Of a stretch of DNA of 64,000 bases, positions 1 to 64,000 are shown in pieces. Both the position numbers and the translations under genes were made by a program. The stretch's first letter is position 1, and each line of letters begins with the position of its first letter. Origin of the DNA: an uncultured Hyphomicrobiales bacterium (lineage in GTDB: Bacteria; Bacteroidota; Ignavibacteria; Kapaibacteriales; Kapaibacteriaceae); assembly GCA_964467455.1 (NCBI GenBank), contig CAYXQJ010000017.1:6520-70519 (forward strand). The letters run 5' to 3'. The notes beneath the pieces are model-generated. The model was not told the origin of the DNA and made no database searches. It was given only the letters and a program-made list of their open reading frames with translations.

Positions 1-77
1 AACATTTCGACAGCGGTGCCGCCGTCAATTTGCTCCAGCGTGCTGAGGTTGAGTTCCGTCAACCCCGCCAAATTCAA
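1..77 (-). CDS. hypothetical protein, N-terminal fragment running off the left edge
   Basis: TTG at 77-75 lies 8 nt after the helicase stop, with GGGA just upstream. The frame stays open to nt 1 (MNLAGLTELNLSTLEQIDGGTAVEM). Only 25 codons are visible, so this is weak. Confidence 0.2.
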   Translation of the reverse strand, partial: MNLAGLTELNLSTLEQIDGGTAVEM

Positions 78-84
78 TCGTCCC

Positions 85-2430
85 TTAGCCATTGCTGTCC
101 GTCCTTTCCTTTTGAGGTAGCAACTGTTGAAGCATCGTCCGGCGCATCGGCAGCGCCGCTCTCCTGCAATCTTGCTGCAGGATCCGCATTTGCCCGATCG
201 TGATGGCCAACTTGCTCGCCCGCGAGATCGCCGTCATCACCAACTCACGGCAGCCCACCCAGCGAGCCTTCGGCGATTCGTCCACCATGAAGATGATGTA
301 CGGTGCCTGGCTGCCCTGGCTCTTGTGCGTGGTAATCGCGTACGCCAGCGTGAAAGAATCCAAGTTCTCGCCCGACGCCGAGATGATCCGCTTGGGATCG
401 CTGAACTCGAACACCAGTTCCTTTTCGCCGGCCGACTTCAACACGCCGACTTCACCATTGGCCACGAAGCTGCCAGCGTTCTCGCCCTTCTCCTCGAACC
501 ACGTATGGCCGCAGACGCCGCAGACGCTATTCGCTTCGCCGTCATGCTCGCGGAACTCCTCGCGGTTCATCCTTCGGACGTTCGACAGTTCGCACGCAGG
601 GCAGATGTTCGCCTGCGGGTACATGCCGTTCGAGAGACAGATCGACTTGTCGCCGACACGAAAGCCTTTCAGGGCCGGCTTGCCATTCGGATTGAGGATC
701 GACTGCAAGCCTTTGTTCAAGGCCGTGCGGGATACTGGCGTGTCGTCGTTCACCGTGCAGAGCACCTGGACGTCCCACATCCGATCGCAGCCGGCCGGCA
801 TCGTTTCGATCAGTTTCCGCAGCCGATGGCAGGCGATGGAAGCGTTCGCACATTCGCAATGCAGGTAATTCTCGCCAGCCTCGAGATGCACGTACGGTGA
901 GGGCCTGAATGAACGCCCGTGGCGAATGTCCTGGCAGACATGCGCGATCCGGCCGCCGTGACGATGAATCTCGGTGAGCTCGCCCGAGGGGATACCGGAC
1001 GCCAGCATGTCACGAAGCGGGGCGCCGTGCCCCACCGGCGGAAGCTGCCCTGGATCGCCGATGAACAGTAGGTGGGTGCCCGGAGCGCACGCGCTCAGCA
1101 GCGAGCACAGCAGCGAATCGTCCACCATCGAGAACTCGTCAACTACGACGAGCCTCACCGGCAGCGGTCGTTCGGGCCCATGCACGAACCCCCAGCCCTT
1201 GCCGTCGTGGCCGTTTCGGTTCGGCACGAGCAGCCGGTGGATGGTTGTCCCTTCGATCTCGATGCCCGTGCCACGAAGCGCACTTCGCATCGATTCGGTG
1301 ATCCGCACGGCAGCCTTGCCGGTGGGAGCACATACGGCGACGTCCCACGGATCGACTTCCTCCAAGATCTTGCGAATCAAGGCGCCGGCGGTGTGCGTCT
1401 TGCCCGTGCCTGGCCCGCCGACGAGGATCGCTACCGGGCGCGCGATGGCCGCAGCCACCTGCCCGGATTGATGGCTCGAGATGCCGGGGATGGCCGTTTC
1501 GTCAGGCCATAGCGGTTCGAACTCAGCCGCCTGATCCCACGTTACGAGATCGTGCAGTTTGGCTGCAATCCGCTCCTCCTGCTCCGCATAGTCCCGCAAC
1601 GTGATGAACTCGCCGCGCTCGGCCAGCCACCTCGCCCTCACTCCGAACCGAATAACCTTCTCCTCCTCGAACTCTGCCCCGCCGATCATCCGCGCAGCTT
1701 CTTCCACCACCTCGCCGCGCACAAACCACGTATGTCCAGACGAATTGCCCTTCATCGTGTACCAGAGGCAAAGCAACTGCCGCTTCAACCGCCCCAGTGG
1801 CAGGCCGAGATCCTGGTACAGCCGATCGCAGCGCGCGAATCCGCAGCCGCCGAACCCTTCCACCATCAGCCGAAACGGATCGTGGCGGATTCGATTCGGA
1901 GCGTGGATGCCCCACCGCTTGATACAATCGTCCACCAGCGTGCCGGTGAACCCCCTACCCTTGAACAATCCCATTAGATCGATGCGCGTAGCTTCCAGTT
2001 CGGCGATGGCAGTGAGGGACTTCGCCGCCTCGGTGGCCACGTCGATTCGCAGTCCTGGGCATTCCATCGAGACGCACATGGGATCGGTGCGCAGGGCCGA
2101 GATTGCGTTCGATCCGAATACGTCCCACAGTTTGAGCGCGATCCGCGGACCAATGCCCGAGCAGAACTTCGTCAGGTAGGCGATCGTTCCTTCACGGGTT
2201 GCCGGCCGTGCGAACACGATTTGCGAGAACTTGAATTGCTTTCCGTGCCGGGGGTGTTCGTCCCACTTGCCGTAGAACTGGTACTCCATTCCAGGCTGCA
2301 GCATCTCCTCGCCGATCGAACCGGCCACCTTCGTCTCGTCCTCGAGCACGCCGATGGTGAAATCAGAGTCCTCGGCACGGTAGAGCGTGCGACGGTAGGT
2401 GCCAGTGATGTCGGTGAGCGGGGCGGCCAT
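85..2430 (-). CDS. RecD2-like SF1B DNA helicase
   Basis: ORF 85..2832 trimmed to the ATG at 2430-2428 (MAAPLTDITG). Walker A GGPGTGKTH, Walker B VVVDEFSMVD, C-terminal AITTHKSQGSQAPYIIF motif. The RRRS-repeat N-terminus of the tracked ORF is the 12-bp tandem repeat read in the wrong frame. Confidence 0.85.
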   Translation of the reverse strand: MAAPLTDITGTYRRTLYRAEDSDFTIGVLEDETKVAGSIGEEMLQPGMEYQFYGKWDEHPRHGKQFKFSQIVFARPATREGTIAYLTKFCSGIGPRIALKLWDVFGSNAISALRTDPMCVSMECPGLRIDVATEAAKSLTAIAELEATRIDLMGLFKGRGFTGTLVDDCIKRWGIHAPNRIRHDPFRLMVEGFGGCGFARCDRLYQDLGLPLGRLKRQLLCLWYTMKGNSSGHTWFVRGEVVEEAARMIGGAEFEEEKVIRFGVRARWLAERGEFITLRDYAEQEERIAAKLHDLVTWDQAAEFEPLWPDETAIPGISSHQSGQVAAAIARPVAILVGGPGTGKTHTAGALIRKILEEVDPWDVAVCAPTGKAAVRITESMRSALRGTGIEIEGTTIHRLLVPNRNGHDGKGWGFVHGPERPLPVRLVVVDEFSMVDDSLLCSLLSACAPGTHLLFIGDPGQLPPVGHGAPLRDMLASGIPSGELTEIHRHGGRIAHVCQDIRHGRSFRPSPYVHLEAGENYLHCECANASIACHRLRKLIETMPAGCDRMWDVQVLCTVNDDTPVSRTALNKGLQSILNPNGKPALKGFRVGDKSICLSNGMYPQANICPACELSNVRRMNREEFREHDGEANSVCGVCGHTWFEEKGENAGSFVANGEVGVLKSAGEKELVFEFSDPKRIISASGENLDSFTLAYAITTHKSQGSQAPYIIFMVDESPKARWVGCRELVMTAISRASKLAITIGQMRILQQDCRRAALPMRRTMLQQLLPQKERTDSNG

Positions 2431-2458
2431 GCTGCTTCCGTGCGATACGTGAAATGAA

Positions 2459-3139
2459 CTAGATTGATGCCACCGGCGCAGCCGCCATGAGTTCGAGCAG
2501 TTTGTCGGCCATCTTTTCGTAAGCCGCCGACCGTGCCGCCGCCGACTCCGCCGCCGACTCCGCCGCCGACTCCGCCGCCGACTTCGCCGCCGACTCCGCC
2601 GCCGACTCCGCCGCCGACTTCGCCGCCGACTTCGCCGCCGCCGACTTCGCCGCCGACCACGCCGACTCATCAAGCAGCGCGCCACCGATGATGCGATTAT
2701 GTAATTCCCGCACCTGTTCAATCGCCGCGCGGTTGACGTCCACGATCGCGAGCAAACCAGCTTCGGGCGAAAGCTTCCACTCTTCGAACTGATGCCAGAC
2801 GAGCGAAAGTTCGGCGCCGACAGGGATCGCATTCAGGAACCTCTCGGGCCAGTTCAGGTGCTTTTCCTTCGGTAGCTTCTCAAAGAACAAATCCATTAGC
2901 CGCGCGAGTCGCACAGGCACGCCGAGTTCAGCTTCGAAGTGAATGTGGCCACCGTACGGGAGCGACTTTCCGAGACGCTGATTGAGTGACCGGATAGCAC
3001 AGCCAACACCACAGCCATGCCAGTCGCCGTTCGTGCCTTCACCATAGGTGCCGCGCACGAGGCGATCCTGCTCGCGGTGCAACCGCATCTCTTCGAGCAT
3101 CATCTGTTTGAGATCGGGTTTTCCGAGGTAGGCGATCAT
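2459..3139 (-). CDS. hypothetical protein with C-terminal (S-A-A-E/K)n tetrapeptide repeat
   Basis: ATG at 3139-3137. An N-terminal part of about 170 aa without obvious repeats is followed by SAAKSAAAKSAAKSAAESAAESAAKSAAESAAESAAESAA. No family recognised. Confidence 0.6.
   Translation of the reverse strand: MIAYLGKPDLKQMMLEEMRLHREQDRLVRGTYGEGTNGDWHGCGVGCAIRSLNQRLGKSLPYGGHIHFEAELGVPVRLARLMDLFFEKLPKEKHLNWPERFLNAIPVGAELSLVWHQFEEWKLSPEAGLLAIVDVNRAAIEQVRELHNRIIGGALLDESAWSAAKSAAAKSAAKSAAESAAESAAKSAAESAAESAAESAAARSAAYEKMADKLLELMAAAPVASI
2523..2670. repeat. 12-bp tandem repeat, about 11 units of gccgccgact(c/t)c
   Basis: Units start at 2538, 2550, 2562, 2574, 2586, 2598, 2610 and 2622, with degenerate units at both ends. 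On the minus strand it encodes the SAAE/SAAK tetrapeptide repeat. Confidence 0.9.
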
Positions 3140-3159
3140 GGGCTAAATACCCTTTGTTC

Positions 3160-3232
3160 GATGGGAATAAGGAAAGGCCAGCCGGCGGAGCACCACATGG
3201 AATAGTGGGGAACTAAGGCTCCGCCGGCTGGC
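3160..3232 (-). terminator. Rho-independent-type terminator
   Basis: Perfect 15-bp inverted repeat GCCAGCCGGCGGAGC (3177-3191) / GCTCCGCCGGCTGGC (3218-3232) with a 26-nt loop. On the minus strand it is followed by CTTTCCTTATTCCC. Confidence 0.6.
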
Positions 3233-3339
3233 TGGCTACGGTACCTACACACACGATTGAAAGGCGGCAGGGCGATTGTCTTGCGACGTACTGGAGAGGA
3301 TAGGAATGACAATCCAGGAACCGCCCTGCCGCACAGCGC

Positions 3340-4086
3340 CTAAAAGTCGTTCACCGCCATACCAGCCGGCGCAGGTGGGGCACTTGGCGGCTGGGAAGTG
3401 CCATTGGCTGCTGGGGGAGATGCCGGCGGTGGCGGCGGCGACCCAGGCGCCCGGCCGCAGGCGATGTCCGCCGCCTCCTTCCCATACTTCAACTCCACCA
3501 GTTCGTAGCTCTTGGGAACGCTGCGCACGGCCGGATCGAGAACGTGGAACACGCCGTCGTAGGCAAAGTCGTGCTTGTCGATGCTCTTGGCATCCTTGGG
3601 ATCCTTCGCCCGGAACTCGATCTTCCCGATGATCTGCTCGTGCTTCGCGCGATCCCATGTCTCGAGCGTGATCTTCGGTTGGCCGGTTGCCGCATCGACG
3701 ATCATCGAACGGCCGTCCACCGTGATCTCTTTCAGCAGGCCCAGGGCGATACCGAACCGCAGGGCCGATTTCTTCGAACCCTCTTTCGGTGGCCCGCCAC
3801 CGGCAGCACCCAGGTAGATCGAGTGGTTGAACTTCGCCCCGAACGGAGATTGCCCTTCGACGCCGTGAACTACGCCCATGCAAAAGACGATCGAGGGCGA
3901 CTTGTCCTTGCCATCCTTGTTGGTGGCGGCGAGATCGCGCTTCACGTCGTAAATTTCGAAGTGGTACGAGCCTGGCATCTTCACCCAGGAACCGCCCAAG
4001 TCCTCCTGGCTGTACTCGCTGCCGTCCATCGACCAGGCGTCCGCGTTATCGGCCGGGTTTCCACCCCATGCTGCGTCAGTGCTCAT
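3340..4086 (-). CDS. hypothetical protein, possibly a DUF669-like phage ssDNA-binding accessory protein, with a Pro-rich tail
   Basis: ATG at 4086-4084 with AAGGA 8 nt upstream. The segment PGSYHFEIYDVKRD...SIVFCMGVV...FNHSIYLG resembles DUF669-type proteins found next to phage recombinases. The call comes from memory of the family and is not verified. Confidence 0.55.
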   Translation of the reverse strand: MSTDAAWGGNPADNADAWSMDGSEYSQEDLGGSWVKMPGSYHFEIYDVKRDLAATNKDGKDKSPSIVFCMGVVHGVEGQSPFGAKFNHSIYLGAAGGGPPKEGSKKSALRFGIALGLLKEITVDGRSMIVDAATGQPKITLETWDRAKHEQIIGKIEFRAKDPKDAKSIDKHDFAYDGVFHVLDPAVRSVPKSYELVELKYGKEAADIACGRAPGSPPPPPASPPAANGTSQPPSAPPAPAGMAVNDF

Positions 4087-4251
4087 TGTGAGATTCCTTC
4101 TGCTTTAGCCGGCGCAGTACAGGCAGCATTTCCGATGCTGATAGCGTGAGTGCCGGCGGGTATCCAAGAACTTCGATTCCAACTTGTTGAACGATTGCTT
4201 CGCCGTACGTGGCGATGATCGGTTGCAGGTGGCCGGGAATGTCCCGGCGAA

Positions 4252-5682
4252 TCAGTTTGGGGCTGGTGCCTGGGTGGGTGGCGTGCCCGTACCGAGCGCC
4301 CCTTCCACCCACTGCTCGACTTCGGTTTTCACGCGGCCGGCAGCGGCTTCGGCGGCATCCTTCTCGGCCTTCCGCTTCTCGAACCACGCGACGAAGCGCA
4401 GGTAGCCGGAGTGGGTGAGCTGGTTGCCCGACTGCACGCCCGCTTTCGCCAGTAGTTCCTTCCACGTTTCAGTGGGCACTTGCAGCGAGGCGAGCCACGA
4501 CTTGAGGTTGTCGATCTCGTGCTGAGTGATCGGCGGATCGGCGGGTGTAGCAGTGGCAGGGGGCGGTGGTGCAGCCGCGGGTGCCGGTTCGGTGCCAGGT
4601 GCGCCCGTGGGAACCGTGGATGCCGGTTCGGGCAAGGGCGTAGCCGCTACCGTGATCGGTGCAGCCGGATTGGCCGCCGTTGCCACCGTCGCACGCTCGA
4701 CTTGCTGGGCCTGCCGCCCCTGCAGTTCCCGTCGCCGCATCTCCCCTTCCACCGACAATGCCGGCTGGTTCGACTCGCTAAAGTCGCCTACTTCTTCCGG
4801 CGTGTAATAGCCAGCATTCACGCCCGGGGCGATCGTGCGCACACCGTCGCTCACTGCTCGAGCCCAGAGCATTTGCATCCGGCCGCGCGGCGTGGCGTAC
4901 GTCGGTTTGAGATTCCCGTTCTGATCCTTCGTCCAAGGTTCATCCTTGATCTCGGCCCATGTCACTTCCGACATGTACTCGCGGGCCTTCCCCCTGCCGC
5001 GCTTGATCGACAGTCGAATGGCCGCCTTCTCCGGCGAGCGTTCGACAATATCAAACTCGCCGCCGATGGCCTCGAACTGGGCCAGCATCGCCGCCGACTT
5101 CATCGACAGCTTGCCGCCGATGATGTCATAGGTGCGAATCAGATCGAACGGCGACTTCTTCTCGCAGAAGCAGGCAAGCGCGAGCACGGTTCCCTGCTGC
5201 GGTTCCTTGCAGCCGAACATCCGCGCGTTGTAAAACGCCAGGCCGAGCTTCGCCACGGCATCGAGCGGATCGACGAACCGATCCCACACCGTCAGGGAAT
5301 TCATCGACGGATCGTGCTGCATCGTGGCCAGGGCCGTGCTGTTGCTGGGGGTGAGATCGGTGAGAGTGCCGTCGTCGGTGTCGGCGGCGGCGGTAGGTGC
5401 GTCCGTAGCCATCGTGGCGTTCCTTCCGTTCTTGCTAGTGGTGCGTGAGGGTTTCGATTGGAGTCGTGTTCGGATTGCCGCTTCGTCGGCGTCAGTGAGC
5501 GTGCGGCCGCGCCAGTCGTCCGGGTAGGTGCAGGAGAGTACGCGGAGATCGGCTGGCGGGACGTGGTAAAGGCGTTTGCGGCACGGGCAGTTCTTCGCGG
5601 CGGTGGCTTTCAAGTCGAGCGGGCATGACGGGAGGATGCTGCTGGCGAGGATCTGGGATGTTGAGTAGTGGCAAAGGATCAT
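4252..5682 (-). CDS. single-strand annealing protein, Red-beta/RecT-like
   Basis: PRGRMQMLWARAVSDGVRTIAPGVNAGYYTPEE resembles the Bet/RecT motif (P.RML..KA...R.AF....GIY..DE). Start taken at the ATG at 5682-5680, which overlaps the upstream stop as ATGA. The N-terminal 90 codons have coding-like C-rich third positions. Alternative start: ATG at 5412 (MATDAPT). Confidence 0.7.
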   Translation of the reverse strand: MILCHYSTSQILASSILPSCPLDLKATAAKNCPCRKRLYHVPPADLRVLSCTYPDDWRGRTLTDADEAAIRTRLQSKPSRTTSKNGRNATMATDAPTAAADTDDGTLTDLTPSNSTALATMQHDPSMNSLTVWDRFVDPLDAVAKLGLAFYNARMFGCKEPQQGTVLALACFCEKKSPFDLIRTYDIIGGKLSMKSAAMLAQFEAIGGEFDIVERSPEKAAIRLSIKRGRGKAREYMSEVTWAEIKDEPWTKDQNGNLKPTYATPRGRMQMLWARAVSDGVRTIAPGVNAGYYTPEEVGDFSESNQPALSVEGEMRRRELQGRQAQQVERATVATAANPAAPITVAATPLPEPASTVPTGAPGTEPAPAAAPPPPATATPADPPITQHEIDNLKSWLASLQVPTETWKELLAKAGVQSGNQLTHSGYLRFVAWFEKRKAEKDAAEAAAGRVKTEVEQWVEGALGTGTPPTQAPAPN

Positions 5683-5903
5683 TCTTCGGCCAGCAATTGC
5701 TCGGCGACTTCGGCAATTGCCCACCAGTCGCTCGACTTCATCGTCACCGATATCTCACAATTGGCTTGGTTGAGAGACGAGCATGCCGCCGCCTGAAACG
5801 CCCGTTCAGCGAAAATCACAACATCCGGCGGAGCCACTTCACGCTTCTGTTTCAGCAGCCGATCCCACTGCTTCACCTTCGTCATGCTTGGCTTTTTGGC
5901 CAT
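5679..5903 (-). CDS. hypothetical protein (74 aa)
   Basis: ATG at 5903-5901 with AGGAG 7 nt upstream. Stop overlaps the next start (ATGA). Confidence 0.55.
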   Translation of the reverse strand: MAKKPSMTKVKQWDRLLKQKREVAPPDVVIFAERAFQAAACSSLNQANCEISVTMKSSDWWAIAEVAEQLLAEE

Positions 5904-6069
5904 CGCGTTCGCTCCTGTTGTTCGAATTGAAAATGCCGGTCTCCCCCGGCTGGCAACCACATCGGGACTTCGCAGGTTGCGCGGTTCGCTACCATTCCGC
6001 AGCAGGTGCCGTTCTGCGGGCGGCGTCCCTCACCCGGGCATTGGGGTATGAGCCGTGCCCGTGGGTGTG

Positions 6070-6636
6070 TCAGTTCTCGTCGGCTTCGTTCTCGAGTTCC
6101 AAGTCACCGACGTACTTCATCAAGTCACCACCTTCGGCAACGTCTTGGATTGCAGCCTTGGCTCGCAATACCGCACGCTCGGCATGCGACAGCGTTTCCC
6201 TGGCTGCTTCCTCAATGCACTCGGCTAGGGACTCGCGCATCCAATTGCTTGCGTATCGGGTGCGATATGCGTAAGTGCGGCCTTTATCGTGACACGGAAT
6301 AACTATTGTTTTTTCGCCGTTCGCGGTAACTATGTAGCGAGATATTCCGGTCTCAATGTCTCCAGACCACAGTGAATCTCCGATTTTTAGGTTCGGAAAT
6401 ACCTTGTCGTCTTCATCCACGGACATACTACAGTCGCGCCTTTGGCTTTCCTCTACCGCCCCCATGTGAAACACGAACTGATTGAAGCGGTCGATCAGTT
6501 CCATCACGGCAACGGCCATGATCTGGCTGTTGTCGTCAATAAGCGCCTGGTCAGCTTCTTCTTTGGTGGAAAACGTCTGCCCCCACTCCTCGCTGACTAT
6601 TCGCCGAAGCGTTTCCCTAAATGTGAATAGCTTCAT
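6070..6636 (-). CDS. hypothetical protein (188 aa), in a visibly AT-richer segment
   Basis: ATG at 6636-6634 (MKLFTFRETL) with AGGAGAGG upstream, 9 nt after the exonuclease stop. The longer tracked ORF overlaps the exonuclease gene and is rejected. Confidence 0.6.
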   Translation of the reverse strand: MKLFTFRETLRRIVSEEWGQTFSTKEEADQALIDDNSQIMAVAVMELIDRFNQFVFHMGAVEESQRRDCSMSVDEDDKVFPNLKIGDSLWSGDIETGISRYIVTANGEKTIVIPCHDKGRTYAYRTRYASNWMRESLAECIEEAARETLSHAERAVLRAKAAIQDVAEGGDLMKYVGDLELENEADEN

Positions 6637-6644
6637 ATCCTCTC

Positions 6645-7697
6645 CTAACAAAACAACCCCGTCATCTTCCGACGAATCCCGCGCACCACTTCCACATCGC
6701 TCTCGCAGTACACCCCAACCTGCTCGGGATCGCTTTCGTACAGCTCCTGAACCTTGCTGCCATCGACGTCGCCGGCCGGCACGGGCACGCCGAGTAGCCG
6801 CGCAACGTCCTTCATCTTGCCGGGCCGATCCTTGCTCGTGTTCCCACGCCCGCCGAACAGTGCGAGATAAATATCCAGCACGTCGCCGCCCCACGGCTTC
6901 ATGTCGATCAGTCGCGTAGGTGGCACGCCGAGAATCATCGATCGCGTGAACAGCACAGGCAGATCGAAGCCGATCACGTTGAACCCGCACAGCGGTTTGC
7001 AGTTCGTCACCAACAGCCAGAATGCATCGAGAATGTCGGCCTCGGTGGCACCATCCAGGCCGACGACGATTGAATGCGGATCCTCATCGCCCGTGGCGTA
7101 GGCGAACGCACAGATCGAGCAGTACAGCGGTGTCGTGCTGAGCAGCTTGCGGCGATCGTCATCGAGCGCAACTAGTCGCTCGCTCTCGCCCAGCCACTCG
7201 TCGATCAGATCGAAGATGCCTTTTCGCTTCTGCCGGCCATCCTCTGCGGCGCGAAGTGCAACCCACCATTCATCAGGCGGGCACACGTCGGCCACGATCT
7301 TCTTGATGTCCGCGATCGGCTTCGCGAGAAGTTCGTCGGGCGCCGGGCATGCTGCCAGTTCGGCCCGCGGCTTCGCCCCTTCGATCTCCGGCAGGTTGAA
7401 CAGGTGCATGCGATCCTTGTCCGGAATCGTCTCGATGTCGAAGTAGAGCGAGCGATCACCCCTACCCCTACCCGTCCCCGTCTTCCGGTTCGTCGATGTC
7501 GATGCGGCGGCCGGCGCGTCGGTAGCCACTGCCGAGACTTCTGTTCTGCTTGGGCTTTGGCTTTGGTCCCCAGGGGCCTCCACTGCCATTCCCATCTCCG
7601 TCAGCGAAACGTCGGAGCCGTCCAGCGTCCACTCCTCCGTCGCCGTCGGTTCCGTCGTTGTCGTGGGTTGGGATGGGCCTGCCGGTACGTCGCTCAT
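6645..7697 (-). CDS. DnaQ-fold 3'-5' exonuclease, PolB-exonuclease-like
   Basis: Exo motifs SLYFDIET, GFNVIGFDLPVL and YCESDVE. ATG at 7697-7695 with GAGGAG 6 nt upstream. Confidence 0.75.
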   Translation of the reverse strand: MSDVPAGPSQPTTTTEPTATEEWTLDGSDVSLTEMGMAVEAPGDQSQSPSRTEVSAVATDAPAAASTSTNRKTGTGRGRGDRSLYFDIETIPDKDRMHLFNLPEIEGAKPRAELAACPAPDELLAKPIADIKKIVADVCPPDEWWVALRAAEDGRQKRKGIFDLIDEWLGESERLVALDDDRRKLLSTTPLYCSICAFAYATGDEDPHSIVVGLDGATEADILDAFWLLVTNCKPLCGFNVIGFDLPVLFTRSMILGVPPTRLIDMKPWGGDVLDIYLALFGGRGNTSKDRPGKMKDVARLLGVPVPAGDVDGSKVQELYESDPEQVGVYCESDVEVVRGIRRKMTGLFC

Positions 7698-7866
7698 AAA
7701 TTTCTCCTCGCCAGATCTCCACGTCGCGCGGTGCGTCGATTGCGATCCGTGCTGCTGTTTCTTCGTTCTTAGGCCGCCAGAAACCCGACAGTGATACCGT
7801 CACGTTCCGGCCGTCCTGCAATGTGATGACAGCTTCCTCGCCGATGTTGCGTTGAATAATGAGCAC
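7468..7866 (-). CDS. csrA: CsrA-like RNA-binding protein with a long low-complexity C-terminal tail
   Basis: GTG at 7866-7864 with AGGAGGG 5 nt upstream. MLIIQRNIGEEAVI...ARIAIDAPRDVEIWRGEIYERR parallels E. coli CsrA (MLILTRRVGE...[22 protein letters not shown]). The frame runs 75 codons past the conserved core and overlaps the exonuclease gene. Confidence 0.7.
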   Translation of the reverse strand: MLIIQRNIGEEAVITLQDGRNVTVSLSGFWRPKNEETAARIAIDAPRDVEIWRGEIYERRTGRPIPTHDNDGTDGDGGVDAGRLRRFADGDGNGSGGPWGPKPKPKQNRSLGSGYRRAGRRIDIDEPEDGDG

Positions 7867-7911
7867 GTAAGCCCTCCTGGCTCGAGTGAGAAACCACCTC
7901 CCTGCGGATCG

Positions 7912-8466
7912 CTAGATGCCGAGATGGGCGCGACGAATCGCGTCCTTGCGGCTTTCAATGTGCTTGATGTAGTCGCGGATGGGGCACGTCTTCGGCAGTG
8001 GCAGTTCCCCGCCGAGCATGGCTGCAACCGGCGAGCAACGCTGTTCCTTGCCGAAGTCGCTTTCGGGCCGGGCAATCGACAGCATCGCGTCGATCATCGC
8101 GTCCACGTACCGCTGCGAGAGCGACATGAACACCACCAGGCGCGAATCGATCACGGTGAACGCTCGCTGCACCGGATGCAGTTCACAGGCAGCCATCGCC
8201 AGGACGTCACAAAAGACGAACGGCGGTTCGATGCAGCTCACCAGCAGCGGCTTGCCGGTTAGGTTGCTGTACGTGCTGAGCGCCATGCTGCTGATACAGG
8301 CCTTAACACCATGCTTGATGTTCGGCCGGCGATCGCGATCCACAGAATCCTGCCAGCCTTCACCGCTGAGATCGTCCTCCTCGGTGATCTCCTGGGCAAC
8401 CGGATCAAGAACCGTTACCCACATGCCGGGACGTAGATCTTCGAGATTCACTACTTCGAGATTCAT
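7912..8466 (-). CDS. hypothetical protein (184 aa)
   Basis: ATG at 8466-8464 (MNLEVVNLEDL) with AAGGAAG upstream. The tracked ORF 7912..8925 runs through a terminator and a tRNA, so it was trimmed. Confidence 0.55.
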   Translation of the reverse strand: MNLEVVNLEDLRPGMWVTVLDPVAQEITEEDDLSGEGWQDSVDRDRRPNIKHGVKACISSMALSTYSNLTGKPLLVSCIEPPFVFCDVLAMAACELHPVQRAFTVIDSRLVVFMSLSQRYVDAMIDAMLSIARPESDFGKEQRCSPVAAMLGGELPLPKTCPIRDYIKHIESRKDAIRRAHLGI

Positions 8467-8500
8467 TCTCGCACTTCCTTGCATTGCCCCATGCCCAAGT

Positions 8501-8562
8501 GAAAAAGCGAACCCCGGCGGCGAGTAGTTGGTGGGGCAGGACCAGAGCTCCCCGCCGCCGGG
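8501..8562 (-). terminator. Rho-independent-type terminator downstream of the tRNA
   Basis: 10-bp stem CCCGGCGGCG (8513-8522) / CGCCGCCGGG (8553-8562). On the minus strand it is followed by GTTCGCTTTTTCAC. Confidence 0.55.
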
Positions 8563-8729
8563 ATGTACGAGGCTGGCCCAACAACGAGTCAAGCCAGTTC
8601 GCGCCGTGGCGCACGCAACACGCACAAATGCCCACGGCCCTAAACACTGTTCCAAAAGCCCTGATGCGGTGGGGCAGGGACCGCACCAGGGGGCCGGCCG
8701 GTTTGGGGCAGCCGGTTTATCGTTTAAGG

Positions 8730-8802
8730 AGCTAGCTGCGGGACTCGAACTCGCAACCTGCCGATTACAGATCGGCCGCTCTACCAATTGAGCTACGCTA
8801 GC
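8730..8802 (-). tRNA. tRNA-Thr(UGU)-like gene with atypical features
   Basis: Hand-folded cloverleaf: acceptor GCTAGCG/AGCTAGC, D arm GCTC-AATTGGTA-GAGC, anticodon arm GCCGA-TCTGTAA-TCGGC, variable loop AGGTT, T arm GCGAG-TTCGAGT-CCCGC. Irregularities are C at position 33, a G7.A66 mismatch and an A52.C62 mismatch. No encoded CCA. Confidence 0.55.
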
Positions 8803-8896
8803 CAATGAGGCACACCCGCCGCCATGCAGGCTGCCCCCCGCCACCAATCGAATGCGCCCCTCCAGTGAGCGCATGAACGAACGGTGGTCCCGTACT

Positions 8897-9343
8897 TCAA
8901 TTCGCTGTCGGCAGGGCATTGGCAACTCCCATGAGTGCCTTCCATGCCCTGTCGAGATCCTTCATCAAACTGTTCAGGGGCTCGCCTGCGAGATACCTAC
9001 GGCATACCTCAGCAGCAACGTCCACCTGCTTTGCATTCAATCTTGGAATCGCCACCATCGAGACAGGCCGTTCGCCGACATACAAATGATCCGGCCGAAC
9101 GCAGCATCGATTGCCGCAGGATCCTCGCACTCGCTCGCCACCCGGTGGGAACGAGCCATGCTCTAGGAACCAGGCAACGCGCTTAACTCGATACGTGTGA
9201 TTCCCAATCCAAATAACACCGCCTCGATCACGCTTTGCTCGAACGTTCTTCCACTCCCAGCAGCCATTTGGATCGGGCGATTTAACGACACGACACCAAA
9301 AGCTGTCGGGCTGAATGTCGAGCGCAGGGGTAGCGCTCACCAT
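8897..9343 (-). CDS. HNH homing-type endonuclease (HNH_3-like)
   Basis: CWEWKN...VIWIGNHTYRVKRVAWFLEHG...GSCGNRCCVRPDHLYVG is the typical phage HNH_3 pattern. ATG at 9343-9341 with GGAGG 7 nt upstream. Confidence 0.8.
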   Translation of the reverse strand: MVSATPALDIQPDSFWCRVVKSPDPNGCWEWKNVRAKRDRGGVIWIGNHTYRVKRVAWFLEHGSFPPGGERVRGSCGNRCCVRPDHLYVGERPVSMVAIPRLNAKQVDVAAEVCRRYLAGEPLNSLMKDLDRAWKALMGVANALPTAN

Positions 9344-9516
9344 GCGTCAGCCTCCGCACGGAAATCACGGAATAGTCAGGTCGCAGAAGCGGCCAGGTGG
9401 TTCAGAGGAACCAAGAGGTCGCTAGTCTTCACACAACGCTCGTGCCTAGGTTGCTATCCCAAGCAATGCAGTCAACGCACTGCACGGCGAAACTCTATAT
9501 GCCCGCAAAGGGATTG

Positions 9517-9726
9517 TCAATCACCTTTTTTAGAATTTGCTGGAGGTCGTCCAGGACGCCTTTTTTTGGCCTTAAAGTCAGCCACGTCATTGCGATGGAA
9601 CAGCAGTACCGTCCCAATGAGGTGTCCTGCAAGGCGATTTTCTTTGCGGAATTGATGTACCCTCATCGGCGTGACCTTGAGTGCTTTGGCCACCTCTGCC
9701 GTCGTCAGGTATTCTCCGATCGCCAT
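9517..9726 (-). CDS. helix-turn-helix DNA-binding protein, excisionase/AlpA-like
   Basis: ATG at 9726-9724 with AGGAG 7 nt upstream. YLTTAEVAKALKVTPMRVHQFRKENRL...LFHRNDVADF fits Xis/MerR-type HTH proteins. Basic tail. Lies close to the integrase. Confidence 0.65.
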   Translation of the reverse strand: MAIGEYLTTAEVAKALKVTPMRVHQFRKENRLAGHLIGTVLLFHRNDVADFKAKKRRPGRPPANSKKGD

Positions 9727-9928
9727 GCTCATGCTCCTAACTATACTTGCAGACATAGATTTTTCAACGTAAAACATGGCGGTCCTGTGCCGGCGACTAG
9801 CGAAGAAGCCGTGTGGCCCTTGCGGAAACCACGAACCGCCAATCTTAAAATGGCAGCTTGCAGATTTTGCACGGCCCAGACGAACCGGGTGCGACTCACG
9901 TACGACACCAATCTGCGAGCTGCCGATT

Positions 9929-10153
9929 TCAGGTTTTTAGCCGTGCTGCAAAAACTCCCTGTGCTGTCTGCTCAGTCGCATACAGCTCGCGTCGAATCGA
10001 GCCAGTCAGGACAGGGTCACCGCTTCTGTCGGCGTGGGTGCCGGCGTCGTAATAGACGTGAATGATTTCGTCAGGCGGAAATCCAATGAACTTTTGCCTA
10101 AGCCCATCTGACTTGCCGCCCGCAAACTCGACAAAACAACGTTTTTTCTGCAT
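9929..10153 (-). CDS. hypothetical protein (74 aa)
   Basis: ATG at 10153-10151 (MQKKRCFVEF). The N-terminal part of tracked ORF 9929..10303 is the tRNA fragment translated (GFESHAL) and is rejected. Confidence 0.4.
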   Translation of the reverse strand: MQKKRCFVEFAGGKSDGLRQKFIGFPPDEIIHVYYDAGTHADRSGDPVLTGSIRRELYATEQTAQGVFAARLKT

Positions 10154-10226
10154 GTCGAAGTCCTTCGGGATGTAGATCGCCCTCGGCGGTGCAGCCTCAC
10201 CGTCGAGGGTTCTGTTTACAAAAGAG

Positions 10227-10287
10227 CGGAGGGCATGGGATTCGAACCCACAACCCCTTGCGGGGCACCTGATTTCGAGACAGATGT
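10227..10287 (-). other. 3' portion of a class II tRNA-Ser(CGA): putative att core
   Basis: Minus strand reads anticodon arm TCTGT-CTCGAAA-TCAGG, variable arm CCCC-GCAA-GGGG, T arm GTGGG-TTCGAAT-CCCAT, acceptor 3' strand GCCCTCC and discriminator G. The matching 5' strand GGAGGGC and a Ser-type D arm are absent upstream. Confidence 0.65.
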
Positions 10288-10424
10288 GCCTAGAGGTTTT
10301 CACCTAGTGCGATGAGCGCGCTACGCAATTAGCATTGGCGGTGCGAGGGAGGAATTGATGGACCGAATGGATGCGTGGTCACCAGGGACGGCGATGACTT
10401 TCCAGACGAACTGGATTCACGCCA

Positions 10425-11312
10425 ATGCTGCTTGAGAAATTGATCGAGACCTACATCGCTAGCAGGAACGAAGAGAGGCCGATCGGCCAGGAATTAGCCG
10501 CGAGAACGCAGTTGCATTTGGCAGACTGTGTGCGCGCCTATGGTGCCTGGCTACAGCACGAAGCTGTTTTGACCGACCTTAATCCATTATCAGTAAACGA
10601 CTTTCTTCGCTGGCTTATAGAAGCCGGTCAGTCGCCATACACAGCCCGCAATAGACGATCAGGGCTGCTGGTCCTGTGGCGATTTGCCGAAAGGTCTGGC
10701 CTTACAGACGAACAATCAACCCGCGTGCGTAGGGTGCATTGCCCCACCTTGCAGGTCGATGGATACGCCATCGATCAGGCCCAGGTATTGCTCTCGCGTG
10801 CCTCTGAACTGCGCGGCACGATTCGTTACACGAAGATCCCTCGGCGCATCTACTGGGGCTCACTTCTCCCGACCAAATGGGACTTTGGGTTGCGTGCGGG
10901 AGATGTCTTGGGTGTTCGTGTCGTAGACTTCAACCCAGACGGGCAATTGTGGGTCTACGAGCACAAGACGGGAAAAAGAGGCTGGAGAATACTTCGGCCT
11001 GAAACGCGCGATGCGATCGCCGAGTGTGTCGCGGTTTCACCGAATCGTGAATTCATTTGGCCTGGCTTGCGACCCAGAAGCTTCTATCGTGCGTTCTCAC
11101 GCCTCGCCAAGGCGTCTGGCCTTCCAGGCACCTCGCGCTGGGTGCGCCGTGGGTCATCATCAGAAGTTGAGAAACTTCACCCCGGCGCGGGCTGGAGATT
11201 CCTGAATCACTCCAATCCAGACGTGTTCGAAAAGCATTACAGGGTAAGGAGGATCTGCGACAGCAACCCCCTGCTCCCGCCATCCATCAGGCGGGAATCT
11301 CACGGCGACTAA
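10425..11312 (+). CDS. int: tyrosine recombinase / phage integrase
   Basis: GLRAGDVLGVRVVDF (Arg I), HKTGKRGWRIL, SRWVRRGSSSE (Arg II region) and LNHSNPDVFEKHY (His and the Tyr nucleophile). Confidence 0.85.
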   Translation: MLLEKLIETYIASRNEERPIGQELAARTQLHLADCVRAYGAWLQHEAVLTDLNPLSVNDFLRWLIEAGQSPYTARNRRSGLLVLWRFAERSGLTDEQSTRVRRVHCPTLQVDGYAIDQAQVLLSRASELRGTIRYTKIPRRIYWGSLLPTKWDFGLRAGDVLGVRVVDFNPDGQLWVYEHKTGKRGWRILRPETRDAIAECVAVSPNREFIWPGLRPRSFYRAFSRLAKASGLPGTSRWVRRGSSSEVEKLHPGAGWRFLNHSNPDVFEKHYRVRRICDSNPLLPPSIRRESHGD

Positions 11313-11341
11313 CGCCAGATTTGCGATTCGATGCCCCAGAA

Positions 11342-11381
11342 GGCTACCCTATTGGTGTGATCCCATACCAACAGGGTAGCC
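11342..11381. repeat. 15-nt-arm inverted repeat between int and the next gene
   Basis: GGCTACCCTATTGGT (11342-11356) / ACCAACAGGGTAGCC (11367-11381). One A.C mismatch, 10-nt loop, no U tract. Confidence 0.8.
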
Positions 11382-11390
11382 GAGGGGTAA

Positions 11391-11651
11391 ATGGACGATC
11401 CATCGCCAGAAGCAAAACAAACACACGGCAGAACCGAGGCACGCCAAATTGAGGAGCGGCGCAAGGTTGAAAGTGAGCTTGCGAAAAAGCAACGGGAAGA
11501 CAGGTTTCAGGCGGGCTGTGCGTTGGCAATTATTATTGTCATCGCTCTATTGATCTACGGATCGTACCGCAGTGGCAGCAAGCCAGCGAGCAACCATGAT
11601 AACTACGACGACGCGCCGCAGCATCAATCACGTGGCGGTGACAACTGGTGA
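11391..11651 (+). CDS. small membrane protein (86 aa)
   Basis: ATG preceded by GAGGGG. Charged N-terminus followed by a hydrophobic helix, CALAIIIVIALLIYG. AT-richer than its surroundings. Confidence 0.5.
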   Translation: MDDPSPEAKQTHGRTEARQIEERRKVESELAKKQREDRFQAGCALAIIIVIALLIYGSYRSGSKPASNHDNYDDAPQHQSRGGDNW

Positions 11652-14600
11652 TTAGTTGGTCACCGCTTCGCGGGCGCGATCCTCGGCCCGGGCTTTGGCT
11701 CGAGCTTTGGCCGTTTTGCGGAAGTCGTTAAGGGCCCCCTTGTAGAGATCAGCAAGCGCACGTTCCACGGGGCCGAGTTTTTCGAGTTCTTCGTTCGAAA
11801 TGTTGGTGATCTCGAAATCCCGCCCGCCGAGCTTCTTGAGTTCGTCTTCCACGGATTCCCGCAGGATGGCCTCTTGAGCGGCAGGTGAGATGAGAGACGA
11901 CTTGACGCCCGTGCCGAAGTTGATGGCCTTCTCGACGGCCGATCGCCGCGGATCCGTCATCTGGCGAACGGTGGTGAGGATGCGCGAGACAGGCAAGTTG
12001 CCGGCGATGAACTCGGTTGCCGGCGAATTGAAGATCGGCTTCGCGAAGTCGGTTTCTTCCCCCGTCACCATCTGCTTGATGTTGGCCACGGTACGGCCGA
12101 GCGTGGGGTCCAGGTCGTCGAGCTCACGGCCACCCTGCGGGCCTTTCTGGAAGAATGACTGGCCTGTCATCCACTCGAGCGGGGCCTTGATGAGCGGGTT
12201 GAGGCGGCTGGCGCCCTCGAGCAGTCCGCCGCGGACGCCATTGCCCATGAACGAGAGCGGATCTTCCATCATCAGGCCGAGGCCGGTGATGTATCGCTGT
12301 GAACCGTCTTCGGCCGTGCCGGCTGGGATCGAGGCTGTTTCGCCGATGTAGTCGGGAGTGACGGTGCTGCGGCCGCGCATGTCGTTCATCGCGCGGATGG
12401 TTTGGGCCATCTTGCCGCCGGGATTCTCGATCAGGTTTTGCACCATGTAGGGTGCCGTTGATCGTGTGAACGAATAGAACGGCACAGCGCGCGAGACGCC
12501 ACGCTCGAATTGCGTGAGGGCTGAATAGTCGCCCTGCAGTTTCTTCACGCGGCGGGCAGCTTCGGCCGGATCCATGCCTTGCTTGAGGAAAGCAATGAAC
12601 GGGCCGAGTCGGTTGAGCGATTCGACGTAGTGCCCCGTGTTTCGGCCAGCGCGGAACGGCGCGAAGACGTCTTCGTTCGAAGCCACGCCGCGGGTGTTGA
12701 GCGGGTTGGCCTCCTTCCACGATCGCGGAAGTGGCGCGCCGAGCATCCCCTTGACGTCAGTGAGATCACGCCGAGCTGGTGATAGCCCCGGCATGGCACT
12801 AATGAGATCAGCGTGGGTGTCCCCCAGGATGTCACCTGAGATGCCGACGGACTTGTGCGACAGGTTGTTCGCAAACGCCTGCTGCGCCACCCAGTCGGTG
12901 GCTTTCTTCGCGTCGGTAATGCCGGCGGCTTTGACGGCCGGAATGTCGAGCACGTCCGAGATCGCCTTGCCTTGGACGAGGTTGTCGGCATCGTAGATCG
13001 GACGCAGGTATCGCATCGGGCCCGCGGCCTTCGGATCGAACGCCCCGCCGATGTAGTTCTGGTATTGGCCCGAGAAGAAGTTGCGAACGTGGAAGGCCGG
13101 GAACGCGGCGGTGACGCTGCCACGGAACAAGTTGGTGAACTTGTCCATCGCCTTCACCCAGGACTTCACTTCGTCGGGGGCATTGAAGGACTTCATGTAG
13201 CGGGTGGCGTCGGCCGCGACGTCATCACCCACGTACATATTGCGGGAGATGAAGCGATCAACGCTGCCGAGATCTTCGAGTTCTTTGGCGGATTTCTTGG
13301 CTGCATCGAACACGCCATCGGGCAACACGTCGCGCACGCTAGCCAGTTCTTCGATTGCCTCTTTGGCAGCTTCGGCAGGTTTCTTGCCGGCACGGATCGC
13401 TTCGTCGTAGGCAATCAGTCCATACTCGTCAAACAGCCCTTCGAAGGCAGCCGTGTGCTTCTGGCTGGCCGTGTTGTAGGCGGCACTGAGATCCTTGACA
13501 GCCTGACTATCGCCCATCTTACGGACGAAATTCTGCATCGCCTGTTCGGTGCCAATCCCGGCATCACCCAGCAGCCGTTCGATGGGAACGATGTTGGCAG
13601 TGAGATCAGGGGAATTGCTCATGCGAGCCGCGTCGGCCGAGAGATCGGTGACGGCATTGGCGGCGCCTGATGCACGATGGCCGTGCTCGAGTCGTGCGAG
13701 CATCGCCTTGGCCGGGTTCATCTCGAAAGCCGGAATGCCCAGTTCAGCATGCCGCGGGTCGAGGTTCGCCACCCAACGCACGAGGCCGTCGAGTTCGGCG
13801 TCGTTTTCGGCGTCGTTCATCGAACCGATCTTGCCAGGCTCGACGTACTGCTTGACGATGTGCTCGCGGATCTGGGCGAATTCTTCTGGATCGAGCGGGG
13901 TGCCCTTCACGCGATTCATGCGGCCCTTGCCACTTACCGCTGGGTCGAGGGACAGTTCTTGGAGCGCGCCGGTGCCACCGCCGTGCAGGCGCAGGTGTCC
14001 CTCGCGCATCTTCTGGTAGGGCGTCGTGGTTTGCAGCACGCGCCCGCCGGTGCCATAGGCAGTGTTGGCATCGGGGAAGTGGAATCGTTCGCGGGGGAAG
14101 TAGCGAATGATGTCATCGAGCTCGGGGGAGTGCATGCCCGACGCGAGTTCCAAGTCGCGGATCATCGGGCCGAACTTCTTGAGCGTGTCGAGGTGCGGCT
14201 GTAGCGCCTTGAGGTTTTCCGGCACGTTTGCCCAGCGGGTGCCCACGTCCGATTCTTCCAGGTACCGTAGGATCTCGCCGGCATTGTTAGCGGCATTCTC
14301 GCCAGTGAACACGCCCGATCGCTCGAGTGCTTCGACGACGGGGGCCAGTTCCTCGCGTGCCTGGCGGATTGATTCGCGCTCGATCTTCGTTGATTGCATG
14401 CCGATCTTCTGGCCGGGTTCCGTCATGGCACCGCGCACTTGGTGATCGAACAGGGATCGCAGCGGACGGATCGGGCTGTACTTGCCGTAGAGAGCGAGGT
14501 TCTCAGCGGTATCCATGCCGCGGGCGAGCTTCTGGGCCGTCTTGCCCGTGCCGAACAGGGCGTTCTGCTCGCCGAAGCCGAACGGGCTCCAGCCGACAAG

Positions 14601-15236
14601 GTTCCCGATCCGATCAGTCATGGCATGCTCGAGATCGCTGGCGTTCATGCCCAGCCCCTCGGCGGCCGCCTTGAGTTTGTCCAGCGCGCCGGGGGTTTTG
14701 CCGGCCAGATCGCCCAACGTGTTCCCGAGCAGATATTCCCGCCGCCCCATGCCCTTCGGGATCGCTTTAGTGAGATCGTCGAGCAGGCCGGCGTTCTTTC
14801 CGAGCGTGCCGGCCTTGGTGAGCGCTGAACCACCGAACGACAGCCACGTTGTCGGATCGAGAGCCACTTCCGCGCCAAACCCAGCCAGATCACCCAGATC
14901 CATTCCGGGCTTGTTCTTCCCCAGTAGCCCAGCCGTTTCGAGCAGATCCCGGCCGCCGATCGTCTCATGCGGATCGGTGATGCCCAGCGTGTCGGAGAAG
15001 GGGATCAGGTTGAGGAGTCCGCCGCCGTAGTCGCCGCCGAGCAGTCCGGAGATTGCACCGCGTAGCGCACGCCCGGGCTTGTCCAGCGTTTCACCCACCC
15101 ACTGCAAGCCGGAAGTCAGTCCGCCACCGATCTCGCCAAGAAGTGATTGCTTCTGTTCTTCGGTGAGATATTGAGCTTGAGCGGCGGCGCGTGAGGCCGG
15201 CCCGAGCATGTTTCGGTAGCGGGGGGAGATTGGCAT
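11652..15236 (-). CDS. large virion-associated protein (1194 aa), candidate internal or ejection protein
   Basis: Last and largest gene of the virion operon, after Gly-rich proteins. ATG at 15236-15234. No catalytic motif recognised. Confidence 0.7.
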   Translation of the reverse strand: MPISPRYRNMLGPASRAAAQAQYLTEEQKQSLLGEIGGGLTSGLQWVGETLDKPGRALRGAISGLLGGDYGGGLLNLIPFSDTLGITDPHETIGGRDLLETAGLLGKNKPGMDLGDLAGFGAEVALDPTTWLSFGGSALTKAGTLGKNAGLLDDLTKAIPKGMGRREYLLGNTLGDLAGKTPGALDKLKAAAEGLGMNASDLEHAMTDRIGNLVGWSPFGFGEQNALFGTGKTAQKLARGMDTAENLALYGKYSPIRPLRSLFDHQVRGAMTEPGQKIGMQSTKIERESIRQAREELAPVVEALERSGVFTGENAANNAGEILRYLEESDVGTRWANVPENLKALQPHLDTLKKFGPMIRDLELASGMHSPELDDIIRYFPRERFHFPDANTAYGTGGRVLQTTTPYQKMREGHLRLHGGGTGALQELSLDPAVSGKGRMNRVKGTPLDPEEFAQIREHIVKQYVEPGKIGSMNDAENDAELDGLVRWVANLDPRHAELGIPAFEMNPAKAMLARLEHGHRASGAANAVTDLSADAARMSNSPDLTANIVPIERLLGDAGIGTEQAMQNFVRKMGDSQAVKDLSAAYNTASQKHTAAFEGLFDEYGLIAYDEAIRAGKKPAEAAKEAIEELASVRDVLPDGVFDAAKKSAKELEDLGSVDRFISRNMYVGDDVAADATRYMKSFNAPDEVKSWVKAMDKFTNLFRGSVTAAFPAFHVRNFFSGQYQNYIGGAFDPKAAGPMRYLRPIYDADNLVQGKAISDVLDIPAVKAAGITDAKKATDWVAQQAFANNLSHKSVGISGDILGDTHADLISAMPGLSPARRDLTDVKGMLGAPLPRSWKEANPLNTRGVASNEDVFAPFRAGRNTGHYVESLNRLGPFIAFLKQGMDPAEAARRVKKLQGDYSALTQFERGVSRAVPFYSFTRSTAPYMVQNLIENPGGKMAQTIRAMNDMRGRSTVTPDYIGETASIPAGTAEDGSQRYITGLGLMMEDPLSFMGNGVRGGLLEGASRLNPLIKAPLEWMTGQSFFQKGPQGGRELDDLDPTLGRTVANIKQMVTGEETDFAKPIFNSPATEFIAGNLPVSRILTTVRQMTDPRRSAVEKAINFGTGVKSSLISPAAQEAILRESVEDELKKLGGRDFEITNISNEELEKLGPVERALADLYKGALNDFRKTAKARAKARAEDRAREAVTN

Positions 15237-15239
15237 GGG

Positions 15240-16364
15240 TTACTTCGGCGTGGCCTGGAACTGCAGCATCATGTTCAGGAGATCATTGGCGCCGATCGGT
15301 GGGGCCGACAGCGGCGCAGGCGATGGTGGTGCCGGTGTCGCTGCCGGTGTTGCCGGCGGCGAAAACTCTCCCGTCATGCCAGGCAACCAGCTTGTCTGGC
15401 TGTCGTGCATCCTCTTGAGCGTGCGCATCTCGGCCTCGAGTTGTGCTGGCGTCAGATTCGGCTTGGAGAGAATCAGGTTGAATGCCTGCCGCCCGTAATC
15501 TGGCCCGTTAAGCTGATCGAGCAGGCCACTCAGAAAGCCCTTCTGCGGTGCCGGATCGTACTTTTCTTGTTTCAATCGCTCCGGTGGGTACTGCGCACGA
15601 AGCGACTGAATAAACTCAGGCGTGATCGTCGGCAAGTCTCGCTGTCGGCCGGCGAGCTGATCGCTGAATCGTTCGTTGAGGGACTGGACCGCATCGTCGA
15701 TGGAAGGATTTGGGGCGGGCTCGCGCTCCTGCCCGAAGAAGTTCTGTCGTTTGAGTCCTTGGCCGAGCTGGCTTGCCTCCCATTCGGTTTTTTCGCCGCG
15801 CGATTTCAAGACGGCATCGGCGGCCTGCTGCTCGATCGTCTGGGGGGCAGCGCCGGCACCAACATTCACCGTTGTGCCAGCAGGCGACAACGCACCGCCC
15901 ATCTCCAGATCCCACTGGTGCTGCGTAGTGGGCGTGATTGCCGACATGCCTGGCGCATCCTGAGACAACTGCCCTGCCTGCCACAGCTCCTTGAGGCCCT
16001 GGTTTCGAATCAACTGCGGATCGACCGGCGCACCACCGTTCAGCATATCGAGGAAGGTGGCATCGGCCTGCTTGTTGTTGAACTGGCGCATGAGTTCGGT
16101 TTGCCCGTTCACCGGCATGCTCTCGAGCACGTTCCCCATGCGCGACTGGTGGAGTGCATCCGAAATGCCTTGCATCTCCGCGCGCCGTTGCAGCCCGCGC
16201 AGGTGGGATCCCTCCTTGATGTCCCGTCTTGTGACCGGAGTGCCATCAAAATTAGTGCCACCACCGTAGCCACGATAGCCATTGGCCTGCTTGGCAAGTG
16301 CTACCTGCATGAGCAACGGGGCCCGCATTGACTGCGGGATGTCTTGAAAACTGTTTGGAAACAT
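15240..16364 (-). CDS. virion-module hypothetical protein (374 aa)
   Basis: ATG at 16364-16362 with GGAG 8 nt upstream. Contiguous with neighbouring genes. Confidence 0.65.
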   Translation of the reverse strand: MFPNSFQDIPQSMRAPLLMQVALAKQANGYRGYGGGTNFDGTPVTRRDIKEGSHLRGLQRRAEMQGISDALHQSRMGNVLESMPVNGQTELMRQFNNKQADATFLDMLNGGAPVDPQLIRNQGLKELWQAGQLSQDAPGMSAITPTTQHQWDLEMGGALSPAGTTVNVGAGAAPQTIEQQAADAVLKSRGEKTEWEASQLGQGLKRQNFFGQEREPAPNPSIDDAVQSLNERFSDQLAGRQRDLPTITPEFIQSLRAQYPPERLKQEKYDPAPQKGFLSGLLDQLNGPDYGRQAFNLILSKPNLTPAQLEAEMRTLKRMHDSQTSWLPGMTGEFSPPATPAATPAPPSPAPLSAPPIGANDLLNMMLQFQATPK

Positions 16365-16388
16365 CGCGCGCTCCAGTTTCGATCGAGA

Positions 16389-17891
16389 CTACTTGCCGCC
16401 GCCACCACTGCCGCCGCCACTGCCACCGCTTTCTCCACCGTCATCGCTACCTTCACCACCACCGCCGGATGCGCTGCCGCCCTGCCCGCCACCGGCCGCT
16501 TGAGCAGCGCCACCGATTGCCGCTTGGGCCGCTGCCGCGCCTGCCATCGCTGCCGCAGCCATAATGCCACCGAATCCCTGCCCGCCAGCCTGTTGAGCGC
16601 CTGGCATGGCGCCGGCACCGAACGGCAGGCCGAGCGGAATTCCGCCGTTCATGCCGCCGCCCAGGAACCCGGGCATCGTCACTCCCGGCAGCGATTGCGG
16701 AGCCACCTGCCCGACACCAGGCAGTTGCGCTGGCCCGAAGGATAGCAAGTTCGGCCCCGATCCAGGCAGCACATTTGGGGCAATGCCAAGCATGCTCATC
16801 GTGTTCGGGTTATGGCCCAACTGGCCGAGCAACGTCTGTTGTTGCCCGGGCGTCTGCATCTGCGAACTGAGATGGCTTGCCAGTGGCCCTCGCATGCTGT
16901 CAGCCACGCTGGGCCAGGCTCCCAGGAGCCCGCCCAATTGGTTGTCGAAATTCGAGGGAGATAACCCATAGTCGCTGCCCATTCCTAGCGACTTGGCCAC
17001 AGTGCCGAGCATTGATTGCTGCGGTGAAATGTCCACCGAACTAAGGCCAGGGCCTTGCTTCGATCCTTGGCCAGTGATTTGCCCCAGCAGGCCGGGGAAG
17101 TTTTCCTGAAACGACGACACTGCCGCCGGCACCATGCCCGTATCGGTAGGTGACTTTGCCATCCGGCTATTGGGAAGGCCGACACCCATGCCCCTCGCCG
17201 GGAAAAGCGAACTGGGAGGCGAGAAAGCTCCTTGCGGGACCGCCTGCGCTTGGGGCGACACATCGCCCTCGGCACCCACGCCTGCGAGCGCCCTCGCGAT
17301 TGCACCTGCCGGCCGTGGCACGCCCACCCCTGGCCTGGCGGGTTCGTTGGCAAAAAGGCCAAGTTCCGTGTTGGGCGCAGTGAACCCGCGCGCTTGGCCG
17401 TTTCCGCCAATGCGGGCCATTGCATTGCCGATAAGCTGCCCCTGTCCGTGTCCACCGATTCGTGGAAATTCGCCGCCGAGCGTCTGGGCCTGTCCGTGCC
17501 CGCCGATCGCCTGGGCCATGCCCGATCGACTGCCGCCGCCGCTCACGGCAGCAAACTGCGGCAGTGCCACCGAAGCATTGGCCGCCTGCGACATGGCCTG
17601 CGGAGAGGCCTGCAGGGATGCCGTCTGCGGTGACGACCGGGAGAGAGACGACATGATCTGGCCCATGCCACCACCAAATGGCCCTATGTTAGTCGCACTG
17701 CCTCCGGCCGCCTGAACTGCGGCTGCATTGGCTTGCGATGCGGCTGCTTGCTGTGCGAGCCAGGCGTTTCTCTGGTTCGCAGATTGCACCCCGGCCTGTT
17801 CTTCCATCGCGCGCGCCATCTCGGCAGCCTGCTTCTTTTGAGCCATTACGGCAGGCAGTGACGAAGCGATCAGCGGGAGCTTGATAGGCAT
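16389..17891 (-). CDS. Gly/Gln/Ala-rich low-complexity virion protein (500 aa)
   Basis: TGATG stop-start overlap with the upstream gene. Strongly biased composition ending in GGGSGGGGK. Confidence 0.6.
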   Translation of the reverse strand: MPIKLPLIASSLPAVMAQKKQAAEMARAMEEQAGVQSANQRNAWLAQQAAASQANAAAVQAAGGSATNIGPFGGGMGQIMSSLSRSSPQTASLQASPQAMSQAANASVALPQFAAVSGGGSRSGMAQAIGGHGQAQTLGGEFPRIGGHGQGQLIGNAMARIGGNGQARGFTAPNTELGLFANEPARPGVGVPRPAGAIARALAGVGAEGDVSPQAQAVPQGAFSPPSSLFPARGMGVGLPNSRMAKSPTDTGMVPAAVSSFQENFPGLLGQITGQGSKQGPGLSSVDISPQQSMLGTVAKSLGMGSDYGLSPSNFDNQLGGLLGAWPSVADSMRGPLASHLSSQMQTPGQQQTLLGQLGHNPNTMSMLGIAPNVLPGSGPNLLSFGPAQLPGVGQVAPQSLPGVTMPGFLGGGMNGGIPLGLPFGAGAMPGAQQAGGQGFGGIMAAAAMAGAAAAQAAIGGAAQAAGGGQGGSASGGGGEGSDDGGESGGSGGGSGGGGK

Positions 17892-18313
17892 CAGCCGAAT
17901 CCTCGCATGAGTTGTTCAAGCAACGACTGGTGCAGCGGGTTCCGCATTTGCATTTGCTGAGTCGCCGATTGGAATCCTGTTCGCGGCTGGAATGGCGACG
18001 GGATCGCGGATACGAAGTTGTTCGGCAGCGGTGATGGCGAAGGTGAGGCCGGTGGAGCGGCAGGTGAAGGCGAGGCCATGCCACCAAAACTGCCCGCACC
18101 CGCCGGCTGCGCAGCACCGAACGAACTACCTGCCATCGGCGATCCAGAGGGCTGCATCATCCGGTTTCCATCGGCAAAGTATCCGCCCAAGCCCATCCTG
18201 CGGCCGGACGGTTGCGATCCGCTCATGTTGGCTGCCACTGTGGGCGCAGGCATGCCTTGCGCCGAGGGAGTCGGGGCAGCGGACAATCGCGAAAGAAAAT
18301 CACGGACGATCAT
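17891..18313 (-). CDS. Ala/Pro/Ser/Gly-rich small virion-module protein (140 aa)
   Basis: ATG at 18313-18311, 2 nt after the upstream stop. Confidence 0.5.
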   Translation of the reverse strand: MIVRDFLSRLSAAPTPSAQGMPAPTVAANMSGSQPSGRRMGLGGYFADGNRMMQPSGSPMAGSSFGAAQPAGAGSFGGMASPSPAAPPASPSPSPLPNNFVSAIPSPFQPRTGFQSATQQMQMRNPLHQSLLEQLMRGFG

Positions 18314-18315
18314 AG

Positions 18316-19491
18316 TTAGCTTCCGAGTTGTCCAAGGAGCGAGAACTGGGCGTTGAGCATTTCAATGAACTGTTGCACCTTCCGGTCCTGTGCTTCGGAG
18401 GCAGCGACCTGCGCTGCGAGGCGGAAGTTGGCGTTCTTGTCTTCGTAGTCGGAGAAGATCTGCTCGGCATTCGAAGCACCCGATGCGGCGCCCTGCAGGG
18501 CAGCATTCAACTGGTTGGCATAGATGGCTGGCGACGAACCACCGAATCCGGCGCCCGTCATCGAGTCGGCAATCTGCCGCTGGGCGCTGGCGGCTGACTG
18601 GGCAGATCGCGAGCGCGCCCGATTGGCTCGCATCTGCGCGGCCTCCTGCGTGAACGGTGAAGTGGTGTCGATTCCTACGCCACCGCCGCCGCCCAGGCCC
18701 AGTTGTGCCATCAAGTCTTTCGCAATGGCCGGGAAGTTTTCGTATTGGTTGATACCGAACTTGAACTTCTCTTGGAGAAGTTGCTGCTGGTAGCGATCGT
18801 TCTGGATTGCCTCGGCCTGCAGGCGAGCATTCTCCTGGGCGATGGCCAAGTCCTGTGCCATCTGTCGCGCCGATGTTTGGGCGCCAGTCGTCGTGTCAAT
18901 GAGCCCCTGCCCAGCAGCAAGTTGATCGGAGTACCACGGTTTGCCACTGTAGGTGGCACCCATCTGCCCACCACCGCCGCCCCCGGAGCCACTGAGCGAA
19001 ACACCTGTGAGCTGCCCGTTGTCAATCATGTTCGATTGATGGCGAAGGCCGGCATCCACCGGGCTCCCCTTCATGTTCATCGGATCGTTGAGCGAACCTG
19101 CTGTGGGACCAATGCCCATGCCGCCCGGACCGAGTGCCTGGAAGTTTTGTTGGTTGAAGAATGCGGCGAGTTGCGCCGCCTCGGCCGCCTGTGCGTTCTT
19201 GCCGTAGATGTCTCCGAGTCCGGACGAGGCCGGCTTGATCGGCTGCGACGAGACGGGGGTGATCGACGTAAGGTTGGGGATAAATCCACCACCGCTGTTA
19301 CCGATTCCGCTCCCGCTCACGCCGCCAGCGCCCTTGCTCTCGGATGGCATCTGCACGCCGGCCGTGATGTCCCAGCCGGCCAGGTTCGGCTTCGAGTAGT
19401 CGGGGGCAGCCTGGAAGGCATTGCCGCTGCCGGGGAAGGCGCTGGGTGCCGGATTGAAAAAGCTGGGGGCCGGGGTGTAGCCGTAAGCCAT
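18316..19491 (-). CDS. Gly-rich virion-module protein (391 aa)
   Basis: ATG at 19491-19489 with AGGAG 9 nt upstream. Gly-rich N-terminal half and coiled-coil-like Q/A-rich C-terminal half. Confidence 0.6.
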   Translation of the reverse strand: MAYGYTPAPSFFNPAPSAFPGSGNAFQAAPDYSKPNLAGWDITAGVQMPSESKGAGGVSGSGIGNSGGGFIPNLTSITPVSSQPIKPASSGLGDIYGKNAQAAEAAQLAAFFNQQNFQALGPGGMGIGPTAGSLNDPMNMKGSPVDAGLRHQSNMIDNGQLTGVSLSGSGGGGGGQMGATYSGKPWYSDQLAAGQGLIDTTTGAQTSARQMAQDLAIAQENARLQAEAIQNDRYQQQLLQEKFKFGINQYENFPAIAKDLMAQLGLGGGGGVGIDTTSPFTQEAAQMRANRARSRSAQSAASAQRQIADSMTGAGFGGSSPAIYANQLNAALQGAASGASNAEQIFSDYEDKNANFRLAAQVAASEAQDRKVQQFIEMLNAQFSLLGQLGS

Positions 19492-19502
19492 TGTCGTTGC
19501 TC

Positions 19503-20744
19503 CTAAGCCATCAGGCCGTGCCGTCGCAGCGCATCGCGAATTGCGTTTAGCTGTGTTTGGCAGGCAGAGAAGTTCGAATTTACCTTGGTTGGGTCGATAT
19601 TTCCTACACCACTGGCGTCAACGAGCGAGGTGGTACCCATGTCACTCGCCTGGGTCGTCGGGCTGACACCAAAGAACCCAACTGTACTGCCGTCGTGATT
19701 CAGTGCCCCGTCGATTTCGATTTCACCACCGCACGTCACCTTGCCCGTGAGTGTGCTCGTACTCGAAACGTCGAGTACGCCATTCAGGTCGAGCGTGGCA
19801 TTGATCTGTACGGTGTTGTCGAATCTCGCCGTGCCATCTACTTCGAAGTTGTTGGCAATCAGGAAATTGCCCGTGGTCAGGTGAAGCAGGTTGCTGGTAG
19901 TGAAATTCAGCACGCAATTCGTGCCGCCTGTGAGGAACGTCATGTTGTCGTTCGTGATGCGCACCTGGCTCGTGCCCAGGATGGCGATGTTCACGCCGTC
20001 GTCGGCATTGACGTTCAGGTTGCCGTCGGACGTGGACTGCAAGTAGATCGCCGAGTCGCGAAAGAATAGCTGGTTGTTATCGAGGATCGTGAGATCGCCG
20101 GGGATCGTCACGTCGTCATGCAAGAAGTCTTGGTTGATGAACTCGGCCCGGTGCGAGTCCACAGAGAGCTTCTGACTGAGGCTGATCCGCTCGCCCGTGT
20201 CGTTCTTGAACTCTCGCTCGCTGTTGACAGCATTCTGCGCCCGGAAGACGTACACCCAGCGGTTCGCCGGCACCTGATCGCCCGCGCCGGAGGGGTGTTT
20301 CGGCACGACACCAGTGAGTTGCACTGGATCGCCGTTGGTGCCATTCGGATAGACGTTCACCGTGTAGGTGGAACTGCCGCCATCGAAAGAGACGATTTGC
20401 CCGATCAGCACTGATCGCTGCCACCAGGATGTTGTGCGGGTGACTTTCCGATCGGCCACGCCCTGGGCGATGGCGCTCTCTCCGACAACCCCGGTGGTAC
20501 CAACTACGGCATCTGGCGTCGGCGCGTCGAGATCGATCACGGGGATATTGAGGCTGGCCTGGGACGGCACTTCGTAGAAGACGTTCGGAGTGCCAGAGGC
20601 AGCCACGGCCACGGCAATAGGGCCCGTTCGAGGCTCGGCATCACTGGCAAGGATCGAGAACAATTCCTGCGCCAGTCCGTCGATATTGCCTTCCCAGCTT
20701 TTGCGGGCGGCACGGTAGGCATTGGCTGCAAGGGTGGTGGTCAC
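19503..20744 (-). CDS. tail fibre or spike-like protein (413 aa)
   Basis: GTG start overlapping the upstream stop (GTGA). Beta-helix-like N/T/L-rich repeats (NLNVNADDGVNIAILG, NFTTSNLLHLTTGNFLI). C-terminal HDGSTVGFFGVSPTTQ motif, which as I recall is common in phage fibres. Confidence 0.6.
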   Translation of the reverse strand: MTTTLAANAYRAARKSWEGNIDGLAQELFSILASDAEPRTGPIAVAVAASGTPNVFYEVPSQASLNIPVIDLDAPTPDAVVGTTGVVGESAIAQGVADRKVTRTTSWWQRSVLIGQIVSFDGGSSTYTVNVYPNGTNGDPVQLTGVVPKHPSGAGDQVPANRWVYVFRAQNAVNSEREFKNDTGERISLSQKLSVDSHRAEFINQDFLHDDVTIPGDLTILDNNQLFFRDSAIYLQSTSDGNLNVNADDGVNIAILGTSQVRITNDNMTFLTGGTNCVLNFTTSNLLHLTTGNFLIANNFEVDGTARFDNTVQINATLDLNGVLDVSSTSTLTGKVTCGGEIEIDGALNHDGSTVGFFGVSPTTQASDMGTTSLVDASGVGNIDPTKVNSNFSACQTQLNAIRDALRRHGLMA

Positions 20745-22843
20745 TGCTTGCCCTCCTGCCGGCCATACTCCTCGACCCCCTCGACTTCGATGCGCGCGAT
20801 CCGCAGTTCATCCGGACTGGTGACACCACGCAGTTCGAGCGTCATCGTGTTCAAGTCGCCGCTATGAGGATCGCGCGTGCCGGATGCTCGAGCCTGCACG
20901 CGACCGTTGCCGCGATTCGTGAACGCTTCGAAGTCACCGTAAGACTCACGCACACGGCCAAGTACCAGTTCATCGTCCCGCAGTGGAGAGGAACCGTCGA
21001 ACCAGTTGGGTGCGGTGGCATAGTCAGGGATCCGGCGAATGTCGAACTGCCCTGGCCGCGGCGTCGGCTTAAAGTGAACGGCGATGTTCCGCGACACACC
21101 TTCGCTACGGCGCACCCAGTGCAAGCGGCGACTGCGCCACTTCCACGACACACCGCCGATCTGCACGATGCTCGTCGAGTCGGGGATGTTCCGCCACGGC
21201 TGGTCGAGGTAAATCTTGTAGCCTTCGATCTGCGTGATGATTCGCTGCTGGCCTTTGCCGCGGCCGCGCGTGATCGTAATCGGATACCCAAGCAGCCCGG
21301 CAGTAGGGAACTTCGTCGCCAAACCGTCGGAATTTGTTCCGCTGATCGTGACCGTAAGTCGGCTGGCCGTGGATACCTGCACCCGCGTGTCGCCGGCATC
21401 GGGATTTGGGCCATCGAGCGTGCCGCGCATCGCCCACACACGCTTGGCTGTGCCAGCAAACAGTGTGAGATCTTCCGTCTCACTGGCAACCGCCGAGGCC
21501 GGCACTGGGAACGGGTACTCCTCGAGCCACCACTGTTGCTTGATGAAGTCGAAGCAGAGGGCATGCCGCGGGAACTCGGACGATCCGAGCGAGATGAACC
21601 ACCGGATGATCTTCTCGCGGCGATTTGTGATCGCGTGGAAATAGGCAGCCGCCTCCCAGTTGACTCGCAATTCGCTGCCGAGGCTTTCCGCCCAGAACAT
21701 GTCGTCGAGCGGCGGCGTCAGCGGTTCGATTTGCTCGTTCTGGCCGAAGCGATAGATGCCTTGCGAGTCGAGCAGATACGACGCGCCGGCCTCGCGCACC
21801 CAGCATCGCTGGTTCACGCACCCGCGCAGTGCGACGAGGAATACGCCGCCGTCAGTAGGCACCGCGTTGTATGTCATCCGGTAGATGCCACGACGCTGCA
21901 GCACGTAGAGGTAGGTGCTGGCCACCATCAGACCGGTAACTTCGTCGCCGCTTTCGCCCACCTGCACGCCGTTGCGCGAGGGCCATGCGTCGGGCAGGGA
22001 GGCCTCTGACCAGTAGACGGTATTTCGTGCGGCGGCTTCGCTCTCGATCGTGTAGAGGGCGTATTTGCTCGTGGTCCCCGAGTAGTTACTGCTGAGGGTG
22101 AGGGTTTGATTGGCCTCGCTCACCGACGAAATCGTATAGTTCGGGTCGTGGCCGAAGTTGTGAAAGAACCGGCCGGCCATGTCAGTCGTCCAGGCCGTTC
22201 CAACCCCAGTGACGGTGGGCGAGCCGTTAGTGACTTCCGCGTGGCCGAGCTTGTAGGGCGCGTAGCCCCCCATGAATAGACGGCCCTGATGCGAGACGAC
22301 GATCGGCTTGTCCGAGCGAGGGAGATCGTAGCGATCCGAATAGGAGTTTCCGTCATCATCAAACAGCGGCACGGGCGGCTGGTTGCCCAGGTCGTCGTCC
22401 GACATGGTGAGCGTGGCGCTACCCGTCAGGCTGGCGACAAGGATTTCCTGCTCGACGTACAGCGTCAGTTCGTCGCCGTTCGTATTGCGGAGGATTTGCA
22501 GGGCAGCGACACGCGACGGGGCTGAGGTTGGCAAGCCCGAAATGTCGATTTCATCACTGGTAACGGTAATCGTTCCGGTAGCCGACTCCTTGAGGTTCGA
22601 CACGTAGCCATCGTCCGACAACCAGCGAATAAATACACGGTAGGAACCATTGGGATTACTTGCCCCGCCAGCAGCAAGCGTGAAGGCATCGGTCGGGGCC
22701 TCGACACCAACATCAACGACACCCCCCGAAATGCCGTTCCACTTCTTCACCTTGTTTCGCCCGTTGCAGATATACATAGAACCGTTGTCGTGACGCGCGA
22801 ACGACACGGGTGCGAATTCATCAATGCCGGAGTGGATCGACAT
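20741..22843 (-). CDS. virion structural protein (700 aa), possible tail or nozzle component
   Basis: Size and position next to fibre genes. No motif recognised with certainty. Confidence 0.6.
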   Translation of the reverse strand: MSIHSGIDEFAPVSFARHDNGSMYICNGRNKVKKWNGISGGVVDVGVEAPTDAFTLAAGGASNPNGSYRVFIRWLSDDGYVSNLKESATGTITVTSDEIDISGLPTSAPSRVAALQILRNTNGDELTLYVEQEILVASLTGSATLTMSDDDLGNQPPVPLFDDDGNSYSDRYDLPRSDKPIVVSHQGRLFMGGYAPYKLGHAEVTNGSPTVTGVGTAWTTDMAGRFFHNFGHDPNYTISSVSEANQTLTLSSNYSGTTSKYALYTIESEAAARNTVYWSEASLPDAWPSRNGVQVGESGDEVTGLMVASTYLYVLQRRGIYRMTYNAVPTDGGVFLVALRGCVNQRCWVREAGASYLLDSQGIYRFGQNEQIEPLTPPLDDMFWAESLGSELRVNWEAAAYFHAITNRREKIIRWFISLGSSEFPRHALCFDFIKQQWWLEEYPFPVPASAVASETEDLTLFAGTAKRVWAMRGTLDGPNPDAGDTRVQVSTASRLTVTISGTNSDGLATKFPTAGLLGYPITITRGRGKGQQRIITQIEGYKIYLDQPWRNIPDSTSIVQIGGVSWKWRSRRLHWVRRSEGVSRNIAVHFKPTPRPGQFDIRRIPDYATAPNWFDGSSPLRDDELVLGRVRESYGDFEAFTNRGNGRVQARASGTRDPHSGDLNTMTLELRGVTSPDELRIARIEVEGVEEYGRQEGKQ

Positions 22844-22846
22844 GGT

Positions 22847-23500
22847 TCACGGGGCCTGCGGGTTGCGGAGGCCGATAATCAAACCCTGATCCGTCTGGAT
22901 GAGCGCCGTGTTGCGCTCGAGGTTCGGGCGGAAATAACTGGCGGCGATCACCGTCCCGTCCATCTCGCCGGCCGGCTGGACTTCGAAGTAGCCGATACTA
23001 CTCCGCTGCGAAGAACTGAACGCCCAGCGGAATTGCAGGCAGAACAAGCCCGTCATGTTCCACTTGCCACCGCTTACCCAGCCGCCGGAACCCGTGGAAC
23101 CAGATAGTTCGAAGGTGTTGGCAGCAACATTGGCTACCCGCCAAACGCCGTTCGCGGCACCGTTGCCTACCACGCCCCAGATCGTGACTTCTTGCCCGTT
23201 GGCAAGCCCGTGGCTGGCGCTGGTAACGACAATGGGCGAGGCGTTCGTGGCGTTCGTGATCGTGCCGGAACGAATTCCAGCGCCGCGCCCGAGGCGAAGC
23301 AGATGCGAAAAGCGAGACGGCTGGCGGTAGAAATCACACAGCCCCATCTTCTTCGTCAGCAGCCGGTTGCTCGGAGAATCGGCATTCGAATAGAGATCGA
23401 AAGCTGGCGCTTCGTCTGGCGCAGTCGGCACGCCGGCCAGCGTCTTGATGCGAAGATCAAGGCGGAGTGGATCACCGAGCTTGAAGCGGCCAAAGTACAT
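22847..23500 (-). CDS. virion protein with FCCH-like beta domain, paralog 1
   Basis: ITNATNASPIVVTSASHGLANGQEVTIWGVVGNGAANGVWRVANVAANTFEL. The same module is found in the adjacent gene. Confidence 0.6.
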   Translation of the reverse strand: MYFGRFKLGDPLRLDLRIKTLAGVPTAPDEAPAFDLYSNADSPSNRLLTKKMGLCDFYRQPSRFSHLLRLGRGAGIRSGTITNATNASPIVVTSASHGLANGQEVTIWGVVGNGAANGVWRVANVAANTFELSGSTGSGGWVSGGKWNMTGLFCLQFRWAFSSSQRSSIGYFEVQPAGEMDGTVIAASYFRPNLERNTALIQTDQGLIIGLRNPQAP

Positions 23501-24028
23501 CTAGTCGATCCAGAATTTCTGACTCTGCGCGTTGTCCGTGCCCGAAAGCTGGTAGTTGAAGTCGATCTCGTAGGGGCCACCGGTGGTGAATCCGTTGGCA
23601 GCGGTGAGGGCCGGCGCAGCCTTGTAGGCGCCCGTCGTGTTCCACACGCCGCTGCCGCCGTAGGTGCCATTCCCCGTGCCGGCAAAGGTGAATTGCGTCG
23701 AGGATCCAACGGCCGTGATAACCTTCGTGCCGTTGACATTCGTATTGCCAGTGACACCCGAGATCGTCACTACCTGGCCGACGGCAAGCCCGTGCGCGCT
23801 CGACGTGGTGACAACGATCGGCGAGACACCGTTGCCCGTGCTGGTAGTGAGCGTGCCGCTGTGGTTCTTGCTGCAATTGCCACTGAGGATGCGCGTGCCG
23901 GCCCGGTAGATGTGGTAAGTCGGATCCGCATCGGCATTGATCGGCACGCCGGCCGACGTCAATACGACGAGTTGCGTCGTCAGAGTTTCCTCGAGTCGGG
24001 GGAAGCCGATGAACTGGGCCTGATCCAT
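23501..24028 (-). CDS. virion protein with FCCH-like beta domain, paralog 2
   Basis: GNGVSPIVVTTSSAHGLAVGQVVTISGVTGNTNVNGTKVITAVGSSTQFTF. TAGATG junction with the next gene. Confidence 0.6.
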   Translation of the reverse strand: MDQAQFIGFPRLEETLTTQLVVLTSAGVPINADADPTYHIYRAGTRILSGNCSKNHSGTLTTSTGNGVSPIVVTTSSAHGLAVGQVVTISGVTGNTNVNGTKVITAVGSSTQFTFAGTGNGTYGGSGVWNTTGAYKAAPALTAANGFTTGGPYEIDFNYQLSGTDNAQSQKFWID

Positions 24029-24032
24029 GACG

Positions 24033-24215
24033 CTATGCCTCGGAGTCGTAGGTGATCTCGCGCAGGCCTCGCCGCTGGGTCAGTTCGCCGAAGCGGCGGG
24101 CGTGGCAGTTGATTTGCATGCTGGCGTTCGACGGCGAGAGATCGTCGGGATCCATCGCGGAAACGAGTCCTTCAAAGCGGTCGATGATGAGCATGCTGGG
24201 GATTTCGGTGGCCAT
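24033..24215 (-). CDS. hypothetical protein (60 aa)
   Basis: TAATG overlap with the upstream gene. Fills the gap in the operon. Confidence 0.45.
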   Translation of the reverse strand: MATEIPSMLIIDRFEGLVSAMDPDDLSPSNASMQINCHARRFGELTQRRGLREITYDSEA

Positions 24216-25402
24216 TAGTCGTAACTCACCACGGGGTTATCCCAATGCCCCGAACCGCGATACCCACCACCACCCACCACTTGATGCTCGTGACTGCGGT
24301 TGTCGGCTTCGAAGGCCAGCCGCAGGGCTTCGCGATACTCTTGTGTGCGCAGTCGGCGCTCCGCCGCACGAGCCCTCTGTGACTCAGGATCGACGCCTGG
24401 GTTCCACGCGCGTAGGTACCCGTGCTGGGCCTCGCACAATCGCAGGAATGGATCGAGCATCACGGGGATGTCGAGATCGAGCGGATCGCTGATGAGGTAC
24501 TTCACGGCCGAACCGGACACCGGCATCACGGCGTCAACCGTCATGGAAGTTGCGCTGGCCACGTCCACCACGGTTCGCTGCAGAAAGTAGGGCTGAGTGC
24601 CATACATTCTCGACGGTTCACGAACGCCATCGGAGAAGCGGATGATCGCCCCTTCCATGTCGCTCGTCCAAGCGGTCCCGTTGCCAGTAATCGTGGCGGA
24701 CGACGACGTGAACGAAACGTCCCCCTTGCCGTGCCCCTCGAGTCGCATTGGCCGCGGCGTGCGGCGATACACGAAGTCGAGCACCTTCACGTCACTGGGG
24801 GGCGGGGCCAGTCGCAGCACCATGGCACCGAAGTATTCGGCCGAACCACTGATCGTGTAGACGCACGACTGCTGCGGCGATTGGTTGAAGGCGTTGTGCG
24901 CGAGCCATTCCTGCTCGCCCACCATCGTCGGCGAAAGCCCGCTGCCGAGATCGAGCAGTGAACCCATGCTGCCGAAGTCGATCGGGAGTTCATAGGCTTC
25001 GCGGAATAGCGAGTAGGTTTCGCCGGCCGCAATGTCGTCACCCGGATTTGAGCTTGGCGACAGGATGACCACCGTGTCGCTCGATCGCTCGGCCACCTGA
25101 TACCGAACATTGTCGATTAGCACATGCCCCAGGGCCGCCCATGATGGCCAGGTGCCGTCCGTAAGCTCGAGTTCGCGGGTTGAGTGGGTGTATTCAACCG
25201 TGCCGGTGCTGTACGCGGCGCTCGTGGTGATCCTCCCCACGGCCCGATAGTACGACCATAGCCGTTCGTTCGGCAGTTGCCGGTAAGCCGAGGCGATCGC
25301 GGAGCGCACCATCTCCCGCGCTCGATTGGTGTCACCTTGATCGGTGTCGAGCAGCAGGTGATCGAGAACATCCTTGAGCGTCCAGATCTCGGGAGTGGCC
25401 AC
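24215..25402 (-). CDS. virion structural protein, tandem paralog B (395 aa)
   Basis: GTG start. Collinear similarity to 25433..26629 (for example VKYLISDPLDLD versus VKYLISDPIDIE, and GTWPSWAALG versus GTWPTWAKYG). Confidence 0.65.
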   Translation of the reverse strand: MATPEIWTLKDVLDHLLLDTDQGDTNRAREMVRSAIASAYRQLPNERLWSYYRAVGRITTSAAYSTGTVEYTHSTRELELTDGTWPSWAALGHVLIDNVRYQVAERSSDTVVILSPSSNPGDDIAAGETYSLFREAYELPIDFGSMGSLLDLGSGLSPTMVGEQEWLAHNAFNQSPQQSCVYTISGSAEYFGAMVLRLAPPPSDVKVLDFVYRRTPRPMRLEGHGKGDVSFTSSSATITGNGTAWTSDMEGAIIRFSDGVREPSRMYGTQPYFLQRTVVDVASATSMTVDAVMPVSGSAVKYLISDPLDLDIPVMLDPFLRLCEAQHGYLRAWNPGVDPESQRARAAERRLRTQEYREALRLAFEADNRSHEHQVVGGGGYRGSGHWDNPVVSYD

Positions 25403-25432
25403 TGGTTTCTCTCAGGGAGAGGTGATCGCTGG

Positions 25433-26629
25433 CTACACACCACCACGGCCGGGGCCAGTCGGCATGTCGGCCGCACGCGGCAATTCGAGTCCTTGCTTCG
25501 TGTCTCGCAGGTATTGCAAGCAACGCTGATCGGCACGGATCGCCAGTTCGAGTGCTTCGGGATAGTTCGAGGCCGCGTCACTGGCCCGCGGATCGCGCAT
25601 GATCGTCGCGAAATGCTTCTCGGCCAGTCGCTCGAATGCCGTTTGCATGGCGCCGAGCTCGATGTCGATCGGATCGGAGATCAGATACTTCACGTCCGTC
25701 AGCGTTTCGGGGATCGTCGAGTCGGCAACGAGGGCCGTGGCGCTCGTGTAGGTAATAATCCGCCGTTCGTGAACGAAGCGGTTTTGCAGCATCATCCGTT
25801 CGTAGGCACGGTTATCCGAGTCGGCCGACCCCTGGCCGAAATCTTCGCCCGTCGGATTGATGCGGATGATCGAGCCGGCCATCGTGGACAAGAATGCCGT
25901 GTTCGTTCCGGTGATGTTGGCGCTGCCCGATGATGTCGTGACATACCCGCCGCGATACTCATGTAGTCGCAGATCTCGCGGCCGGCGCTTGTAGATGAAG
26001 TCGAGGTTGCCGGCGGCCGACGGATAGGGAGCAAATCGCACGACCATCCGCCCCGGTTCATCCAGATCGCCGAAGATCGAGTACACCTGGGGCGAGCCTG
26101 CCGCGTTGTGATCCTTGCGGGAAAGCAGGAAGTCCGTCGGCTTGATGTAGTCCATTCCCTGGGTGTTGTTGATCTCATACATGAGATCCATGGCCAGGAA
26201 ATCGGCCGGCAGTTGGTACGTGTCACGGTAGAGGGTGTAAGAAGTTCCACCCGCCACGTCAGCGCCAGGATTGCTCGTAGCGGTCAAGGTAAGCGTCGTG
26301 GTGGTCGGGTTGCTTTCCACTTCATACGACACGCCAGCAATGATGATCCGGCCGTACTTTGCCCAGGTTGGCCACGTACCGGCGGCGATGGTAACGAGTC
26401 GCTCGGCTGCACCACCCGTGTGGTCGTATGTGATCGTGCTGCTCGTCTGCGGCGCATCGAGCGCGATCCGATCCTGGCGCAAGAAGTAGCTCCAGGCGTA
26501 GGCGTTCGTTAGATCGCGATAGGCTTCTGCAACCGCCCGTCGCGCGCGGCGATTCGCCTCGGCGCTCGGGTCATTGCCGATGAAGTCGAGCAGGTGCGCC
26601 ACGCCGTCATGGACGGTGTAGTAAGCCAT
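25433..26629 (-). CDS. virion structural protein, tandem paralog A (398 aa)
   Basis: ATG at 26629-26627 with AAGGGGA upstream. Paralog of 24215..25402. Confidence 0.65.
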   Translation of the reverse strand: MAYYTVHDGVAHLLDFIGNDPSAEANRRARRAVAEAYRDLTNAYAWSYFLRQDRIALDAPQTSSTITYDHTGGAAERLVTIAAGTWPTWAKYGRIIIAGVSYEVESNPTTTTLTLTATSNPGADVAGGTSYTLYRDTYQLPADFLAMDLMYEINNTQGMDYIKPTDFLLSRKDHNAAGSPQVYSIFGDLDEPGRMVVRFAPYPSAAGNLDFIYKRRPRDLRLHEYRGGYVTTSSGSANITGTNTAFLSTMAGSIIRINPTGEDFGQGSADSDNRAYERMMLQNRFVHERRIITYTSATALVADSTIPETLTDVKYLISDPIDIELGAMQTAFERLAEKHFATIMRDPRASDAASNYPEALELAIRADQRCLQYLRDTKQGLELPRAADMPTGPGRGGV

Positions 26630-26656
26630 CGCGTTCCCCTTGGCGTGTGGGGTGGT

Positions 26657-26971
26657 TTACCGGCACTCGTCTCGCCGCCGGGGAAGTCCCGGGGCGGTGG
26701 TGTCGGTGCGATGGAGGGGCGATGAAGAAGGGGAGTCGGAACGACGTCGCGGGCTATCCGTGGATTCCACGCGGCCAGGGGCCGTCGCGGTCGCCGAATC
26801 CACTCGCCGATTGGGGGTCAGTGTACCCGAAATTCGCCCGGGGTAGTAAGGGCAAGGTGGCGTTTCCGGGGCGGTGTCGGGCGTGAGATCGAACGGCGCA
26901 AGGGGGAGCCAGAGCAGGAAATCGCTCTCGCCCACCGCGCCGTCGGCCGCCGGGAATAGGGCCAGCGTCAT
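26657..26971 (-). CDS. hypothetical protein (104 aa)
   Basis: ATGA overlap with the upstream stop at 26968-26971 (MTLALFPAADG). The Pro/Arg/Ser-rich C-terminus lowers confidence. Confidence 0.35.
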   Translation of the reverse strand: MTLALFPAADGAVGESDFLLWLPLAPFDLTPDTAPETPPCPYYPGRISGTLTPNRRVDSATATAPGRVESTDSPRRRSDSPSSSPLHRTDTTAPGLPRRRDECR

Positions 26972-27498
26972 GTGGCGGCCCCCTGGGTTTGGGTGCCGCC
27001 CGAGTCGGTGATCGTCTGGGTGGTGATGACGGTGCTGCCGTTGTCGGCGTACGTCTTGAGCGAACCACTGGCGAGATCGGTTTTCTTGAACCACCGGCGC
27101 CACTTCTGCACGATCATCTCGCGGATATTCGTCGCCGGACCCGTCGGTGCCGTGATCGGGAGATTGTCGAGGCCAGTGTCAGCCAGCGTTACGTTGTAGA
27201 GCGAGATCAGGTTCGTACCATCCCAGTGAACCACGCCATCACCGAGCCGATTGGCAGACTCGGCCACCGATCCGTAGTAGGCAACAATGCGGTAGATCCC
27301 GGCAGCAACCGCAGGGAAGTCGCCCTGATATTCACCGAGCGATCCCTTCTCAGTAAGCGCAATGTCGTAGGTTGCCAAGTCGCCCGTCGCGTAGGTGACG
27401 AACGTGGTACCGTTGTACACCTGCCCAGACTTGTTCCACAGAAGGAACCAGCCGGTGCCCTGCCCCTTGCGGCCTGAAACTTGGACTTCACCTGCCAT
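26968..27498 (-). CDS. virion-module hypothetical protein (176 aa)
   Basis: ATG at 27498-27496. Operon context. Confidence 0.6.
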   Translation of the reverse strand: MAGEVQVSGRKGQGTGWFLLWNKSGQVYNGTTFVTYATGDLATYDIALTEKGSLGEYQGDFPAVAAGIYRIVAYYGSVAESANRLGDGVVHWDGTNLISLYNVTLADTGLDNLPITAPTGPATNIREMIVQKWRRWFKKTDLASGSLKTYADNGSTVITTQTITDSGGTQTQGAAT

Positions 27499-27506
27499 CG
27501 TTCGAT

Positions 27507-27785
27507 CTACTCCGCGGGAATTTCCGGCGCTGGTGCGGGTGGTTGCTGCCCTTGCTGCCGCAATTGGTCACGATACGCGGCCTGCACGGTAGGACCGACG
27601 ATCATCTTGCCCCCTTCGGTACGTTCTACGGCCAGGCCTTGCACGAGCACGATGCCCCATTCATTGAGGAACGATTGCAGGACATTGTTGGCTGGCGGCC
27701 GAACCGTGGGGGCGGCGTCGGCCGGCTTGCCGTTGGCGGTGGCTGGGCGATTGGCGGATGCTGGTTGGGGGCTTCGGCGACTCAT
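27507..27785 (-). CDS. hypothetical protein (92 aa)
   Basis: ATGA overlap with the upstream stop at 27782-27785. Confidence 0.5.
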   Translation of the reverse strand: MSRRSPQPASANRPATANGKPADAAPTVRPPANNVLQSFLNEWGIVLVQGLAVERTEGGKMIVGPTVQAAYRDQLRQQGQQPPAPAPEIPAE

Positions 27786-28282
27786 GCGCTATTCCAGTCC
27801 TTGAAAAATGGATCGTAGGCAACGAGGAACTTGTAGAGCGTCTTGCGGCGATCAGGATCGGTCCCGTCGCCAAACAAATCAGTGAACGTCGGGTGTGCGG
27901 ACTTCCATGCCACGAGGTTGTCGGCCCAGTCCTTGGTTTCAACGAGCTTTTCGGTGATCTCGTCGCCAACCCGCTCCGACACCTTGCGATGCGTTTCGAT
28001 GCCAACCGCAGCGGCCATCTTGAGGTGATCTTGCTCGAGCCAGGCAACGCGGCCGGCTAGGCCACCGTCGAGTCCGAATCGCTCGCCGTCGCTGAATCGC
28101 AACGGGATCTCGCGAATAGGCATAGCCCCGCCGCTTTCGTACATGTCCCGATTATGGAACACGCCAACGGTGAACTCGGCCATCTTCTCGCGGTGCTTGA
28201 TCCGCTCGTGGGTGACAGCGGCGTACGCCTCCGGGCTATTCGTGCCGGTGCGCTGATCGGTGTAGTTTTTTGTGAGGGCCAT
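27782..28282 (-). CDS. virion-module hypothetical protein (166 aa)
   Basis: ATG at 28282-28280 (MALTKNYTDQ) with AAGGA upstream. Confidence 0.6.
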   Translation of the reverse strand: MALTKNYTDQRTGTNSPEAYAAVTHERIKHREKMAEFTVGVFHNRDMYESGGAMPIREIPLRFSDGERFGLDGGLAGRVAWLEQDHLKMAAAVGIETHRKVSERVGDEITEKLVETKDWADNLVAWKSAHPTFTDLFGDGTDPDRRKTLYKFLVAYDPFFKDWNSA

Positions 28283-28292
28283 GGCGGTTCCT

Positions 28293-28532
28293 TTAAGTGA
28301 TAGTGATGTCCGCTGCCACGGCCGCGGTCGCGTTGGCACTCGCCAGACGGGCGGCCTGCGACGACTCGTGGCGTGCCACGGTTCGCTTGATGAACTCTTT
28401 CACCTGCCGCTCGGCGAACTGCCCTTGCGTCTCGCCTTCCAGTTTGTGATCGGCGTAGCTGTAGACCTCGGCAAACGCTTCCACGACCCGAGCGACCGCG
28501 GCGTTTGGGATGCTGTATTGAAAGTTGGCCAT
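28293..28532 (-). CDS. hypothetical protein (79 aa)
   Basis: ATG at 28532-28530, 2 nt after the fibre gene stop. Confidence 0.5.
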   Translation of the reverse strand: MANFQYSIPNAAVARVVEAFAEVYSYADHKLEGETQGQFAERQVKEFIKRTVARHESSQAARLASANATAAVAADITIT

Positions 28533-28534
28533 CG

Positions 28535-30790
28535 TTATGCCGCTCCTAACGTGGTGATTGTTCCACCGCTGCCACGATACTTGAGAGCGCCACTTTCCAC
28601 GTAGAGGAACCCACCGCCACTCGGGTTGCCTGTAGGTACAGTCGTTGCATCGCCAATGAAAATTCCTCGATCCATCGACTGCCAGTTGGGGGCGCTTCCT
28701 GTCACCATGGCAATGTTCTCGGTGGCCGCTGAGGCGTCGAGGAACAGCATGTAGGGAAGCGAGTCGCCCTCAAATCGTGTATCGCTATCCCGGCCATCTT
28801 CGTTGACAACCAAACCGGCGTCTTGGATCACGAATCGAGCGGTGGACGTTACGCCTGCCACGACATACTTCCAGTTCGATCCATCGAACTCTCTGTAGAT
28901 GTCCTGGTCGGCCCCCTGATAGAGCTTGCACACGTCACCGCCCATCTTCCAGTCGCCGTCGTCGCTCCAAACCTGGACGCTGGTGGCCCCGACTGTCTGC
29001 TGCGGCAGGTAGATACTGCATGCAAAATCAACCGTGCCGCCGCCGCCCGTGTTTGCGAAAGGTTCCAGGTAAAGGTGGTACAGTTCTGGGACGGAACTGG
29101 CTGGCCCCCGCACGTCTCCTTGACCAAAGAAGTTAGCGGCAACACCAACCAGACCAGAACTTCCTAGTCGCACATCGAGTGCTGCGGCGTAGGTAGTAAC
29201 CGCATTAAGAACCACGTCTTCGGATGTCGGCGTTGAGATCTTGCCCTGCAATGCCGAGAAAATACCGAGCCCGCCGCCCGCTCGTGGCCGAACTTCAAAC
29301 TCAAGGCCAGATTCAAAATTACTGACCGACCCCACCGCCACAATGTCCTCTTTGGCATGGATCATTGCCGTGCCAGTCGTGCCACCGATGACTCCACCCG
29401 AGCCGAAGGCGCTACGGAATTTCGAGTAGAAGCCAGAGCGAGCCACGGTGAGTGATGGCGTTGGTCCACTGTCCCATACAACCGAACCGCCGTAGATCGT
29501 GAAGGTCTGTCCTGCGCCCGTCGTGCCACGCCACACATTCTCAAAGGTGCCTGTCGTCGCGGACGTGATCGTGGCAATTTTTAGCCGCTGGCCCGTCCGC
29601 TGGGCGCTGGTAACGATCTCGTGCCCCACCATGTCGGCCGTGAACGTTGTGCCGCTGCCGGTAAAGTTCACCGAGTTGTTTGTGCAGCTGATCGTGCCGG
29701 TCGTGTAGTCGCCAGTTGAACTATACAAGTTGGTGTCGCTTGCTGTACCGGCACCGGCGGAGATGCCCACGTTCAGGCCGTTCCGCACGTCCATGCCCAC
29801 AGCCGGCGACGTAGTGCCCTGCCCGAAGCGATCGTTCACTTGGTCATAGGCGGAGAGCGTACCGAGGATGATCTTGCCTTTAGTGCCGTGTGACGTGCTG
29901 AGGAGCGTGAGGTTATTGCCGCTGGCTGTTCCACCCGTGAGCGACTGACCGCCGCTGCGGCCGGCCAGTAGGGCATAGTGAGTATGAACGTCGCCCGTGG
30001 TGAGGTTGGCAAGCGAGTTGTGATCCACACCAGCAGGTGCCACAGAGAGCGTGCTGCCGCTGATCGTGAGCGATGAATCCGTGGCCAAGAAGGCAAACTC
30101 GCCTGTCGGTGAATCATCCCAGAAGACGATTCTGTCGGCGTTCGGATCGGACAGGCTGGTGTTGGCCAGGTCGTCCATTGTGGCCGAGCCAGAGACGACA
30201 CCCGTTGCCGCCTTGAGCACACCACTCAATCCAGTGATCGTAAGTCCTGCGAATGTCGGCGACGAGCCCGTACCAATGTTTTGCGGCGTGCTGAGGGTGA
30301 TCGATCCGTCGCCGTCATCGGATACGCTGACTTGGTTCGACGTGCCGGCTACCCAGCTTGCAAGATTAGATACGCTCGCCAGGTTCTTGCTGCCGTCGGT
30401 AGCCATCAGCCGGCTGGCAGTGAGTCCAGACAGATTCAGCCCAGTGAATGTTGGACTGTCTGCTGTACGGATTCCCTGGATCGTGTTGAGCGTGGTGGTG
30501 GAGATCGAGAGGCTGGTGCCGAGCGACAGGAAGGCGAATTCGCCCGTGGGGGAATCATCCCAGAAGACAATGCGATCCGCGTTGGGATCCGAGAGACTGG
30601 TATTGGCAAGATCGTCAAGTGTGAAGGACGAGAGCGAGACGTTGAGGTTGTTGCCGCTGATGGAGATGCCGGTGTTCGGCGTCAGATAGTCGAAGGCATT
30701 GTCGGACTCGTCCCAGAACACGATGCGATCCGCCCCAGGGTCGGCGAGACCGGGTTCGAGATCGACAAGTGTGGGGAATCCGTGGAGCAT
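28535..30790 (-). CDS. tail fibre protein with a triplicated N-terminal module (751 aa)
   Basis: Three copies of the ADRIVFWD(D/E)S...F(A/D)(F/Y)L module. The G/S/T-rich beta-type sequence is typical of fibres. Confidence 0.7.
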   Translation of the reverse strand: MLHGFPTLVDLEPGLADPGADRIVFWDESDNAFDYLTPNTGISISGNNLNVSLSSFTLDDLANTSLSDPNADRIVFWDDSPTGEFAFLSLGTSLSISTTTLNTIQGIRTADSPTFTGLNLSGLTASRLMATDGSKNLASVSNLASWVAGTSNQVSVSDDGDGSITLSTPQNIGTGSSPTFAGLTITGLSGVLKAATGVVSGSATMDDLANTSLSDPNADRIVFWDDSPTGEFAFLATDSSLTISGSTLSVAPAGVDHNSLANLTTGDVHTHYALLAGRSGGQSLTGGTASGNNLTLLSTSHGTKGKIILGTLSAYDQVNDRFGQGTTSPAVGMDVRNGLNVGISAGAGTASDTNLYSSTGDYTTGTISCTNNSVNFTGSGTTFTADMVGHEIVTSAQRTGQRLKIATITSATTGTFENVWRGTTGAGQTFTIYGGSVVWDSGPTPSLTVARSGFYSKFRSAFGSGGVIGGTTGTAMIHAKEDIVAVGSVSNFESGLEFEVRPRAGGGLGIFSALQGKISTPTSEDVVLNAVTTYAAALDVRLGSSGLVGVAANFFGQGDVRGPASSVPELYHLYLEPFANTGGGGTVDFACSIYLPQQTVGATSVQVWSDDGDWKMGGDVCKLYQGADQDIYREFDGSNWKYVVAGVTSTARFVIQDAGLVVNEDGRDSDTRFEGDSLPYMLFLDASAATENIAMVTGSAPNWQSMDRGIFIGDATTVPTGNPSGGGFLYVESGALKYRGSGGTITTLGAA

Positions 30791-31099
30791 TTATCGCTGT
30801 GAAAGAAACATGGCTTCTGATGAGATGCAATCAAATGGTCCGTACTTTCGCAGTGACGGATGTATCACGCCAACCTGCCAGGCGTTTATTTTCGGATCGA
30901 AACCCATGTAGTAAACCGAGCAGCCCGCCAAGTCTGGGCGGGCCAGCACGACAAGTTGCCCAAGAGTGAAGGCAAGCCCTTCGGTTTCCTTGTCATTGAT
31001 TTGTGACAGATCAATGCCACGAACGGCGAGTTCGCGCTGGCTGATACTGAACAGCCCCATGCCCACGTCAAAGTTGTAGCTAGCTCTCACCCAAGTCAT
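30791..31099 (-). CDS. hypothetical protein (102 aa)
   Basis: ATG with AGGAG upstream. TAAATG junction with the fibre gene. Confidence 0.55.
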   Translation of the reverse strand: MTWVRASYNFDVGMGLFSISQRELAVRGIDLSQINDKETEGLAFTLGQLVVLARPDLAGCSVYYMGFDPKINAWQVGVIHPSLRKYGPFDCISSEAMFLSQR

Positions 31100-31108
31100 G
31101 TCGCACTC

Positions 31109-31630
31109 CTATGCTGCTCTACCGTGATCTTCGACAATCTCCGCCCGCACTTCTTCCACGTCCCGCCTCAGTAAGTCCGGGTCTTTCTCAACCCGCTCGA
31201 CGTAAATCTCGTCTACAATGTCATCGGCCAGTCGCGGCATCTCAGGCGGGCCCTCGAGCATGTCCACGGCCTTGTGATTCACCACGCCTTCGCAATGCCA
31301 GTTGCGCCGCTCCATGAGCTTCTGCAGGTCGTGACGATCAGCCAGCCACGCCTCCGGGTCGCCGGGGTAACGGGCCGCGCCGTCGAAGTACACTTTGCCA
31401 ACCGTGCTCACCCCAGCGGCCGCGGCTTCGCGTCGGCACATATCGCCGAAGTCGGATCGGTTTGCAAACTGGTTTCCGTTGCAATGCCCTTCGAGGAACA
31501 CCACGTCCGTCATCATGCCGGGGAACTGACGACTGATGAGCATGTCGAGGAATTTTTCGCGATGAGCGTCCGTTGATTCCTCAAGGACGACATGCCCGCG
31601 ATCGGTAATTTTGCTGATGATTCGTCGCAT
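31109..31630 (-). CDS. hypothetical protein (173 aa)
   Basis: TAATG overlap with the portal stop. Confidence 0.6.
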   Translation of the reverse strand: MRRIISKITDRGHVVLEESTDAHREKFLDMLISRQFPGMMTDVVFLEGHCNGNQFANRSDFGDMCRREAAAAGVSTVGKVYFDGAARYPGDPEAWLADRHDLQKLMERRNWHCEGVVNHKAVDMLEGPPEMPRLADDIVDEIYVERVEKDPDLLRRDVEEVRAEIVEDHGRAA

Positions 31631-34089
31631 TACTTCTTGTCCTTCTTGCCGCCGCCGGAGTTACTGGCGCCACCGCCGGCTGGGCGCTGTTTGGCCGCTG
31701 CCTTGGCCTTCGCATCACCAATTTTCTTGTTCGTGTCGATCTGCACCTTGGCTGACTCTTTCGCCGTGGCAAGCTGCTGCTGCGATTCGGCCGATCGCTG
31801 CACCATCTCCTGTTGATGCACCTGCTGATCCTGGGCCATTTCTTGCTGGTGCTTCGCAACATCGAATCCGAGTCGCACCCCTTCGGCTTGCATCTCCATC
31901 TCGAGTCGCTGTTGCTCGGCCTGCATCTCCATGGCAAGCCGCTGCTGCTCGATCTGGGCATCCATCGCCGCTTCGCCCTGGCGAATGTTCGCGTCCAGCA
32001 CAGCCTCTTGCATGCGCAACTGCCCCTCACCGCCGGCAGACTGCGCCTCGGCCGCCACCTTCTGGGCCTCGGCCTGAGTCTTCATCACGTCGGCCTCGAG
32101 CTGCGCCGTTTGCGCCTCTTGCTGACGCTGCTGCATCGCCTGTTGTTCGGGTGTCGGCGGCGGTGGCTCAATGGCAAACTGCTCGGGCGGCAGGTCGTAG
32201 GCCTTGGCCCAGAACTGCGAGAGGTTCGAAAGGGGCTGCCAGTTGCCCGTCGATCCAGCAACATTGAGGAAGACAGGCCCCCACACTCGAGCCGCCTCCT
32301 GGGCGTTCGCCATGTCGCGATCTTTGTTCGGCTTCCGGATCGAACCGGCTTCGATGCGATAATCAAACTCGTGGACGATTTGGTAAATGTCCGTTGAGCG
32401 AACGTACTGATCCCACAGCGGGGCGGCAAAAGGCCCGACTACCGGCGAGACGTCCGTGCTCCGCATGTGGTAGCGGGCGCAGATCGCTTCCTTGCGGCTG
32501 ATCGAAGTGGCTGATTCCTCGACGCGCGTCGCCATGTCCTGCGGGCGCATCTGGATTTGCTCGCCCTTGATTTGGGCTTCGGCCGACGAGCGGAATTGAT
32601 GCTTTGACGAACCGTACATCAGTTCGTTCGTGCCGAGTCGCATTTCGACGTTGCGTTCCATGTAGGAAATCACGTCGCCGAGCGAACCGTTGAACTCGGG
32701 GTGCTGGAGGAATTGCACCACGTCGTTGATCGTTTTGTGGACGGTGCCCTTGATGCGGATGATCGACAAGTCGTTGCCGCCCGCAATCTGATCCACGATC
32801 TCGTCTTCCGCCTCCTTCAAGATGGCGATGAAGTCGCGGCTGGTGTTCTTGATCTTGTCGGCCATGAACGAGCAGGCCCAGTTCAAGAACATCAGTTCGC
32901 CCATCGCCGGCTTGAGATGGCTCATGGGCCACAGATTGCGCGGGCGCCAGTGGAAGGCGATCAGCGTGAAGGGCCATGGGTCGGCCGGATCCGCCCAGAA
33001 CGGCGTCGGCCATTGCAGGCGATAGAACCAGTCGTCAGGTGATTCGGTGGCGAGCGCTTCGGGCGGTAGGTTCAGCGGGTACGGCACGTCCTCGGCAATG
33101 ACGAGATACACATTGTCGCCGAACCGCTCGAAGAACTTCACCGTCTCGTCCGTCTCGCTCACTTGGCCGCGCAGCAGGTTCCGCAGCCGGCCCCCTGCCC
33201 CCATGCGAGAGAAGACTTCCCAGTAGGTGATTAAGTCGTTCGAATCGCCGCGAGCCCGCCAGTAATCCGAGTCGGAGAGCGCGTTCATGCTCCCCTGCAT
33301 CGTGGCAGATTCCATCCGCCCGCGCAGGCTGCCCTCTTTCAAGCCGAACTTCCGCTCGACTTCATACCGTGGTTTCACGTGCCGGATGGCTGCCCACTTG
33401 CCCTCCTTGTACCGCCGCACATCGCAGTCGAGCAGTAGATCAAACGACGAGATATGCCGCGTGCGACACATCAGGTAGGGGCTGCCGTGCGGCTTGTACG
33501 GTTCGGTGAGCAGCACCCCCAGGCCGGTAATGAGCGCTTCGTCGATCGTGTCGCGGAATTCCTGATTGAGCAGCAGTTCGTTCGGCGTGTAGTTCAGGTA
33601 CTCGCCGATCAGCAGGCCCGTCACGTCGCGCTTGGTGCGCATTTCGGAGATAGCCTGCTGCCGCTGCTGGAATGCCTGCTGCTGCATCATGTACTGCAGC
33701 ATGGCTTCCGGGTTCTGCTGTTGCTCGGGCGGCGGGGGCTGTGGTGGCGTGCCCCCCATCGGATCGTGAATCGGCCGCGGCGTGATTTGCCGGTACGGAT
33801 TCTGGTGGTAGAGGTACGGCCCAAAGAGCTGCACCACTTCCGCCGCCTTGTTGACCGTCATGCGGAACGACGGTTGCGGCAGATCCTCCTTCGAGCCCCA
33901 CATCAAGGCCCGCCCCTTCGACATGAAATCGGTGCCGTACATGAAGTCGTGCGGCCCGTCGAAGAATTTCAGGCAGTCTTCGGCGTCTTCCGTCCACTGC
34001 GCGCGCTTGATCTTGTCGGCGGCCTTCAAGACCTCGATCCACTCGTGGACCATCGGCGAGAGCGGTGTTTCGGAGTTGTAGTCAGCCAT
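31630..34089 (-). CDS. portal protein (819 aa)
   Basis: Size and position downstream of the terminase. The C-terminal Q/E/M-rich coiled coil and basic tail are consistent with podovirus-type connectors. Not verified by search. Confidence 0.7.
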   Translation of the reverse strand: MADYNSETPLSPMVHEWIEVLKAADKIKRAQWTEDAEDCLKFFDGPHDFMYGTDFMSKGRALMWGSKEDLPQPSFRMTVNKAAEVVQLFGPYLYHQNPYRQITPRPIHDPMGGTPPQPPPPEQQQNPEAMLQYMMQQQAFQQRQQAISEMRTKRDVTGLLIGEYLNYTPNELLLNQEFRDTIDEALITGLGVLLTEPYKPHGSPYLMCRTRHISSFDLLLDCDVRRYKEGKWAAIRHVKPRYEVERKFGLKEGSLRGRMESATMQGSMNALSDSDYWRARGDSNDLITYWEVFSRMGAGGRLRNLLRGQVSETDETVKFFERFGDNVYLVIAEDVPYPLNLPPEALATESPDDWFYRLQWPTPFWADPADPWPFTLIAFHWRPRNLWPMSHLKPAMGELMFLNWACSFMADKIKNTSRDFIAILKEAEDEIVDQIAGGNDLSIIRIKGTVHKTINDVVQFLQHPEFNGSLGDVISYMERNVEMRLGTNELMYGSSKHQFRSSAEAQIKGEQIQMRPQDMATRVEESATSISRKEAICARYHMRSTDVSPVVGPFAAPLWDQYVRSTDIYQIVHEFDYRIEAGSIRKPNKDRDMANAQEAARVWGPVFLNVAGSTGNWQPLSNLSQFWAKAYDLPPEQFAIEPPPPTPEQQAMQQRQQEAQTAQLEADVMKTQAEAQKVAAEAQSAGGEGQLRMQEAVLDANIRQGEAAMDAQIEQQRLAMEMQAEQQRLEMEMQAEGVRLGFDVAKHQQEMAQDQQVHQQEMVQRSAESQQQLATAKESAKVQIDTNKKIGDAKAKAAAKQRPAGGGASNSGGGKKDKK

Positions 34090-34140
34090 CGTGGACTGCC
34101 GGCGGTTGATTTTTGTGGTGTTTTTGTAGCTACAACGTCA

Positions 34141-34503
34141 CTACGACTGCTTGTTCGATTTCTTGTCGGAGAGCAGTGAGGCCATCTGCTCCTCGAGCTT
34201 CTTCACCCGCAGCACGAGCGGCGAGTAATTCCACACGCCGTTGTCGCCACGTAAGGATTGCTCGACGGCCGACGAGGGCGCCTTCGCCCACACGACGCCG
34301 GTGAGCAGCGTGCCGGCCGACGAAGTGGCGTCGAAGTAGATCAAGTCCACCGTGCGGCGGCCGACGGCAGTAATGAAGGCATTCGAACCAGGGGCTTCGG
34401 GCGTGGCGCTCCAAATCACGGAATCGCCCACGGCCACGTCTTCGGGCGTGAGGAAAGGCTTCTCGGCGTTTTCGGCGGGCGCAGTTGCGGTGGACATGGG
34501 CAT
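34141..34503 (-). CDS. hypothetical protein (120 aa)
   Basis: ATG at 34503-34501. Lies between TerL and the portal. Confidence 0.55.
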   Translation of the reverse strand: MPMSTATAPAENAEKPFLTPEDVAVGDSVIWSATPEAPGSNAFITAVGRRTVDLIYFDATSSAGTLLTGVVWAKAPSSAVEQSLRGDNGVWNYSPLVLRVKKLEEQMASLLSDKKSNKQS

Positions 34504-34506
34504 CCT

Positions 34507-35001
34507 TTAGGCAGGGGTGGCGGAGTTGGGGGTATCAACAATGAGTCGCTTGGCGACCCAATCCTTCCAGTTCGATTCGAGCTCGGCGATCTCCTCGCCG
34601 CCAATGGGGTCGTCGCCAGGGTCGTCGTCGCCGCTGCCCTTTTCGACGTAGCCGATATTAACCATATGACGAACAGCCGCTTCCCACGCGAGCCGGACGG
34701 GCTGGCTTTCGCGCAGCCACCGATCTTCGCCGTGGAACATGCGATGCGCCTCTTTCGTCAGCGTCTCCCAGCGAATTCCGTCCTGCTTGGCAATGAGCAC
34801 CTGGGCCACGACGCCCGCGGCGAAGATCCATCGCTCCTTCTTGTCTGTCTTGAGCGATGCCCACGGTTCCGGGCGATCCTGGCACACGATGCCGAGAAAA
34901 ACCTTTCGCGCCGACTGAGCCATCTCCTCGACAGTGATTCCACTTGCCAGTCGAAAATCCGGCGTGAGATCGATTTCGTCTTCATCGTTGGCCCTGAACA
35001 T
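34507..35001 (-). CDS. hypothetical protein (164 aa)
   Basis: ATG at 35001-34999, 2 nt after the TerL stop. Confidence 0.55.
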   Translation of the reverse strand: MFRANDEDEIDLTPDFRLASGITVEEMAQSARKVFLGIVCQDRPEPWASLKTDKKERWIFAAGVVAQVLIAKQDGIRWETLTKEAHRMFHGEDRWLRESQPVRLAWEAAVRHMVNIGYVEKGSGDDDPGDDPIGGEEIAELESNWKDWVAKRLIVDTPNSATPA

Positions 35002-35003
35002 GG

Positions 35004-36863
35004 CTATCGCACTCCTGCCAGGCTACTGCCGCTGCGGTTCTGCGGGCCGAGGCCGACGTAACTGCGGCCGTTCATGCCGCGATGCTTCTCGCGTTTCTCG
35101 CGGAGCGCACGAAGCGCCCACGTTTCAGTCGCTTCGGGTCGCGGCTGCTCGTGGTATTCGGGCTTGTCGAGCGCGAGGTATCGCATGTTGTCGAGCAAGT
35201 GATCGTTCCGCTTCACCGGCTTGTCGGTGACGAAATCCTTCTCGCGCTTGTAGGAGTATTTGCGGAACTCGTCCTCGAGTGCCGGGCACTTCTCGCGCAT
35301 CACACGCAGTCGCGGCACACCACGCTCGTTGATGCGGAGCAGGTGCCGCACGGCCTCGATGCCAGCATTCACGTCGTCTTGCCCCCACTGGTAGCCGTGG
35401 CCGGTGAGTGTGCTGCGGATGCCCCGCTTTTTCAGCGCCTCGCCATACTGATATTCGACGGTGAGGCCGGTACCCATCTCGGCAACCTTGCCCATATGGC
35501 CGTCGATCAGGAACTTGTAGAACTGCATGCCGTCGGCTTTGCGAAGTACGTTGTCGCCGTACTTGTTCGCGTCGCAGTTTCGCAGGTAGAGTTCGTCGTA
35601 AATGAAGATTTCGCCGAGTTTGGCGTAGTCGTCGTCTTCCGGTGGCAAGGCAGCGAACAGCACAGCGCACACCTGCCGGCCGGGATCGGTAATCATGTAT
35701 CGCGTCCAGTTGCGCGGAACCTCGAACCAGTCGATCCCGTGGATCCGCATGTCGAATTCCGGGTAGACGCGGAAGCCGAGGATCGCCGGCTTGCCGTGAA
35801 CACGGACTTCGCGCTCTTCTTCCGAGAGCTTGTCAGCGAAGATCTTCTTCTGCTCGTCGCTGATGTACGGGTTGTCAGCCAGCAGGAAGTCGAACCGCTG
35901 GATGCGCGGATTCTCGACACCCGACTCGAGCAGTTCATCGGCGTCGGCCAGCAAGTCGTAGAACTCTTGCGTGCCGATCTGGGGAGTAGCAGACCAGAGC
36001 AGGCGGCCCTCGCGATCGAGGAGGCGGGCCGACATTTCGGGATACCACTCGTTGTTGATGATTTCTTCGTCGAACAAGACGAGATCGACATCGACACCGT
36101 TCGGCGGAATGCCTTCGCTCGTGTTGAAGACAATCTCCCAGCCGTTCTTCAACGTCACCTTCGAGGGCGATCCCTCCTTCTTGTTATTCCAGGCAATCCC
36201 CTTCCACCCACCCTGAATAAACCGTGCAGGAATAAGTGGCGGTGCTGGCTTTCGTTCATTCTTGCGATGCGAGTCCGTCCACGGGCGGTAGGTGCGCCAC
36301 ATGCCGGTCGTTTCATCACGGATGATCCAGAACGCCCCGGCCTTGAACAACTTGCGGAAGGCAACTTCGGCCACCTCCTTGCCCGTCTTGCCGATGACGA
36401 AGCAGCGGCCGTTCTCTTTCGGGTATTTGTCGAACGGATCCTGCCCGGTGACGGCTCGAGCCACTTCGACGCAGGTGGTAAGCGTCTTGGCCGATCGATT
36501 CGAACCGACGGCCAGGCACTCCGGTGCCCGCGAGGCGTGAAACTCGGCGGCCCGCGGCAGCGGTTCATAAAGCTTGAGCGATTCGATCGCCCGTTTCGCC
36601 AGTTCGCGTGCGGCCTTCACGAATCGCCGCAGTTGGTAGGCAGATGGCGGTGGCTTGGGAATGGAACCGGGCAGTGCGGCGGGGATCGCTGACTGCACCA
36701 ATGCGGCAGCCTGGCTGTCGGCAGACGGAACCTGCTCGCGAGGGGGAGGCAGAACGTGCTCCTTCGGCGGCTGATTCGGCGGCACGGCCTGAGCGGCGGC
36801 GCGTAGATTCTGCGCCGGCGTTCGCCGTTTGCCGAAGTTCAGGCTGCCGTCGAATGGTGGCAC
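35004..36863 (-). CDS. terL: terminase large subunit
   Basis: Walker A-like GSNRSAKT, Walker B VDLVLFDEE, and an RNase H-like nuclease half (MITDPGRQVCAVLFAA). GTG start sharing one nt with the TerS stop (TAGTG). Confidence 0.85.
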   Translation of the reverse strand: MPPFDGSLNFGKRRTPAQNLRAAAQAVPPNQPPKEHVLPPPREQVPSADSQAAALVQSAIPAALPGSIPKPPPSAYQLRRFVKAARELAKRAIESLKLYEPLPRAAEFHASRAPECLAVGSNRSAKTLTTCVEVARAVTGQDPFDKYPKENGRCFVIGKTGKEVAEVAFRKLFKAGAFWIIRDETTGMWRTYRPWTDSHRKNERKPAPPLIPARFIQGGWKGIAWNNKKEGSPSKVTLKNGWEIVFNTSEGIPPNGVDVDLVLFDEEIINNEWYPEMSARLLDREGRLLWSATPQIGTQEFYDLLADADELLESGVENPRIQRFDFLLADNPYISDEQKKIFADKLSEEEREVRVHGKPAILGFRVYPEFDMRIHGIDWFEVPRNWTRYMITDPGRQVCAVLFAALPPEDDDYAKLGEIFIYDELYLRNCDANKYGDNVLRKADGMQFYKFLIDGHMGKVAEMGTGLTVEYQYGEALKKRGIRSTLTGHGYQWGQDDVNAGIEAVRHLLRINERGVPRLRVMREKCPALEDEFRKYSYKREKDFVTDKPVKRNDHLLDNMRYLALDKPEYHEQPRPEATETWALRALREKREKHRGMNGRSYVGLGPQNRSGSSLAGVR

Positions 36864-37291
36864 TATTCGCCCTCGTCGTCTTCGTCCTCGTTACCGATCC
36901 CGATGTGCTCGAGCACAGCCATCAAGTCTTCGTTGCTCATTTCGTCCATCGCCCCGTGCTCGCCCGTCATGTCGCCGTAGATACCCATCATCTCGGCGAG
37001 CTGGGAAAGCATCCTCGATCGCTGATGGCTACCGGGCTTCGTCGCGCGGAACTCGGCCACCCACTCCCTCGCGCACGATTGCGGCCCGCCCATCTCTATG
37101 ACTACAGACTCGATGAACTCGGCCAGTCGCGGTGCCGTCGAGTTCTGAGTGGCAGCCAGCACGCGACTCAACCTGTCGGAATTGCGATTCTTGGCGATGC
37201 GCTGCCTGCGGGCCTCGCCAGCGGTGGTGCGCAACCCAGCCTGCGGATCTCCGATCCCTAGCGCGCCCGAGTTTTGGGTGGCATCACTCAT
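36863..37291 (-). CDS. terS: putative terminase small subunit (142 aa)
   Basis: Called by position immediately upstream of terL, which it overlaps. ATG at 37291-37289 (MSDATQNSG). Acidic C-terminus. Confidence 0.45.
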   Translation of the reverse strand: MSDATQNSGALGIGDPQAGLRTTAGEARRQRIAKNRNSDRLSRVLAATQNSTAPRLAEFIESVVIEMGGPQSCAREWVAEFRATKPGSHQRSRMLSQLAEMMGIYGDMTGEHGAMDEMSNEDLMAVLEHIGIGNEDEDDEGE

Positions 37292-37293
37292 GG

Positions 37294-39126
37294 CTAAACA
37301 GGTACGTGAAGCGGGACGTTCAAGCGTGGTGCGGGCGCTGCCAGCAAGTCGGCCACGGCCACCCACCAGAGATACGTTTCGGGAATGTGGTGGACGTGTT
37401 CGCCGAACGCTTCGTCCACCGCCTGATTGACACCCGGAAATTGCGGATTGTTGTAGTCGTGGCCGCAGATGATTCCAGCGTCGTGCATGTGATGTTTCCA
37501 CACGCCGATCGACTGCTTGACTTCTTCGTAGTTGTGGCCGGCGTCGAGGAACAGGAGATCGATCTTCGAGCCGCGCCACTTGCGGCCGATGTCGTCCACG
37601 TCTCCTTCGCGCTGGATGATGCGGTGATTGAGGTAGCGAGCCGTGTTCGCGCGGAAGATCGACTGCAACCAGTCCTTGCCGACTTCCTTGGCCCAGTCAC
37701 CCGTCATGTCCGTCTTCGCACCTTCCCAGGTATCGACGCAGAAGATCAGCACGTCGTCGGCGCCGTCGGGAATCGCTTTGGCCATCGACACGGCCGACTC
37801 GCCGACCCACGAACCGAGCTCGACGATCGTGGTGGGGGAACCGTGCGCGTGGCAGCGGTCGTAGACTTGGCGCGCGAGCTGGCCGAGCGCCTTGAGATCT
37901 AGGCGGCCGGTGCGGAAGGCCAGCGACATGCAGCCGAGTTCGGGATCGAAGCAGGTGGTGATGTGGGGCGGATTGTGCCGCGGGTTGTTGGGATCGAACT
38001 TCCAGGGGGTTTCCTTGGGAAGTGCTGAGGCGTGCATGTCCGGCCCCGTCAAGATTACTTGCTCCTCGCTTGCGCCGACTGGAATGCGGAACCGTGGCAT
38101 CTCCACCGTCGGCCCGTCATTCCCCTGGCCGTTCACCGTCGGGCAGGCATGGCCATTCGTGTCGGCATGCCCGTTCTGCGGCGGCACAGCAAAATCCCCG
38201 GACTTGAAGATCCCGCCCGACTCCACCACCACCGGCTGCATACCACCGGTTTTGTCGGCCGCCTTCTTGGCCTCGTATTCCTCGATCACCAGCTTCTTGT
38301 ACTTCTCGCTCACCGCGTCGGGCGAAAGCAGCGCCGGCGGGCCAACCAGTTCGCGCTTCCAGTGCCCTGCCCAAGCCGACCAGTGGCAATACTGCTTCAC
38401 GCCAGCCAGCGACAGATCGCGCGTGCAAGCAACATCCTCGGTGCTGGCCTTCTGCAGTTCCCGCTTGTCGCTCCACTCGTAGAACGTGTAGGGCGGTTCC
38501 ACCTTGTCGAAGGCCTGCATGTCGAACAGGATCACGCCAGTCGGCAAGGCCGCGACTTCGCGGATGCCACGGAGCTTGGCCGCTTCTTCCCGCGGGATCA
38601 TCTCGAGCGAGATTAGTGGATTGATGCCAGACGACTTCGTACACCACTGGAAGACGTAGACGCATTGCTCGGGGCTCGGGCCGCAGTAGGGCGCCGCGAT
38701 CACAGCCGGCGTGCCCGCCTCGCGCTGCTTCACCAGGAACGTGAAGGCCGTCGGCAGGAACGGAACCATCTGCGGCGACTCGAGCAGTCGGCTGCGGTTC
38801 GGGTTGCTCGGCAGGCACATGTCCGGCGCGTTGTCCGAATCGAGCATGAGCAAGAAATCGGCACCGCACAGCCTGGCGATCTCGATCGCCCGGTTGCGCG
38901 TCATCGTGATCGGCGTGTCGTTGAACTTCTGCGACTGGATTTCGGGATCGCAGAGCGGATGCTGCTTCATCGCGCAGACGTTCGTGACGAGCCAGTCGGC
39001 GAGATCGGATTCCTCGAGGCCGCCGTAGGGGAATCGCGCAATGAACAGTTTGTACCGCTTCTGTTCAACGGTGGCGGGCGCGGCCGGCGCAGCCGGATTG
39101 ATGGTTGGCGAGGTATCCGTGCTCAT
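37294..39126 (-). CDS. fusion protein: GT-A glycosyltransferase-like N-terminal domain plus class I SAM-dependent methyltransferase C-terminal domain
   Basis: N-terminal half has DFLLMLDSDNAP (DxD) and ASTEDVACTRDL (GT2-like ED motif). C-terminal half has IVELGSWVGESAV (SAM-binding G-x-G type) and LLFLDAGHNYEEV...ICGHDY (Methyltransf_24-like). Confidence 0.7.
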   Translation of the reverse strand: MSTDTSPTINPAAPAAPATVEQKRYKLFIARFPYGGLEESDLADWLVTNVCAMKQHPLCDPEIQSQKFNDTPITMTRNRAIEIARLCGADFLLMLDSDNAPDMCLPSNPNRSRLLESPQMVPFLPTAFTFLVKQREAGTPAVIAAPYCGPSPEQCVYVFQWCTKSSGINPLISLEMIPREEAAKLRGIREVAALPTGVILFDMQAFDKVEPPYTFYEWSDKRELQKASTEDVACTRDLSLAGVKQYCHWSAWAGHWKRELVGPPALLSPDAVSEKYKKLVIEEYEAKKAADKTGGMQPVVVESGGIFKSGDFAVPPQNGHADTNGHACPTVNGQGNDGPTVEMPRFRIPVGASEEQVILTGPDMHASALPKETPWKFDPNNPRHNPPHITTCFDPELGCMSLAFRTGRLDLKALGQLARQVYDRCHAHGSPTTIVELGSWVGESAVSMAKAIPDGADDVLIFCVDTWEGAKTDMTGDWAKEVGKDWLQSIFRANTARYLNHRIIQREGDVDDIGRKWRGSKIDLLFLDAGHNYEEVKQSIGVWKHHMHDAGIICGHDYNNPQFPGVNQAVDEAFGEHVHHIPETYLWWVAVADLLAAPAPRLNVPLHVPV

Positions 39127-39171
39127 GTCGATGCTCCATGCTCGGGTGGCGTTGGTGGGGAAAGGGTGGGT

Positions 39172-39211
39172 GATTCAAACCACACGGGAAGGTGCGACGC
39201 TCCCCGTGTGG
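39172..39211 (-). terminator. hairpin, possible terminator or attenuator after the capsid genes
   Basis: 9-bp stem CCACACGGG (39180-39188) / CCCGTGTGG (39203-39211). On the minus strand it is followed by TTTGAATC. The U tract is weak. Confidence 0.35.
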
Positions 39212-39430
39212 CCCCCTTTCCATGCACCCGCCATCGCGGAGCACGATCGTCGCTCCGTTCGCATGAGGCCAAGCGCGGAAAGAGTGGGGCTTGAGACGCC
39301 GAGAATCGGCGATGGATCAGTGATGGAAGCAAGCGGCGCTAGAGCAGCCGGCCGGTCCATCGAATTGAACAGGGGGGAATTCATTCGATGCCCTTGCGGA
39401 GCGAACGGATTGTCGATCAGCGAGTGGCGA

Positions 39431-40000
39431 TTACCACTTGCCGACGTTGACGAGTACGTTCCCTCCCTCGCTGGTGGTTTTTGCCGACAAGGCGCGGCCA
39501 ATGAGATGTTGAATCTGCCCGCCGAGCACGGCCGTCGCGCCAGTGAGATCCTGCAGTTCGGCACGGCCTGCCGTCGTGGCACCGGAAGTCGCCGCCGTTT
39601 GGCTGACGAGCTTGGCACCAACGGTGAGCAGCGTGGCAGCGCCCGTCGTGACGCCCTGGGCGATCAAAGCGGGGCCACCGACCACGACGTAATAGGCGTC
39701 GTCCACGGCAGCGCCAGCGGCCGGCAACTTCTCGTCCGCCGGGTAGCATTCCTGCGCGGTGGTATGCGCCATGCCCGTCGTGATGATGCCGTACTTGTTG
39801 GCCGCCGTGGACATGATCTGCAGACGCGCGGGCAGGGCTACCGCAGCAGCACCGTTGCGCACGAGTCGCAATCGCACCATCCGGCCTGTGCCGTAGGTGT
39901 CATCCTCGATCTCGTACTCGCGCCCGAGCAAGCCTTCGAAGGCCGCATACGGATGCGATTCACCGCGAGGGAACGGCAGGGTTTCTTGCTTGTTCGACAT
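39431..40000 (-). CDS. possible head decoration or cement protein (189 aa)
   Basis: Directly downstream of the major capsid gene. GGAGAG upstream of the ATG. Ala/Gly/Thr-rich beta-type sequence. Called by position only. Confidence 0.4.
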   Translation of the reverse strand: MSNKQETLPFPRGESHPYAAFEGLLGREYEIEDDTYGTGRMVRLRLVRNGAAAVALPARLQIMSTAANKYGIITTGMAHTTAQECYPADEKLPAAGAAVDDAYYVVVGGPALIAQGVTTGAATLLTVGAKLVSQTAATSGATTAGRAELQDLTGATAVLGGQIQHLIGRALSAKTTSEGGNVLVNVGKW

Positions 40001-40079
40001 CGAGACTCTCCGGCGAGAGTAGAGTGTGGGTGATCGGCGGTATCGTGTCCTGGCTGCCTGAAATCAGGGGGCCAAGTGA

Positions 40080-41201
40080 CTAGGTGGCGTAGTTCTCGAG
40101 CTTGCCCTGGAATCGTGGGTTGGCCTTGAGGTTGCCGTAGAAGTCGATCGACATGCGATACGACTGGCTGCCCGGATCGAAATCGGGGCCCTCGGCAACG
40201 AACAACTGCTTCTGCCACGAGAGCAACTGCAGGTGGTCGATGTTGATGCCGTAACCGGTGTTGGCCGGCATGCCGTATTCGCTGGTGATCTCGGCACCGT
40301 CGAAGTTGACGGTATCGCTGAAACCGAAGCTCATCAGCGAACCGGTCGGCGAGCCCTGCTTCGACAGGAACCGCTCGTTGTCGTCGAGCAAGTTCAGGAA
40401 GTCGATGTACAGGGACTTCTCGAGCATGACGAGATCCATCATGCCCTTCTTGGTTTTGTTGCGGTGCGAGTATTGCAACAGGAAGCGAACCGCCTCCTTG
40501 CCCGTCACACCGAAGGTGTCGCCCGAGGCCGCCCAGCCATCGCTGGACCAGTTCACCAGCAGCGGCGACCACGAATCGTAGGACTGATCGACGCTCGCGA
40601 CACCGTTCGGGAAGCTACCCGTCCACGTGCCGCCGAGGCCGCCGAGTGCGGTGGACAAACCGGCGTAGGTGGCGCTGGGAGCAGCCACCAAATCGGCGGC
40701 AGTTGCGGAACGCTCGGCACCCGTCGAGATATTGATCGTGTTGCCGGCATCGGCCAGGAAACTCTCGAAGCCGTGAATTCGCTTCGAGTTTCCGGTGGCA
40801 TTGCCGTCGATGTACATTTCATCGCAGAAGGCGTCTTCGAAGTCTTCCCGCTGCGTGTCGGCGAGTTCGGAGAAGAACTTGACGATCGCCTCCGTGCCCT
40901 TGTTCATCAGCCGCTCTTTCTTGGTGGCCGATTCGCCCGCGATGTAGCCGCGGATGTCGAGTTCGGCAACCTTCCAGCGGTTGCGGCGAGGGAAGGCGAG
41001 CGTGTCGGCATCGCCAAAGCCCATGAGCGGGGCACGCTTGTAGCGCACACGCCAGTCGATGCCCTTGCCGGTGCATCCGTACTTCACACGGCCGCGCCCC
41101 TGCAACAATGCAGTGAGCTTGCGGTTGCGCATGATGTTGGCTTCTTCATCGCGCAGATGATTGTTGATCGTCGTGTTTGTTACACGTGTCCACTCAGCCA
41201 T
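40080..41201 (-). CDS. major capsid protein (373 aa)
   Basis: Size and position after the scaffold-like gene. GGAG upstream of the ATG. The sequence pattern is typical of HK97-fold capsids as I recall them. Not verified. Confidence 0.7.
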   Translation of the reverse strand: MAEWTRVTNTTINNHLRDEEANIMRNRKLTALLQGRGRVKYGCTGKGIDWRVRYKRAPLMGFGDADTLAFPRRNRWKVAELDIRGYIAGESATKKERLMNKGTEAIVKFFSELADTQREDFEDAFCDEMYIDGNATGNSKRIHGFESFLADAGNTINISTGAERSATAADLVAAPSATYAGLSTALGGLGGTWTGSFPNGVASVDQSYDSWSPLLVNWSSDGWAASGDTFGVTGKEAVRFLLQYSHRNKTKKGMMDLVMLEKSLYIDFLNLLDDNERFLSKQGSPTGSLMSFGFSDTVNFDGAEITSEYGMPANTGYGINIDHLQLLSWQKQLFVAEGPDFDPGSQSYRMSIDFYGNLKANPRFQGKLENYAT

Positions 41202-41234
41202 CGCTCAGACTCCGGTTGGGGAGTGTGGTGGGAC

Positions 41235-42527
41235 TTAATAGTCCTTGAAAGTTCCGTCGCCGATCCCGGTCGAAGCGAAAGCGTGTCGCAGCTTTTCTTC
41301 GAGCGAGGCGCTGGGGTTCTGCGATGGAACGGAGCCTGGACGAGGGGGAGCGGGAGCCAAGGTGCCACCGGCATCGGGCGTGTAGCCCGCCGCGCGTCGA
41401 ATGAACTCGGCATCGGCCGCATGGCCGTTCGAGTGCTGACTTAGCGCGGGTGCTGGCGGCGGAACGGCGGGGGCTGTCGCTGGCCCTTGTCCGCCGGTGT
41501 TCGGGGCATACTGACCGAGTTGTGCGCGGCGGGATTCGATCCAACGCTGCGCGACTTCTCGCTGCAAGCCTGTGGGGAGACCCTGATCGGTGAGGGCCTT
41601 GATGTACTGTGCGAGCTGCTCGCCTTCCGCGCTGCGCACCGGGGCGCGAGTCTGCGGATCGTAGATCACCTGGCCCTGCTGATTTCGAATGAACAGCAAG
41701 TCGGCATTTTGCTCAAGAAAAGCCGCCGTTCTCTGCGATTCGCTGACGTTGCCATACGCCCGCTGCACCTGCTGGAGCACCGCCTGTTCGATCTCGGCAC
41801 GCTGCTGCTCGAGCGGCGACTGCGAGACGAAGCGGTTGATGAAGGCGGCGGGATCGTTGAGGAAAGACTTGAGCTGATCGTTTTCCCACTTCTGCCGACG
41901 CTTGATGTCTTGCACCACCGTCGGAGAAGCGCCGGGCAACGGAATCAGCCGGCCTTGCTCGTCGCGCGTGACTTCGTTCAGCCAACCGTCATCCCACGGC
42001 GGGGCTTGCCACTCCGGCTTCGCGGGCGCCGCTGGGGCACCACCGGCCGGCGCACTCGCGGGAGCCATCTGCTCCTGCTGGCGACGGGCAATGAATTCTT
42101 CAAATTCGCGGGCATTTTGTAGGTACCGTTGGCCATATTCGGCCATCTGCCGCTGCTGATCCGCGACTCGAGCATGCGACACGATGGCCGCAAACGCTTC
42201 GTTCGGATCCGCGTACCGACTGAGATCGATACCGTGCTGCTTCGCCGCGTCGTGAATCGACCAAGGAGCAGGGGCGGCGGGCGAAGCTGGAGCACCGCCG
42301 ACGGCAGTACCCCCGGACGGTGTTTCTGCGCCCGCCGCGCCGGCGCCTGAATCGCCGCTGTCGTCCCAGCCCTCGCGATCAAGCGTCAGGCCAGGGCTAG
42401 AATAGTCGGATGCCGATACGGATGGCGTGGAAGGAGGCGCAGAAACTGCAGGAGTCGTAGCCGAAACCGGCGGCGCAGCGCCAGCATCGGGTGCAGCCTG
42501 GCCAACATTGTTCAGTTCATCCGCCAT
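41235..42527 (-). CDS. putative scaffolding protein
   Basis: Upstream of the capsid gene. Disordered Ala/Pro/Ser N-terminus followed by helical Q/E/R-rich regions. ATG at 42527 chosen (MADELNN). The tracked ORF starts at the TTG at 42575. Confidence 0.5.
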   Translation of the reverse strand: MADELNNVGQAAPDAGAAPPVSATTPAVSAPPSTPSVSASDYSSPGLTLDREGWDDSGDSGAGAAGAETPSGGTAVGGAPASPAAPAPWSIHDAAKQHGIDLSRYADPNEAFAAIVSHARVADQQRQMAEYGQRYLQNAREFEEFIARRQQEQMAPASAPAGGAPAAPAKPEWQAPPWDDGWLNEVTRDEQGRLIPLPGASPTVVQDIKRRQKWENDQLKSFLNDPAAFINRFVSQSPLEQQRAEIEQAVLQQVQRAYGNVSESQRTAAFLEQNADLLFIRNQQGQVIYDPQTRAPVRSAEGEQLAQYIKALTDQGLPTGLQREVAQRWIESRRAQLGQYAPNTGGQGPATAPAVPPPAPALSQHSNGHAADAEFIRRAAGYTPDAGGTLAPAPPRPGSVPSQNPSASLEEKLRHAFASTGIGDGTFKDY

Positions 42528-42733
42528 CGTCACTGGGCTCGAGATGATTCGCGTGAATTCAGCGCGATCGCTCAACGCCCGACGATTCTATCCCCGCAGG
42601 TGTCCCAAAAATAATCGACTTCGCAAACGTACAATCCAACTCACTCGCAATCTCACCCGATCGCGACCGCCGCTGCCGATGCTCGCTTCCGCCGTGCCTC
42701 ACTCCACGGCGCAAAATCGGCAGCCTTCCCGAC

Positions 42734-42780
42734 ACGGACTCGGTTGTGCCCCTCGACGCAGCCGAGTCCGTTCTTTTTGC
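42734..42780 (+). terminator. plus-strand Rho-independent terminator in the divergent control region
   Basis: 10-bp stem ACGGACTCGG (42734-42743) / CCGAGTCCGT (42762-42771) followed by TCTTTTTGC. No annotated plus-strand gene lies upstream. Confidence 0.5.
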
Positions 42781-42857
42781 GCGACGCCGCCAACAAATTC
42801 GCGCGATCCTCACGCAAGAATCTCGCACCCCATGCGTAGAAAAACTACGCTGATGCC

Positions 42858-43457
42858 ATGGCACCATCGTCGCGTCGAAAACTGCAGCAGATGAAGGCTC
42901 GAGCCAAGATGCTCAGCCGCGCCGGACTATGCCGATCGTGTGCGATAAACCCAGTCGCACTCGGCAGCCGCAGATGCACCAACTGCCTCGAGAAAGAACG
43001 CGAACGCTCGCTCGAGCGGTACCGCGAACTACACCCCAACGCGAATCGCGTCCCCAGGGAGCCAAAAAATCGACCTGCCCCACCACCCAAACCCGTGCCG
43101 CGCGAAAAGCTCGCCACACCTCAGCCACAGCCCGCCGCAGACACCACCGAAGATCTCATCCCCAACCCCGACATCCCGCCCGGCGCCCGCGTCATCGCCG
43201 AATTCCACTGCCCACTATTTCCACTCCCCAACTACTGCACCTTCGTCGATCAGCCACTCCCGCCCGAAATCGCCAACGCCATCGCCAATCGACACACCAC
43301 ACCCCCCGACACCGACCCAGAAACCCCCGAAGCCTACCGCGGCACCGGACTCGAGCTCCACGGCCCCGCACTCGCCGAATACCGCCGCATCCGAGCCATG
43401 CACGCGGCGGGGATCTTCGACGTGACGTCACCCGAGGCAGAAGCGTTCAAAATCTAA
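42858..43457 (+). CDS. zinc-ribbon protein with a Pro-rich C-terminal half (199 aa)
   Basis: CRSC-x13-CTNC near the N-terminus. Strongly C-ending codons. First plus-strand gene after the divergent region. Confidence 0.55.
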   Translation: MAPSSRRKLQQMKARAKMLSRAGLCRSCAINPVALGSRRCTNCLEKERERSLERYRELHPNANRVPREPKNRPAPPPKPVPREKLATPQPQPAADTTEDLIPNPDIPPGARVIAEFHCPLFPLPNYCTFVDQPLPPEIANAIANRHTTPPDTDPETPEAYRGTGLELHGPALAEYRRIRAMHAAGIFDVTSPEAEAFKI

Positions 43458-43501
43458 CTGTTCTGCCCAGCGCGTACCCCGCGCCAATACCGCGCGGCAT
43501 C

Positions 43502-43697
43502 GGGTAACACAGATTACCTTCGAGGTTACCGTTTTTGGTTACCGGCATTCGCCGAACCCCAGCCACACCAACCACTTCGCCACGGCAACCGGTTGCCGCC
43601 GATGTTACCTTTCGTGTTACCTTTCGCACAGTTCGCACGCACGCCCCGCACGCCCCATATCACACCCAACAAGCCAGCCGTGTAGTTTCAAACTACA
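43502..43697. promoter_or_regulatory. array of GTTACC half-sites and palindromes
   Basis: GGGTAAC 43502, GATTACC 43512, GGTTACC 43524 and 43537, palindrome GGCAACCGGTTGCC 43584-43597, tandem TGTTACCTTTCG x2 43603-43626, palindrome TGTAGTTTcAAACTACA 43681-43697. Confidence 0.6.
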
Positions 43698-43828
43698 TTT
43701 TCAGCTACCCCCCCCGCCCGAGCCAGCCGCAGGCTACTTGCCCCCAAGCCCGCCGCAGGCGTACCATCACCCCTGCCAAGGCAAGCTAATTTCCAGACCA
43801 CGCCCCCCCACAGTGCGACGAGAACAAC

Positions 43829-44134
43829 ATGGCCAAGAAAAAGAAGGCAACACCAGGCAAGCAAAAGAGCCGGGACTACCAATACTTCGATATGTGGCAC
43901 AAAGAGCCACGCAAACTGCTCGAAGAAATCGATGGCATGAAGTCGATCCTCACCACCTACGCCGAGGAACTAGCCAACGAAGGCGACTACCGCATGGCAA
44001 TGGCACTCGCAGTCACCAGCAGCCTCGCAACAATCGTCTACATCTTGGCACTAAAACAACTTCCACTCGAAAGCGAACTCAGCGACGAAGAAATCAGGGA
44101 CACCATCACAAGGGTTGAGCAACTGGCCAGTTAA
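43829..44134 (+). CDS. hypothetical protein (101 aa)
   Basis: ATG ORF with a Lys-rich N-terminus and a helical remainder. Weak SD. Confidence 0.5.
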   Translation: MAKKKKATPGKQKSRDYQYFDMWHKEPRKLLEEIDGMKSILTTYAEELANEGDYRMAMALAVTSSLATIVYILALKQLPLESELSDEEIRDTITRVEQLAS

Positions 44135-44340
44135 GACCGCCCAGGTTAACAGCGATTTGGGTCAAAAATTCCAGCCGCCGCACAAATACCCATAACGCGG
44201 GCTCGCGGGGCCGCCACCCTACCCCCTCCCCCCGTCCGCCTAACTGCCGACCATTGCCCAGCTTACGGTTGTCCTCGATTTCGTCAGCAACTACCGTGCC
44301 ACTGCCAGCCGTCAGGCATGCGTACCCAGCCCGAGGCGAT

Positions 44341-44380
44341 TTTTTGACTCATCAAAATTGCATTTTTGACTCATCAAAAT
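44341..44380. promoter_or_regulatory. two identical 18-bp palindromic operator-like sites
   Basis: TTTTTGACTCATCAAAAT at 44341-44358 and 44363-44380 (22-bp period). Each contains TTTTGA-ctca-TCAAAA and a TTGACT hexamer. Confidence 0.6.
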
Positions 44381-44426
44381 CTCATCACAACCTATTACCC
44401 CTCATACACTTGCAAGGTTTCAGCAT

Positions 44427-44600
44427 AGTGGTGGGGGCTGGTGTGGAATTGTGGGGGAATAGTGGTGGGGCAGGGGGAGAATAGGGGGCTGGTGCGGTGG
44501 TGGTGTGCGGTGTGGTGTGGCTGGCATCATGCCAGTGGTGGGGCAGTGGTGGGCTGGTGGGCTGGCAGTGAGCTCGGCTGGCTGGCTGGCAGTGGTGGGG
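44427..44600 (+). repeat. G-rich decamer repeats with G-quadruplex potential
   Basis: AGTGGTGGG(G/C) at 44427, 44461, 44534, 44545 and 44591. G4-5 runs at 44433, 44453, 44467, 44473 and 44484. Palindrome CTGGCATcATGCCAG at 44521-44535. Confidence 0.8.
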
Positions 44601-44631
44601 CTGGAATTGAATCGGAATAGGTCACGAATAG
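44457..44631. repeat. GAATAG iteron-like hexamers (4 copies)
   Basis: GAATAG at 44457, 44479, 44615 and 44626. Spacings of 22 and 11 bp within the pairs. Confidence 0.7.
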
Positions 44632-44651
44632 CAGTGATGGGAGATCGGATT

Positions 44652-44909
44652 ATGGGTGGTGGTGGGAAGCGTAGGCGGGTTGTGAAAGCGCGCAGGGGGT
44701 TGGCGGCAATGCCGGCCGAGCGGTTGGCGGAAGTGGCACGGGCTGGCGGGCTGGCTGCGGCGGCAAGCTTGGGTGAGCTCGGCCGGCAGGAGCGGGCGCG
44801 CGCAGGCGGGCTGGCAATTGCTGGTCGGCCGCGGCGGCCGGGCGGCGGGCGGCCGAAGGGGAGTAGGAATAAGGTGAAGCCGGACGAGCTCGATCAGGCT
44901 AGCGAGTAG
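44652..44909 (+). CDS. small basic protein with AT-hook-like GRP motifs (85 aa)
   Basis: ATG at 44652 with GGAG 8 nt upstream (alternative ATG at 44637). GGGGKRRRVVKARR...GRPRRPGGGRPKGSRNK. The upstream part of tracked ORF 44505.. is the G-rich repeat. Confidence 0.5.
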   Translation: MGGGGKRRRVVKARRGLAAMPAERLAEVARAGGLAAAASLGELGRQERARAGGLAIAGRPRRPGGGRPKGSRNKVKPDELDQASE

Positions 44910-44917
44910 CTGGCAGT

Positions 44918-45034
44918 CTATTCGGGGGCTGTTGGTGGGCTATTCCGGGCCCGTTGGCTGGGCTGGCGGGAAAGAATTTTGGGAGTATTTGAGTGCTGTT
45001 TTTAGGCTATTCGGTGGCTATTCTTGGCCTATTC
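44918..45034. repeat. CTATTC iteron-like hexamers (5 copies), inverse orientation to the GAATAG set
   Basis: CTATTC at 44918, 44940, 45007, 45018 and 45029. The last three have an exact 11-bp period (GGCTATTCGGT GGCTATTCTTG GCCTATTCTGA). Confidence 0.75.
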
Positions 45035-45142
45035 TGAAAATATAAGCTTGCAATGGGGACGGACGGACGATAGATTTTCGGTGTGGGCTGGCGAGCACTA
45101 CCGCCGGCCGAGAAGTAGCACTAGAGAATGGGAGATTGGACA

Positions 45143-45388
45143 ATGGCCAAGAATATTGAATTCGCTTGGCGGTACGAACAATGGCAGCGCGATTGTTTGG
45201 ATGAGTACAACGAAAGATTCTGCGAAAATCGGGAATACTGTGAACCGCCCGAGCATGATGTAGACCCAGGCCTGATTGTCGAATTCGGTGAAGACGGGTC
45301 CGCCTATCCGCACGGCATTGGTGGCACAAGCCATATTCCCGATGCCGTGAAGCCATGGCGAGAATCAGAGTGGTTTGTAGCACGGTAA
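45143..45388 (+). CDS. hypothetical protein (81 aa)
   Basis: ATG at 45143, 6 nt after GGGAGAT (MAKNIEFAWRYEQW). Confidence 0.55.
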   Translation: MAKNIEFAWRYEQWQRDCLDEYNERFCENREYCEPPEHDVDPGLIVEFGEDGSAYPHGIGGTSHIPDAVKPWRESEWFVAR

Positions 45389-45401
45389 CGCGCACCGATC
45401 T

Positions 45402-45432
45402 AAGCGCCGTTGGGGTTGCGGCGCTTTGTTCG
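45402..45432 (+). terminator. Rho-independent-type terminator
   Basis: 8-bp stem AAGCGCCG (45402-45409) / CGGCGCTT (45419-45426) followed by TGTTCGG. Confidence 0.5.
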
Positions 45433-45505
45433 GTATGCGTTTACGATCGATCGACGGATTTAGGCGCGCATCACTACTCGCGCCGCCACTATGGGAGATC
45501 AGACA

Positions 45506-46156
45506 ATGGCCAGTTTGTTCGAGCGGTATCGGCCGCGCGTATGGGGTGATGTAGTTGGGCAGGACAAAGCGGTGGGGATTGTTGAGAGATTGCGCGGTGG
45601 GGCTGGGCTGGGTGGCCGAGCGTTTTGGCTGGCTGGGCCCAGTGGCACGGGGAAGACCACGATTGCGAAGCTGATTGCGGCCGAGCTGGCGGACGATTAT
45701 GCGACGGAGGAAATCGTCGGGCGCGATGTTTGCGCTGCGGATTTTGCGCGATGGGCGCGGCAATTTAGGATTCGGCCGATCGGCGATAAGGCGGGCTGGG
45801 CGATTGTCGTTAATGAAGCGCACGGTGTGCGCAGGGATTGTATTGAGAGATTTTTAGACTTGCTGGAAACATTGCCGCCATTTGTGGTGTTTGTCTTCAC
45901 GACGACGAATGATGGGGCTGACCGGTTATTCGACGAACAAGCTGACGCGCCGGCTTTCGCTAGTCGGTGTGTCAGTTTGCCGATGGCGCGCCGAGATCTG
46001 GCGAAAGCTTTCGCCGAGCGCGCCCGGGAGATCGCGCAGGCGGAAGGATTGGACGGCCAGCCCGTGGAAGCTTACGTAAAGCTTGCGCAGAAGTATAAGA
46101 ATAACTTCCGCGCAATGCTGGGGGAGATTGAAAACGGCGGAATGCTGCCGGATTAG
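45506..46156 (+). CDS. AAA+ ATPase, clamp-loader (RFC small subunit / DNA polymerase III gamma-tau) like
   Basis: LFERYRPRVWGDVVGQ, Walker A GPSGTGKTT, Walker B IVVNEAH, and the SRC motif (FASRCVSL) typical of clamp loaders. ATG at 45506, 6 nt after GGGAGAT. Confidence 0.75.
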   Translation: MASLFERYRPRVWGDVVGQDKAVGIVERLRGGAGLGGRAFWLAGPSGTGKTTIAKLIAAELADDYATEEIVGRDVCAADFARWARQFRIRPIGDKAGWAIVVNEAHGVRRDCIERFLDLLETLPPFVVFVFTTTNDGADRLFDEQADAPAFASRCVSLPMARRDLAKAFAERAREIAQAEGLDGQPVEAYVKLAQKYKNNFRAMLGEIENGGMLPD

Positions 46157-46285
46157 GTAGGGAATAGGGCCCGATTGTGCGCCGCGGGGTGGTAGCGCGG
46201 CGCCATGTCGGTTCCTATTGGGGTGGACAATTGCGGGCCGCGCGCGTCACTACCGCGCCGGGCCGCCACTATGGGAGATCAGACA

Positions 46286-46537
46286 ATGGCGCGAATTGAA
46301 ATGGCGCTGCACTACCCATTAGGTGGTAACACAATCAAAGTTTTTCGTGACAGCCCACTATTCGATGGGCGCAGGTGGTGGCAGCTCGGGGATAGCGCGC
46401 TGCGGGAATTGTACGTTTGCACTTATGAGCTCGGGCCCGTCGATGATCGAGGCGAATATGATGGCTCGATTCGGCAATGGGCAGCGCAGGCGCGCGAGTT
46501 GGTGGACCGCCATAAGGGTTGTGTTTTTGTGTATTAA
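46286..46537 (+). CDS. hypothetical protein (83 aa)
   Basis: ATG at 46286 in a leader identical to that of 45506 (a 29-bp exact repeat). Confidence 0.55.
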   Translation: MARIEMALHYPLGGNTIKVFRDSPLFDGRRWWQLGDSALRELYVCTYELGPVDDRGEYDGSIRQWAAQARELVDRHKGCVFVY

Positions 46538-46581
46538 CGGGCCCGATCGGGCCGCCACTACTACTACGGGGAGATCGAGCG

Positions 46582-46833
46582 ATGAAAAGCGCGGCAGAAT
46601 CGAGATTGCGCGGCGCGGAGCTGGTTGAGCACTTGAATCGAGCACTTGCCAGCGGGCGCACGGTTTGGATTTTATCCCATCTTCGCGCGTGGGAAGTATC
46701 AGCGAAGACAGCGGCGAAGTGGGAAGCCAGCGGGCGCCCTATCTTCAAGGCGAGCGCGGATGGCGCGAACGCGCTTATGGGCCAGGGCAAGGACTACGTG
46801 TGCATCGATTGGTCGGGCTGGCGGATTGTGTAG
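46582..46833 (+). CDS. hypothetical protein (83 aa)
   Basis: ATG at 46582, 6 nt after GGGGAGAT. Confidence 0.55.
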   Translation: MKSAAESRLRGAELVEHLNRALASGRTVWILSHLRAWEVSAKTAAKWEASGRPIFKASADGANALMGQGKDYVCIDWSGWRIV

Positions 46834-46848
46834 GTGACAGGGCCCGTC

Positions 46849-46890
46849 GCGCGCCGATCTGCCAGGCGGCGCGCCATCGGTTTCTGTTTC
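46849..46890 (+). terminator. GC hairpin plus T-rich stretch
   Basis: GCGCGCCG (46849-46856) / CGGCGCGC (46867-46874), then GGTTTCTGTTTC. Confidence 0.45.
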
Positions 46891-46917
46891 GGGGAGCACT
46901 ACTGAGGGAGATTTACC

Positions 46918-47154
46918 ATGTCGATCGAAGCATATAGCGCGAACGAAGTACGCGAGGGGCTGGAGCTGCCGGCCGATTGCCATTGTGAATGCGACGGCTG
47001 CCACGCGGAGGCGCCATGCTGGGTGGACCTGCGCGAGCCTGGTGAGTGGGCGTATTGCGAGAAGTGCTGGACAAAAATCGCGTGGAAGCTCGAACGGCGC
47101 GCGGCACAGCGGATTACAGCTCGCGGGTTCCGCGACTTTGAATATCTGGACTAG
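46918..47154 (+). CDS. Cys-rich putative zinc-binding protein (78 aa)
   Basis: CHCECDGCH...C...CEKC. Preceded by the cassette. Confidence 0.55.
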   Translation: MSIEAYSANEVREGLELPADCHCECDGCHAEAPCWVDLREPGEWAYCEKCWTKIAWKLERRAAQRITARGFRDFEYLD

Positions 47155-47171
47155 AAACCTTCCCGCCAACG

Positions 47172-47192
47172 GGCCGCGAGGGGCGCGCGGCC
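47172..47192 (+). terminator. GC hairpin after the gene
   Basis: GGCCGCG (47172-47178) / CGCGGCC (47186-47192). GGTTTCC lies 13 nt downstream. Confidence 0.35.
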
Positions 47193-47238
47193 TGCTGCGG
47201 GGCGGTTTCCAGCAGCACTACAAAGGGAGATCCGAACA

Positions 47239-47487
47239 ATGGCACGATTCAACGAAGGAGATCGCGTCGAACTAATCAGCGCGACGATGGTTTACGGGCC
47301 GCCATTCGACTTGAAGACGAAGCAACCGGCGCCACAATTCGGCCGGCAGTGGCGAATGGTTGGCGAGATCGGCACAGTCGAGCGCGTTATCGGCGGCCGG
47401 CTGCTGGTGCGATTTGAGAACGGCGGCAAGTATGCAGGGGCCTGGGTGGACGTGGATAGGGTCCGGGCGGTTGCGGCTGCAAAATAA
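47239..47487 (+). CDS. hypothetical protein (82 aa)
   Basis: Preceded by the cassette (MARFNEGDRVELI). Confidence 0.55.
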   Translation: MARFNEGDRVELISATMVYGPPFDLKTKQPAPQFGRQWRMVGEIGTVERVIGGRLLVRFENGGKYAGAWVDVDRVRAVAAAK

Positions 47488-47574
47488 TTAGCTTGCAATA
47501 GCCCCGCAGCACGATAGGATTAGGGGCGAGGGTTGGTTGAGCACTACTTACCACGAACGAAGGGAGATCATGCG

Positions 47575-47757
47575 ATGCGATTGACGATCACGATGGACCT
47601 GGACAATGCCGCGTTTGAGGATGGAGGCGGCCAGGAAATCACGCGGATATTGACAGACCTATGCCGCAAATTGCCCGACGAAATCTGCGAAGGCAATCGG
47701 GCACTGTTCGACATCAACGGCAACCGCGTAGGCACGGCCGAGATCGTCCAAGGCTAA
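47575..47757 (+). CDS. hypothetical protein (60 aa)
   Basis: ATG at 47575, 6 nt after GGGAGAT (MRLTITMDLDNAAFEDGGGQEITRIL). Confidence 0.5.
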   Translation: MRLTITMDLDNAAFEDGGGQEITRILTDLCRKLPDEICEGNRALFDINGNRVGTAEIVQG

Positions 47758-47761
47758 CGCG

Positions 47762-47801
47762 ATCCCGCGGAGGGCCGCCACGGTGGCCCCGAGCATGGGT
47801 T
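47762..47801 (+). terminator. conserved post-gene hairpin element, copy 1
   Basis: ATCCCGCGGAGGGCCGCCA..GGCCCCGAGCATGG directly after the stop, followed by GGTTTCGTTTTGC. A second copy is at 49251. Confidence 0.45.
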
Positions 47802-47835
47802 TCGTTTTGCTGAGCACTACCAAAGGGAGAACACG

Positions 47836-48237
47836 ATGACGATTCAGGAATTTATTGAGCAGGCAAACTTAACGATGAGCGTCGAATATGCGGCCAGCAA
47901 CCCACACATGGAGGAGGATCGCAAGCATCCGATGGATCACTGGGCGTGCCGGATCACTGACGGCGCGAACGTGATGGAGCTCGTTTTCTCCAAGGGCCAG
48001 GGCCATCACAGCGAAGAACCGCAGCTCGACGAGGTTCTAGATTGTCTGGCAAGCGATGCGGCCAGCATTCAGGACGGCGCCAGTTTCGAGGATTGGGCCG
48101 CCGATCTTGGGTACGACACGGACAGCCGCAAGGCTGAGCGCACGTATCAGGCCGTGAAGGATCAGGCCGAGAAGTTGCGCGCGTTGCTGGGCGATGACAA
48201 CTACGAGCGTTTACTGTGGGAGATCGAGCGACTGTAA
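47836..48237 (+). CDS. hypothetical protein (133 aa)
   Basis: Preceded by the cassette. The SFEDWAADLGYDTDSRKAERTYQAV pattern recalls a widespread small phage protein family that I cannot name. Confidence 0.6.
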   Translation: MTIQEFIEQANLTMSVEYAASNPHMEEDRKHPMDHWACRITDGANVMELVFSKGQGHHSEEPQLDEVLDCLASDAASIQDGASFEDWAADLGYDTDSRKAERTYQAVKDQAEKLRALLGDDNYERLLWEIERL

Positions 48238-48252
48238 ACGCCACCCAGCCGC

Positions 48253-48282
48253 GGCGCCTCACCTGCAAGGGATCGAGGCGCC
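48253..48282 (+). terminator. GC hairpin after the gene
   Basis: GGCGCCTC (48253-48260) / GAGGCGCC (48275-48282), 14-nt loop. No clear U tract. Confidence 0.35.
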
Positions 48283-48317
48283 GAAACTGGTTCGCGTTTC
48301 CTGCGGAACACCACACC

Positions 48318-48713
48318 ATGCCACTACACCCACGATTTACCGCCGCTGACTTGCTCGCGCCGATCGGCAAACTTGTCTACTTGCGCCTACAACGGCGCGG
48401 GGGCAAGAGTTGCGGCGGTGTGGATGCCAGCGAAGCGAACGGCAGCGAGTGGGTAGCATTCGAGGGGACCGTGACGGACGTTGACGCGGCCGGCCGCGTG
48501 CGAGTCGAGCCAGTGGCCGGCGAGGGGTTCATCTGGGGCAGTGCCGCCAGTTTTCCGCTGGCGGCCGATATTGACGCAGCACTACTCCGGCCCGAGGCCA
48601 ATGCTCGCCTGGCAGGGCTGGGATTAAAAAAGAGCGAGCCGGGAGATCGAGGGGAAAGAGAAGATGGCACCGTATTCGGACGCCCAATTGAAGGAGATCA
48701 AGGCCAACATTAA
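48318..48713 (+). CDS. hypothetical protein (131 aa)
   Basis: ATG at 48318 (MPLHPRFTAADL). No cassette. Its 3' end overlaps the next gene by 50 nt. Confidence 0.4.
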   Translation: MPLHPRFTAADLLAPIGKLVYLRLQRRGGKSCGGVDASEANGSEWVAFEGTVTDVDAAGRVRVEPVAGEGFIWGSAASFPLAADIDAALLRPEANARLAGLGLKKSEPGDRGEREDGTVFGRPIEGDQGQH

Positions 48714-48864
48714 GAAGATGGCCGCCAATAAGCCGCATTTGGTGCGCGAGCGAGTTGGGTACTACCTGGACTTGGCGACGGACGCGCACGAGCGGAACGA
48801 CGACGCGACTTGCTACGAGTGGATACAGCACGCGAAGGAGCAGGCGCATCATCGGCACGGGTAA
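48664..48864 (+). CDS. hypothetical protein (66 aa)
   Basis: ATG preceded by GGGAGATCGAGGGGAAAGAGAAG. Confidence 0.5.
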   Translation: MAPYSDAQLKEIKANIKKMAANKPHLVRERVGYYLDLATDAHERNDDATCYEWIQHAKEQAHHRHG

Positions 48865-48912
48865 GACGGGCAAGAGTTGAGCACTACCAAAGCACTACGG
48901 GAGATTGAAACC

Positions 48913-49245
48913 ATGAACACGAACACGACGAGCGAGGCGAGCGCCGCCACTACGCCGATAACGATAACCGGCAGGGCGCTGACACCCTACGCGCTGCCGA
49001 TGGTGCACCTCGGCGGGACTTCGCGGGGCCGACTGATTCAACAACGAACGATGGCCGCCCATGCCGTCGAAATGGCCGCCAAGGCCGTTGAAATGACCGC
49101 ACCACTGCTGAAAGACTTTGTTTTATATGAAGACGCTACGGCCCGGCTGGAAGTGGCCAGGATCGCCACGGCGGCGCGATTGAACACGCTGGGCGAGATC
49201 GCACGGCAGTTGATGGCCGAGGCCGAGGCAATCGAGAAGCAGTAA
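48913..49245 (+). CDS. hypothetical protein (110 aa)
   Basis: ATG at 48913, 7 nt after GGGAGAT. Double CACTAC box upstream. Confidence 0.55.
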   Translation: MNTNTTSEASAATTPITITGRALTPYALPMVHLGGTSRGRLIQQRTMAAHAVEMAAKAVEMTAPLLKDFVLYEDATARLEVARIATAARLNTLGEIARQLMAEAEAIEKQ

Positions 49246-49250
49246 ACCCC

Positions 49251-49290
49251 ATCCCGCGGAGGGCCGCCAAGCGGCCCCGAGCATGGATTG
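49251..49290 (+). terminator. conserved post-gene hairpin element, copy 2
   Basis: ATCCCGCGGAGGGCCGCCAAGCGGCCCCGAGCATGG. Perfect stem GGGCCGC / GCGGCCC. Confidence 0.45.
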
Positions 49291-49344
49291 GGTTGACACA
49301 GCCCCGGTGTTCAGGGGCAGGACGCTTTAGACTGGGAGATTGAC

Positions 49345-49698
49345 ATGACGACGAAAACGACAAAGGCCAAGGTAACACTGGCTGAGCGTGAGGATGTCGC
49401 GCGCGAATACGGCTTTGATGGAGTGTTAGCAATCGTGGATCACGAGACGCACGGCCGGCTACTTATCGCTGACGGATACGGAGGAGAGGGCCAGCCTCGC
49501 GGCGGTTGCGTGCGATGGGAGCACGGTGGCGTGTGGCAGCTCAAGTCGAACGACACGCTCCAGTCGCTCCGAAACGGCGAGTGGAACGACTGTGCGACAT
49601 TGCTTGATGCCGTGTGCCACGGCGAAGACCGATCGCGGCCCGTGCTGGACTTCTCCGGCAACGCGATCGCTAACGTAGCAAAAGCCGCGGGCCTGTAG
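49345..49698 (+). CDS. hypothetical protein (117 aa)
   Basis: ATG 4 nt after GGGAGAT. Confidence 0.55.
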   Translation: MTTKTTKAKVTLAEREDVAREYGFDGVLAIVDHETHGRLLIADGYGGEGQPRGGCVRWEHGGVWQLKSNDTLQSLRNGEWNDCATLLDAVCHGEDRSRPVLDFSGNAIANVAKAAGL

Positions 49699-49744
49699 TC
49701 CTTTTTTGTACCGACAACAGCACTACTCAAACGGGAGATCGAGG

Positions 49745-50122
49745 ATGGGAACGAATCACACGCAAGGCGAGTGGAAAGGGCAGGCTGGGCCAGATGATGC
49801 AATCTGGATCAAGGCCGAAGGATTCGGGCCGCCAGGAACGCCACTGGCCAAGGTTTACTTGCGGGCTGTTGAGGGGCACTACCCGCAGTCGTCGTATGCC
49901 GAGCGAGACGCTAACGCGATGCTGATCGAGAAGGCGCCCGCCATGTACGAAAAGCTTATCGCGGTCGTCGATGATCTCGATTGGGATCTAGACGACTACG
50001 ACACCCCATACAACATGGATGACGTAATTCATCTTGCCGAGCATCTTCGTTCGATTGCTAGCTGGGTGGTAAAGGAATTGCGCCCGGCCGTCGAGGGGAA
50101 GGCGGTGCAGCATGACGCCTAG
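49745..50122 (+). CDS. hypothetical protein (125 aa)
   Basis: ATG at 49745, 5 nt after GGGAGAT (MGTNHTQGEWKG). Confidence 0.55.
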   Translation: MGTNHTQGEWKGQAGPDDAIWIKAEGFGPPGTPLAKVYLRAVEGHYPQSSYAERDANAMLIEKAPAMYEKLIAVVDDLDWDLDDYDTPYNMDDVIHLAEHLRSIASWVVKELRPAVEGKAVQHDA

Positions 50123-50327
50123 CACTGCCACAACGCACTACATCAAGGCCCGCGCGACCGGCGCAAAGCAATGGCAATACATCACGCGATGGGGCGGACT
50201 CAACCGGTTGCGAGTTCATGCCGGGGAATACACCGAGGAGGAGGCAATCCGCAAGGCCGCAACAGTGCGCTCAGGATGGGAATTCCGCGCCGTCGCCATG
50301 CCCAAGCCGAAGGACGGTGCCCCATGA
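50112..50327 (+). CDS. hypothetical protein (71 aa)
   Basis: ATG overlapping the previous gene by 11 nt. GGGGAAGG upstream. Confidence 0.5.
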   Translation: MTPSTATTHYIKARATGAKQWQYITRWGGLNRLRVHAGEYTEEEAIRKAATVRSGWEFRAVAMPKPKDGAP

Positions 50328-50707
50328 TGCAGCTATCCCTATTCGACAAGCCGGCACCACCACGGGCCGCCACGGCCGCCGGCCTGCAACGCTTCACCGA
50401 ATATCGCATCGGTGAACGCTCGCTACTCACGCCCGGCACCATCTTCCGCGCGACAGGCGGGCCGTACTATGAAGTCCTGCAACCGGACGGAACCACGGCG
50501 CGCATGTCGATGGGCGACAAGGGCCCCTACAAGTTCCGCGCGTACTGCGAGCAGGGCCGCCACAAGTGGATCGAGGCCTGGGGGCGCGATGGTTTTTGCG
50601 TGCTGCCGTTGGTGAGCGATGGGAGAAGCCCGGCATTGCCGAAGCTGGTACGCAGGGAGTACAAGGTTAAGGGGCGGGTGAGAAGGAAGGAGCGGCGGGG
50701 ACGATGA
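50324..50707 (+). CDS. hypothetical basic protein (127 aa)
   Basis: ATGA overlap at 50324-50327 (MMQLSLFDKP). Confidence 0.5.
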   Translation: MMQLSLFDKPAPPRAATAAGLQRFTEYRIGERSLLTPGTIFRATGGPYYEVLQPDGTTARMSMGDKGPYKFRAYCEQGRHKWIEAWGRDGFCVLPLVSDGRSPALPKLVRREYKVKGRVRRKERRGR

Positions 50708-50907
50708 CACGCGAACAAGCGATTGCACAACTTGCAGGATCAGAGCGAGGTCAGCGTGCGCTCGCTCACTTACTAAACTGGCTCGACGACAGTGGCGTTG
50801 GGCTCGATTCATACAATCAAGCCGCCGTGTTCACTTTGCTCGAAAGCGCGTGGCTCAATCCAGGCAGCACGCGCGATATGATGCGTGCCGCCATTGACAC
50901 ACCGTAA
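50704..50907 (+). CDS. hypothetical protein (67 aa)
   Basis: ATGA overlap at 50704-50707. Confidence 0.5.
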   Translation: MTREQAIAQLAGSERGQRALAHLLNWLDDSGVGLDSYNQAAVFTLLESAWLNPGSTRDMMRAAIDTP

Positions 50908-51051
50908 TCAGGACACACCCCGACCCCGGGCTAGCGTTGGTAGTGCTCGCGAAAGGGCGATCGGAAATTTCTGCGGGTTCTGTCCCGCCGATCTCCCGCC
51001 GATTCGCCCACCGCCCGGGGTCGGGTTTTTCTCATTGATGGAAGGGTTGCC

Positions 51052-51309
51052 ATGGGTAATGCAAGCGAATCGAAATCGCGATGCCCATTCTGTCGCGAGA
51101 CTGGGTTAACTAGCCGCGTTAACGTTGGCGGTACGAGTTCAACCTTGTTGGCTGGTTCCACCTACTACGACGAGAACGGAACACTGGTGCGCGACGATCC
51201 AAACACCTACACGACTTCATTCTCCTGTTCGCAAGGGCATTGTTGGCTAGAAATCAGGAAGCGGGACAAAGTTAAAGTGTCTCGCATGGAAGACAATTCT
51301 TGGCAATGA
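51052..51309 (+). CDS. zinc-ribbon protein (85 aa)
   Basis: CPFC...CSQGHC. GGAAGGG upstream. Confidence 0.5.
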   Translation: MGNASESKSRCPFCRETGLTSRVNVGGTSSTLLAGSTYYDENGTLVRDDPNTYTTSFSCSQGHCWLEIRKRDKVKVSRMEDNSWQ

Positions 51310-51319
51310 GGGCCGCCAC

Positions 51320-51733
51320 ATGAAACCGAACCCCTACCGTGTCTCCCGCTGGAAGGCCGGCCGCACGGCCAAAGTCCGCCGCGATCCGAACCGCCGCCTG
51401 CATCGAATCAGCATGGCAATCAAACGATTCGAGGCGCGGTATGTCGCACCGATCCCGGCCCGCCACTGGGAGGAAGTCGATCTGCCGTACGAACTGCCGG
51501 CAGACGTGGCGGGTAAACTGGCCGCAGGGCAAACGGAGTACGCACAGCGGCGCCGCGAAAACCTTGAGCGATTGCTGCTGGCGATCGAGGGGGAGGTCGC
51601 CAGGGCCGCCAAGAAGAAGGCCGAAGACGACGAACACGAAGCCCACATGCGAGCGCAGGGGTTGACGAAGACGGGCCGGCCGCTGGGCTGGCGGTTGGGG
51701 AAGAAAGGACGACATGGACAGCAAACCAAATAA
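51320..51733 (+). CDS. hypothetical basic protein (137 aa)
   Basis: ATG with GAGGG 8 nt upstream. Confidence 0.5.
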   Translation: MKPNPYRVSRWKAGRTAKVRRDPNRRLHRISMAIKRFEARYVAPIPARHWEEVDLPYELPADVAGKLAAGQTEYAQRRRENLERLLLAIEGEVARAAKKKAEDDEHEAHMRAQGLTKTGRPLGWRLGKKGRHGQQTK

Positions 51734-52022
51734 ACCGACTGGTGTAGCGGCAAGCGTCGTGCAGACTGTGTATGTCACGGAAGTCTGGCGAAAGATGCTC
51801 GGCGACAGCCCGAGCGTCGATGATCCGATCATCGAAGATCCAAGGAAGCCGAAGCCAGTTTTGAATGACAACGAGGCCGCCGAGAAGATGGCCGCGTGCG
51901 GCAAGGCCGACTCAGAAATAGGCCACGGCATGGCAGATGATCTGCTCTGCGAAATCCTCATGAGCCTCGGCTACACCAAAACAGTCGAGGAATTCCACAA
52001 GCTCCACAAGTGGTACGCATGA
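51714..52022 (+). CDS. hypothetical protein (102 aa)
   Basis: ATG with GAAAGGA upstream. 20-nt overlap with the previous gene. Confidence 0.5.
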   Translation: MDSKPNKPTGVAASVVQTVYVTEVWRKMLGDSPSVDDPIIEDPRKPKPVLNDNEAAEKMAACGKADSEIGHGMADDLLCEILMSLGYTKTVEEFHKLHKWYA

Positions 52023-53017
52023 TCCAGCAAATCTCCACCGCCCCGGTGCGGCAGCCGATCGCCTACGGCTACATCCGCATGAGCACGCTGCACCAGGAAC
52101 TTTCGCCCGAGATCCAACGCGAGCAAATCGAGGCCGCGTTTAAGTACCGCTTCGAGCCCAAGGGGTACGTGTGGGGCGGCATCTTCGAGGATCCCGCCAC
52201 GTTGGGCAAAACTCACTTCCGCGAGCGGCCGGCGGGGAACGAGCTCTACCTGCGATTGCAAACTGGTGACGCGATCATCATTCAGCGCCCCGATCGACTC
52301 TGCCGCAAGCACTCCGATCAAATCCGCCTGATCGAAGATCTGTGCGAACGCAAGATCATGATCCACTCTACCCAGTGGAACCTAGAAACCAGCGACGGGC
52401 CCGGGCAGTTCATCTTCAACATCATGGGCGCCTACTCCCAGTGGGAGAATCAGGTGCGATCGGAGCGCGTCCGCGAGGCCATGCAATATTTGAAGGCGCG
52501 GGGCCAGGCCACCAGTTCACACCCCGGCTACGGCTGGAAGTGGGAAGGCTACAAGCGGGTGGTGTGCGAGCGCGACTTGAAGATTATGCACGACGTCGTG
52601 GCTTGGGTAGATAGCGGCTGGTCACTCGCGGTAATCGCCCAGCACTTAAACAGCCATGGGTTCTTCAATCGCAAGTGGAAACGCGAGCACGGCCGCAAGG
52701 GTGGCATGTGGCGATTCGAGTGGCGCCCGTGGACCGACAAGCAAATCAAGCGGGTGTACGACGCCGAGCTGCAACGTCGCGCGGATCTTGCCGCGGGCAA
52801 CGAGACGCCGGAATCAAGGGCCGCCACGATGAGTGACGTGGATCGCATGCGGGCCCAAACGGACGGGATCAGCGGTGCCGAAACTATACGGCACGAGTCC
52901 GAAGTATTGCGGGATCAAACTGCTGACGTAAATGGTCGGCGAGCGCCGCTTGACTATGAACAGGAGATGCCGGTTCAGTGGCCTCGGCCAGATGCGGCGG
53001 ATTCAAGTGGCACTTGA
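52019..53017 (+). CDS. serine recombinase (resolvase/invertase catalytic domain plus recombinase domain)
   Basis: AYGYIRMSTLHQ (catalytic Ser), IIQRPDRLCR, SQWENQVRSERVREA, then GYGWKW. ATGA overlap start at 52019. Confidence 0.85.
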   Translation: MIQQISTAPVRQPIAYGYIRMSTLHQELSPEIQREQIEAAFKYRFEPKGYVWGGIFEDPATLGKTHFRERPAGNELYLRLQTGDAIIIQRPDRLCRKHSDQIRLIEDLCERKIMIHSTQWNLETSDGPGQFIFNIMGAYSQWENQVRSERVREAMQYLKARGQATSSHPGYGWKWEGYKRVVCERDLKIMHDVVAWVDSGWSLAVIAQHLNSHGFFNRKWKREHGRKGGMWRFEWRPWTDKQIKRVYDAELQRRADLAAGNETPESRAATMSDVDRMRAQTDGISGAETIRHESEVLRDQTADVNGRRAPLDYEQEMPVQWPRPDAADSSGT

Positions 53018-53273
53018 GGCAGGCACGCGAGGTGATACGCGCCTTGCAACCCGGGCAACGCCAGGGGTGAGACGTGCCAGGGGCAAAATCATTCTGCGAG
53101 GGCTGCCGCTGGAGTCGCCCGCACATGGCAATCGTGCCGTCGATCACTCGCCCCACCGTTCCGCGCCCGACGCCAACCAGGCGACAAATCATCCGATAGG
53201 AAAAGCCCATCGCTTTGTAGCGATGAATGTCTGCGATCACGGCAGCGGGTAGGGGCAGTCGTCCTCGGGGCAT
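52884..53273 (-). CDS. HTH plus zinc-ribbon DNA-binding protein (129 aa)
   Basis: ATG at 53273 (MPRGRLPLP). GFSYRMICRLVGVGRGTVGRVI is a resolvase-type HTH. CPGC-x11-CLKC. Its 3' end overlaps the convergent recombinase gene by 134 nt. Confidence 0.55.
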   Translation of the reverse strand: MPRGRLPLPAAVIADIHRYKAMGFSYRMICRLVGVGRGTVGRVIDGTIAMCGRLQRQPSQNDFAPGTSHPWRCPGCKARITSRACLKCHLNPPHLAEATEPASPVHSQAALADHLRQQFDPAILRTRAV

Positions 53274-53281
53274 GGGCTGTT

Positions 53282-53662
53282 TCAACCGTCGGGGATGATG
53301 ATCTCGGCTGGCTTCTGCCCTGCAATAATCCGCAGGGCCTCGGCCTGCTTCTGCAGCAAATAAGTGATCTCGTGCTGCTTGCGGGCCATCGACTCGAGTT
53401 GTTCGGCCTGATCTTTGTGGAGATTCACAAGCTGGACGGTGGCCGCCGTCTGCGCGGCCAGGTATTGCTTGTGCTCGAGGATCATGCTGTCAACGTGCGG
53501 GCGCACCCAGTACGCGATCGCGACGATGATCAGGCCGCCGACTCCCAGTCGATCGAACAGATAGGCGGCAATGCGGGGAGTGCCGCCAAGGTTTTCAACG
53601 ATCTTGCCGCCCGTGGTTCCGGTGGTGGTGGCAGCGGGAGCGTCAGGTTGAGTCGTGGACAT
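53282..53662 (-). CDS. membrane protein with coiled-coil C-terminus (126 aa)
   Basis: One hydrophobic helix (VGGLIIVAIAYWV) followed by Q/A/L-rich helices. Spanin- or holin-like context. Confidence 0.55.
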   Translation of the reverse strand: MSTTQPDAPAATTTGTTGGKIVENLGGTPRIAAYLFDRLGVGGLIIVAIAYWVRPHVDSMILEHKQYLAAQTAATVQLVNLHKDQAEQLESMARKQHEITYLLQKQAEALRIIAGQKPAEIIIPDG

Positions 53663-54014
53663 TCGCTGGTTCCTCGAGGATGACTGTCAAAAGGATGGCG
53701 AGGACTTGCAGGATTTCCGGCAGGTGATCGACAATCCAATCAAACAGGGCAGCCCAGGGGATAGCGCCCGATTGCTTCTCTGTGAACAGGCCGGACTCGT
53801 GGATGAGTTCGACGCATTCGGCTTCCAGTTCGGCGAGCAGGTTGATCGTGGTACCGGCCCGGGTGCGCCGCTCGGGACGCATGATGGCCGATCGCAGGAG
53901 CTCGTACTGGGCCTGATCGATGACGCCCCGATGCCGGCCAATGAGCGCGGCCATGCGTAGTTGCCGACGAAAGCTATTCGGCAGTTCGATTCGCGGTTGG
54001 GCCGTTGGTGTCAT
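53643..54014 (-). CDS. hypothetical protein with a hydrophobic C-terminus (123 aa)
   Basis: ATG at 54014. C-terminal ILQVLAILLTVIL. Confidence 0.5.
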   Translation of the reverse strand: MTPTAQPRIELPNSFRRQLRMAALIGRHRGVIDQAQYELLRSAIMRPERRTRAGTTINLLAELEAECVELIHESGLFTEKQSGAIPWAALFDWIVDHLPEILQVLAILLTVILEEPANVHDST

Positions 54015-54176
54015 CGGGTGGCTCGAGTCGGTTTTTCTGCTGCTGCTCGATCAAGTGCTCAGCCAGGCGGGCCTCGGCGCGAGTGCGGCGATTGCCTTTG
54101 CGCCCCCGGAAGTGGATGCCTCCGGGGGCGACGTGCTTTCGGTGCCGGCGACGATCTCTGCCCGAGGCCATGGCGA

Positions 54177-54917
54177 TCAGCCGCAGCGGCCGAACAGACA
54201 GCCGCCAAGTCGGCGCAATGGGCGAACGCGATTGAGGAAGCCGGCCGCGCGGCGAAGTGGGCGGACGCGGTTGATAATCCGCCGCGCAGGGCCGCGATCC
54301 ATGAAGCCGCCATGGCCGCCACCACCGCCCGATGAACAGCCACCGCTACCGCAGGAACCGCTCCCGCCACTCGCGCAATCCCCGCCAGATGATTTCCCGT
54401 TGATCCTGCAACCATTCTCGTCGCATGTTCTTGATGGCTGCTTCGCCGCGTTGAAATTCGCCGCTAGTTGCAACTTGGGTTCCGTGATCTCGCCAGGCTT
54501 GTTGATGGCTGGCGCGATCAGGGGCGTGTCGTCCTGGAGATTGACGAACTCCCCCAGACAGTCGGATGGGCAATTTGTGCAGGTGCAGTTCTCGCCACAA
54601 GTACAAGCCGACTGGGCAGCAGCATGGGCCGGTGCCGCGACGTAGCAATGAGGGCAGGCCGTCTTGTGGCCATCGCCGTGCGTGATCGTGCCGGTGCCGT
54701 TGCACTCCTTGCAGTCTTTGCGGAGCACCTTGCCGCCTGGCGTGACGGGTGCGACCGGGGCGGTGTCGCTTTCGTTCACGCCAAGCAGAATCTCGAGCGC
54801 TTCGGAATCGCGGTTCGGAATCGTCATGCCGTTGGCCGTCGAGTCGCAACCGGCAGTGGCAGCCACGGCGAGCGCGCCGGCCGTCCAGAGAGTGAGCGAG
54901 CAGAACAGTCGGTTCAT
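54177..54917 (-). CDS. Cys-rich putative lipoprotein with a DnaJ-type zinc-finger motif (246 aa)
   Basis: Signal peptide plus lipobox-like LAVAATAGC. CKECNGTGTITHGDGHKTACPHC. Gly/Ser/Cys-rich stretch. Repeated basic NRVRPLRR C-terminus. AGGAG upstream. Confidence 0.6.
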   Translation of the reverse strand: MNRLFCSLTLWTAGALAVAATAGCDSTANGMTIPNRDSEALEILLGVNESDTAPVAPVTPGGKVLRKDCKECNGTGTITHGDGHKTACPHCYVAAPAHAAAQSACTCGENCTCTNCPSDCLGEFVNLQDDTPLIAPAINKPGEITEPKLQLAANFNAAKQPSRTCDENGCRINGKSSGGDCASGGSGSCGSGGCSSGGGGGHGGFMDRGPARRIINRVRPLRRAAGFLNRVRPLRRLGGCLFGRCG

Positions 54918-54926
54918 CGAGATCTC

Positions 54927-55976
54927 CTAGTTCAAGAGTGCATCTTCCCCGTAGCCGGGGAGAATCTGTACGGGCCAGCCGTTGAAGTTCGACATGGCCA
55001 CGGCATATCGTCGGCTGATGTCTTCCCAGCGAGCCCAAAACGAGCCGTGGGGGATTTCGTAGTTCGTGCCGTAAATTCGCCGCGGGCCGCTATTCCACTT
55101 GGCCCATGAGTTCTGAATCAGCACGAGGCCGCGAGTCTTATAGAGTTGCTTGATAACGTCGCGGTCATCGACGGCGGTATAGGCCATCGAGTGCGCCCAT
55201 CCACCCGATCGCTTCGAGACGCCGTTTTCGTCGCGCGTGCTCGAGAAGCCTTCACTGCCGCACGAGTTCACGCCATAGCCGTTGTAGAGGGCATCGCGGA
55301 TCGCTTCGAACGAATTGATCTCGGCAGCACCGCGCACGAGGTGCGAACTGAATTCTTTCTGCCAATCATCGGGGGGCTGGCGCGAACCGTAGAGGCATTC
55401 GATGTCGCGCGTGATCTCGGATAGATCGTAGAAGGGGTACTTCTTGCAGACGACTCCGCCAACCTTGTTCACGCTATTGCGGGCTGATGTCGAGCACGAC
55501 CAGCCGTGGCCGTTATAGCCGCGGGTCCAGTAGATCGGCGACGGATGCAGCACGCCGGTGGCAAAGCTCGAGGTTGGTACTTCGGGCGGGCCTTCAAGCT
55601 GTCCGGTCACGGGATCGGGCATACCGGAAGTGAGCTCGCACGCGAGCGTGATGAGCATGGCCTTGGTCTGGCCATGGCTCACACAGGAGCCCACGAACTG
55701 GCGAGTGCCGGGGAAGCACCCTGGCCACAGTTTTTCGGCGTGCAGGAACGACAGCACGAGCTTGCCGGCGCCGCTATCCCCCCAGCCGTTCGCCGTGGCA
55801 ATGTCCTCGAGGGTGTCGGCACCGAACATCTGCCGACAGTCGTGGCGAAGGGCTTCTTCCGATTCCTTGTCGGAACCAGCACCGATCAGTCCGCTCTTAT
55901 ACGCCTTGATTAGATCATCAAGGGTTTCCGGCAAGACTTGCTCGCCCCAGGTTGTGTATTTTTTGCGTGTGGCCAT
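54927..55976 (-). CDS. papain-like (C1-type) cysteine peptidase
   Basis: QFVGSCVSHG (Cys), GGWAHSMAY (His) and LIQNSWAKWN (Asn-Ser-Trp) in papain order. ATG at 55976 in a TGATG overlap. Confidence 0.7.
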   Translation of the reverse strand: MATRKKYTTWGEQVLPETLDDLIKAYKSGLIGAGSDKESEEALRHDCRQMFGADTLEDIATANGWGDSGAGKLVLSFLHAEKLWPGCFPGTRQFVGSCVSHGQTKAMLITLACELTSGMPDPVTGQLEGPPEVPTSSFATGVLHPSPIYWTRGYNGHGWSCSTSARNSVNKVGGVVCKKYPFYDLSEITRDIECLYGSRQPPDDWQKEFSSHLVRGAAEINSFEAIRDALYNGYGVNSCGSEGFSSTRDENGVSKRSGGWAHSMAYTAVDDRDVIKQLYKTRGLVLIQNSWAKWNSGPRRIYGTNYEIPHGSFWARWEDISRRYAVAMSNFNGWPVQILPGYGEDALLN

Positions 55977-56335
55977 CACAACCCCAATCGATCAGCGATC
56001 CGATCAAGCACTCGCTCGAACAGGCTCGGGATCCGCGAGGCAGCCAGCACGTCGCGAGCCCGCACGTCGTAGCCGCCAACCTTCCGCAAGATGTGCGCGG
56101 CAACTTCTTCGGGCGCGATGTTCACCAGTTGGCCATCCATCGCGTGCATGATGGAATCGCTCGAGCGCCACATGATTCGGCGTGCGACACGACGGGCCGC
56201 CGCGCGATGCCAGAACCGCTCGCGCCGGCACCACGGCAATCGCTTCCGACGATCCCAATCGAGCGGGAAGAAAAACCACCGCTCACGGGTGTCAGCCAGC
56301 AACAGTCGGATTTGACGCAGGCGATTCCCGATCAT
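55976..56335 (-). CDS. hypothetical Arg/Trp-rich protein (119 aa)
   Basis: ATGA overlap at 56332-56335 (MIGNRLRQIRL). Confidence 0.5.
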   Translation of the reverse strand: MIGNRLRQIRLLLADTRERWFFFPLDWDRRKRLPWCRRERFWHRAAARRVARRIMWRSSDSIMHAMDGQLVNIAPEEVAAHILRKVGGYDVRARDVLAASRIPSLFERVLDRIADRLGL

Positions 56336-56853
56336 GGTTTCGTCGCCTCCTTCGCTGCCCAGGCGATCGCGCGATAGCACGCCACCACCTTCGACCGCTT
56401 GGTGGCATCCATCGGCGTCGGCTGGTTCGGGCCCAGTTGCGACTCGAGGAACGCCTTCACGATGGGCAGCGTGCCGGGCGTGCCGATCTTGCCGCCGTTG
56501 ATGAGGGCGGCGCGCTCGGTGGTTTGGAAAACGCTGGCCGTGGTCGGCACGAGGGCCGGATTCCGCTCGATGAAGTTGGCGAGCGCCGCGTAGGTGCCGG
56601 CAACATCCGCAGCCTCGGCCGGGTTCGCCTTAAGGTGCGCGGTGAGCGGGGCGACTAGTGCCTTCAAGTCGGCCGCCGGTTCGGGGAAGCGATTCTCCAC
56701 TGGCACCGTCGGCGCGGGTGGCGTCGGCCGCAGCCAGTCGGGGATGCTCGGGATCTTCAAGCCACCACCGCCACCGGCAGCGAATAGGAAGTACGCCGCG
56801 GCAACCACCGCCATCAGCCCCAGCATCGGACTTGATTTCTGGGTGGTGCTCAT
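56332..56853 (-). CDS. N-terminally membrane-anchored protein (173 aa)
   Basis: MLGLMAVVAAAYFLFAAGGGG anchor. ATGA overlap at 56850-56853. Confidence 0.55.
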   Translation of the reverse strand: MSTTQKSSPMLGLMAVVAAAYFLFAAGGGGGLKIPSIPDWLRPTPPAPTVPVENRFPEPAADLKALVAPLTAHLKANPAEAADVAGTYAALANFIERNPALVPTTASVFQTTERAALINGGKIGTPGTLPIVKAFLESQLGPNQPTPMDATKRSKVVACYRAIAWAAKEATKP

Positions 56854-57176
56854 ACGGCCTCCGGGGCGGCCTGGTGCGGCGGATGCTCGGTGAGATGGGG
56901 CAGCACGAGATCGGTGAGCGCCTTCTGCCCGTCAATGCAGCCCTGCTTCGCCAGCCGTTTGTAGATCGCGAGCCAATAGGCCTGCAGTTCGTCGTCGGTG
57001 GACTCGCGCCCCTCGCTGGTGGCGGTGTTCACGAGCGCGCCGTCGGCCGCCTTGCTAGCCAGCGACTTCAAGCCCGACACGGCCATCGACACGAAGCCGG
57101 CGAGTTGCCCGCGGAACGACCAGGCCGCAATGGCGGCGAAGATCAGGCCAAAGATGGTGGTGACGTTCGGCGTCAT
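56850..57176 (-). CDS. small membrane protein, holin candidate (108 aa)
   Basis: TTIFGLIFAAIAAWSF and LAGFVSMAVSGL hydrophobic segments. ATGA overlap at 57173-57176. Confidence 0.5.
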   Translation of the reverse strand: MTPNVTTIFGLIFAAIAAWSFRGQLAGFVSMAVSGLKSLASKAADGALVNTATSEGRESTDDELQAYWLAIYKRLAKQGCIDGQKALTDLVLPHLTEHPPHQAAPEAV

Positions 57177-57640
57177 GGGCCGGCGGCTCCCGTGTTGGGG
57201 GCAGGCGCCGGGGCCGGGATCGGCTGGGGGGCCGGTGCCGGCGCTGGTGCAGGCGACGGGGTGAACCCGCCGATGCCCAGGTTCTTGAAGCGGGTGACGG
57301 CCGAGCGGATCAAGCCGTCGGCGACATAGTGCAGGGCACTGCCGAGCGCCGGATCGACGATCGATCGCTCGATGAAGTCTGGCACCCGCGGAATGTCCAG
57401 CGGCGCGATGACGCTGGCGTAGAGGTGATCGACGGCCTCGAGCACGGCGGCGTGCTTTTGCTCGCCGGTGGTGCCGGCCACGGTTTGGGCGGCCAGAACC
57501 AGTCCGTCAACAGCCGACGAGCCGATTTCAATGATCTCGGCAATCGTGATTTTGCCGTCGGCCGTGACGGCGCGCGACTTGGTGATCAGATCGGCGACCG
57601 TGACCTCAAGAACTTCGGCCAACGTAGGGGTAGGCGACAT
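57173..57640 (-). CDS. hypothetical protein with (PA)n tail (155 aa)
   Basis: ATG at 57640 with GGAGGG 6 nt upstream. First gene after the structured leader. Confidence 0.55.
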   Translation of the reverse strand: MSPTPTLAEVLEVTVADLITKSRAVTADGKITIAEIIEIGSSAVDGLVLAAQTVAGTTGEQKHAAVLEAVDHLYASVIAPLDIPRVPDFIERSIVDPALGSALHYVADGLIRSAVTRFKNLGIGGFTPSPAPAPAPAPQPIPAPAPAPNTGAAGP

Positions 57641-57641
57641 T

Positions 57642-57717
57642 GATGACCCTCCGCTCGAGCGCGTGGAAACGCGCGTAAGAGTTCGGCCTTATTGGCCGCG
57701 AGCGAAGGAGGGTCATC
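57642..57717 (-). promoter_or_regulatory. SD-sequestering helix in the leader of 57173..57640
   Basis: Perfect 11-bp complement GATGACCCTCC (57642-57652) / GGAGGGTCATC (57707-57717). On the mRNA the 3' arm is the SD GGAGGG. Inner hairpins GCGCGT-ggaa-ACGCGC and GGCC-ttatt-GGCC. Confidence 0.6.
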
Positions 57718-57772
57718 CCCCTTGTGCTGCGAGAATGGTAGGGCATGCAGGCCAGTCTTGGCAATGGGGAAA

Positions 57773-58015
57773 TTACCCCAGGTGGGGATTTGGTGGCGGC
57801 TGGGCAGTTGATTCCGGCGGAACCGTGTCCACTCGCACGGCAGTCGGCTCCCCCTTTACTCGCCGCACCCGGACGGCACGGTTGGCCTCGATCGCGAGCC
57901 GCACCTGGCTCGAACCTACCTGCCCGACATGAATGCGAACGGTGTGGGCGTCAGGAGTCCCCTCACCAACCGTGAATTCGACGATCTCGCCATAGCGGCG
58001 TTCGATGACGTACAA
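57773..58015 (-). CDS. CsrA-like RNA-binding protein, second copy (80 aa)
   Basis: TTG at 58015-58013 with GGAGG 7 nt upstream gives MYVIERRYGEIVEF...HTVRIHVGQVGSSQVRLAIEANRAVRVRRV, collinear with CsrA. The tracked ORF starts 32 codons earlier. Confidence 0.6.
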   Translation of the reverse strand: MYVIERRYGEIVEFTVGEGTPDAHTVRIHVGQVGSSQVRLAIEANRAVRVRRVKGEPTAVRVDTVPPESTAQPPPNPHLG

Positions 58016-58498
58016 CCCAGGGCCTCCAAAATGCCCAGCATCGCGAGGGCATCGTGCCCGGGTGGCTTCCGTGAGGAGTCGGCCGGCTTCTATTACACTG
58101 CCGGCGACCATGAAATAAGGACTTAAGTTCTGTTTTACAAGGCATTACACCCGACTGTAATGATGCAAGTGGTTTGATGGTATCAACTTGCGTCAAAAAA
58201 TGGCCCCTCATTACACCTTACAGTTCCAGAGAGGCATATATATATACCCCCCTCCCCATACTGACATTTGTTCACCTACTGTACTGATGTACTAATGGGG
58301 GAACTTGTCTATATATGTGTGTTCTCTGTAATAGTGTAATACCTACTACTACTTACTTACTTACTACTTACTACTTACTACTAACTACTACTACTACTAC
58401 TACTTATATCTACTGCCATCGCCACAAGTCGGATTACAAAGATGCGCAATGGTGGTGTAATGGGGTGTAATCGGAAGACAGGAGGCATGGGCAGTCAG
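58016..58498. promoter_or_regulatory. AT-rich repeat-rich intergenic region (candidate origin and/or promoter region)
   Basis: CATTACACC at 58143 and 58209, facing GGTGTAAT(G/C) at 58454 and 58464 and GTGTAAT at 58334. ATATATATATA at about 58236. Microsatellite at 58343-58406. Confidence 0.55.
58343..58406. repeat. (TAC)n/(TACT)n microsatellite
   Basis: ctactactacttacttacttactacttactacttactactaactactactactactactta. Confidence 0.9.
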
Positions 58499-61285
58499 CT
58501 AGTAGGAGTCGATTTCTGTGTGAACGATGGGGGATTTGGTCTCCCCAATCAACGCATCGATCGACGCCTGCGGGATCGTGATGCCCCTGGCTGCGTGCGA
58601 GAGTGCCGTCACGGTTCGCTTCGCCCCTTTGATACGCAGGAGGATTTGGGAGATGTCCTGCTCGGCGTATGGGGTGCGCGACAGGAGCTCGCGGCGAATG
58701 CTGCCGTGAGAGAAGAACATTGCCGGGGGATCGAGGTGATCCATGATCCGAATGCCGTTCGAACGAAGTATCTGATCCCTGGCGCCAACATCGCCCGTGT
58801 TGGTTGGCATGGCCGCCCCGCTAATGACGTCGCTGATTGTCACCTTCTTCCCACCCGGCATGATGATTGTGGTTTCGTAGATCGTACGCATTAGCCGCTC
58901 CTCGTCGCTCTCCTCTTGAGCGGACAGATCGCGCTCCCCCAGCCACAGCCGCAGGTTGCCGGTCGTCTCCTCGAGCGTCATGCCATACGCACAGCCGATC
59001 AGCGAGGCGGGTGCCGAGAAGGATTCCACGATCCGGCGATCTGTGGCCAAAGGTACCTGGCGGATCTTGTCGGCCATTTCGATCGCTTTGGGGGCGTTCC
59101 GGATGGCCACGGCGAGTAGCTTCTGCCCCAAAGCTGTCAGTTCAGCCTTGGGTGGCAGGGTAAGCTTCGAAGGGCTGCCTGGGGGCAGGTTCTCGAGATC
59201 GAGCATGATGAACCGGTTCCGGTCGGCAGCGGCATGCAGGCCGAGTTCGATGGCCCCCACCCAGGCGATATGCTGCAGGCCGAAGCTGATGCCCCGCTGG
59301 TTCGACGTCCCGCGGAGCGACTTGCCGCCGCGGCCGGCCGTGCGGAGCATGTTGAGAATGCCTACCCGGTGCTTGTCGTCTTCGAACTCGTCCGTCAGGA
59401 TCACCTTGGCCGTGTTCCGGATGGCGTGGCGAATGCCGGCTTCGGTGGACTTCGAGTTGAAGCAGGCCAGTTTGCCGAACATCACCTGCAGGCAGTCCTC
59501 GAGCAGCATGCTCTTGCCCGATCCGGACGTTCCGGTGACGCCGACTTGCGGCCGCCAGCCCCACAGTGTTTGAACCCAGGTGGCCATTACGAGGCCGGCG
59601 ATGAGGCTCGGGTTGCTCGGATGGCGCCAGTTGTCCCAGCGGCCGAACAACTGGGTGGCTTCTTCCGCGACGGTCTCGCACCACCCCGGGGACGCCGCGA
59701 GCTGCAGTAGGCTCGCCAGGTGGGCATGGTCGTACCATGGCTCGGCAGCAAAATCGACACGGCGCCCGTGCACAGCCGGCGCTGAAAACCGCTCGAGCGT
59801 CTTGCCGTCCCACACGTCGCACGACTTATGGCCGACGAGCACGGTGTCCTCTTTGACGTGCCACACCCCAGCCCCGATGGCCGGCTCTCGATCGAGGAAC
59901 TCCCGGCCGCAGAGATCGGCCAGGGCCGTGCGAACGTCGTCGATGTGGAACTTCCCGTTGCCAGCCTCCTCGCCGCGCTTAAGGATGAATCGATCGACGA
60001 GCTCGTTCCCCATGTCGCGCACGGCGTGCACGTACGTGTAGTGCTGCGGATCCTTGATGCGCGACTTCTTGCACAGGGCCTCGGAATAGATCTCGAGATC
60101 GCCGGTGTCTTCGAACTGCCCGGTGGCGATCACCTTGAGGCACTGCAGGATGGCCTCGTGCTTGCTGAGCTTCTGGCTTTCGTCGTCGATGGCGATGGCC
60201 TCGGTGGCGTCCGCCAGCGCGAGCAAGTCCTTAAAAGTGCGCCGTTCCCCCTCTATTTCCTCCCCGAAATAATCCCGGATATCCTTGCCGTGCTTCGGCT
60301 CGATGGGGTACGGCAGTTGGATGTTCTTCACCGCCGCAGCCACGTTGATCACGGCCTGCACCCACACCTTCGCGGCTGCCTGGCCCGGCTCGTCGGCGTC
60401 CATGCAGATGTAGACTTGCTTGCCGGCGAAGTGCTGGATCCATTCCGGCCGCGGGTGGTAGCTACAACTGCCTGTGGTGATGACGACATGATCGGTGTCG
60501 AGCCATTCGGGGATCATCGTCTGCATGGTGAGCATGTCTGGCAGACCCTCGCAGATCCAGACGACTCGAGCATTCTGCAGGTGCTTCAAGGCGTGGACGT
60601 TCATCATCCCGGGGGGCAGGCCGGGTGTGACCAGGGTGATCGTCTTGAGCGGTTCGCTGTCCTTCCCCTTGCCCTGGTATTTCAGCACGCTCTCGCCCGT
60701 GCTGTTTACTCCTTGGTAGCTATGCACGTCGCCGTCCAGTAGCTTTTCGCCGAACGACGGGAAGACGATGAGGGCCTGTTGTCGATCGTGCGGGGCATTG
60801 GCCGGGTAGTGGGCCCCAGTACCACCGCACTTGAGGATCGCGGCGGCTTTGATCGGCGGCTTCTTGGCCGCGTAGCCGACGAGCATGCCAGGCGAGGCCG
60901 GGAATAGCGTAACCTTGTCGGTGGCCACACTGTCGGCCGACTTCGGCAGTTCGAACTTGAGATCGGCTGCGAATTTCCGGCGCGCGTCACGCCAGGTCGG
61001 GCCGTAGCCGCCGACGTTCTTTGCCGCGAACTCGAAGATCGACTGGCTAACGGCATCGCCGCCGAAGTCTTTGTAGCGGCCGCGCAGCCCGTCACCGCCG
61101 ACGTTGATCGCCGCCGAGGGGTTGCTGTCCTCGCGGCCGTAGGCGTGGCACTTTAGCCAGCCGGAAATGTTCGGCGTGCCGTTGCGATCGAATCGCACGC
61201 CGGCCGAGGCGTAGAAGTCTTCGATATTGGTAAGGGCAAGAAGCTCCCGATGGGCCTCATGCCATTGTGTCTTTACGTCAGCCAT
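58499..61285 (-). CDS. bifunctional DNA primase / SF3 helicase (TOPRIM plus P4/D5-type ATPase)
   Basis: KCHAYGREDSNPSAAIN (primase zinc-finger-like), TOPRIM VWICEGLPDMLT and YICMDADEPGQAAA, Walker A GTSGSGKS, Walker B VILTDEFED. Confidence 0.85.
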   Translation of the reverse strand: MADVKTQWHEAHRELLALTNIEDFYASAGVRFDRNGTPNISGWLKCHAYGREDSNPSAAINVGGDGLRGRYKDFGGDAVSQSIFEFAAKNVGGYGPTWRDARRKFAADLKFELPKSADSVATDKVTLFPASPGMLVGYAAKKPPIKAAAILKCGGTGAHYPANAPHDRQQALIVFPSFGEKLLDGDVHSYQGVNSTGESVLKYQGKGKDSEPLKTITLVTPGLPPGMMNVHALKHLQNARVVWICEGLPDMLTMQTMIPEWLDTDHVVITTGSCSYHPRPEWIQHFAGKQVYICMDADEPGQAAAKVWVQAVINVAAAVKNIQLPYPIEPKHGKDIRDYFGEEIEGERRTFKDLLALADATEAIAIDDESQKLSKHEAILQCLKVIATGQFEDTGDLEIYSEALCKKSRIKDPQHYTYVHAVRDMGNELVDRFILKRGEEAGNGKFHIDDVRTALADLCGREFLDREPAIGAGVWHVKEDTVLVGHKSCDVWDGKTLERFSAPAVHGRRVDFAAEPWYDHAHLASLLQLAASPGWCETVAEEATQLFGRWDNWRHPSNPSLIAGLVMATWVQTLWGWRPQVGVTGTSGSGKSMLLEDCLQVMFGKLACFNSKSTEAGIRHAIRNTAKVILTDEFEDDKHRVGILNMLRTAGRGGKSLRGTSNQRGISFGLQHIAWVGAIELGLHAAADRNRFIMLDLENLPPGSPSKLTLPPKAELTALGQKLLAVAIRNAPKAIEMADKIRQVPLATDRRIVESFSAPASLIGCAYGMTLEETTGNLRLWLGERDLSAQEESDEERLMRTIYETTIIMPGGKKVTISDVISGAAMPTNTGDVGARDQILRSNGIRIMDHLDPPAMFFSHGSIRRELLSRTPYAEQDISQILLRIKGAKRTVTALSHAARGITIPQASIDALIGETKSPIVHTEIDSY

Positions 61286-61333
61286 GACGACTTTCTGGTT
61301 TCAGGTGGTGGTGCCCAGGGTGGTGTTCATCGA

Positions 61334-61762
61334 TCAGCAATCAAACCAAAACACGAACCTGATCGCATCAATATCCTTGTCCTCAGTCGCGTAATGCGGC
61401 GGGTTGCCGAAGACGTAGCCGACAACATCCTCGAGTCCGAGCGGCATGCGGGTGCCACTGTCGTTCTCGTACAGGTGCATCCCAACCCACTCGTCGAGAA
61501 GTTTCAATTCATCGCCTTCGATGTATCCGACTGAATGCCCGAAGGTGCGGTTGAAGTTGTATCGAGTCAGCGTTGTCACGTCGTCAGGCAGGCCACGGCC
61601 CATCTGAATTGGCCCTTCTGGGCGATCTCGCTCCTCGCCGCGCACGCCGGCCAGGGCGTAGAACAGGCCGTAGTGCTGCATGACGGAAGGGTGCGAGTAG
61701 TGGTGCCACTGATCGTCGCCGGCAAGTTTGATTTCGATATGCAGATCGATGTCGGTACTCAT
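61334..61762 (-). CDS. hypothetical protein (142 aa)
   Basis: ATGA overlap at 61759-61762 (MSTDIDLHIEIK). Confidence 0.55.
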   Translation of the reverse strand: MSTDIDLHIEIKLAGDDQWHHYSHPSVMQHYGLFYALAGVRGEERDRPEGPIQMGRGLPDDVTTLTRYNFNRTFGHSVGYIEGDELKLLDEWVGMHLYENDSGTRMPLGLEDVVGYVFGNPPHYATEDKDIDAIRFVFWFDC

Positions 61763-62082
61763 TTTGATTTCGTCCTTTCCAACCACCGCGCCCACCACGG
61801 GCGCGTGAGCTTGGCGATGTAGTGTTTCAGACGTTCGTTCTCGGTGCGCAATTGGTTCAGTTCCAGGTACGCCTTTTCGTACAGTCGCCCCATATCATCG
61901 ATGCGCCGCTTGAGGACTTCACCATCGCGCTTCACTTCTTCGGCATCGACTTCGTACTGCTGCTTCTCGATTCTTTTCGAGCCAGGGCACGTTGCTTCTG
62001 GATGCAACGCGATAGTGATGACATGCAGGTTGCACTGAATGCAACGGTGCGTCTCTGGCGAGATGTCGTGTGTCCGTGTCAT
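61759..62082 (-). CDS. hypothetical protein with coiled-coil C-terminus (107 aa)
   Basis: ATGA overlap at 62079-62082 (MTRTHDISPETHRCIQC). Confidence 0.5.
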   Translation of the reverse strand: MTRTHDISPETHRCIQCNLHVITIALHPEATCPGSKRIEKQQYEVDAEEVKRDGEVLKRRIDDMGRLYEKAYLELNQLRTENERLKHYIAKLTRPWWARWLERTKSK

Positions 62083-62387
62083 TTCCCCGGCCACTCCTTC
62101 TGCGAGAGCAGTTCGTACAGGTCGATTACTTGGCCGATGGTGGTGACGTGGCCGAGGGGGAGTTTGCAAACCGCCACTCGATATGTCACCTCGTCCGCCA
62201 CCAATTCGATGTGCATCGTCGCGGTCCGCCGTGCATTTCGCATCTCGCCAAGCTCTAGGACAATGTATTCGCTCTTCACGTCCAGAATGGGAAGCTCTAG
62301 TTCTCTATCGTCAGGTTCACGCGTCCCCTCCGGCCCGCACTTCAGCAGCAGTTCATTCGTCGGCGGTAGTTCGCGGTCAATTGCCAC
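62079..62387 (-). CDS. hypothetical protein (102 aa)
   Basis: GTG at 62387 with GAGGAG 7 nt upstream. The tracked ORF starts at the GTG at 62420, so the start is uncertain. Confidence 0.45.
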   Translation of the reverse strand: MAIDRELPPTNELLLKCGPEGTREPDDRELELPILDVKSEYIVLELGEMRNARRTATMHIELVADEVTYRVAVCKLPLGHVTTIGQVIDLYELLSQKEWPGK

Positions 62388-62826
62388 TGGCTTGCTCCTC
62401 TTTCTCGATCGATGGGCCACTTCGCAATGCCGGCTTCACCTGGGCATCGTCGTACATCTCTTCGAGAATCGCGTCAGCACCGAACTTGTCGATCTTCCCT
62501 TTCTCGCCAAGTTCCCGGCTATCCACACCAATCAAGTGCGGCATCAACTTGTCAATGAACTCGTGCTTTCTCATTCCTGTGTCAAAGCCGACGCCAAGGT
62601 TTCCGTTGCCCCACTTCTCGAAAGCCAATTCGCCGTCGAGTGCTTCTGGGTAATCCTTGCTGTAGTAGCCATGCTCAAAACTTCCGGGTTCTATCAACTC
62701 GATAGTGAAGCCGCTGCTTCCGTCACAGTTGGTGCAAGGCCCCATCAGCGTCAGTAGGTAAAACGCTCTCTTGGGCGCAGGGAATCGATACCGCGTCCAC
62801 GTGCCAGGGCATCCGCATTCACACAT
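62377..62826 (-). CDS. hypothetical protein with N-terminal Cys cluster (149 aa)
   Basis: MCECGCPG...CTNC. ATG at 62826. Confidence 0.55.
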   Translation of the reverse strand: MCECGCPGTWTRYRFPAPKRAFYLLTLMGPCTNCDGSSGFTIELIEPGSFEHGYYSKDYPEALDGELAFEKWGNGNLGVGFDTGMRKHEFIDKLMPHLIGVDSRELGEKGKIDKFGADAILEEMYDDAQVKPALRSGPSIEKEEQASGN

Positions 62827-63013
62827 GACTAGACTCTCCTTGCTCCTGTTCTTCGATGGCGGCGATGACGAGTTGCGCGAGCGTATGATTTGCCTGCTGT
62901 AGCTCGATCGACCGACGCAGCCAGTCCTCTGTCCGCGAATTGACGAAATCGCCGTAGAGCCACGCGACGGAACTTGCCGCTTCCCGCATCTCGGGGGTTA
63001 CTTCGATTTGCAT
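62819..63013 (-). CDS. hypothetical protein (64 aa)
   Basis: ATG at 63013. Overlaps both neighbours by a few nt. Confidence 0.45.
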   Translation of the reverse strand: MQIEVTPEMREAASSVAWLYGDFVNSRTEDWLRRSIELQQANHTLAQLVIAAIEEQEQGESSHV

Positions 63014-63288
63014 GGGTCGGGGTCCTTTCTAATGCGATACACGGCGTGGCTGTATCGCGTCTCAAACTCAATGCCAATCGCTTTCGGATCGTCGACCTTC
63101 TCCAGGGAATCAGCCAGTGCCATTACTTCGTCATGGTCAGCGGCGACTGTGCGGAGTTCATAAGACGAATCTCCCCTAAGCGGTTGCTTGATCCAGTACG
63201 CCGAGAAAAAAACCGGGTTGCCCTGCTCCCAAAGAAGGTAGCGGTAATGCCCGAAGTCAGGTCTTGTTTCACCGTCCACGTCTCCCAT
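62998..63288 (-). CDS. hypothetical protein (96 aa)
   Basis: ATG at 63288 preceded by GGAGAAAGGAG. The tracked ORF starts at the TTG at 63330. Confidence 0.5.
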   Translation of the reverse strand: MGDVDGETRPDFGHYRYLLWEQGNPVFFSAYWIKQPLRGDSSYELRTVAADHDEVMALADSLEKVDDPKAIGIEFETRYSHAVYRIRKDPDPCKSK

Positions 63289-63322
63289 CTCCTTTCTCCA
63301 CCCGGCACGGGCGGTTAAGTGG

Positions 63323-63580
63323 TTAAACAAACGCGCCGCCTTGAACGCCGTGTTGCTGCAACGCCTTCGATGACATCCATTGGGCCAGAGGCTTGTGCCC
63401 CTTCATCTTGTCGTCAGCCGACGCATAACAAGCAAGTGCGTAGACTCCGCATGGGTGCGGGTTCGAGTTGATGAACTGCTGCAATGCAGCCTGCGGAGAA
63501 CTGGCTGTGACGTATCCGCCGATGCTATCGCCAAAAAACGGCGCCGCGTTTGAACTGCCGTCGATGTAATACTCAATCAT
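63323..63580 (-). CDS. hypothetical protein (85 aa)
   Basis: ATG at 63580 with AGGAG 7 nt upstream (alternative GTG at 63586). Confidence 0.5.
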   Translation of the reverse strand: MIEYYIDGSSNAAPFFGDSIGGYVTASSPQAALQQFINSNPHPCGVYALACYASADDKMKGHKPLAQWMSSKALQQHGVQGGAFV

Positions 63581-63582
63581 CG

Positions 63583-63924
63583 TCACGCTCCTTCCGCCCC
63601 CGGTGTGGGGTCGGGGTTTACGTTCTCTTCAATCGTGTCGCCCTTCTCGCAGTTGCAATCCGGGCACGCAGGTTTCAGATTCTCTTTTGCGTTTGTGCCG
63701 CCCTTTGACTTTGGAATGACATGATCCATCGTCGCCATCTTCTGGTTGTCGGTTGGCTCGCCTTCTGTAAGCTCGCATCCACAGTACGCACATCGCCAGT
63801 CGAAAGCGTCGAGGACAGCCAGTCGCACCCAGCGATTCACTCGCGGGTATCGCTTGCGTGCGCGTCGACGCACCCTGCGAATCAGCGCCTCGGGCGTCAG
63901 TGGATGATATTCGTCAATTGCCAT
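63583..63924 (-). CDS. HNH endonuclease
   Basis: CAYCGCEL...MDHVIPKSKGGTNAKENLKPACPDCNCEKG is the classic HNH (PF01844-type) pattern. Confidence 0.85.
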   Translation of the reverse strand: MAIDEYHPLTPEALIRRVRRRARKRYPRVNRWVRLAVLDAFDWRCAYCGCELTEGEPTDNQKMATMDHVIPKSKGGTNAKENLKPACPDCNCEKGDTIEENVNPDPTPGAEGA

Positions 63925-64000
63925 GAGCGCTCTCTTGCCCCTCCCCGCGCGACGTGGCAGCGAGCGCGGATTCGCATGCCTCTACGATGATTGGCCACTC
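63914..64000 (-). CDS. hypothetical protein, C-terminal fragment entering from the right edge
   Basis: Frame open from nt 64000 (EWPIIVEACESALAATSRGEGQESAHGN) to the TGA at 63916-63914. It overlaps the HNH start by 11 nt, like other junctions in this operon. Confidence 0.3.
   Translation of the reverse strand, partial: EWPIIVEACESALAATSRGEGQESAHGN

What the first reader, a model, noticed from the sequence alone, without database searches (positions are those of the whole stretch)
7468..7866. Phage CsrA homologue whose frame runs 230 nt into the exonuclease gene
The first 60 residues align residue-for-residue in order with CsrA (MLIIQRNIGE ... IAIDAPRDVEIWRGEIY) and have a strong SD. Canonical CsrA ends a few residues after this point.

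Here the exonuclease ATG at 7697, with its own GAGGAG SD, sits inside the CsrA REEIY-equivalent codons. The CsrA frame then continues 75 more codons to 7468. No alternative in-frame start for the exonuclease exists downstream of 7468, so at least about 128 nt (using the internal Met at 7595) and probably 230 nt are read in two frames.

The exonuclease SD contains GGA, which is a natural CsrA target. That suggests translational coupling or autoregulation of the recombination module.
Basis: partly seen in the sequence, partly recalled or inferred. Interest (0 to 1): 0.6.

Follow-up and report, generated by a model that had tools for sequence, protein, structure and literature searches.

The report
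Phage CsrA gene overlapping exonuclease gene
A phage gene for a CsrA-type RNA-binding regulator has lost its usual stop and runs 230 bases, in a different reading frame, into the start of the neighbouring exonuclease gene, and comparison with its one close relative suggests the added 75-residue tail is kept by selection.

Summary
ORF 7468-7866 (-) is a 132-aa CsrA-family protein: Pfam PF02599 scores 34 bits against a cut-off of 27, over residues 1-59. The exonuclease ATG at 7697 lies inside CsrA codons Y57/E58, with a GAGGAG Shine-Dalgarno (SD) site in the R53-G54-E55 codons.

One independent metagenomic relative (L003, 71% identity) has the same layout. Nine more distant phage lineages also carry a CsrA gene just upstream of this exonuclease family. 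Their CsrA is 60-85 aa, and the three gene-called junctions overlap by only 4-26 nt.

An acidic/aromatic motif sits at the very N-terminus of the exonuclease in 15+ relatives and at residues 21-29 here. ATG 7697 is the only usual start upstream of it, so the 230-nt overlap is real.

Between the window and L003, exonuclease four-fold sites change at 3/29 in the overlap against 35/79 elsewhere. dN/dS is 0.49 in the CsrA frame and 1.56 in the exonuclease frame. The tail therefore looks selected.

The tail is predicted disordered and has no homologue elsewhere, so it is probably overprinted. This rests on a single pairwise comparison.

GGA-mediated autoregulation remains untested. Classical stop-start coupling is impossible in this layout. 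I rate it a new variant of known kinds, of moderate interest.

The parts
7867..7911 (-). csrA leader (intergenic). It holds the SD AGGAGGG (7878-7872) and a second GGA at 7901-7899.
   Evidence: Read from the sequence. It is 41/45 identical to L003, the most conserved stretch of the locus. Leaders of related csrA genes carry 1-5 GGA motifs.
7468..7866 (-). CsrA-like ORF of 132 aa, with GTG start and TAG stop.
   Evidence: The relative P0001/L003 is 128 aa and 71% identical over 92% of the length.
7690..7866 (-). CsrA core domain (residues 1-59). It has MLIIQR at the N-terminus and R53, the equivalent of E. coli R44, in WRGEIY.
   Evidence: Pfam match over residues 1-59. M1, L2, R6, A45, R53 and E55 are invariant in 7 phage CsrAs. 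AlphaFold2 (AF2) gives pLDDT 79-90 for residues 11-50.
7468..7697 (-). 230-nt dual-frame overlap. It encodes the CsrA tail (residues 58-132) and exonuclease residues 1-77; the exonuclease frame is +1 relative to the CsrA frame.
   Evidence: The tail has pLDDT below 50. The tail has no homologue other than P0001 among 1.84 billion representatives.
7704..7709 (-). Exonuclease SD GAGGAG, lying within CsrA codons R53-G54-E55, 6 nt before ATG 7697.
   Evidence: It is conserved in L003. The RNA around the start is less structured than shuffled sequence (z=+1.97).
6645..7697 (-). PolB-exo/DnaQ-like 3'-5' exonuclease, 350 aa.
   Evidence: PF10108 at 3.8e-13 and PF13482. PHROG 25228 and 403. The 350-aa form is the gene call on record (P0002).
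7602..7637 (-). Exonuclease N-terminal acidic/aromatic motif EEWTLDGSDVSL (residues 21-32). The same bases read GGVDAGRLRRFADG in the CsrA frame.
   Evidence: The motif is found at residues about 3-20 of 15+ family members. It is identical in L003.
7431..7445 (-). Exonuclease ExoI motif YFDIE (D87, E89). It lies just downstream of the CsrA stop with no start codon in between.
4252..5724 (-). RecT-like annealase of the same operon (context).
   Evidence: PHROG 561 and 4171. The same gene order is seen in L006.

Best explanation
The window is most of a roughly 71-kb phage contig. Its recombination operon reads csrA-like gene, then a PolB-exo/DnaQ-like exonuclease, a small ORF and a RecT-like annealase.

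In the wider phage family the csrA gene is 60-85 codons long and lies just upstream of the exonuclease. Where gene calls are on record, it stops within 4-26 nt of the exonuclease start.

In this lineage (the window plus one metagenomic relative) the csrA stop is missing. The frame continues for 75 codons through the first 230 nt of the exonuclease gene, offset by one base. Those bases encode the exonuclease's N-terminal docking-type motif and its low-complexity linker.

Both frames are read. The exonuclease starts independently at ATG 7697 behind its own GAGGAG. Ribosomes on csrA have no stop before 7468.

The linker tolerates change, so the new CsrA-frame tail could arise by overprinting. The tail is now the more constrained frame. 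It is disordered, rich in G, D, P, R and K, and has no homologue elsewhere.

Shown here: family membership of the core, the overlap, its conservation in a second assembly, and the depressed rate at exonuclease-synonymous sites.

Inferred:
- That both products are actually made.
- That the core binds GGA sites, most plausibly in its own leader and perhaps at the exonuclease SD.
- That the tail modifies stability or partner/RNA contacts.
For: The same architecture occurs in an independent assembly, and its indels are multiples of three.

Relatives have a short CsrA and overlaps of 4-26 nt.

The exonuclease N-terminal motif is conserved family-wide, and ATG 7697 is the only ATG/GTG/TTG upstream of it. 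The initiation region is unstructured.

Selection evidence (window against L003):
- Flanking genes have dN/dS 0.21-0.30 and synonymous difference (pS) 0.41-0.72.
- In the overlap the exonuclease frame has dN/dS 1.56 with dS 0.18, and the CsrA frame has dN/dS 0.49 with dS 0.41.
- Four-fold sites changed: 3/29 in the exonuclease frame within the overlap, against 35/79, 21/61 and 6/20 in single-coding flanks.
- Of the 47 differences, 21 change both proteins, 17 are silent in CsrA only and 9 are silent in the exonuclease only.
- Simulations with selection on the exonuclease frame alone reach the observed CsrA-frame value in at most 0.6% of runs.

The ungapped segments on either side of the indel give the same direction. 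There is no excess RNA structure in the overlap (z=+0.47).
Against: There is only one close relative, so the whole selection argument rests on 47 differences in one pairwise alignment.

The split of 17 against 9 is not significant on its own (about P=0.08, one-sided). A model neutral in both frames reaches the observed CsrA-frame dN/dS in 5% of runs.

Openness of the frame is not remarkable by itself: P=0.15 given the exonuclease protein, and P=0.24 for staying open after 47 random changes.

The tail is low-complexity and predicted disordered, with no recognisable domain.

There is no expression evidence.

The gene call on record for this genome omits the 132-aa ORF.
Confidence: 0.58

Rival explanations
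1. The tail is an accidental read-through. The csrA stop was lost, the G+C-rich exonuclease 5' region happens to lack stops in that frame, and the 75 extra residues are tolerated junk. The similarity to L003 then reflects shared ancestry plus constraint from the exonuclease frame and its initiation region.
For: The frame stays open by chance in 15% of synonymous resamplings and in 24% of simulations with 47 random substitutions. The tail is disordered and has no homologues. The neutral-neutral model is only marginally rejected on dN/dS (P about 0.05).
Against: Exonuclease four-fold sites change at 3/29 in the overlap against 62/160 in the flanks. Total divergence is 0.216 against a synonymous difference of 0.41-0.72 nearby. 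The dip extends 230 nt, far beyond a start-codon effect. The exonuclease frame shows the signature of a non-selected frame (dN/dS 1.56), which is the opposite of what this rival predicts.
Confidence: 0.22
2. The exonuclease really starts at an internal codon (ATG 7589 or 7595, GTG 7583 or 7529). On this reading only 62-128 nt are dual-coding, and the first 100 nt after 7697 belong to CsrA alone.
For: These starts exist in frame. ATG 7589 has a GGAG 6 nt upstream. The gene caller for L003 chose an even later start.
Against: The family-wide N-terminal motif (EEWTLDGSD, residues 21-29) lies upstream of all of them and is identical in L003. The internal starts are not conserved in position in L003. 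The ATG and GAGGAG are conserved and lie in an unstructured region. The L003 gene call deletes the catalytic DxE motif, so it is wrong.
Confidence: 0.08
3. The depressed synonymous rate reflects a nucleic-acid element in the exonuclease 5' region rather than selection on the tail protein. Candidates are a cluster of CsrA-binding GGA sites, another RNA signal, or a DNA site.
For: GGA density is 4.8 per 100 nt in the overlap against about 2 elsewhere, and is similar in L003. CsrA proteins are known to bind GGA near initiation regions (established knowledge).
Against: There is no excess folding (z=+0.47). GGA enrichment against a composition shuffle is only P=0.06 and is absent from the exonuclease 5' ends of relatives without the tail. 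The substitution pattern is frame-specific, with CsrA-silent changes preferred.
Confidence: 0.1

Closest known systems
CsrA/RsmA family translational regulators (E. coli CsrA PDB 1y00, Yersinia CsrA 2bti, Pseudomonas RsmE 2jpp)
   Same: The core of residues 1-59 passes the Pfam threshold. It aligns end to end with the solved proteins. It keeps L2, R6 and the arginine equivalent to R44, in a WRGEIY version of HREEIY.
   Different: It is twice the usual length. It has two loop insertions of about 4 and 5 aa in the beta-sheet core. It has a 75-aa disordered tail encoded inside another gene. RNA binding and dimer formation were not tested.
Phage- and plasmid-borne CsrA homologues (PHROG 9500; Sobrero and Valverde 2020, PMC7366521: 30 of 2517 phage genomes; RsmQ of plasmid pQBR103, PMC9928087)
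   Same: It is a csrA allele carried by a mobile element. The host assembly has no chromosomal csrA apart from a second copy in another element-like context.
   Different: Its fixed position directly upstream of a recombination exonuclease, and the long out-of-frame overlap, are not features described there. I checked only the passages found with the terms 'phage', 'prophage' and 'C-terminal extension'.
CsrA proteins with C-terminal extensions (B. subtilis CsrA, whose extension binds FliW; S. meliloti plasmid pMBA19a CsrA with an extra helix), as summarised in PMC7366521
   Same: The variable region follows the REEIY helix, and extensions there can carry partner contacts or affect stability.
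   Different: Here the extension is 75 aa, non-helical in the model and unrelated in sequence. It is encoded in the alternative frame of a neighbouring gene.
Overprinted or long out-of-frame gene overlaps in phages (for example lambda Rz/Rz1 and the overlapping genes of phiX174; from general knowledge)
   Same: Two proteins are read from one stretch of DNA in different frames. The newer frame is laid over a permissive part of the older gene. Synonymous variation is depressed.
   Different: This is a 3' extension of an upstream regulator into the 5' linker of the next gene, not an embedded gene. Evidence for expression is lacking.
PolB-exo/DnaQ-like exonuclease plus single-strand annealing protein modules of phages (for example Vibrio phages with 'ribonuclease H-like domain protein | ERF superfamily protein')
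   Same: The exonuclease family and its pairing with an annealase are the same.
   Different: The cultured examples found share 24-35% identity and showed no adjacent CsrA.

Membership tests
CsrA/RsmA family (PF02599) | Profile match above the curated threshold | tested here: met
   34 bits against a 27-bit cut-off, E=2.9e-8, residues 1-59 matching profile positions 1-50 of 53. PHROG 9500 at 1.3e-5.
CsrA/RsmA family (PF02599) | RNA-binding residues: N-terminal MLxLxR (L2, R6) and the arginine equivalent to E. coli R44 in the HREEIY motif | tested here: met
   MLIIQR is present, and R53 lies in WRGEIY. L2, R6 and R53 are invariant in the 7-sequence alignment and align to the PDB chains. E. coli R7 is N7 here.
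CsrA/RsmA family (PF02599) | Small protein of about 55-85 aa forming an interlocked homodimer | tested here: inconclusive
   The length is 132 aa, outside the usual range. The monomer AF2 model gives beta strands with pLDDT 79-90 in the core. A dimer could not be modelled with the tools available.
CsrA/RsmA family (PF02599) | Binds GGA motifs in mRNA leaders or SD regions | not testable with these tools
   Only motif counts are available: 2 GGA in its own leader, 1-5 in relatives' leaders, and GGA within the exonuclease SD.
Dual-coding (out-of-frame overlapping) gene pair | Both frames open and conserved in independent sequences | tested here: met
   The window and L003 both show it, with indels of 9 and 6 nt that keep both frames.
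Dual-coding (out-of-frame overlapping) gene pair | Depressed synonymous substitution in the overlap relative to single-coding flanks | tested here: met
   Four-fold sites changed: 3/29 (exonuclease frame) and 7/29 (CsrA frame), against 35/79, 21/61 and 6/20 in the flanks. This comes from one sequence pair only.
Dual-coding (out-of-frame overlapping) gene pair | Both products are translated | not testable with these tools
Translationally coupled gene pair (termination-reinitiation) | The upstream stop lies within a few nt of the downstream start | tested here: not met
   The stop at 7468 lies 230 nt downstream of the start at 7697. Relatives L188, L189 and L190, with overlaps of 11, 26 and 4 nt, do meet this feature.

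The most novel reading that the evidence does not exclude
A CsrA-family regulator has gained a new, selectively maintained 75-residue C-terminal domain by overprinting the disordered N-terminal linker of the exonuclease it precedes. This yields a 230-nt dual-coding stretch in a dsDNA phage in which the younger frame is now more constrained than the older one. Ribosomes reading csrA must also run over the exonuclease's SD and start codon. This could tie exonuclease output inversely to CsrA synthesis, replacing the stop-start coupling seen in relatives.
Probability: 0.4. Interest if true: 0.55.

Novelty: new variant of a known kind. Interest (0 to 1): 0.4.

Why it matters
Long out-of-frame overlaps in prokaryotic and phage annotations are usually errors. 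Here the two available gene calls each dropped or truncated one partner: the CsrA ORF is absent from the record for this genome, and the exonuclease in L003 was cut to 263 aa, which removes its catalytic DxE motif.

A checked case with a datable origin is useful material for studying de novo coding sequence birth by overprinting, because relatives with the short CsrA are in hand.

The work also defines a recurrent and, as far as I found, undescribed module: a CsrA-like gene placed just upstream of a recombination exonuclease, in about ten phage lineages. This suggests post-transcriptional control of phage recombination functions.

Tried and rejected
- **Searches for more long-tailed relatives.** The word-indexed search of 5.8 billion proteins gave only P0001. 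Scans of genome contigs and viral contigs with the CsrA protein or alignment gave nothing. The first metagenome scan gave nothing. A search of 254 genomes of the same order gave only a chromosomal FliW-CsrA. The tail-only search of 1.84 billion representatives gave P0001 plus one spurious hit to a eukaryote-type TSP1-like repeat protein.
- **RNA structure as the cause of conservation.** This was rejected: z=+0.47 for the overlap.
- **GGA cluster as a CsrA target.** This is not supported. It is composition-linked and absent in relatives without the tail.
- **Programmed frameshift joining CsrA to the exonuclease.** AAATTTA at the ATG is in the wrong register for the CsrA frame (read by eye). Nothing requires a fusion, so I dropped the idea.
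- **GC3 and frame composition.** These did not discriminate between the frames.
- **Cultured phages.** No close relative was found. The only CsrA hit was Bacillus phage Dartukuta at E=5e-3.

Full report
**What is there**

On the minus strand, a GTG at 7866 opens a 132-codon ORF that ends at the TAG at 7470-7468. An AGGAGGG SD lies 5 nt upstream of the GTG.

Residues 1-59 match Pfam CsrA (PF02599) at 34 bits, above the curated 27-bit threshold (E=2.9e-8). They also match PHROG 9500 'CsrA-like regulator'. They align over their whole length with solved CsrA/RsmE proteins. L2, R6 and the arginine equivalent to E. coli R44 (R53 here, in WRGEIY) are kept. Two loop insertions account for the extra length of the core.

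The next gene, 6645-7697 (-), is a 350-aa PolB-exo/DnaQ-like 3'-5' exonuclease (PF10108 at 3.8e-13). Its ATG at 7697 lies within the CsrA Y57/E58 codons. Its GAGGAG SD (7709-7704) lies within the R53-G54-E55 codons. The exonuclease frame is offset by +1 from the CsrA frame. The overlap is 230 nt.

**Context**

The contig is 71,258 bp and 60.6% G+C, in a bin that averages 56.5%. It carries an integrase, an excisionase-like helix-turn-helix (HTH) gene, an HNH endonuclease and a RecT-like annealase. It is therefore a phage genome or prophage. The only other CsrA match in the assembly is a 66-aa gene upstream of a large ORF that looks primase-like by eye, on another contig.

**Relatives**

Only one close relative exists in the collections searched. 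P0001 is 128 aa and 71% identical over 92% of the query. It lies on a 2.4-kb Logan contig, L003. L003 has the same architecture:
- An ATG start at the homologous position.
- The exonuclease ATG and GAGGAG at the same place.
- The CsrA frame open to a stop at the same alignment column.
- Indels of 9 and 6 nt that preserve both frames.

More distant members of the exonuclease family (34-49% identity) were collected from viral, metagenome and Logan data. A CsrA-like gene lies just upstream of the exonuclease in L006/L189, L188, L190, L079, L080, L081 (two copies), L083 and, further away, L082. These CsrAs are 60-85 aa. In the three loci with gene calls on record the overlaps are 11, 26 and 4 nt. 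The csrA-exonuclease pairing is therefore ancestral, and the long overlap is specific to the window/L003 lineage.

**Where the exonuclease starts**

In 15 or more family members the protein begins with an acidic/aromatic motif. Examples are DDDWIDLSDV, EDYSLDSLDV, EHDFFLDG and GEFYLDGAD. A variable low-complexity linker of about 35-95 aa follows, and then the YFD(L/I)ET ExoI motif.

In the window the motif is EEWTLDGSD at residues 21-29, and it is identical in L003. ATG 7697 is the only ATG/GTG/TTG upstream of it.

Internal candidates (ATG 7595, ATG 7589, GTG 7583, GTG 7529) would delete the motif and are not positionally conserved in L003. No start lies between the CsrA stop and the catalytic motif.

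The RNA around ATG 7697 folds less well than 197 of 200 shuffles, as expected of an initiation region.

The best estimate of the overlap is therefore the full 230 nt.

**Is the tail more than chance?**

Openness alone is not remarkable. Resampling synonymous codons of the exonuclease keeps the CsrA frame open for 227 nt in 15% of trials. Applying 47 random substitutions leaves it open in 24%. The substitution pattern between the window and L003 is more telling.

| Region and frame | dN/dS | dS or synonymous difference (pS) | Four-fold sites changed |
|---|---|---|---|
| Flanking single-coding genes | 0.21-0.30 | pS 0.41-0.72 | 35/79, 21/61, 6/20 |
| Overlap, exonuclease frame | 1.56 | dS 0.18 | 3/29 |
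| Overlap, CsrA frame | 0.49 | dS 0.41 | 7/29 |

The exonuclease-frame values in the overlap are what the unselected alternative frames of the exonuclease body show (dN/dS 1.27 and 1.56).

Of the 47 differences, 21 change both proteins, 17 are silent only in CsrA and 9 are silent only in the exonuclease. The ungapped segments before and after the 9-nt indel give the same direction.

Simulations gave these results:
- With selection on the exonuclease frame alone, the observed CsrA-frame dN/dS is reached in at most 0.6% of runs.
- With both frames neutral, it is reached in 5% of runs.
- With selection on the CsrA frame and a neutral exonuclease linker, the observed values are typical.

Neutrality of both frames also cannot explain the low overall divergence (0.216 per site).

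There is no excess RNA structure in the overlap (z=+0.47). The GGA richness (4.8 per 100 nt) is absent from the exonuclease 5' ends of relatives without the tail.

I conclude that the tail frame is probably under purifying selection. The caveat is that this rests on one sequence pair.

**Nature of the tail**

The tail sequence is ERRTGRPIPTHDNDGTDGDGGVDAGRLRRFADGDGNGSGGPWGPKPKPKQNRSLGSGYRRAGRRIDIDEPEDGDG. AF2 models it as disordered, with pLDDT below 50, while the core reaches 79-90. It has no Pfam match. It has no homologue other than P0001 among 1.84 billion representatives.

Its first dozen or so residues correspond in position to the short hydrophilic tails of the relatives' CsrAs. The rest is laid over the ancestral exonuclease motif and linker. 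This fits origin by loss of the stop codon and overprinting of a permissive linker.

**Mechanism**

Shown: a CsrA-family core, a 230-nt out-of-frame overlap conserved in two assemblies, and frame-specific constraint.

Inferred:
- Both proteins are made.
- The exonuclease initiates independently at its own SD, because stop-start coupling is impossible with the stop 230 nt downstream.
- The CsrA core binds GGA-containing sites, most plausibly in its own conserved leader. That leader is 41/45 identical to L003 and carries two GGA motifs. It may also bind the exonuclease SD.
- The tail modulates stability or contacts.

**Comparison with what is known**

Phage and plasmid csrA alleles are documented. 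Thirty of 2517 phage genomes carry one, and C-terminal extensions are described as variable and sometimes functional (PMC7366521). Out-of-frame overlaps and overprinting are classical in phages.

Two things are new here. One is the particular combination: a CsrA with a 75-aa tail encoded inside the neighbouring exonuclease gene. The other is the recurrent csrA-exonuclease module.

Automatic gene calling fails on this locus. The 132-aa ORF is not on record for this genome. In L003 the exonuclease was truncated to 263 aa, which removes its DxE motif.

**Verdict**

It is a new variant of known kinds, of moderate interest (0.4). The main limit is that only one relative was available and there are no expression data.

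Noticed in passing
L001 1501-1701 (own genome, C26:8171-8332): A second CsrA-like gene of 66 aa and normal length lies 13 nt upstream of a large ORF (at least 483 aa) that looks primase-like by eye, on a 41.6-kb contig of 59% G+C. The assembly has no other PF02599 match, so the host may lack a chromosomal csrA.
   Followed up: partly
window 7602-7637 (-), and the N-termini of P0004-P0027: The exonuclease family shares a short acidic/aromatic N-terminal motif, roughly (D/E)(D/E)-aromatic-x-(L/F)-D-(G/S)-x-D. A variable low-complexity linker of 35-95 aa follows before the catalytic domain. It looks like a docking peptide for a partner such as the annealase or an SSB. Its function is unknown.
   Followed up: partly
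L081 1550-1804 and 2155-2355: This metagenomic phage carries two different CsrA-like genes in tandem upstream of the same exonuclease family.
   Followed up: no
L003 1251-2042; window 7468-7866: Gene callers resolve the overlap by sacrificing one gene. In L003 the exonuclease was called from an internal Met, which removes the YFDLE catalytic motif. In the window's genome the 132-aa CsrA ORF is not among the called proteins.
   Followed up: yes
own genome contig C17 (the window is C17:6520-70519): The contig is 71,258 bp and 60.6% G+C, against 56.5% for the bin. Its last 54 nt recur at 129-182. It may be a nearly complete, terminally redundant or circular phage genome that was binned with a host, rather than an integrated prophage.
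   Followed up: partly
L079 about 745-1000; L080 about 140-310: In two relatives a small extra ORF sits between csrA and the exonuclease. One looks coiled-coil-like and the other membrane-like (by eye). The junction is therefore a hot spot for gene gain.
   Followed up: no
window 6070-6636 (-) and L003 2056-2409: The small acidic ORF between the exonuclease and the annealase is conserved in L003. It has no Pfam or PHROG match.
   Followed up: no

What the first reader, a model, noticed from the sequence alone, without database searches (positions are those of the whole stretch)
44341..44640. Abrupt strand-composition switch with palindromic operators followed by a G-quadruplex-prone repeat block
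The plus strand is conspicuously G-poor and C-rich from about 42.6 to 44.25 kb, in coding and non-coding sequence alike. It becomes extremely G-rich from about 44.40 to 44.95 kb.

At the switch sit two identical 18-bp palindromic sites, TTTTTGACTCATCAAAAT, 22 bp apart. Immediately downstream are five G4-5 runs within 56 nt (44433, 44453, 44467, 44473, 44484), which fits a canonical G4 motif. There are also five copies of AGTGGTGGG(G/C) and the palindrome CTGGCATcATGCCAG.

A promoter or operator followed by a G-rich non-template strand is the arrangement that favours stable R-loops used for replication priming (ColE1-type, mitochondrial CSB-type). It could alternatively be a structured non-coding RNA. 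The local C-to-G skew flip has the polarity expected at an origin.
Basis: partly seen in the sequence, partly recalled or inferred. Interest (0 to 1): 0.65.

Follow-up and report, generated by a model that had tools for sequence, protein, structure and literature searches.

The report
Phage control region with strand-composition flip
A non-coding stretch of an uncultured Planctomycetota-type phage, where the DNA flips abruptly from C-rich to G-rich around two identical palindromes, is real and shared with a related phage, and it looks more like a hub for switching genes on than a proven replication origin.

Summary
Two identical 18-bp dyad sites lie at 44341 and 44363. The largest GC-skew jump in the 64 kb is at 44410 (0.90). 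The strongest G-quadruplex scores on each strand lie either side of an AT-rich core.

A related contig (L072) has the same C-rich, AT-rich, G-rich layout. The bias is strongest at synonymous codon positions of real + strand genes, so it acts on the nucleic acid rather than the protein.

New findings:
- 11 GAAT(A/T)G hexamers, spaced 11 or 22 bp apart, bracket an 85-aa gene whose protein has an AT-hook-like tail.
- The same arrays lie upstream of sigma-70-like promoters of the clamp-loader operon in relatives.
- One perfect sigma-54 -24/-12 element (44286-44301, - strand) points left, with the dyads about 75 and 97 bp upstream.

My best reading is a transcription control node, possibly driving transcription in both directions.

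The R-loop origin idea is neither supported nor excluded. The global skew minimum is at 10.2 kb. A more classical origin-like site lies at 58.1-58.5 kb.

Neighbouring proteins have almost no homologues, and function remains an inference.

The parts
42580..44335 (.). C+A-rich island on the + strand (A .25, C .38, G .22, T .15). It covers two + strand genes and three spacers.
   Evidence: GC3 skew is -0.49 in zf199 and -0.33 in p101. L072 shows the same pattern.
42734..42771 (+). Conserved 13-bp-stem hairpin followed by a T run, in the gap between the scaffold-like gene (-) and zf199 (+).
   Evidence: The stem is identical in L072 while the loop varies.
42858..43457 (+). zf199: a CxxC...CxxC zinc-ribbon protein, and a real gene despite lying on the C-rich strand.
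   Evidence: One homologue, P0006. 100 of 178 aligned residues are identical. Weak match to phrog_19644, a DNA-binding protein family.
43503..43621 (.). GGTAAC-N3-GATTACC dyad plus four further GTTACC copies.
   Evidence: L072 has the dyad GGTAACAGTGTTACC at the same place.
43829..44134 (+). p101: an ORFan with a predicted helical bundle, replaced by an unrelated ORF in L072.
44155..44235 (.). Conserved non-coding block (TCAAAAATTCCAGCCGCCGcACAAATACCCATAA...GGGGCCGCC...CCCCCTCCCC). It includes an inverted GGAATT site and a copy of the TTTTTGAC half-site.
   Evidence: Alignment score z = 28 against shuffles. Inverted repeats I8, I13 and I21.
44208..44249 (-). G-run cluster on the - strand (C runs on the + strand). 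This is the strongest negative G4Hunter score in the window, -2.36.
44286..44301 (-). Perfect sigma-54-type -24/-12 element TGGCACGGTAGTTGCT. The predicted leftward start is near 44275.
   Evidence: It is the only hit in the window with 0 or 1 mismatch, against 0.04 expected. It is not conserved in L072.
44338..44425 (.). AT-rich core (65% AT in a roughly 60% GC genome). Both GC skew and AT skew flip here.
44341..44358 (.). Dyad site 1, TTTTTGACTCATCAAAAT.
44363..44380 (.). Dyad site 2, identical to site 1 and 22 bp from it start to start. A third half-repeat, CTCATCACAA, follows at 44381-44390.
44433..44488 (+). G4-5 run cluster that overlaps array A of GAAT(T/A)G hexamers (44446, 44457, 44479). 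G4Hunter is 2.40, the window maximum.
44489..44602 (+). Patchwork of short tandem G/T-rich units (GGTGGTGTG, CAGTGGTGGGG, TGGTGGGC, GGCT). It holds the hairpin 44521-44535 and an E. coli-type Chi octamer GCTGGTGG at 44551.
   Evidence: The order of sub-blocks is shared with L072 (z = 5.5).
44604..44631 (+). Array B: GAATTG, GAATAG and GAATAG at 11-bp spacing.
44637..44658 (+). Start-associated motif ATGGGAGAT..GA..ATGG (a Shine-Dalgarno sequence plus start codon), one of four copies.
   Evidence: Repeat family D1.
44652..44909 (+). p85: a basic ORFan with KGG-like repeats and an AT-hook-like tail, RPRRPGGGRPKGSRNK.
44918..45034 (-). Arrays C and D: CTATTC at 44918, 44940, 45007, 45018 and 45029, in the opposite orientation to arrays A and B.
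   Evidence: Nine of the window's 35 copies fall in 601 bp (Poisson p = 7e-12).
45048..45076 (+). Sigma-70-like promoter candidate TTGCAA-N17-TAGATT, for the p81 and clamp-loader operon.
   Evidence: Read. The -10 region is conserved in L075. Equivalent promoters lie downstream of CTATTC arrays in L006 and L077.
45506..46156 (+). Clamp-loader-like AAA+ ATPase, used as the anchor for finding relatives.

Best explanation
The region is a lineage-conserved, non-coding transcription control node. It sits at the head of the rightward early and replication gene block of a probably temperate, Planctomycetota-type phage.

Proposed mechanism:
- The two identical dyads bind a dimeric regulator on one face of the DNA helix.
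- They act as an enhancer or operator, centred about 75 and 97 bp upstream of a leftward sigma-54-type promoter (44286-44301, - strand).
- The transcript from that promoter would be G-rich and would run antisense through p101 and zf199 towards the structural genes on the - strand.
- To the right, a G-rich, C-poor leader carries phased AAT(A/T) patches (GAATAG arrays A and B, inverted arrays C and D). These bracket p85 and lie just upstream of the sigma-70-like promoter of the clamp-loader operon.
- These arrays are docking sites for an architectural or activator protein. The AT-hook-bearing p85 is the obvious candidate.

The skew flip would then mark the point from which transcripts, or single-stranded exposure, leave in both directions.

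Shown by the data:
- the sequence features and their statistics;
- their conservation in relatives;
- the association of the arrays with promoters in relatives.

Inferred only:
- which proteins bind;
- whether the sigma-54 element fires;
- whether there is leftward transcription;
- what causes the skew.
For: - The dyads are unique, identical and 22 bp apart.
- The sigma-54 consensus is matched at 12 of 12 positions. It is the only hit in the window with 0 or 1 mismatch, against 0.04 expected.
- The distance from dyads to promoter fits the usual spacing between an enhancer and a sigma-54 promoter (from my own knowledge).
- Sigma-54-like elements with at most one mismatch number 9 in the family against 3.5 expected. 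Two of them, in L005 and L006, lie on the - strand about 750 bp upstream of the clamp loader.
- A planctomycete encodes rpoN and enhancer-binding proteins (PMC2754498).
- GAATAG/CTATTC hexamers cluster strongly: 9 in 601 bp, p = 7e-12, with spacings of 11, 22, 11, 11, 22, 11 and 11 bp.
- Pairs of AATAG/CTATT 11 bp apart number 16 across all fetched sequences against 0.45 expected, or about 9 once identical contigs are discounted.
- Such arrays lie upstream of TTGACA-N18-TATAAT in L006, TTGACC-N17-TATAGT in L077 and TTGCAA-N17-TAGATT in the window.
- L072 shares the same order of blocks (z = 5 to 28), while the ORFs between the blocks are swapped.
- Synonymous-site skew is -0.49 and -0.33 on the left against +0.59 on the right, and L072 shows -0.46 and -0.62.
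- The p85 tail matches only the HMGA AT-hook among all PDB sequences.
Against: - No sigma-70 promoter reaches 9 of 12 matches in the AT-rich core.
- The sigma-54 element and the exact dyad sequence are absent from L072.
- No enhancer-binding protein or helix-turn-helix repressor gene was found nearby.
- The host is unknown.
- The - strand has no ORF for 1.7 kb, so a leftward transcript would need a very long leader.
- In L005 and L006, long + strand genes also have C-rich third codon positions. Strong strand bias in this family therefore does not always follow transcription direction.
- The AT-hook match is not statistically significant (E = 1.2).
- Only one relative covers the core.
Confidence: 0.45

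Rival explanations
1. Replication origin. The AT-rich core unwinds, and G-rich transcripts leaving it form stable R-loops or G4 hybrids that prime leading-strand synthesis, as at ColE1, T4 oriF and the mitochondrial CSBII. Alternatively, the phased repeats act as iterons for an unrecognised initiator.
For: - The keto-rich strand runs outward on both sides of the core.
- There is a deep local minimum of cumulative skew at 44409.
- The window's top G4Hunter scores on each strand flank the core, +2.40 and -2.36.
- Potential G4 motifs are conserved in L072.
- The site lies next to the replication-type gene block.
- The arrays flank a small basic-protein gene, much as iteron arrays flank repA in phage P1 (from my own knowledge).
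Against: - The global skew minimum is at 10166 and the maximum at 61325.
- The strong asymmetry covers only about 0.7 to 1.7 kb.
- There are no DnaA boxes.
- No initiator gene is recognisable, and p85 is only 85 aa.
- There are only two dyads.
- No rightward promoter matches the consensus.
- A more classical candidate lies at 58092-58471: six GTGTAAT in inverted sets around (TA)n and (TACT)n repeats, next to the primase gene, with the second-largest skew jump.
- G-rich blocks are absent upstream of the clamp loader in 26 other relatives.
Confidence: 0.2
2. Largely neutral low-complexity spacer at a mosaic junction. Slippage produces short G/T-rich tandem units, and the conserved flanks serve as recombination boundaries for swapping gene cassettes. 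On this view the skew is a mutational by-product without a dedicated function.
For: - The block is a patchwork of units repeated 2 to 4 times, with periods of 4, 8, 11 and 12 bp.
- ORFs between conserved spacers are swapped in L072 and L075.
- Five short contigs end or start between 44356 and about 45063, as expected where an assembly graph branches or where repeats occur.
Against: - The order of sub-blocks and the 11-bp phased motif are conserved above compositional expectation (z = 5.5).
- The same motif arrays recur upstream of promoters in distant relatives.
- The bias is strongest at synonymous sites and is kept in a relative whose protein is only about 55% identical.
Confidence: 0.12
3. 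Packaging site or physical end of the genome (cos- or pac-like). Cutting would occur at the centre of the dyad array, and the phased repeats would bind terminase, as at lambda cosN and cosB.
For: - Logan contig L071 ends at 44363.
- L074, from a different sample, starts at 44356.
- The 8-nt overlap, AATTGCAT, sits exactly at the centre of TCAAAA-TTGCAT-TTTTGA.
- Phased repeats lie next to a symmetric site.
Against: - This rests on only two low-coverage contigs from different runs.
- L072 reads through its equivalent AT-rich element.
- The terminase gene is 8 kb away on the other strand.
- The source contig spans the site.
- Resection from such ends would give the opposite skew polarity (my own inference).
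Confidence: 0.08
4. Structured non-coding RNA or long regulatory 5' leader. The C-rich segment 44160-44335 would pair with the G-rich segment 44430-44610, or an RNA G-quadruplex would control p85 translation.
For: - The minimum-energy fold pairs the two segments.
- There are complementary 11-12-mers, CCACTGCCAGCC and GGCTGGCAGTGG (I14 and I22).
- A strong Shine-Dalgarno sequence lies right after the block.
Against: - The folding energy is not better than that of shuffled sequence (z = -1.6 on the + strand, -0.5 on the - strand).
- There is no Rfam match even at E <= 1.
- Covariation cannot be assessed with two low-complexity sequences.
Confidence: 0.07
5. Centromere-like partition or plasmid-maintenance site. 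Arrays of 11-bp-phased hexamers would be bound by a small protein, as at R1 parC with ParR or with omega and ParG.
For: Eleven phased hexamers in direct and inverted sets flank a small basic-protein gene.
Against: - No ParA or ParM-type ATPase was found nearby.
- The phage shows hints of an integration module rather than a plasmid lifestyle: a tRNA-like fragment and an HTH_17 excisionase-like gene.
- In relatives the arrays are associated with promoters.
Confidence: 0.04

Closest known systems
Sigma-54 promoters with upstream enhancer sites for AAA+ activators (for example glnAp2 with NtrC, or nifH with NifA)
   Same: There is a perfect TGGCACG-N4-TTGCW element. Two identical dyad sites lie two helical turns apart, about 75 and 97 bp upstream.
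   Different: No activator gene was found. The element is not conserved in the one close relative. Sigma-54 promoters that drive phage genes are rarely described, and the host is unknown.
Lambda-type operator arrays (OR1-OR3) at an early promoter
   Same: There are repeated dyad-symmetric sites of about 17-18 bp with helical phasing, at the start of the early and replication genes of a probably temperate phage.
   Different: No overlapping sigma-70 promoter was detected. There is no divergent repressor gene, no second operator set in the 64 kb, and only two sites.
R-loop-primed origins (ColE1 RNA II, T4 oriF and ori34, mitochondrial CSBII)
   Same: An AT-rich element is followed by a strongly G-rich non-template strand with G4 potential, and the skew polarity is as at an origin.
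   Different: There is no demonstrated promoter. The arrangement is symmetric, with G-rich strands on both sides. It is not the global skew minimum. Nothing shows replication starting here.
Phased short-repeat arrays bound by small proteins (R1 parC with ParR; omega heptads; P1 incC and incA iterons flanking repA)
   Same: Hexamer units at 11 or 22-bp spacing, in direct and inverted sets, flank a small gene.
   Different: The units are A/T patches set in G-rich spacers. The candidate binder has an AT-hook-like tail rather than a ribbon-helix-helix fold. No partition ATPase or Rep protein is present.
HMGA-type AT-hook architectural proteins (HMGA1; Myxococcus CarD)
   Same: The p85 tail RPRRPGGGRPKGSRNK resembles HMGA1 AT-hook 2 (PKRPRGRPKGSKNK). 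The arrays offer AAT(A/T) cores, which AT-hooks prefer (from my own knowledge).
   Different: The match is short and not significant (E = 1.2). The rest of p85 consists of KGG-like repeats. Binding is untested.
Start-associated sequences of cluster K mycobacteriophages
   Same: A conserved motif containing the ribosome-binding site, ATGGGAGAT..GAC.ATGG, precedes four consecutive early genes.
   Different: The sequence and the host group are different, and this motif is only a side feature of the locus.

Membership tests
R-loop-primed origin (ColE1, T4 oriF type) | A promoter firing into the G-rich segment | tested here: not met
   No sigma-70-like site with at least 9 of 12 matches on the + strand in 44300-44450. 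Other promoter types are not excluded.
R-loop-primed origin (ColE1, T4 oriF type) | G-rich non-template strand or G clusters downstream of the start | tested here: met
   G is 54% and C 11% in 44425-44610. G4Hunter is 2.40, the window maximum.
R-loop-primed origin (ColE1, T4 oriF type) | The site coincides with the start of replication (genome-wide skew extreme or nascent strands) | tested here: inconclusive
   There is a local cumulative-skew minimum at 44409 (-290), but the global minimum is at 10166 (-374). About 7 kb of the 71-kb contig was not seen. Nascent-strand data cannot be obtained here.
Iteron-type origin (lambda ori, P1 oriR) | Three or more direct iterons of 17-22 bp next to an AT-rich unwinding element | tested here: not met
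   There are only two 18-bp sites. The other repeats are hexamers. The AT-rich core is 88 bp at 65% AT.
Iteron-type origin (lambda ori, P1 oriR) | An initiator gene overlapping or adjacent to the site | tested here: not met
   p85, p81, p101 and zf199 have no Rep or initiator family hits.
Iteron-type origin (lambda ori, P1 oriR) | DnaA boxes | tested here: not met
   There are four hits with at most one mismatch in 64 kb, none within 10 kb of the site, at chance level.
CI/Cro-type operator-promoter | Repeated dyad-symmetric sites with helical phasing | tested here: met
   Two identical sites, 22 bp start to start.
CI/Cro-type operator-promoter | Sites overlap a sigma-70 promoter, with an adjacent helix-turn-helix repressor gene | tested here: not met
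   No promoter was detected. No helix-turn-helix protein was found nearby. The only HTH found is the HTH_17 protein at 9517-9777.
Sigma-54 promoter with enhancer | -24 GG and -12 GC elements within TGGCACG-N4-TTGCW | tested here: met
   12 of 12 positions match at 44286-44301 on the - strand, against 0.04 expected per window.
Sigma-54 promoter with enhancer | Activator-binding dyads roughly 70-200 bp upstream | tested here: met
   The dyad centres lie about 75 and 97 bp upstream of the predicted start near 44275 (coordinates). This shows geometry only, not binding.
Sigma-54 promoter with enhancer | The host has RpoN, and an enhancer-binding AAA+ activator is available | tested here: inconclusive
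   Rhodopirellula baltica has rpoN and enhancer-binding proteins (PMC2754498). The host of this phage is unknown. No Sigma54_activat domain appears in the scanned phage proteins.
Sigma-54 promoter with enhancer | Conservation in relatives | tested here: not met
   It is absent at the homologous place in L072. The family shows only mild enrichment, 9 against 3.5.
Canonical G-quadruplex motif | Four runs of at least three G with loops of 1-7 nt | tested here: not met
   None in the window. The best has loops of 9, 2 and 6 nt at 44453-44488. L072 has two canonical motifs in the homologous block.
cos or pac site | Physical DNA ends at the site | tested here: inconclusive
   Contig L071 ends at 44363 and L074 starts at 44356. 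Read data are not available.
AT-hook protein (p85) | A GRP core flanked by basic residues | tested here: inconclusive
   GRPRRPGGGRPKGSRNK can be read directly from the sequence. The only PDB sequence hit is the HMG-I/Y AT-hook 2EZD, at E = 1.2. There is no Pfam hit.

The most novel reading that the evidence does not exclude
The AT-rich core is a bidirectional start site whose outgoing G-rich transcripts form long-lived R-loops or G4 hybrids on both sides. It would be set up by a sigma-54-type enhancer and by a phage-encoded HMGA-like AT-hook protein bound to phased A/T patches between the G runs.

The R-loops would either prime replication or leave the extreme, conserved mutational footprint seen at synonymous sites. 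That would make this a bacterial-virus counterpart of R-loop-forming, GC-skewed CpG-island promoters and of the mitochondrial CSB origin.
Probability: 0.12. Interest if true: 0.8.

Novelty: new variant of a known kind. Interest (0 to 1): 0.5.

Why it matters
- Planctomycetota phages are almost unstudied, and nothing is known about how they control early and late genes or start replication.
- This locus offers concrete cis-elements to test: the dyads, a sigma-54 element, the phased A/T patches, and an AT-hook-like protein.
- The local strand asymmetry is extreme (skew -0.5 to +0.6). It lies at synonymous sites of real genes and is kept in a diverged relative. That asymmetry needs an explanation: R-loop-linked deamination, avoidance of Rho termination in long untranslated leaders, or replication.
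- If sigma-54 really drives phage genes here, that would be an unusual regulatory strategy for a phage.

Tried and rejected
- DNA similarity to 50,697 phage records: no match.
- Rfam at gathering and at E-value thresholds: only the tRNA.
- Folding of 44135-44655 on both strands: not better than shuffles.
- Homologue searches:
  - p101 finds only itself.
  - p85 finds only itself plus weak KGG-repeat hits.
  - zf199 has a single homologue.
  - Neither p101 nor p85 finds a relative in the viral contig collection.
- A conserved non-coding block used as a DNA pattern in the viral collection: no match.
- Seventy clamp-loader and capsid loci from viral, metagenome and genome collections:
  - None shares the small ORFs.
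  - None of the 26 checked has a comparable G-rich block.
- L010, upstream of the capsid gene: not syntenic.
- AlphaFold model of p101: a generic helical bundle (pLDDT 76), with no fold match at E <= 0.001.
- PDB sequence searches for zf199, p101 and p85: uninformative.
- DnaA boxes: at chance level.
- Motifs checked by eye only, each judged not to fit:
  - an IHF site;
  - an ECF-type GGAAT-N18-GTT promoter;
  - a leftward sigma-70 promoter in the AT-rich core;
  - hix-like invertase sites;
  - a Chi role for the G-rich repeats, whose orientation is wrong if the genome ends were at 44360.
- Coding potential of the G-rich block: rejected. Three different frames are needed on the + strand, and there is no - strand ORF.
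- Literature search for Planctomycetes phage termini: nothing useful.
Full report
**Context**

The window is phage DNA of about 60% GC.
- Structural genes lie on the - strand from 11.6 to 42.6 kb. They include the large terminase (35004-36863), the major capsid protein (40080-41201) and a scaffold-like gene (41235-42575).
- A block of small + strand genes runs from 42.86 to 53 kb. It includes a clamp-loader-like AAA+ ATPase (45506-46156) and a serine recombinase.
- Replication genes lie at both ends: a RecD2-like helicase, a PolB-type exonuclease and a primase.
- Relatives of the clamp loader come mainly from Planctomycetota genome bins (Pirellulaceae, Planctomycetaceae, Gemmataceae, Phycisphaerae), at no more than 67% identity.
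- The source contig is 71,258 bp long.
- No record in the phage collection is similar at the DNA level.

**Observation**

- The two TTTTTGACTCATCAAAAT sites lie at 44341 and 44363. They are unique in the window even with three mismatches allowed.
- The five G runs, the five AGTGGTGGG(G/C) copies and the CTGGCATCATGCCAG hairpin are all confirmed.

Two details need correcting.
- The 22 bp is the period, not the gap.
- Each site is only partly palindromic: 6-bp arms around a non-symmetric CTCA.

The composition switch is exceptional.
- No 200-bp window outside 42.4-45.2 kb exceeds |0.40| in GC skew. Inside that range the values run from -0.52 to +0.60.
- The jump at 44410 (0.90) is the largest in the window, and the next is 0.54.
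- AT skew flips as well. The + strand is C+A-rich on the left (A .25, C .38, G .22, T .15). It is G+T-rich on the right (G .54, T .23).
- The G+T-rich strand therefore always runs 5'->3' away from an 88-bp core of 65% AT at 44338-44425.
- G4Hunter gives its window maximum (+2.40, 44430-44500) and minimum (-2.36, 44208-44249) on either side of this core.
- A strict G3N1-7 motif is absent; one loop is 9 nt long.
- An independent assembly reproduces 44356-46263 exactly.

**The asymmetry is real, acts on the nucleic acid, and is conserved**

- zf199 (42858-43457) has one homologue, P0006. 100 of 178 aligned residues are identical, including both CxxC pairs. It is therefore a genuine + strand gene.
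- Its third-codon-position GC skew is nevertheless -0.49. For p101 it is -0.33, and for p85, on the other side of the core, +0.59.
- The contig carrying P0006 (L072, 2.3 kb) is syntenic. In order, it carries:
  - the N-terminus of the scaffold-like gene;
  - the same 13-bp-stem hairpin;
  - the zf gene (GC3 skew -0.46);
  - an unrelated second ORF (GC3 skew -0.62);
  - a conserved non-coding block;
  - an AT-rich element;
  - a G-rich repeat block, in which the contig ends.
- Local alignment scores exceed those of dinucleotide-preserving shuffles for all three parts:
  - the block after the second ORF, z = 28;
  - the AT-rich element, z = 5.1;
  - the G-rich block, z = 5.5.
- The AT-rich elements differ in their repeats. 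L072 has TCATTTTACC and TCATTTTGCC, 27 bp apart.
- The ORF just upstream also differs between the two phages. That would fit the ORF and the sites being exchanged together, but two sequences are too few to say.
- The G-rich block is specific to this lineage. None of the 26 other clamp-loader loci checked has one.

**New anatomy**

*Phased hexamer arrays*
- GAAT(A/T)G hexamers lie at 44446, 44457 and 44479 (array A) and at 44604, 44615 and 44626 (array B).
- Inverted CTATTC copies lie at 44918 and 44940 (array C) and at 45007, 45018 and 45029 (array D).
- Nine exact copies fall in 601 bp, against 0.33 expected from the window's 35 copies (Poisson p = 7e-12). Spacings within the arrays are 11 or 22 bp.
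- The arrays bracket the p85 gene.
- The motif and its 11-bp phasing recur in L072, as the run GGAATGGGCCG, GGAATAGGGCG, CTATTAGTGGT.
- The phasing also recurs more widely. Pairs of AATAG/CTATT 11 bp apart number 16 across all fetched sequences against 0.45 expected, or about 9 once identical contigs are discounted.
- In L006 the CTATTCC and AATTCC sites lie upstream of a consensus TTGACA-N18-TATAAT promoter in front of the clamp-loader gene.
- In L077 three CTATT(C/T) copies at 11-bp spacing lie upstream of TTGACC-N17-TATAGT.
- In the window, array D is followed 13 nt later by TTGCAA-N17-TAGATT (45048-45076). The -10 region of that candidate promoter is conserved in L075.
- The arrays are therefore part of promoter architecture in this phage family.

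*A sigma-54-type element*
- A perfect sigma-54 consensus, TGGCACGGTAGTTGCT, lies on the - strand at 44286-44301. It is the only hit in the window with 0 or 1 mismatch, against 0.04 expected.
- It points left, with a predicted start near 44275.
- That places the two dyads about 75 and 97 bp upstream, which is the usual spacing for enhancer sites (from my own knowledge).
- A leftward transcript would be G-rich. It would run antisense through p101 and zf199 towards the structural operon.
- Planctomycetes do have sigma-54 and enhancer-binding proteins: Rhodopirellula baltica has rpoN, RB6491, and Studholme and Dixon described its enhancer-binding proteins (cited in PMC2754498).
- The element is not conserved in L072.
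- Across the family, hits with at most one mismatch number 9 against 3.5 expected. Two of them, in L005 and L006, lie on the - strand about 750 bp upstream of the clamp loader.

*The p85 protein*
- p85 has no real homologues.
- It carries KGG-like repeats.
- Its tail, RPRRPGGGRPKGSRNK, has a single PDB sequence match, the HMGA1 AT-hook 2EZD (PKRPRGRPKGSKNK). At E = 1.2 this is suggestive only.
- AT-hooks prefer AA(T/A)T (from my own knowledge), which is the core of the phased hexamers.

**Interpretation**

The best-supported reading is a transcription control node: enhancer- or operator-type dyads, a leftward sigma-54-type promoter, and phased architectural sites around p85 that lead into the sigma-70-like promoter of the clamp-loader operon.

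The skew flip would then mark divergent transcription or divergent single-strand exposure. Two causes are possible:
- a mutational one, deamination of the non-template strand;
- a selective one, because C-poor and G-rich untranslated leaders escape Rho termination.

Neither can be shown from sequence.

Points against this reading:
- No sigma-70 promoter is detected in the core.
- No activator or repressor gene was found nearby.
- The sigma-54 element is missing in L072.
- In L005 and L006, long + strand genes have C-rich third positions (down to -0.66). Strand bias in this family is therefore not always tied to transcription direction.

Several results count against an origin here:
- The global cumulative-skew minimum is at 10166. 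That is next to a tRNA-like fragment and an excisionase-like HTH gene. The maximum is at 61325, and 44409 is only a deep local minimum.
- There are no DnaA boxes and no recognisable initiator gene.
- A more classical origin-like site lies at 58092-58471. It has six GTGTAAT copies, three on each strand, around (TA)n and (TACT)n repeats. It lies next to the primase gene and has the second-largest skew jump.

I keep the origin reading as the main rival, at 0.2.

**Other rivals**

- *Genome terminus.* Contig L071 ends at 44363, and L074, from another sample, starts at 44356. The 8-nt overlap sits at the exact centre of the dyad array. This could mark a physical end. It rests on two low-coverage contigs, and L072 reads through its equivalent element. 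Branching of the assembly graph at a mosaic junction is a simpler cause, given the swapped ORFs.
- *Structured RNA.* This is not supported.
- *Neutral slippage-generated spacer.* This fits the short tandem units. It does not fit the conserved order of sub-blocks or the family-wide motif arrays.

**Verdict**

The feature is real and statistically exceptional.

Its kind, a phage regulatory intergenic hub, is known. The combination is unusual: extreme bidirectional keto skew at synonymous sites, G4-prone flanks, a sigma-54 consensus with enhancer-like dyads, and A/T-patch arrays next to a gene for an AT-hook-like protein.

Function remains an inference, because nearly all local proteins lack homologues and only one relative covers the core.

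Noticed in passing
window 58092-58471: AT-rich spacer next to the 3' end of the primase gene. It holds six of the window's seven GTGTAAT copies (three on the - strand, then three on the + strand) around (TA)n and a TACT-type microsatellite. It has the second-largest skew jump (0.54 at 58430) and the lowest GC in the window. It looks like a classical origin.
   Followed up: partly
window 10200-10270, with 9517-9777 (-), 10425-11312 (+) and 8728-8802 (-): A tRNA 3'-half-like fragment (ggagggcatgggattcgaaccc...) that ARAGORN does not call. It lies between an HTH_17 excisionase-like gene and a 295-aa ORF with no Pfam hit that might be a recombinase. An intact tRNA-Thr is 1.4 kb away. This may be an attP and integration module, and the global cumulative GC-skew minimum (10166) falls here.
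   Followed up: partly
window 44209, 46261, 46550, 47773, 50365, 50555, 51311, 52819, 54314 (+ strand): GGCCGCCAC occurs 11 times against 1.65 expected. Nine copies are on the + strand in the early region, often inside GC hairpins or just before the start-associated motif.
   Followed up: partly
window 44637, 45128, 45491, 46271: A conserved motif containing the ribosome-binding site, ATGGGAGAT(C/T)nGA(C/T)(A/T)ATGG, precedes four consecutive early genes. The copies at 45479 and 46259 extend to 32 nt at 97% identity. It resembles the start-associated sequences of mycobacteriophages.
   Followed up: partly
window 43503-43621; L072 1327-1343: A GGTAAC-N3-G(A)TTACC dyad lies directly after the zf199 stop codon and is conserved in L072. 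The window has four extra GTTACC copies, two of them in a perfect 12-bp tandem repeat, TGTTACCTTTCG. This is probably a second set of protein-binding sites.
   Followed up: partly
window 43739-43795; L072 1440-1502: A conserved non-coding block lies upstream of the second ORF, which is not itself conserved. It contains a plausible TTGCCC-N18-TACCAT promoter. The ORF between the conserved spacers has been swapped between the two phages.
   Followed up: partly
L005 and L006, whole loci (about 12 kb each): In these relatives the strand that encodes the clamp loader is C-rich throughout (200-bp skew down to -0.46). Third-position skew reaches -0.66 in a 503-aa + strand ORF. Strong genome-scale strand bias that does not follow gene direction exists in this phage family.
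   Followed up: partly
window 47756-47806 and 49245-49294: A repeated element of about 50 nt, containing the hairpin GGGCCGCCAcGGTGGCCC, follows two early genes. It may be a shared terminator or another regulatory element.
   Followed up: no
window 8897-9343 (-): An HNH_3 endonuclease gene lies beside the tRNA-Thr.
   Followed up: no
window 44551-44558: An exact E. coli-type Chi octamer, GCTGGTGG, lies inside the G-rich block, with near copies at 44437 and 44488. Its relevance in a planctomycete host is unknown.
   Followed up: no

Follow-up and report, generated by a model that had tools for sequence, protein, structure and literature searches.

Phased, inverted GAATAG arrays around a small AT-hook-like gene in a tailed phage: a possible autoregulatory DNA-binding unit

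Nine identical hexamers, set out in two facing and helically phased arrays, bracket the gene for an 85-amino-acid basic protein (p85) in the early region of a tailed phage. The arrangement is real, statistically solid and unusual, and it belongs to a poorly known phage group. The reading that we prefer, at a probability of roughly 0.4, is that p85 is an autoregulatory or architectural DNA-binding protein that is accompanied by its own phased sites and controls the early and replication genes.

Results

The phage and its early region

The window, by which we mean the whole 64-kb stretch of DNA that was analysed, represents all or much of the genome of a tailed phage. From 42575 down to about 11.6 kb runs a leftward block with the genes for tail proteins, the major head protein and the large terminase, and a rightward block of small genes begins at 42858. 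The arrays and p85 sit in a long stretch of non-coding DNA and small genes where the rightward early genes begin, with p81 (in which no domain was found) and a clamp-loader-like AAA+ protein as the neighbours of p85. The features referred to in the text are as follows.

35004-36863, minus strand: large terminase gene, in the leftward block
40080-41201: major head protein gene, in the leftward block
44341-44384, plus strand: A/T-rich 22-bp tandem (TTTTTGACTCATCAAAAT plus 4 nt, two copies), the left border of the control region
44420-44610, plus strand: G/T-rich non-coding block of 190 bp, GC skew +0.56, with degenerate repeats (C/T)AGTGGTGGGGC(A/T)GG and GGCTGG
44446-44484, plus strand: left distal array L1, GAATTG at 44446 and GAATAG at 44457 and 44479; 11- and 22-bp spacing, the strong boxes 22 bp apart
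44604-44631, plus strand: left proximal array L2, GAATTG at 44604 and GAATAG at 44615 and 44626; 11-bp phase
44637-44655, plus strand: translation-initiation motif ATGGGAGATCGGATTATGG, with Shine-Dalgarno sequence GGGAGAT, a 6-nt spacer and ATG at 44652
44652-44909, plus strand: p85 gene, probably real; 85 aa, pI 11.8, 20 Lys and Arg residues
44918-44945, minus strand: right proximal array R1, read on the plus strand as CTATTC at 44918, CTGTTG at 44929 and CTATTC at 44940; the strong boxes 22 bp apart
44985-45034, minus strand: right distal array R2, five 11-bp units read on the plus strand as GTATTT at 44985, CTGTTT at 44996 and CTATTC at 45007, 45018 and 45029
45506-46156, plus strand: gene for the clamp-loader-like AAA+ protein with an SRC motif, in the rightward block
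46140-46167, plus strand: outlying weak array, GAATGC-N5-GATTAG-N5-GAATAG, spanning the clamp-loader stop codon
52010-53017: serine recombinase gene, in the rightward block
58499-61285, strand opposite to the rightward block: primase-helicase gene, 14 kb from p85

When IMG/VR, metagenomes and genomes were searched with the clamp-loader homologue, about 65 relatives came up, none of them more than 58% identical. Their sequences are in IMG/VR contigs, in metagenomes and in MAGs of Planctomycetaceae, Pirellulaceae, Gemmataceae and Phycisphaerae, and the host of the phage is therefore probably a planctomycete. None of the approximately 65 relatives has p85, p101 or comparable arrays. The pattern CTATTC-N5-CTATTC-N5-CTATTC was found at 62 loci in IMG/VR, none of them related to the present phage. 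Homologues of p81 (L131 and L132) follow ordinary sigma-70-type promoters with different repeats.

Two inverted sets of phased boxes

The original prediction described four rightward copies of GAATAG to the left of the p85 open reading frame and five leftward copies to its right, at spacings of 22 and 11 bp, and in each of these respects it was exact. Imperfect boxes that keep the phase (GAATTG, CTGTTG, CTGTTT and GTATTT in the list above) lengthen every cluster. L2 ends 5 nt before the start-signal motif of p85, R1 begins 8 nt past the p85 stop codon, and R2 is followed by an A/T-rich stretch that runs to 45049. Each GAATAG box consists of a 4-bp A/T core within G-rich DNA, and the repeat distance of 11 or 22 bp places the boxes on the same side of the double helix.

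The hexamer is in clear excess. There are 35 copies in the window where shuffling gives 12.9 +/- 3.4 and none of 100 shuffles reaches 35, and nine of these fall within 578 bp, whereas the density elsewhere in the window predicts 0.24 for such a length (Poisson 5e-12). When 35 sites were placed uniformly in 20000 trials, the densest 578-bp window never held more than 7. When 44420-45050 was shuffled 2000 times with its dinucleotides preserved, GAATAG/CTATTC averaged 0.19 copies and reached at most 3, compared with the 9 observed, and no hexamer with at least four A/T bases ever exceeded 6 copies in the same shuffles. The perfect segregation of the nine boxes by orientation has a p value of 0.004, and 5 of the 8 spacings between neighbours are divisible by 11 (p = 3e-4). 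The phased dimer GAATAG-N5-GAATAG, allowing up to one mismatch, occurs six times in the whole window against an expectation of 0.05. The sixth of these dimers (GATTAG-N5-GAATAG, one mismatch, 46151-46167) is accompanied by an in-phase GAATGC at 46140, and together they make up the weak array at the junction between the clamp-loader gene and the next gene, 1.1 kb to the right of the main unit. A CAATAG lies close by on the minus strand at 46215.

Self-similarity at 11, 22 and 33 bp is seen in both flanks (44420-44650 and 44910-45040) and is absent from the body of the open reading frame. A larger inverted duplication was considered as the origin of the arrangement and is ruled out, because the G-rich strand bias stays on the plus strand across both flanks and the hexamer alone flips. 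The sequence from 44356 to 46507 is identical (100%) in independent assemblies of two sequencing runs.

The surrounding control region

The unit had been described as looking self-contained. It is not fully so: it is accompanied by the weaker array 1.1 kb to the right and is embedded in a larger control region made up of the 22-bp tandem with its palindromes and the 190-bp G/T-rich repeat block. Each unit of the tandem holds TTTTGA-CTCA-TCAAAA, the hairpins of the tandem score z = -2.5, and an 18-bp near-palindrome (16/18) lies at the junction of the two units (44352-44369). Of the two contigs from independent runs, one stops at 44363 and the other starts at 44356, and the centre of the resulting 8-nt overlap is within 1 nt of the centre of this palindrome. 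A cohesive end, a recombination core or a polymorphism could each give rise to such a break.

GC skew flips sharply from -0.35 to +0.56 at about 44350. The G/T-rich block has seven runs of at least four G and a G4-like motif at 44453-44488, and these G-runs could form quadruplexes. Thirteen segments of at least 70% A+T are found in the window, and three of them, each of 30-56 bp, border the unit (44336-44391, 44975-45004 and 45019-45049). There is a terminator-like hairpin 3' of p81. A scan for sigma-70 promoters and terminators near the arrays gave nothing above chance and located no promoter, Rfam returned no family over 42.4-46.4 kb, and DnaA boxes (TTATCCACA, up to one mismatch) are absent between 30029 and 62519.

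Two further readings of the region were tried and rejected. The sequence CACTAT-GGGAGA was considered as a T7-like promoter, and this was dropped, no single-subunit RNA polymerase domain having been found in the large open reading frames. Arm-type sites of an attP were rejected since the boxes are on one side only of the candidate core and the recombinase genes are at distances of 7 and 33 kb.

p85, a probable gene, opens a series with a shared start signal

The predicted 85-aa open reading frame, with its motif string GRPRRPGGGRPKG, is present at 44652-44909. The 19-nt motif ATGGGAGATNNGANNATGG has four exact matches in the 64 kb where 0.08 are expected, one at the start of each of four consecutive open reading frames: p85, p81, the clamp loader and the next gene. 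In the looser form GGGAGAT-N6-8-ATG, usually with (G/C)AGCACTAC ahead of it, the signal stands ahead of no fewer than 13 rightward genes in the interval 44639-49733. The series opens with p85; the GGGAGAT start signal is missing from both genes on the left of p85 (42858-43457 and 43829-44134).

The p85 frame is the best of the six. Its codon score is near zero, as are those of proven neighbours, and most of the strongest self-similarity lags in its DNA are multiples of 3. Two points count against a gene: p85 is an ORFan, and its DNA has G-rich repeats in common with the upstream non-coding block. We consider that the 85-aa open reading frame is probably a real gene.

A word-indexed search of 5.8 billion proteins with p85 returned only p85 itself, and a full HMMER search of 1.84 billion representatives added just two weak matches, both to KGG proteins. 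No match was obtained in Pfam or the PHROGs, by tblastn in 50,697 phage records or in a back-translated scan of IMG/VR, and a nucleotide search of phage records with 43.8-46.2 kb was also negative. To judge from these searches, p85 is otherwise an ORFan among 5.8 billion proteins, which agrees with the earlier statement that the unit matches no cassette that can be named. Since p85 has no homologue, neither the gene nor its pairing with the arrays draws comparative support.

A predicted helical N-terminal part and an AT-hook tail

A single-sequence AlphaFold2 model of p85 (pLDDT 70) has two helices, at residues 5-19 and 22-51, and no strand. A disordered tail follows (pLDDT 54-63, no secondary structure), with a short acidic end after two GRP arms. 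Residues 15-35 (RGLAAMPAERLAEVARAGGLA) resemble the repeat unit of the two KGG proteins (phmmer E = 4e-5 and 9e-4 in 1.84 billion proteins; 12 of 21 residues identical). The KGG repeat family PF10685 is not matched by p85 in Pfam even at E values up to 10, the gathering score not being reached, and no molecular function is known for KGG proteins.

The tripeptide GRP occurs at residues 58-60 and 66-68, the latter within GRPKGSRNK. These sites have the attributes of an AT-hook: a G-R-P core, basic flanks and an unstructured segment. GRPKGSRNK matches AT-hook II of HMGA1, and the sole PDB sequence matched by p85 is the HMG-I/Y peptide 2EZD. With an E value of 1.2, this is a match of motif and not evidence of homology. 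The AT-hook reads the A/T minor groove, and on its own it does not explain the conservation of G1, A2 and G6 or of the orientation of the box. Box specificity must come from the helical part of p85 or from another protein.

The GRPKGxRNK motif in other phage proteins

GRPKGxRNK is the invariant N-terminal signature of DUF5681 (PF18932) proteins, represented also by phrog_8771, phrog_11043 and phrog_15261, whose function is not known. A back-translated scan of viral contigs found more than 120 matches to the motif, the chance expectation of about 10 being an estimate and not a computed value. Alignment of p85 with this family by hhalign covers 17 columns, which are the motif itself. p85 has no full-length match to the family, in which the N-terminal motif is followed by a helical domain ending in LPK.

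In three of these contigs (L166, L151 and L219) a motif protein of 200-240 aa is encoded just upstream of an open reading frame that resembles a large terminase; in L166 that large frame matched phrog_2 and the one following it matched a portal/connector family. Arrays of direct and inverted hexamers precede the motif gene in these three contigs and in a fourth, L223. As the hexamers adjacent to these motif proteins are G/C-rich, the arm is not the specificity element there. At least seven copies of one hexamer were present in the 300 bp upstream of 3 of 102 motif genes and 1 of 510 controls (p = 0.016), a modest excess; over whole gene regions, motif genes were no different from controls in their hexamer arrays. 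The overall association of GRPKGxRNK genes with such arrays is thus a weak one.

Discussion

An autoregulatory or architectural unit

A DNA-binding protein together with its sites is a reasonable reading of this locus at the level of sequence. The arrays, the shared start signal and the AT-hook stand as observations, and from these we infer that p85 binds the GAATAG boxes. According to the reading that we prefer, p85 would be a small and very basic early protein with a helical N-terminal part and a flexible C-terminal tail that provides two GRP arms for the minor groove, and oligomers of p85 would bind the phased boxes through these arms. Because L2 abuts the p85 start signal, its occupancy would be expected to throttle the expression of p85 itself. 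R1, R2 and the weak third array would modulate the later genes, namely p81, the clamp-loader-like ATPase and the next small gene. Folding the DNA back on itself would make the inverted left and right arrays run parallel, so the protein-bound arrays could pair and enclose the p85 gene in a loop of 300-600 bp; this looping and its regulatory outcome are likewise proposals. The direct and inverted hexamers ahead of motif genes in four other phage contigs speak for this reading. Its main weakness is that an AT-hook explains neither the conserved G and A bases of the box nor its orientation, and the absence of gene and arrays from the relatives and the failure to locate a promoter also count against it.

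A more ambitious version of the same idea strikes us as something of a long shot. Here the AT-hook arms and the helical oligomeriser would make p85 a complete sequence-directed organiser of DNA, nucleating on the nine boxes, pairing the inverted arrays and looping its own gene, and it could then be the master switch or the origin or centromere organiser of a phage of the Planctomycetota. Such a minimal system for bridging DNA would have no known relative.

Alternative explanations

The alternative that fares best, and which we nevertheless hold to be unlikely, is that the arrays are bound by another protein, which could be a winged-helix regulator of the OmpR/PhoB/SARP kind from the phage or its host. 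The boxes would then be activator or repressor sites at an early promoter, their orientation would mark the direction of that promoter, and p85 would be a mere neighbour or no gene at all. Tandem-binding winged-helix proteins recognise direct repeats of hexamers or heptamers at 11- or 22-bp spacing, and hexamer-N5-hexamer is the classic geometry of such targets. Base-specific conservation of the box suits reading of the major groove better than it suits an AT-hook, p85 is an ORFan with weak coding statistics, and the third array stands away from it. Against these points, no winged-helix or other regulator domain turned up in those window proteins that were scanned, and p85, with its early-gene start signal and its DNA-binding motif, lies exactly between the arrays.

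We are more sceptical of a replication origin, in which a phage initiator would use the boxes as iterons, p85 would have an accessory role, the A/T-rich flanks (44336-44391 and 44975-45049) would be unwinding elements, and transcription through the G-rich block could give an R-loop primer. The iteron-like phased repeats do lie beside three of the 13 A/T-rich segments of the window, GC skew switches just to their left, G-runs are on the non-template strand and the region is directly upstream of replication genes, represented by the clamp-loader homologue. The suggestion that the unit binds an origin is not borne out by its surroundings, though: no Rep-type or other initiator is encoded alongside, p85 has no Rep domain, DnaA boxes are absent over the interval given above, and a 6-bp core in 11-bp units differs from classical iterons of 17-22 bp. 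The interval 58.09-58.47 kb, which adjoins the primase-helicase gene, is a more classical candidate origin: three copies of ATTACAC face three of GTGTAAT, with an A/T-rich (CTA)n tract between them. The weak array at 46.15 kb, located at a different junction between early genes, misfits a single origin and suits a regulator better.

Still more doubtful is a packaging or genome-end site of the cosB or pac kind, with cutting at the 44352-44369 palindrome, arrays bound by a protein like the small terminase, and p85 supplying the GRPKGxRNK arm. This would account for the breaks in the contigs of two independent runs at 44363 and 44356, on the 16/18 palindrome, and it draws on the signature that p85 has in common with DUF5681-type proteins, which in L166, L151 and L219 hold the position of a small terminase with hexamer arrays before them. 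In phage lambda the cosB sites stand between cosN and the small-terminase gene. The breaks could equally be due to a recombination core or to polymorphism, and the assemblies are fragmentary. Moreover, p85 shares just 17 residues with the DUF5681-type family and carries early-gene signals. It is not beside the large terminase gene, which is 8 kb away on the other strand and has a partner candidate of its own in an upstream 142-aa open reading frame (not confirmed as a small terminase).

The proposal of a centromere or partition site, with p85 as a ParR-, ParG- or omega-like protein of a plasmid-prophage and the arrays as its parC or parS, has a comparable geometry in the 11-bp iterons of R1 parC and the heptads of omega but is very improbable, given that neither the surroundings of the unit nor the window proteins scanned yielded a partition domain or an NTPase of the ParA, ParM or TubZ type, that the single-sequence p85 model does not have the N-terminal strand of a ribbon-helix-helix fold, and that there is no sign of a phage kept as a plasmid.

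Significance

The arrangement is of a familiar kind, in which iterated and phased sites surround the gene for a small DNA-binding protein. Both p85 and the GAATAG box appear to be new, judging by the databases, in which no relative carries both. Phages of the Planctomycetota are almost unstudied, and we know of nothing on how they control early genes, start replication or recognise DNA for packaging. The unit is compact and clonable, consisting of about 600 bp and one 85-aa protein, and it makes a clear prediction: p85 binds the 11-bp-phased boxes and pairs the inverted arrays. If this is true, it would show how a bacterial virus uses an AT-hook arm for site-directed organisation of DNA, such arms being familiar chiefly from the chromatin proteins of eukaryotes. 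The arm is also the signature of a large and uncharacterised phage family (DUF5681). Should the prediction fail, the arrays would still show where the phage has its main control region.

Comparison with known systems

The closest likeness to the p85 arm is in the second DNA-binding domain of HMG-I/Y (PDB 2EZD/2EZE), where TPKRPRGRPKGSKNKG is the counterpart of residues 59-75 of p85 (RPRRPGGGRPKGSRNKV) and has the same GRPKGS-NK core. As in HMGA, the arm lies in a disordered basic tail, and the A/T cores of the boxes, one helical turn apart, recall the binding of phased A/T tracts by several hooks. Unlike HMGA, p85 is encoded by a phage, has just 85 residues and possesses an N-terminal part that is helical and KGG-like; its box has an A/T core of just 4 bp, and the flanking G residues and the orientation are conserved. 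The DUF5681-type proteins have GRPKGxRNK in common with p85. Their motif is N-terminal to a conserved domain of about 60 aa that ends in LPK, whereas that of p85 is C-terminal with no domain after it, and their G/C-rich arrays are on one side of the gene whereas those of p85 are on both.

With respect to the sites, the direct hexamer repeats at 11- and 22-bp spacing agree with the targets of OmpR/PhoB and SARP regulators, which are often in place of the -35 element. These regulators have a winged-helix fold and exceed 200 aa in length. Among those window proteins that were scanned none was picked up, and it is possible that the binder is a host-encoded member of the class. Bracketing of a gene by two arrays that bind its product is known from RepE of mini-F (ori2 and incC iterons) and RepA of P1 (incC and incA). 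Four and five iterons flank repE in mini-F, the P1 layout is incC-repA-incA, and in both cases the arrays give autoregulation and array pairing ('handcuffing'). RepE and RepA have 250-330 aa, two winged-helix domains and 19-bp iterons, to be compared with 85 aa, a 6-bp core and no DnaA boxes here.

The ParR-parC system of R1 and the omega-heptad system of pSM19035 resemble the present unit in having a small autoregulating protein and many short repeats around its own operon. In R1 parC two sets of 11-bp iterons at helical phasing are bound by that protein, and omega binds contiguous heptads in direct and inverted orientation; both systems differ from ours in the ribbon-helix-helix fold of the protein and in encoding a ParM or ParA NTPase alongside, neither of which was found here. 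In bridging proteins of the H-NS/Lsr2 type, a helical N-terminal part serves for oligomerisation and the C-terminal arm is AT-hook-like; these proteins favour A/T patches within G+C-rich DNA, and they repress by linking two segments around a promoter. They have no relationship to p85 in sequence or fold, their C-terminal domain is folded, and their preference for sites is loose, whereas the unit described here is built on nine identical hexamers.

A second facing-array element and other repeats

A second element made of facing arrays occupies 58092-58471 of the window, where a set of ATTACAC boxes is opposed to a set of GTGTAAT boxes across an A/T-rich tract:

58092, 58144, 58210: ATTACAC boxes (all three copies in the window)
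58343-58414: A/T-rich (CTA/CTACTTA)n tract
58334, 58455, 58465: GTGTAAT boxes (three of the four copies in the window)

It lies just outside the primase-helicase gene (58499-61285, minus strand), on its 3' side, and it is the most origin-like candidate within the window.

Two further repeats were seen elsewhere. One is a cluster of GTTACC/GGTAAC boxes at 43503-43626, in non-coding DNA between the genes for a 199-aa zinc-ribbon-like protein and a 101-aa protein. The other falls within the 5' portion of the gene for a RecD/Dda-like helicase (85-2832, minus strand), where it would encode a repetitive peptide.

43503: GGTAAC box
43525, 43538, 43604, 43616: GTTACC boxes
43603-43626: perfect 12-bp tandem, two copies of TGTTACCTTTCG, inside the cluster
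2536-2657: 12-bp tandem of about ten copies of CCGCCGCCGACT

The plus strand of the window carries 12 quadruplex-like G-run motifs, three of which fall inside the unit formed by the gene for the basic AT-hook protein p85 and its GAATAG/CTATTC arrays (44453-44488, 44639-44679 and 44924-44983). In the arrays L1 and R1 the G-runs stand on either side of the GAATAG boxes, which are placed as loops would be.

A palindrome at a contig break, and candidate recombinases

Independent contigs from SRR15237804 and SRR15237806 break within one short repeat: one ends at 44363 and one starts at 44356, with an 8-nt overlap, AATTGCAT.

44341-44384: 22-bp tandem of TTTTGA/TCAAAA half-sites
44352-44369: 18-bp near-palindrome within the tandem
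8728-8802: tRNA-Thr (TGT) gene
10425-11312: 295-aa ORF, weakly similar to the SAM-like domain at the N terminus of tyrosine integrases
52010-53017: serine recombinase gene

The site at 44341-44384 may be a cohesive end or the core of a recombination site; its half-sites resemble the hix half-sites of Hin and Gin. With the serine recombinase and the 295-aa ORF, the phage would have two candidate recombinases.

The early genes

At least 13 consecutive early genes on the plus strand (44639-49740) have GGGAGAT-N6-8-ATG in common, usually preceded by (G/C)AGCACTAC.

45093, 46894, 47213, 47539, 47812, 48577, 48879, 48890, 49718: (G/C)AGCACTAC, plus strand
45479 and 46259: 32-nt repeated copy of the start-signal sequence, plus strand

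Possible roles for the shared signal are a promoter or start site specific to the phage, a site of processing, or a translational operator. Its CACTAT-GGGAGA is similar to the core of T7-group promoters, CACTATAGGGAGA; a search of the window's large ORFs for a single-subunit RNA polymerase found none.

The clamp-loader-like AAA+ protein (45506-46156) is only 216 aa long, with Walker A, an SRC motif and sensor regions and with the collar domain absent. It defines a family of 50-58% identity that is distributed among Planctomycetota MAGs and viral contigs (loci L001-L006, L071-L125).

Comparison with other phages

In other viral contigs, hexamer arrays of alternating orientation lie 5' of genes for 200-240-aa proteins with the GRPKGxRNK motif that is common to p85.

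L166: 1884-2230
L151, L223: the ~200 nt immediately 5' of the motif gene, reverse strand
L219: ~320 nt upstream, reverse strand

Their hexamers include CGTTCC/GGAACG triplets at 8-bp spacing, TGGAAC and ACAACG, and a further array has eight CGGGAC followed by three GTCCCG. A large terminase-like gene follows closely downstream of the motif gene in L166, L151 and L219, and the arrays are possibly packaging-recognition sites for DUF5681-type proteins.

Phages with homologues of p81, the product of the next early gene, carry, around an A/T-rich early region (L131, 3700-3940; L132, 860-1130), GCAAACTAT/CAGTTTGC boxes of either orientation spaced 10 bp apart. There, each small early gene has its own TTGACA-N17-TAAGAT-type promoter 5' of it. 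The layout of this region is analogous to that of the p85 unit, but the two are non-homologous.
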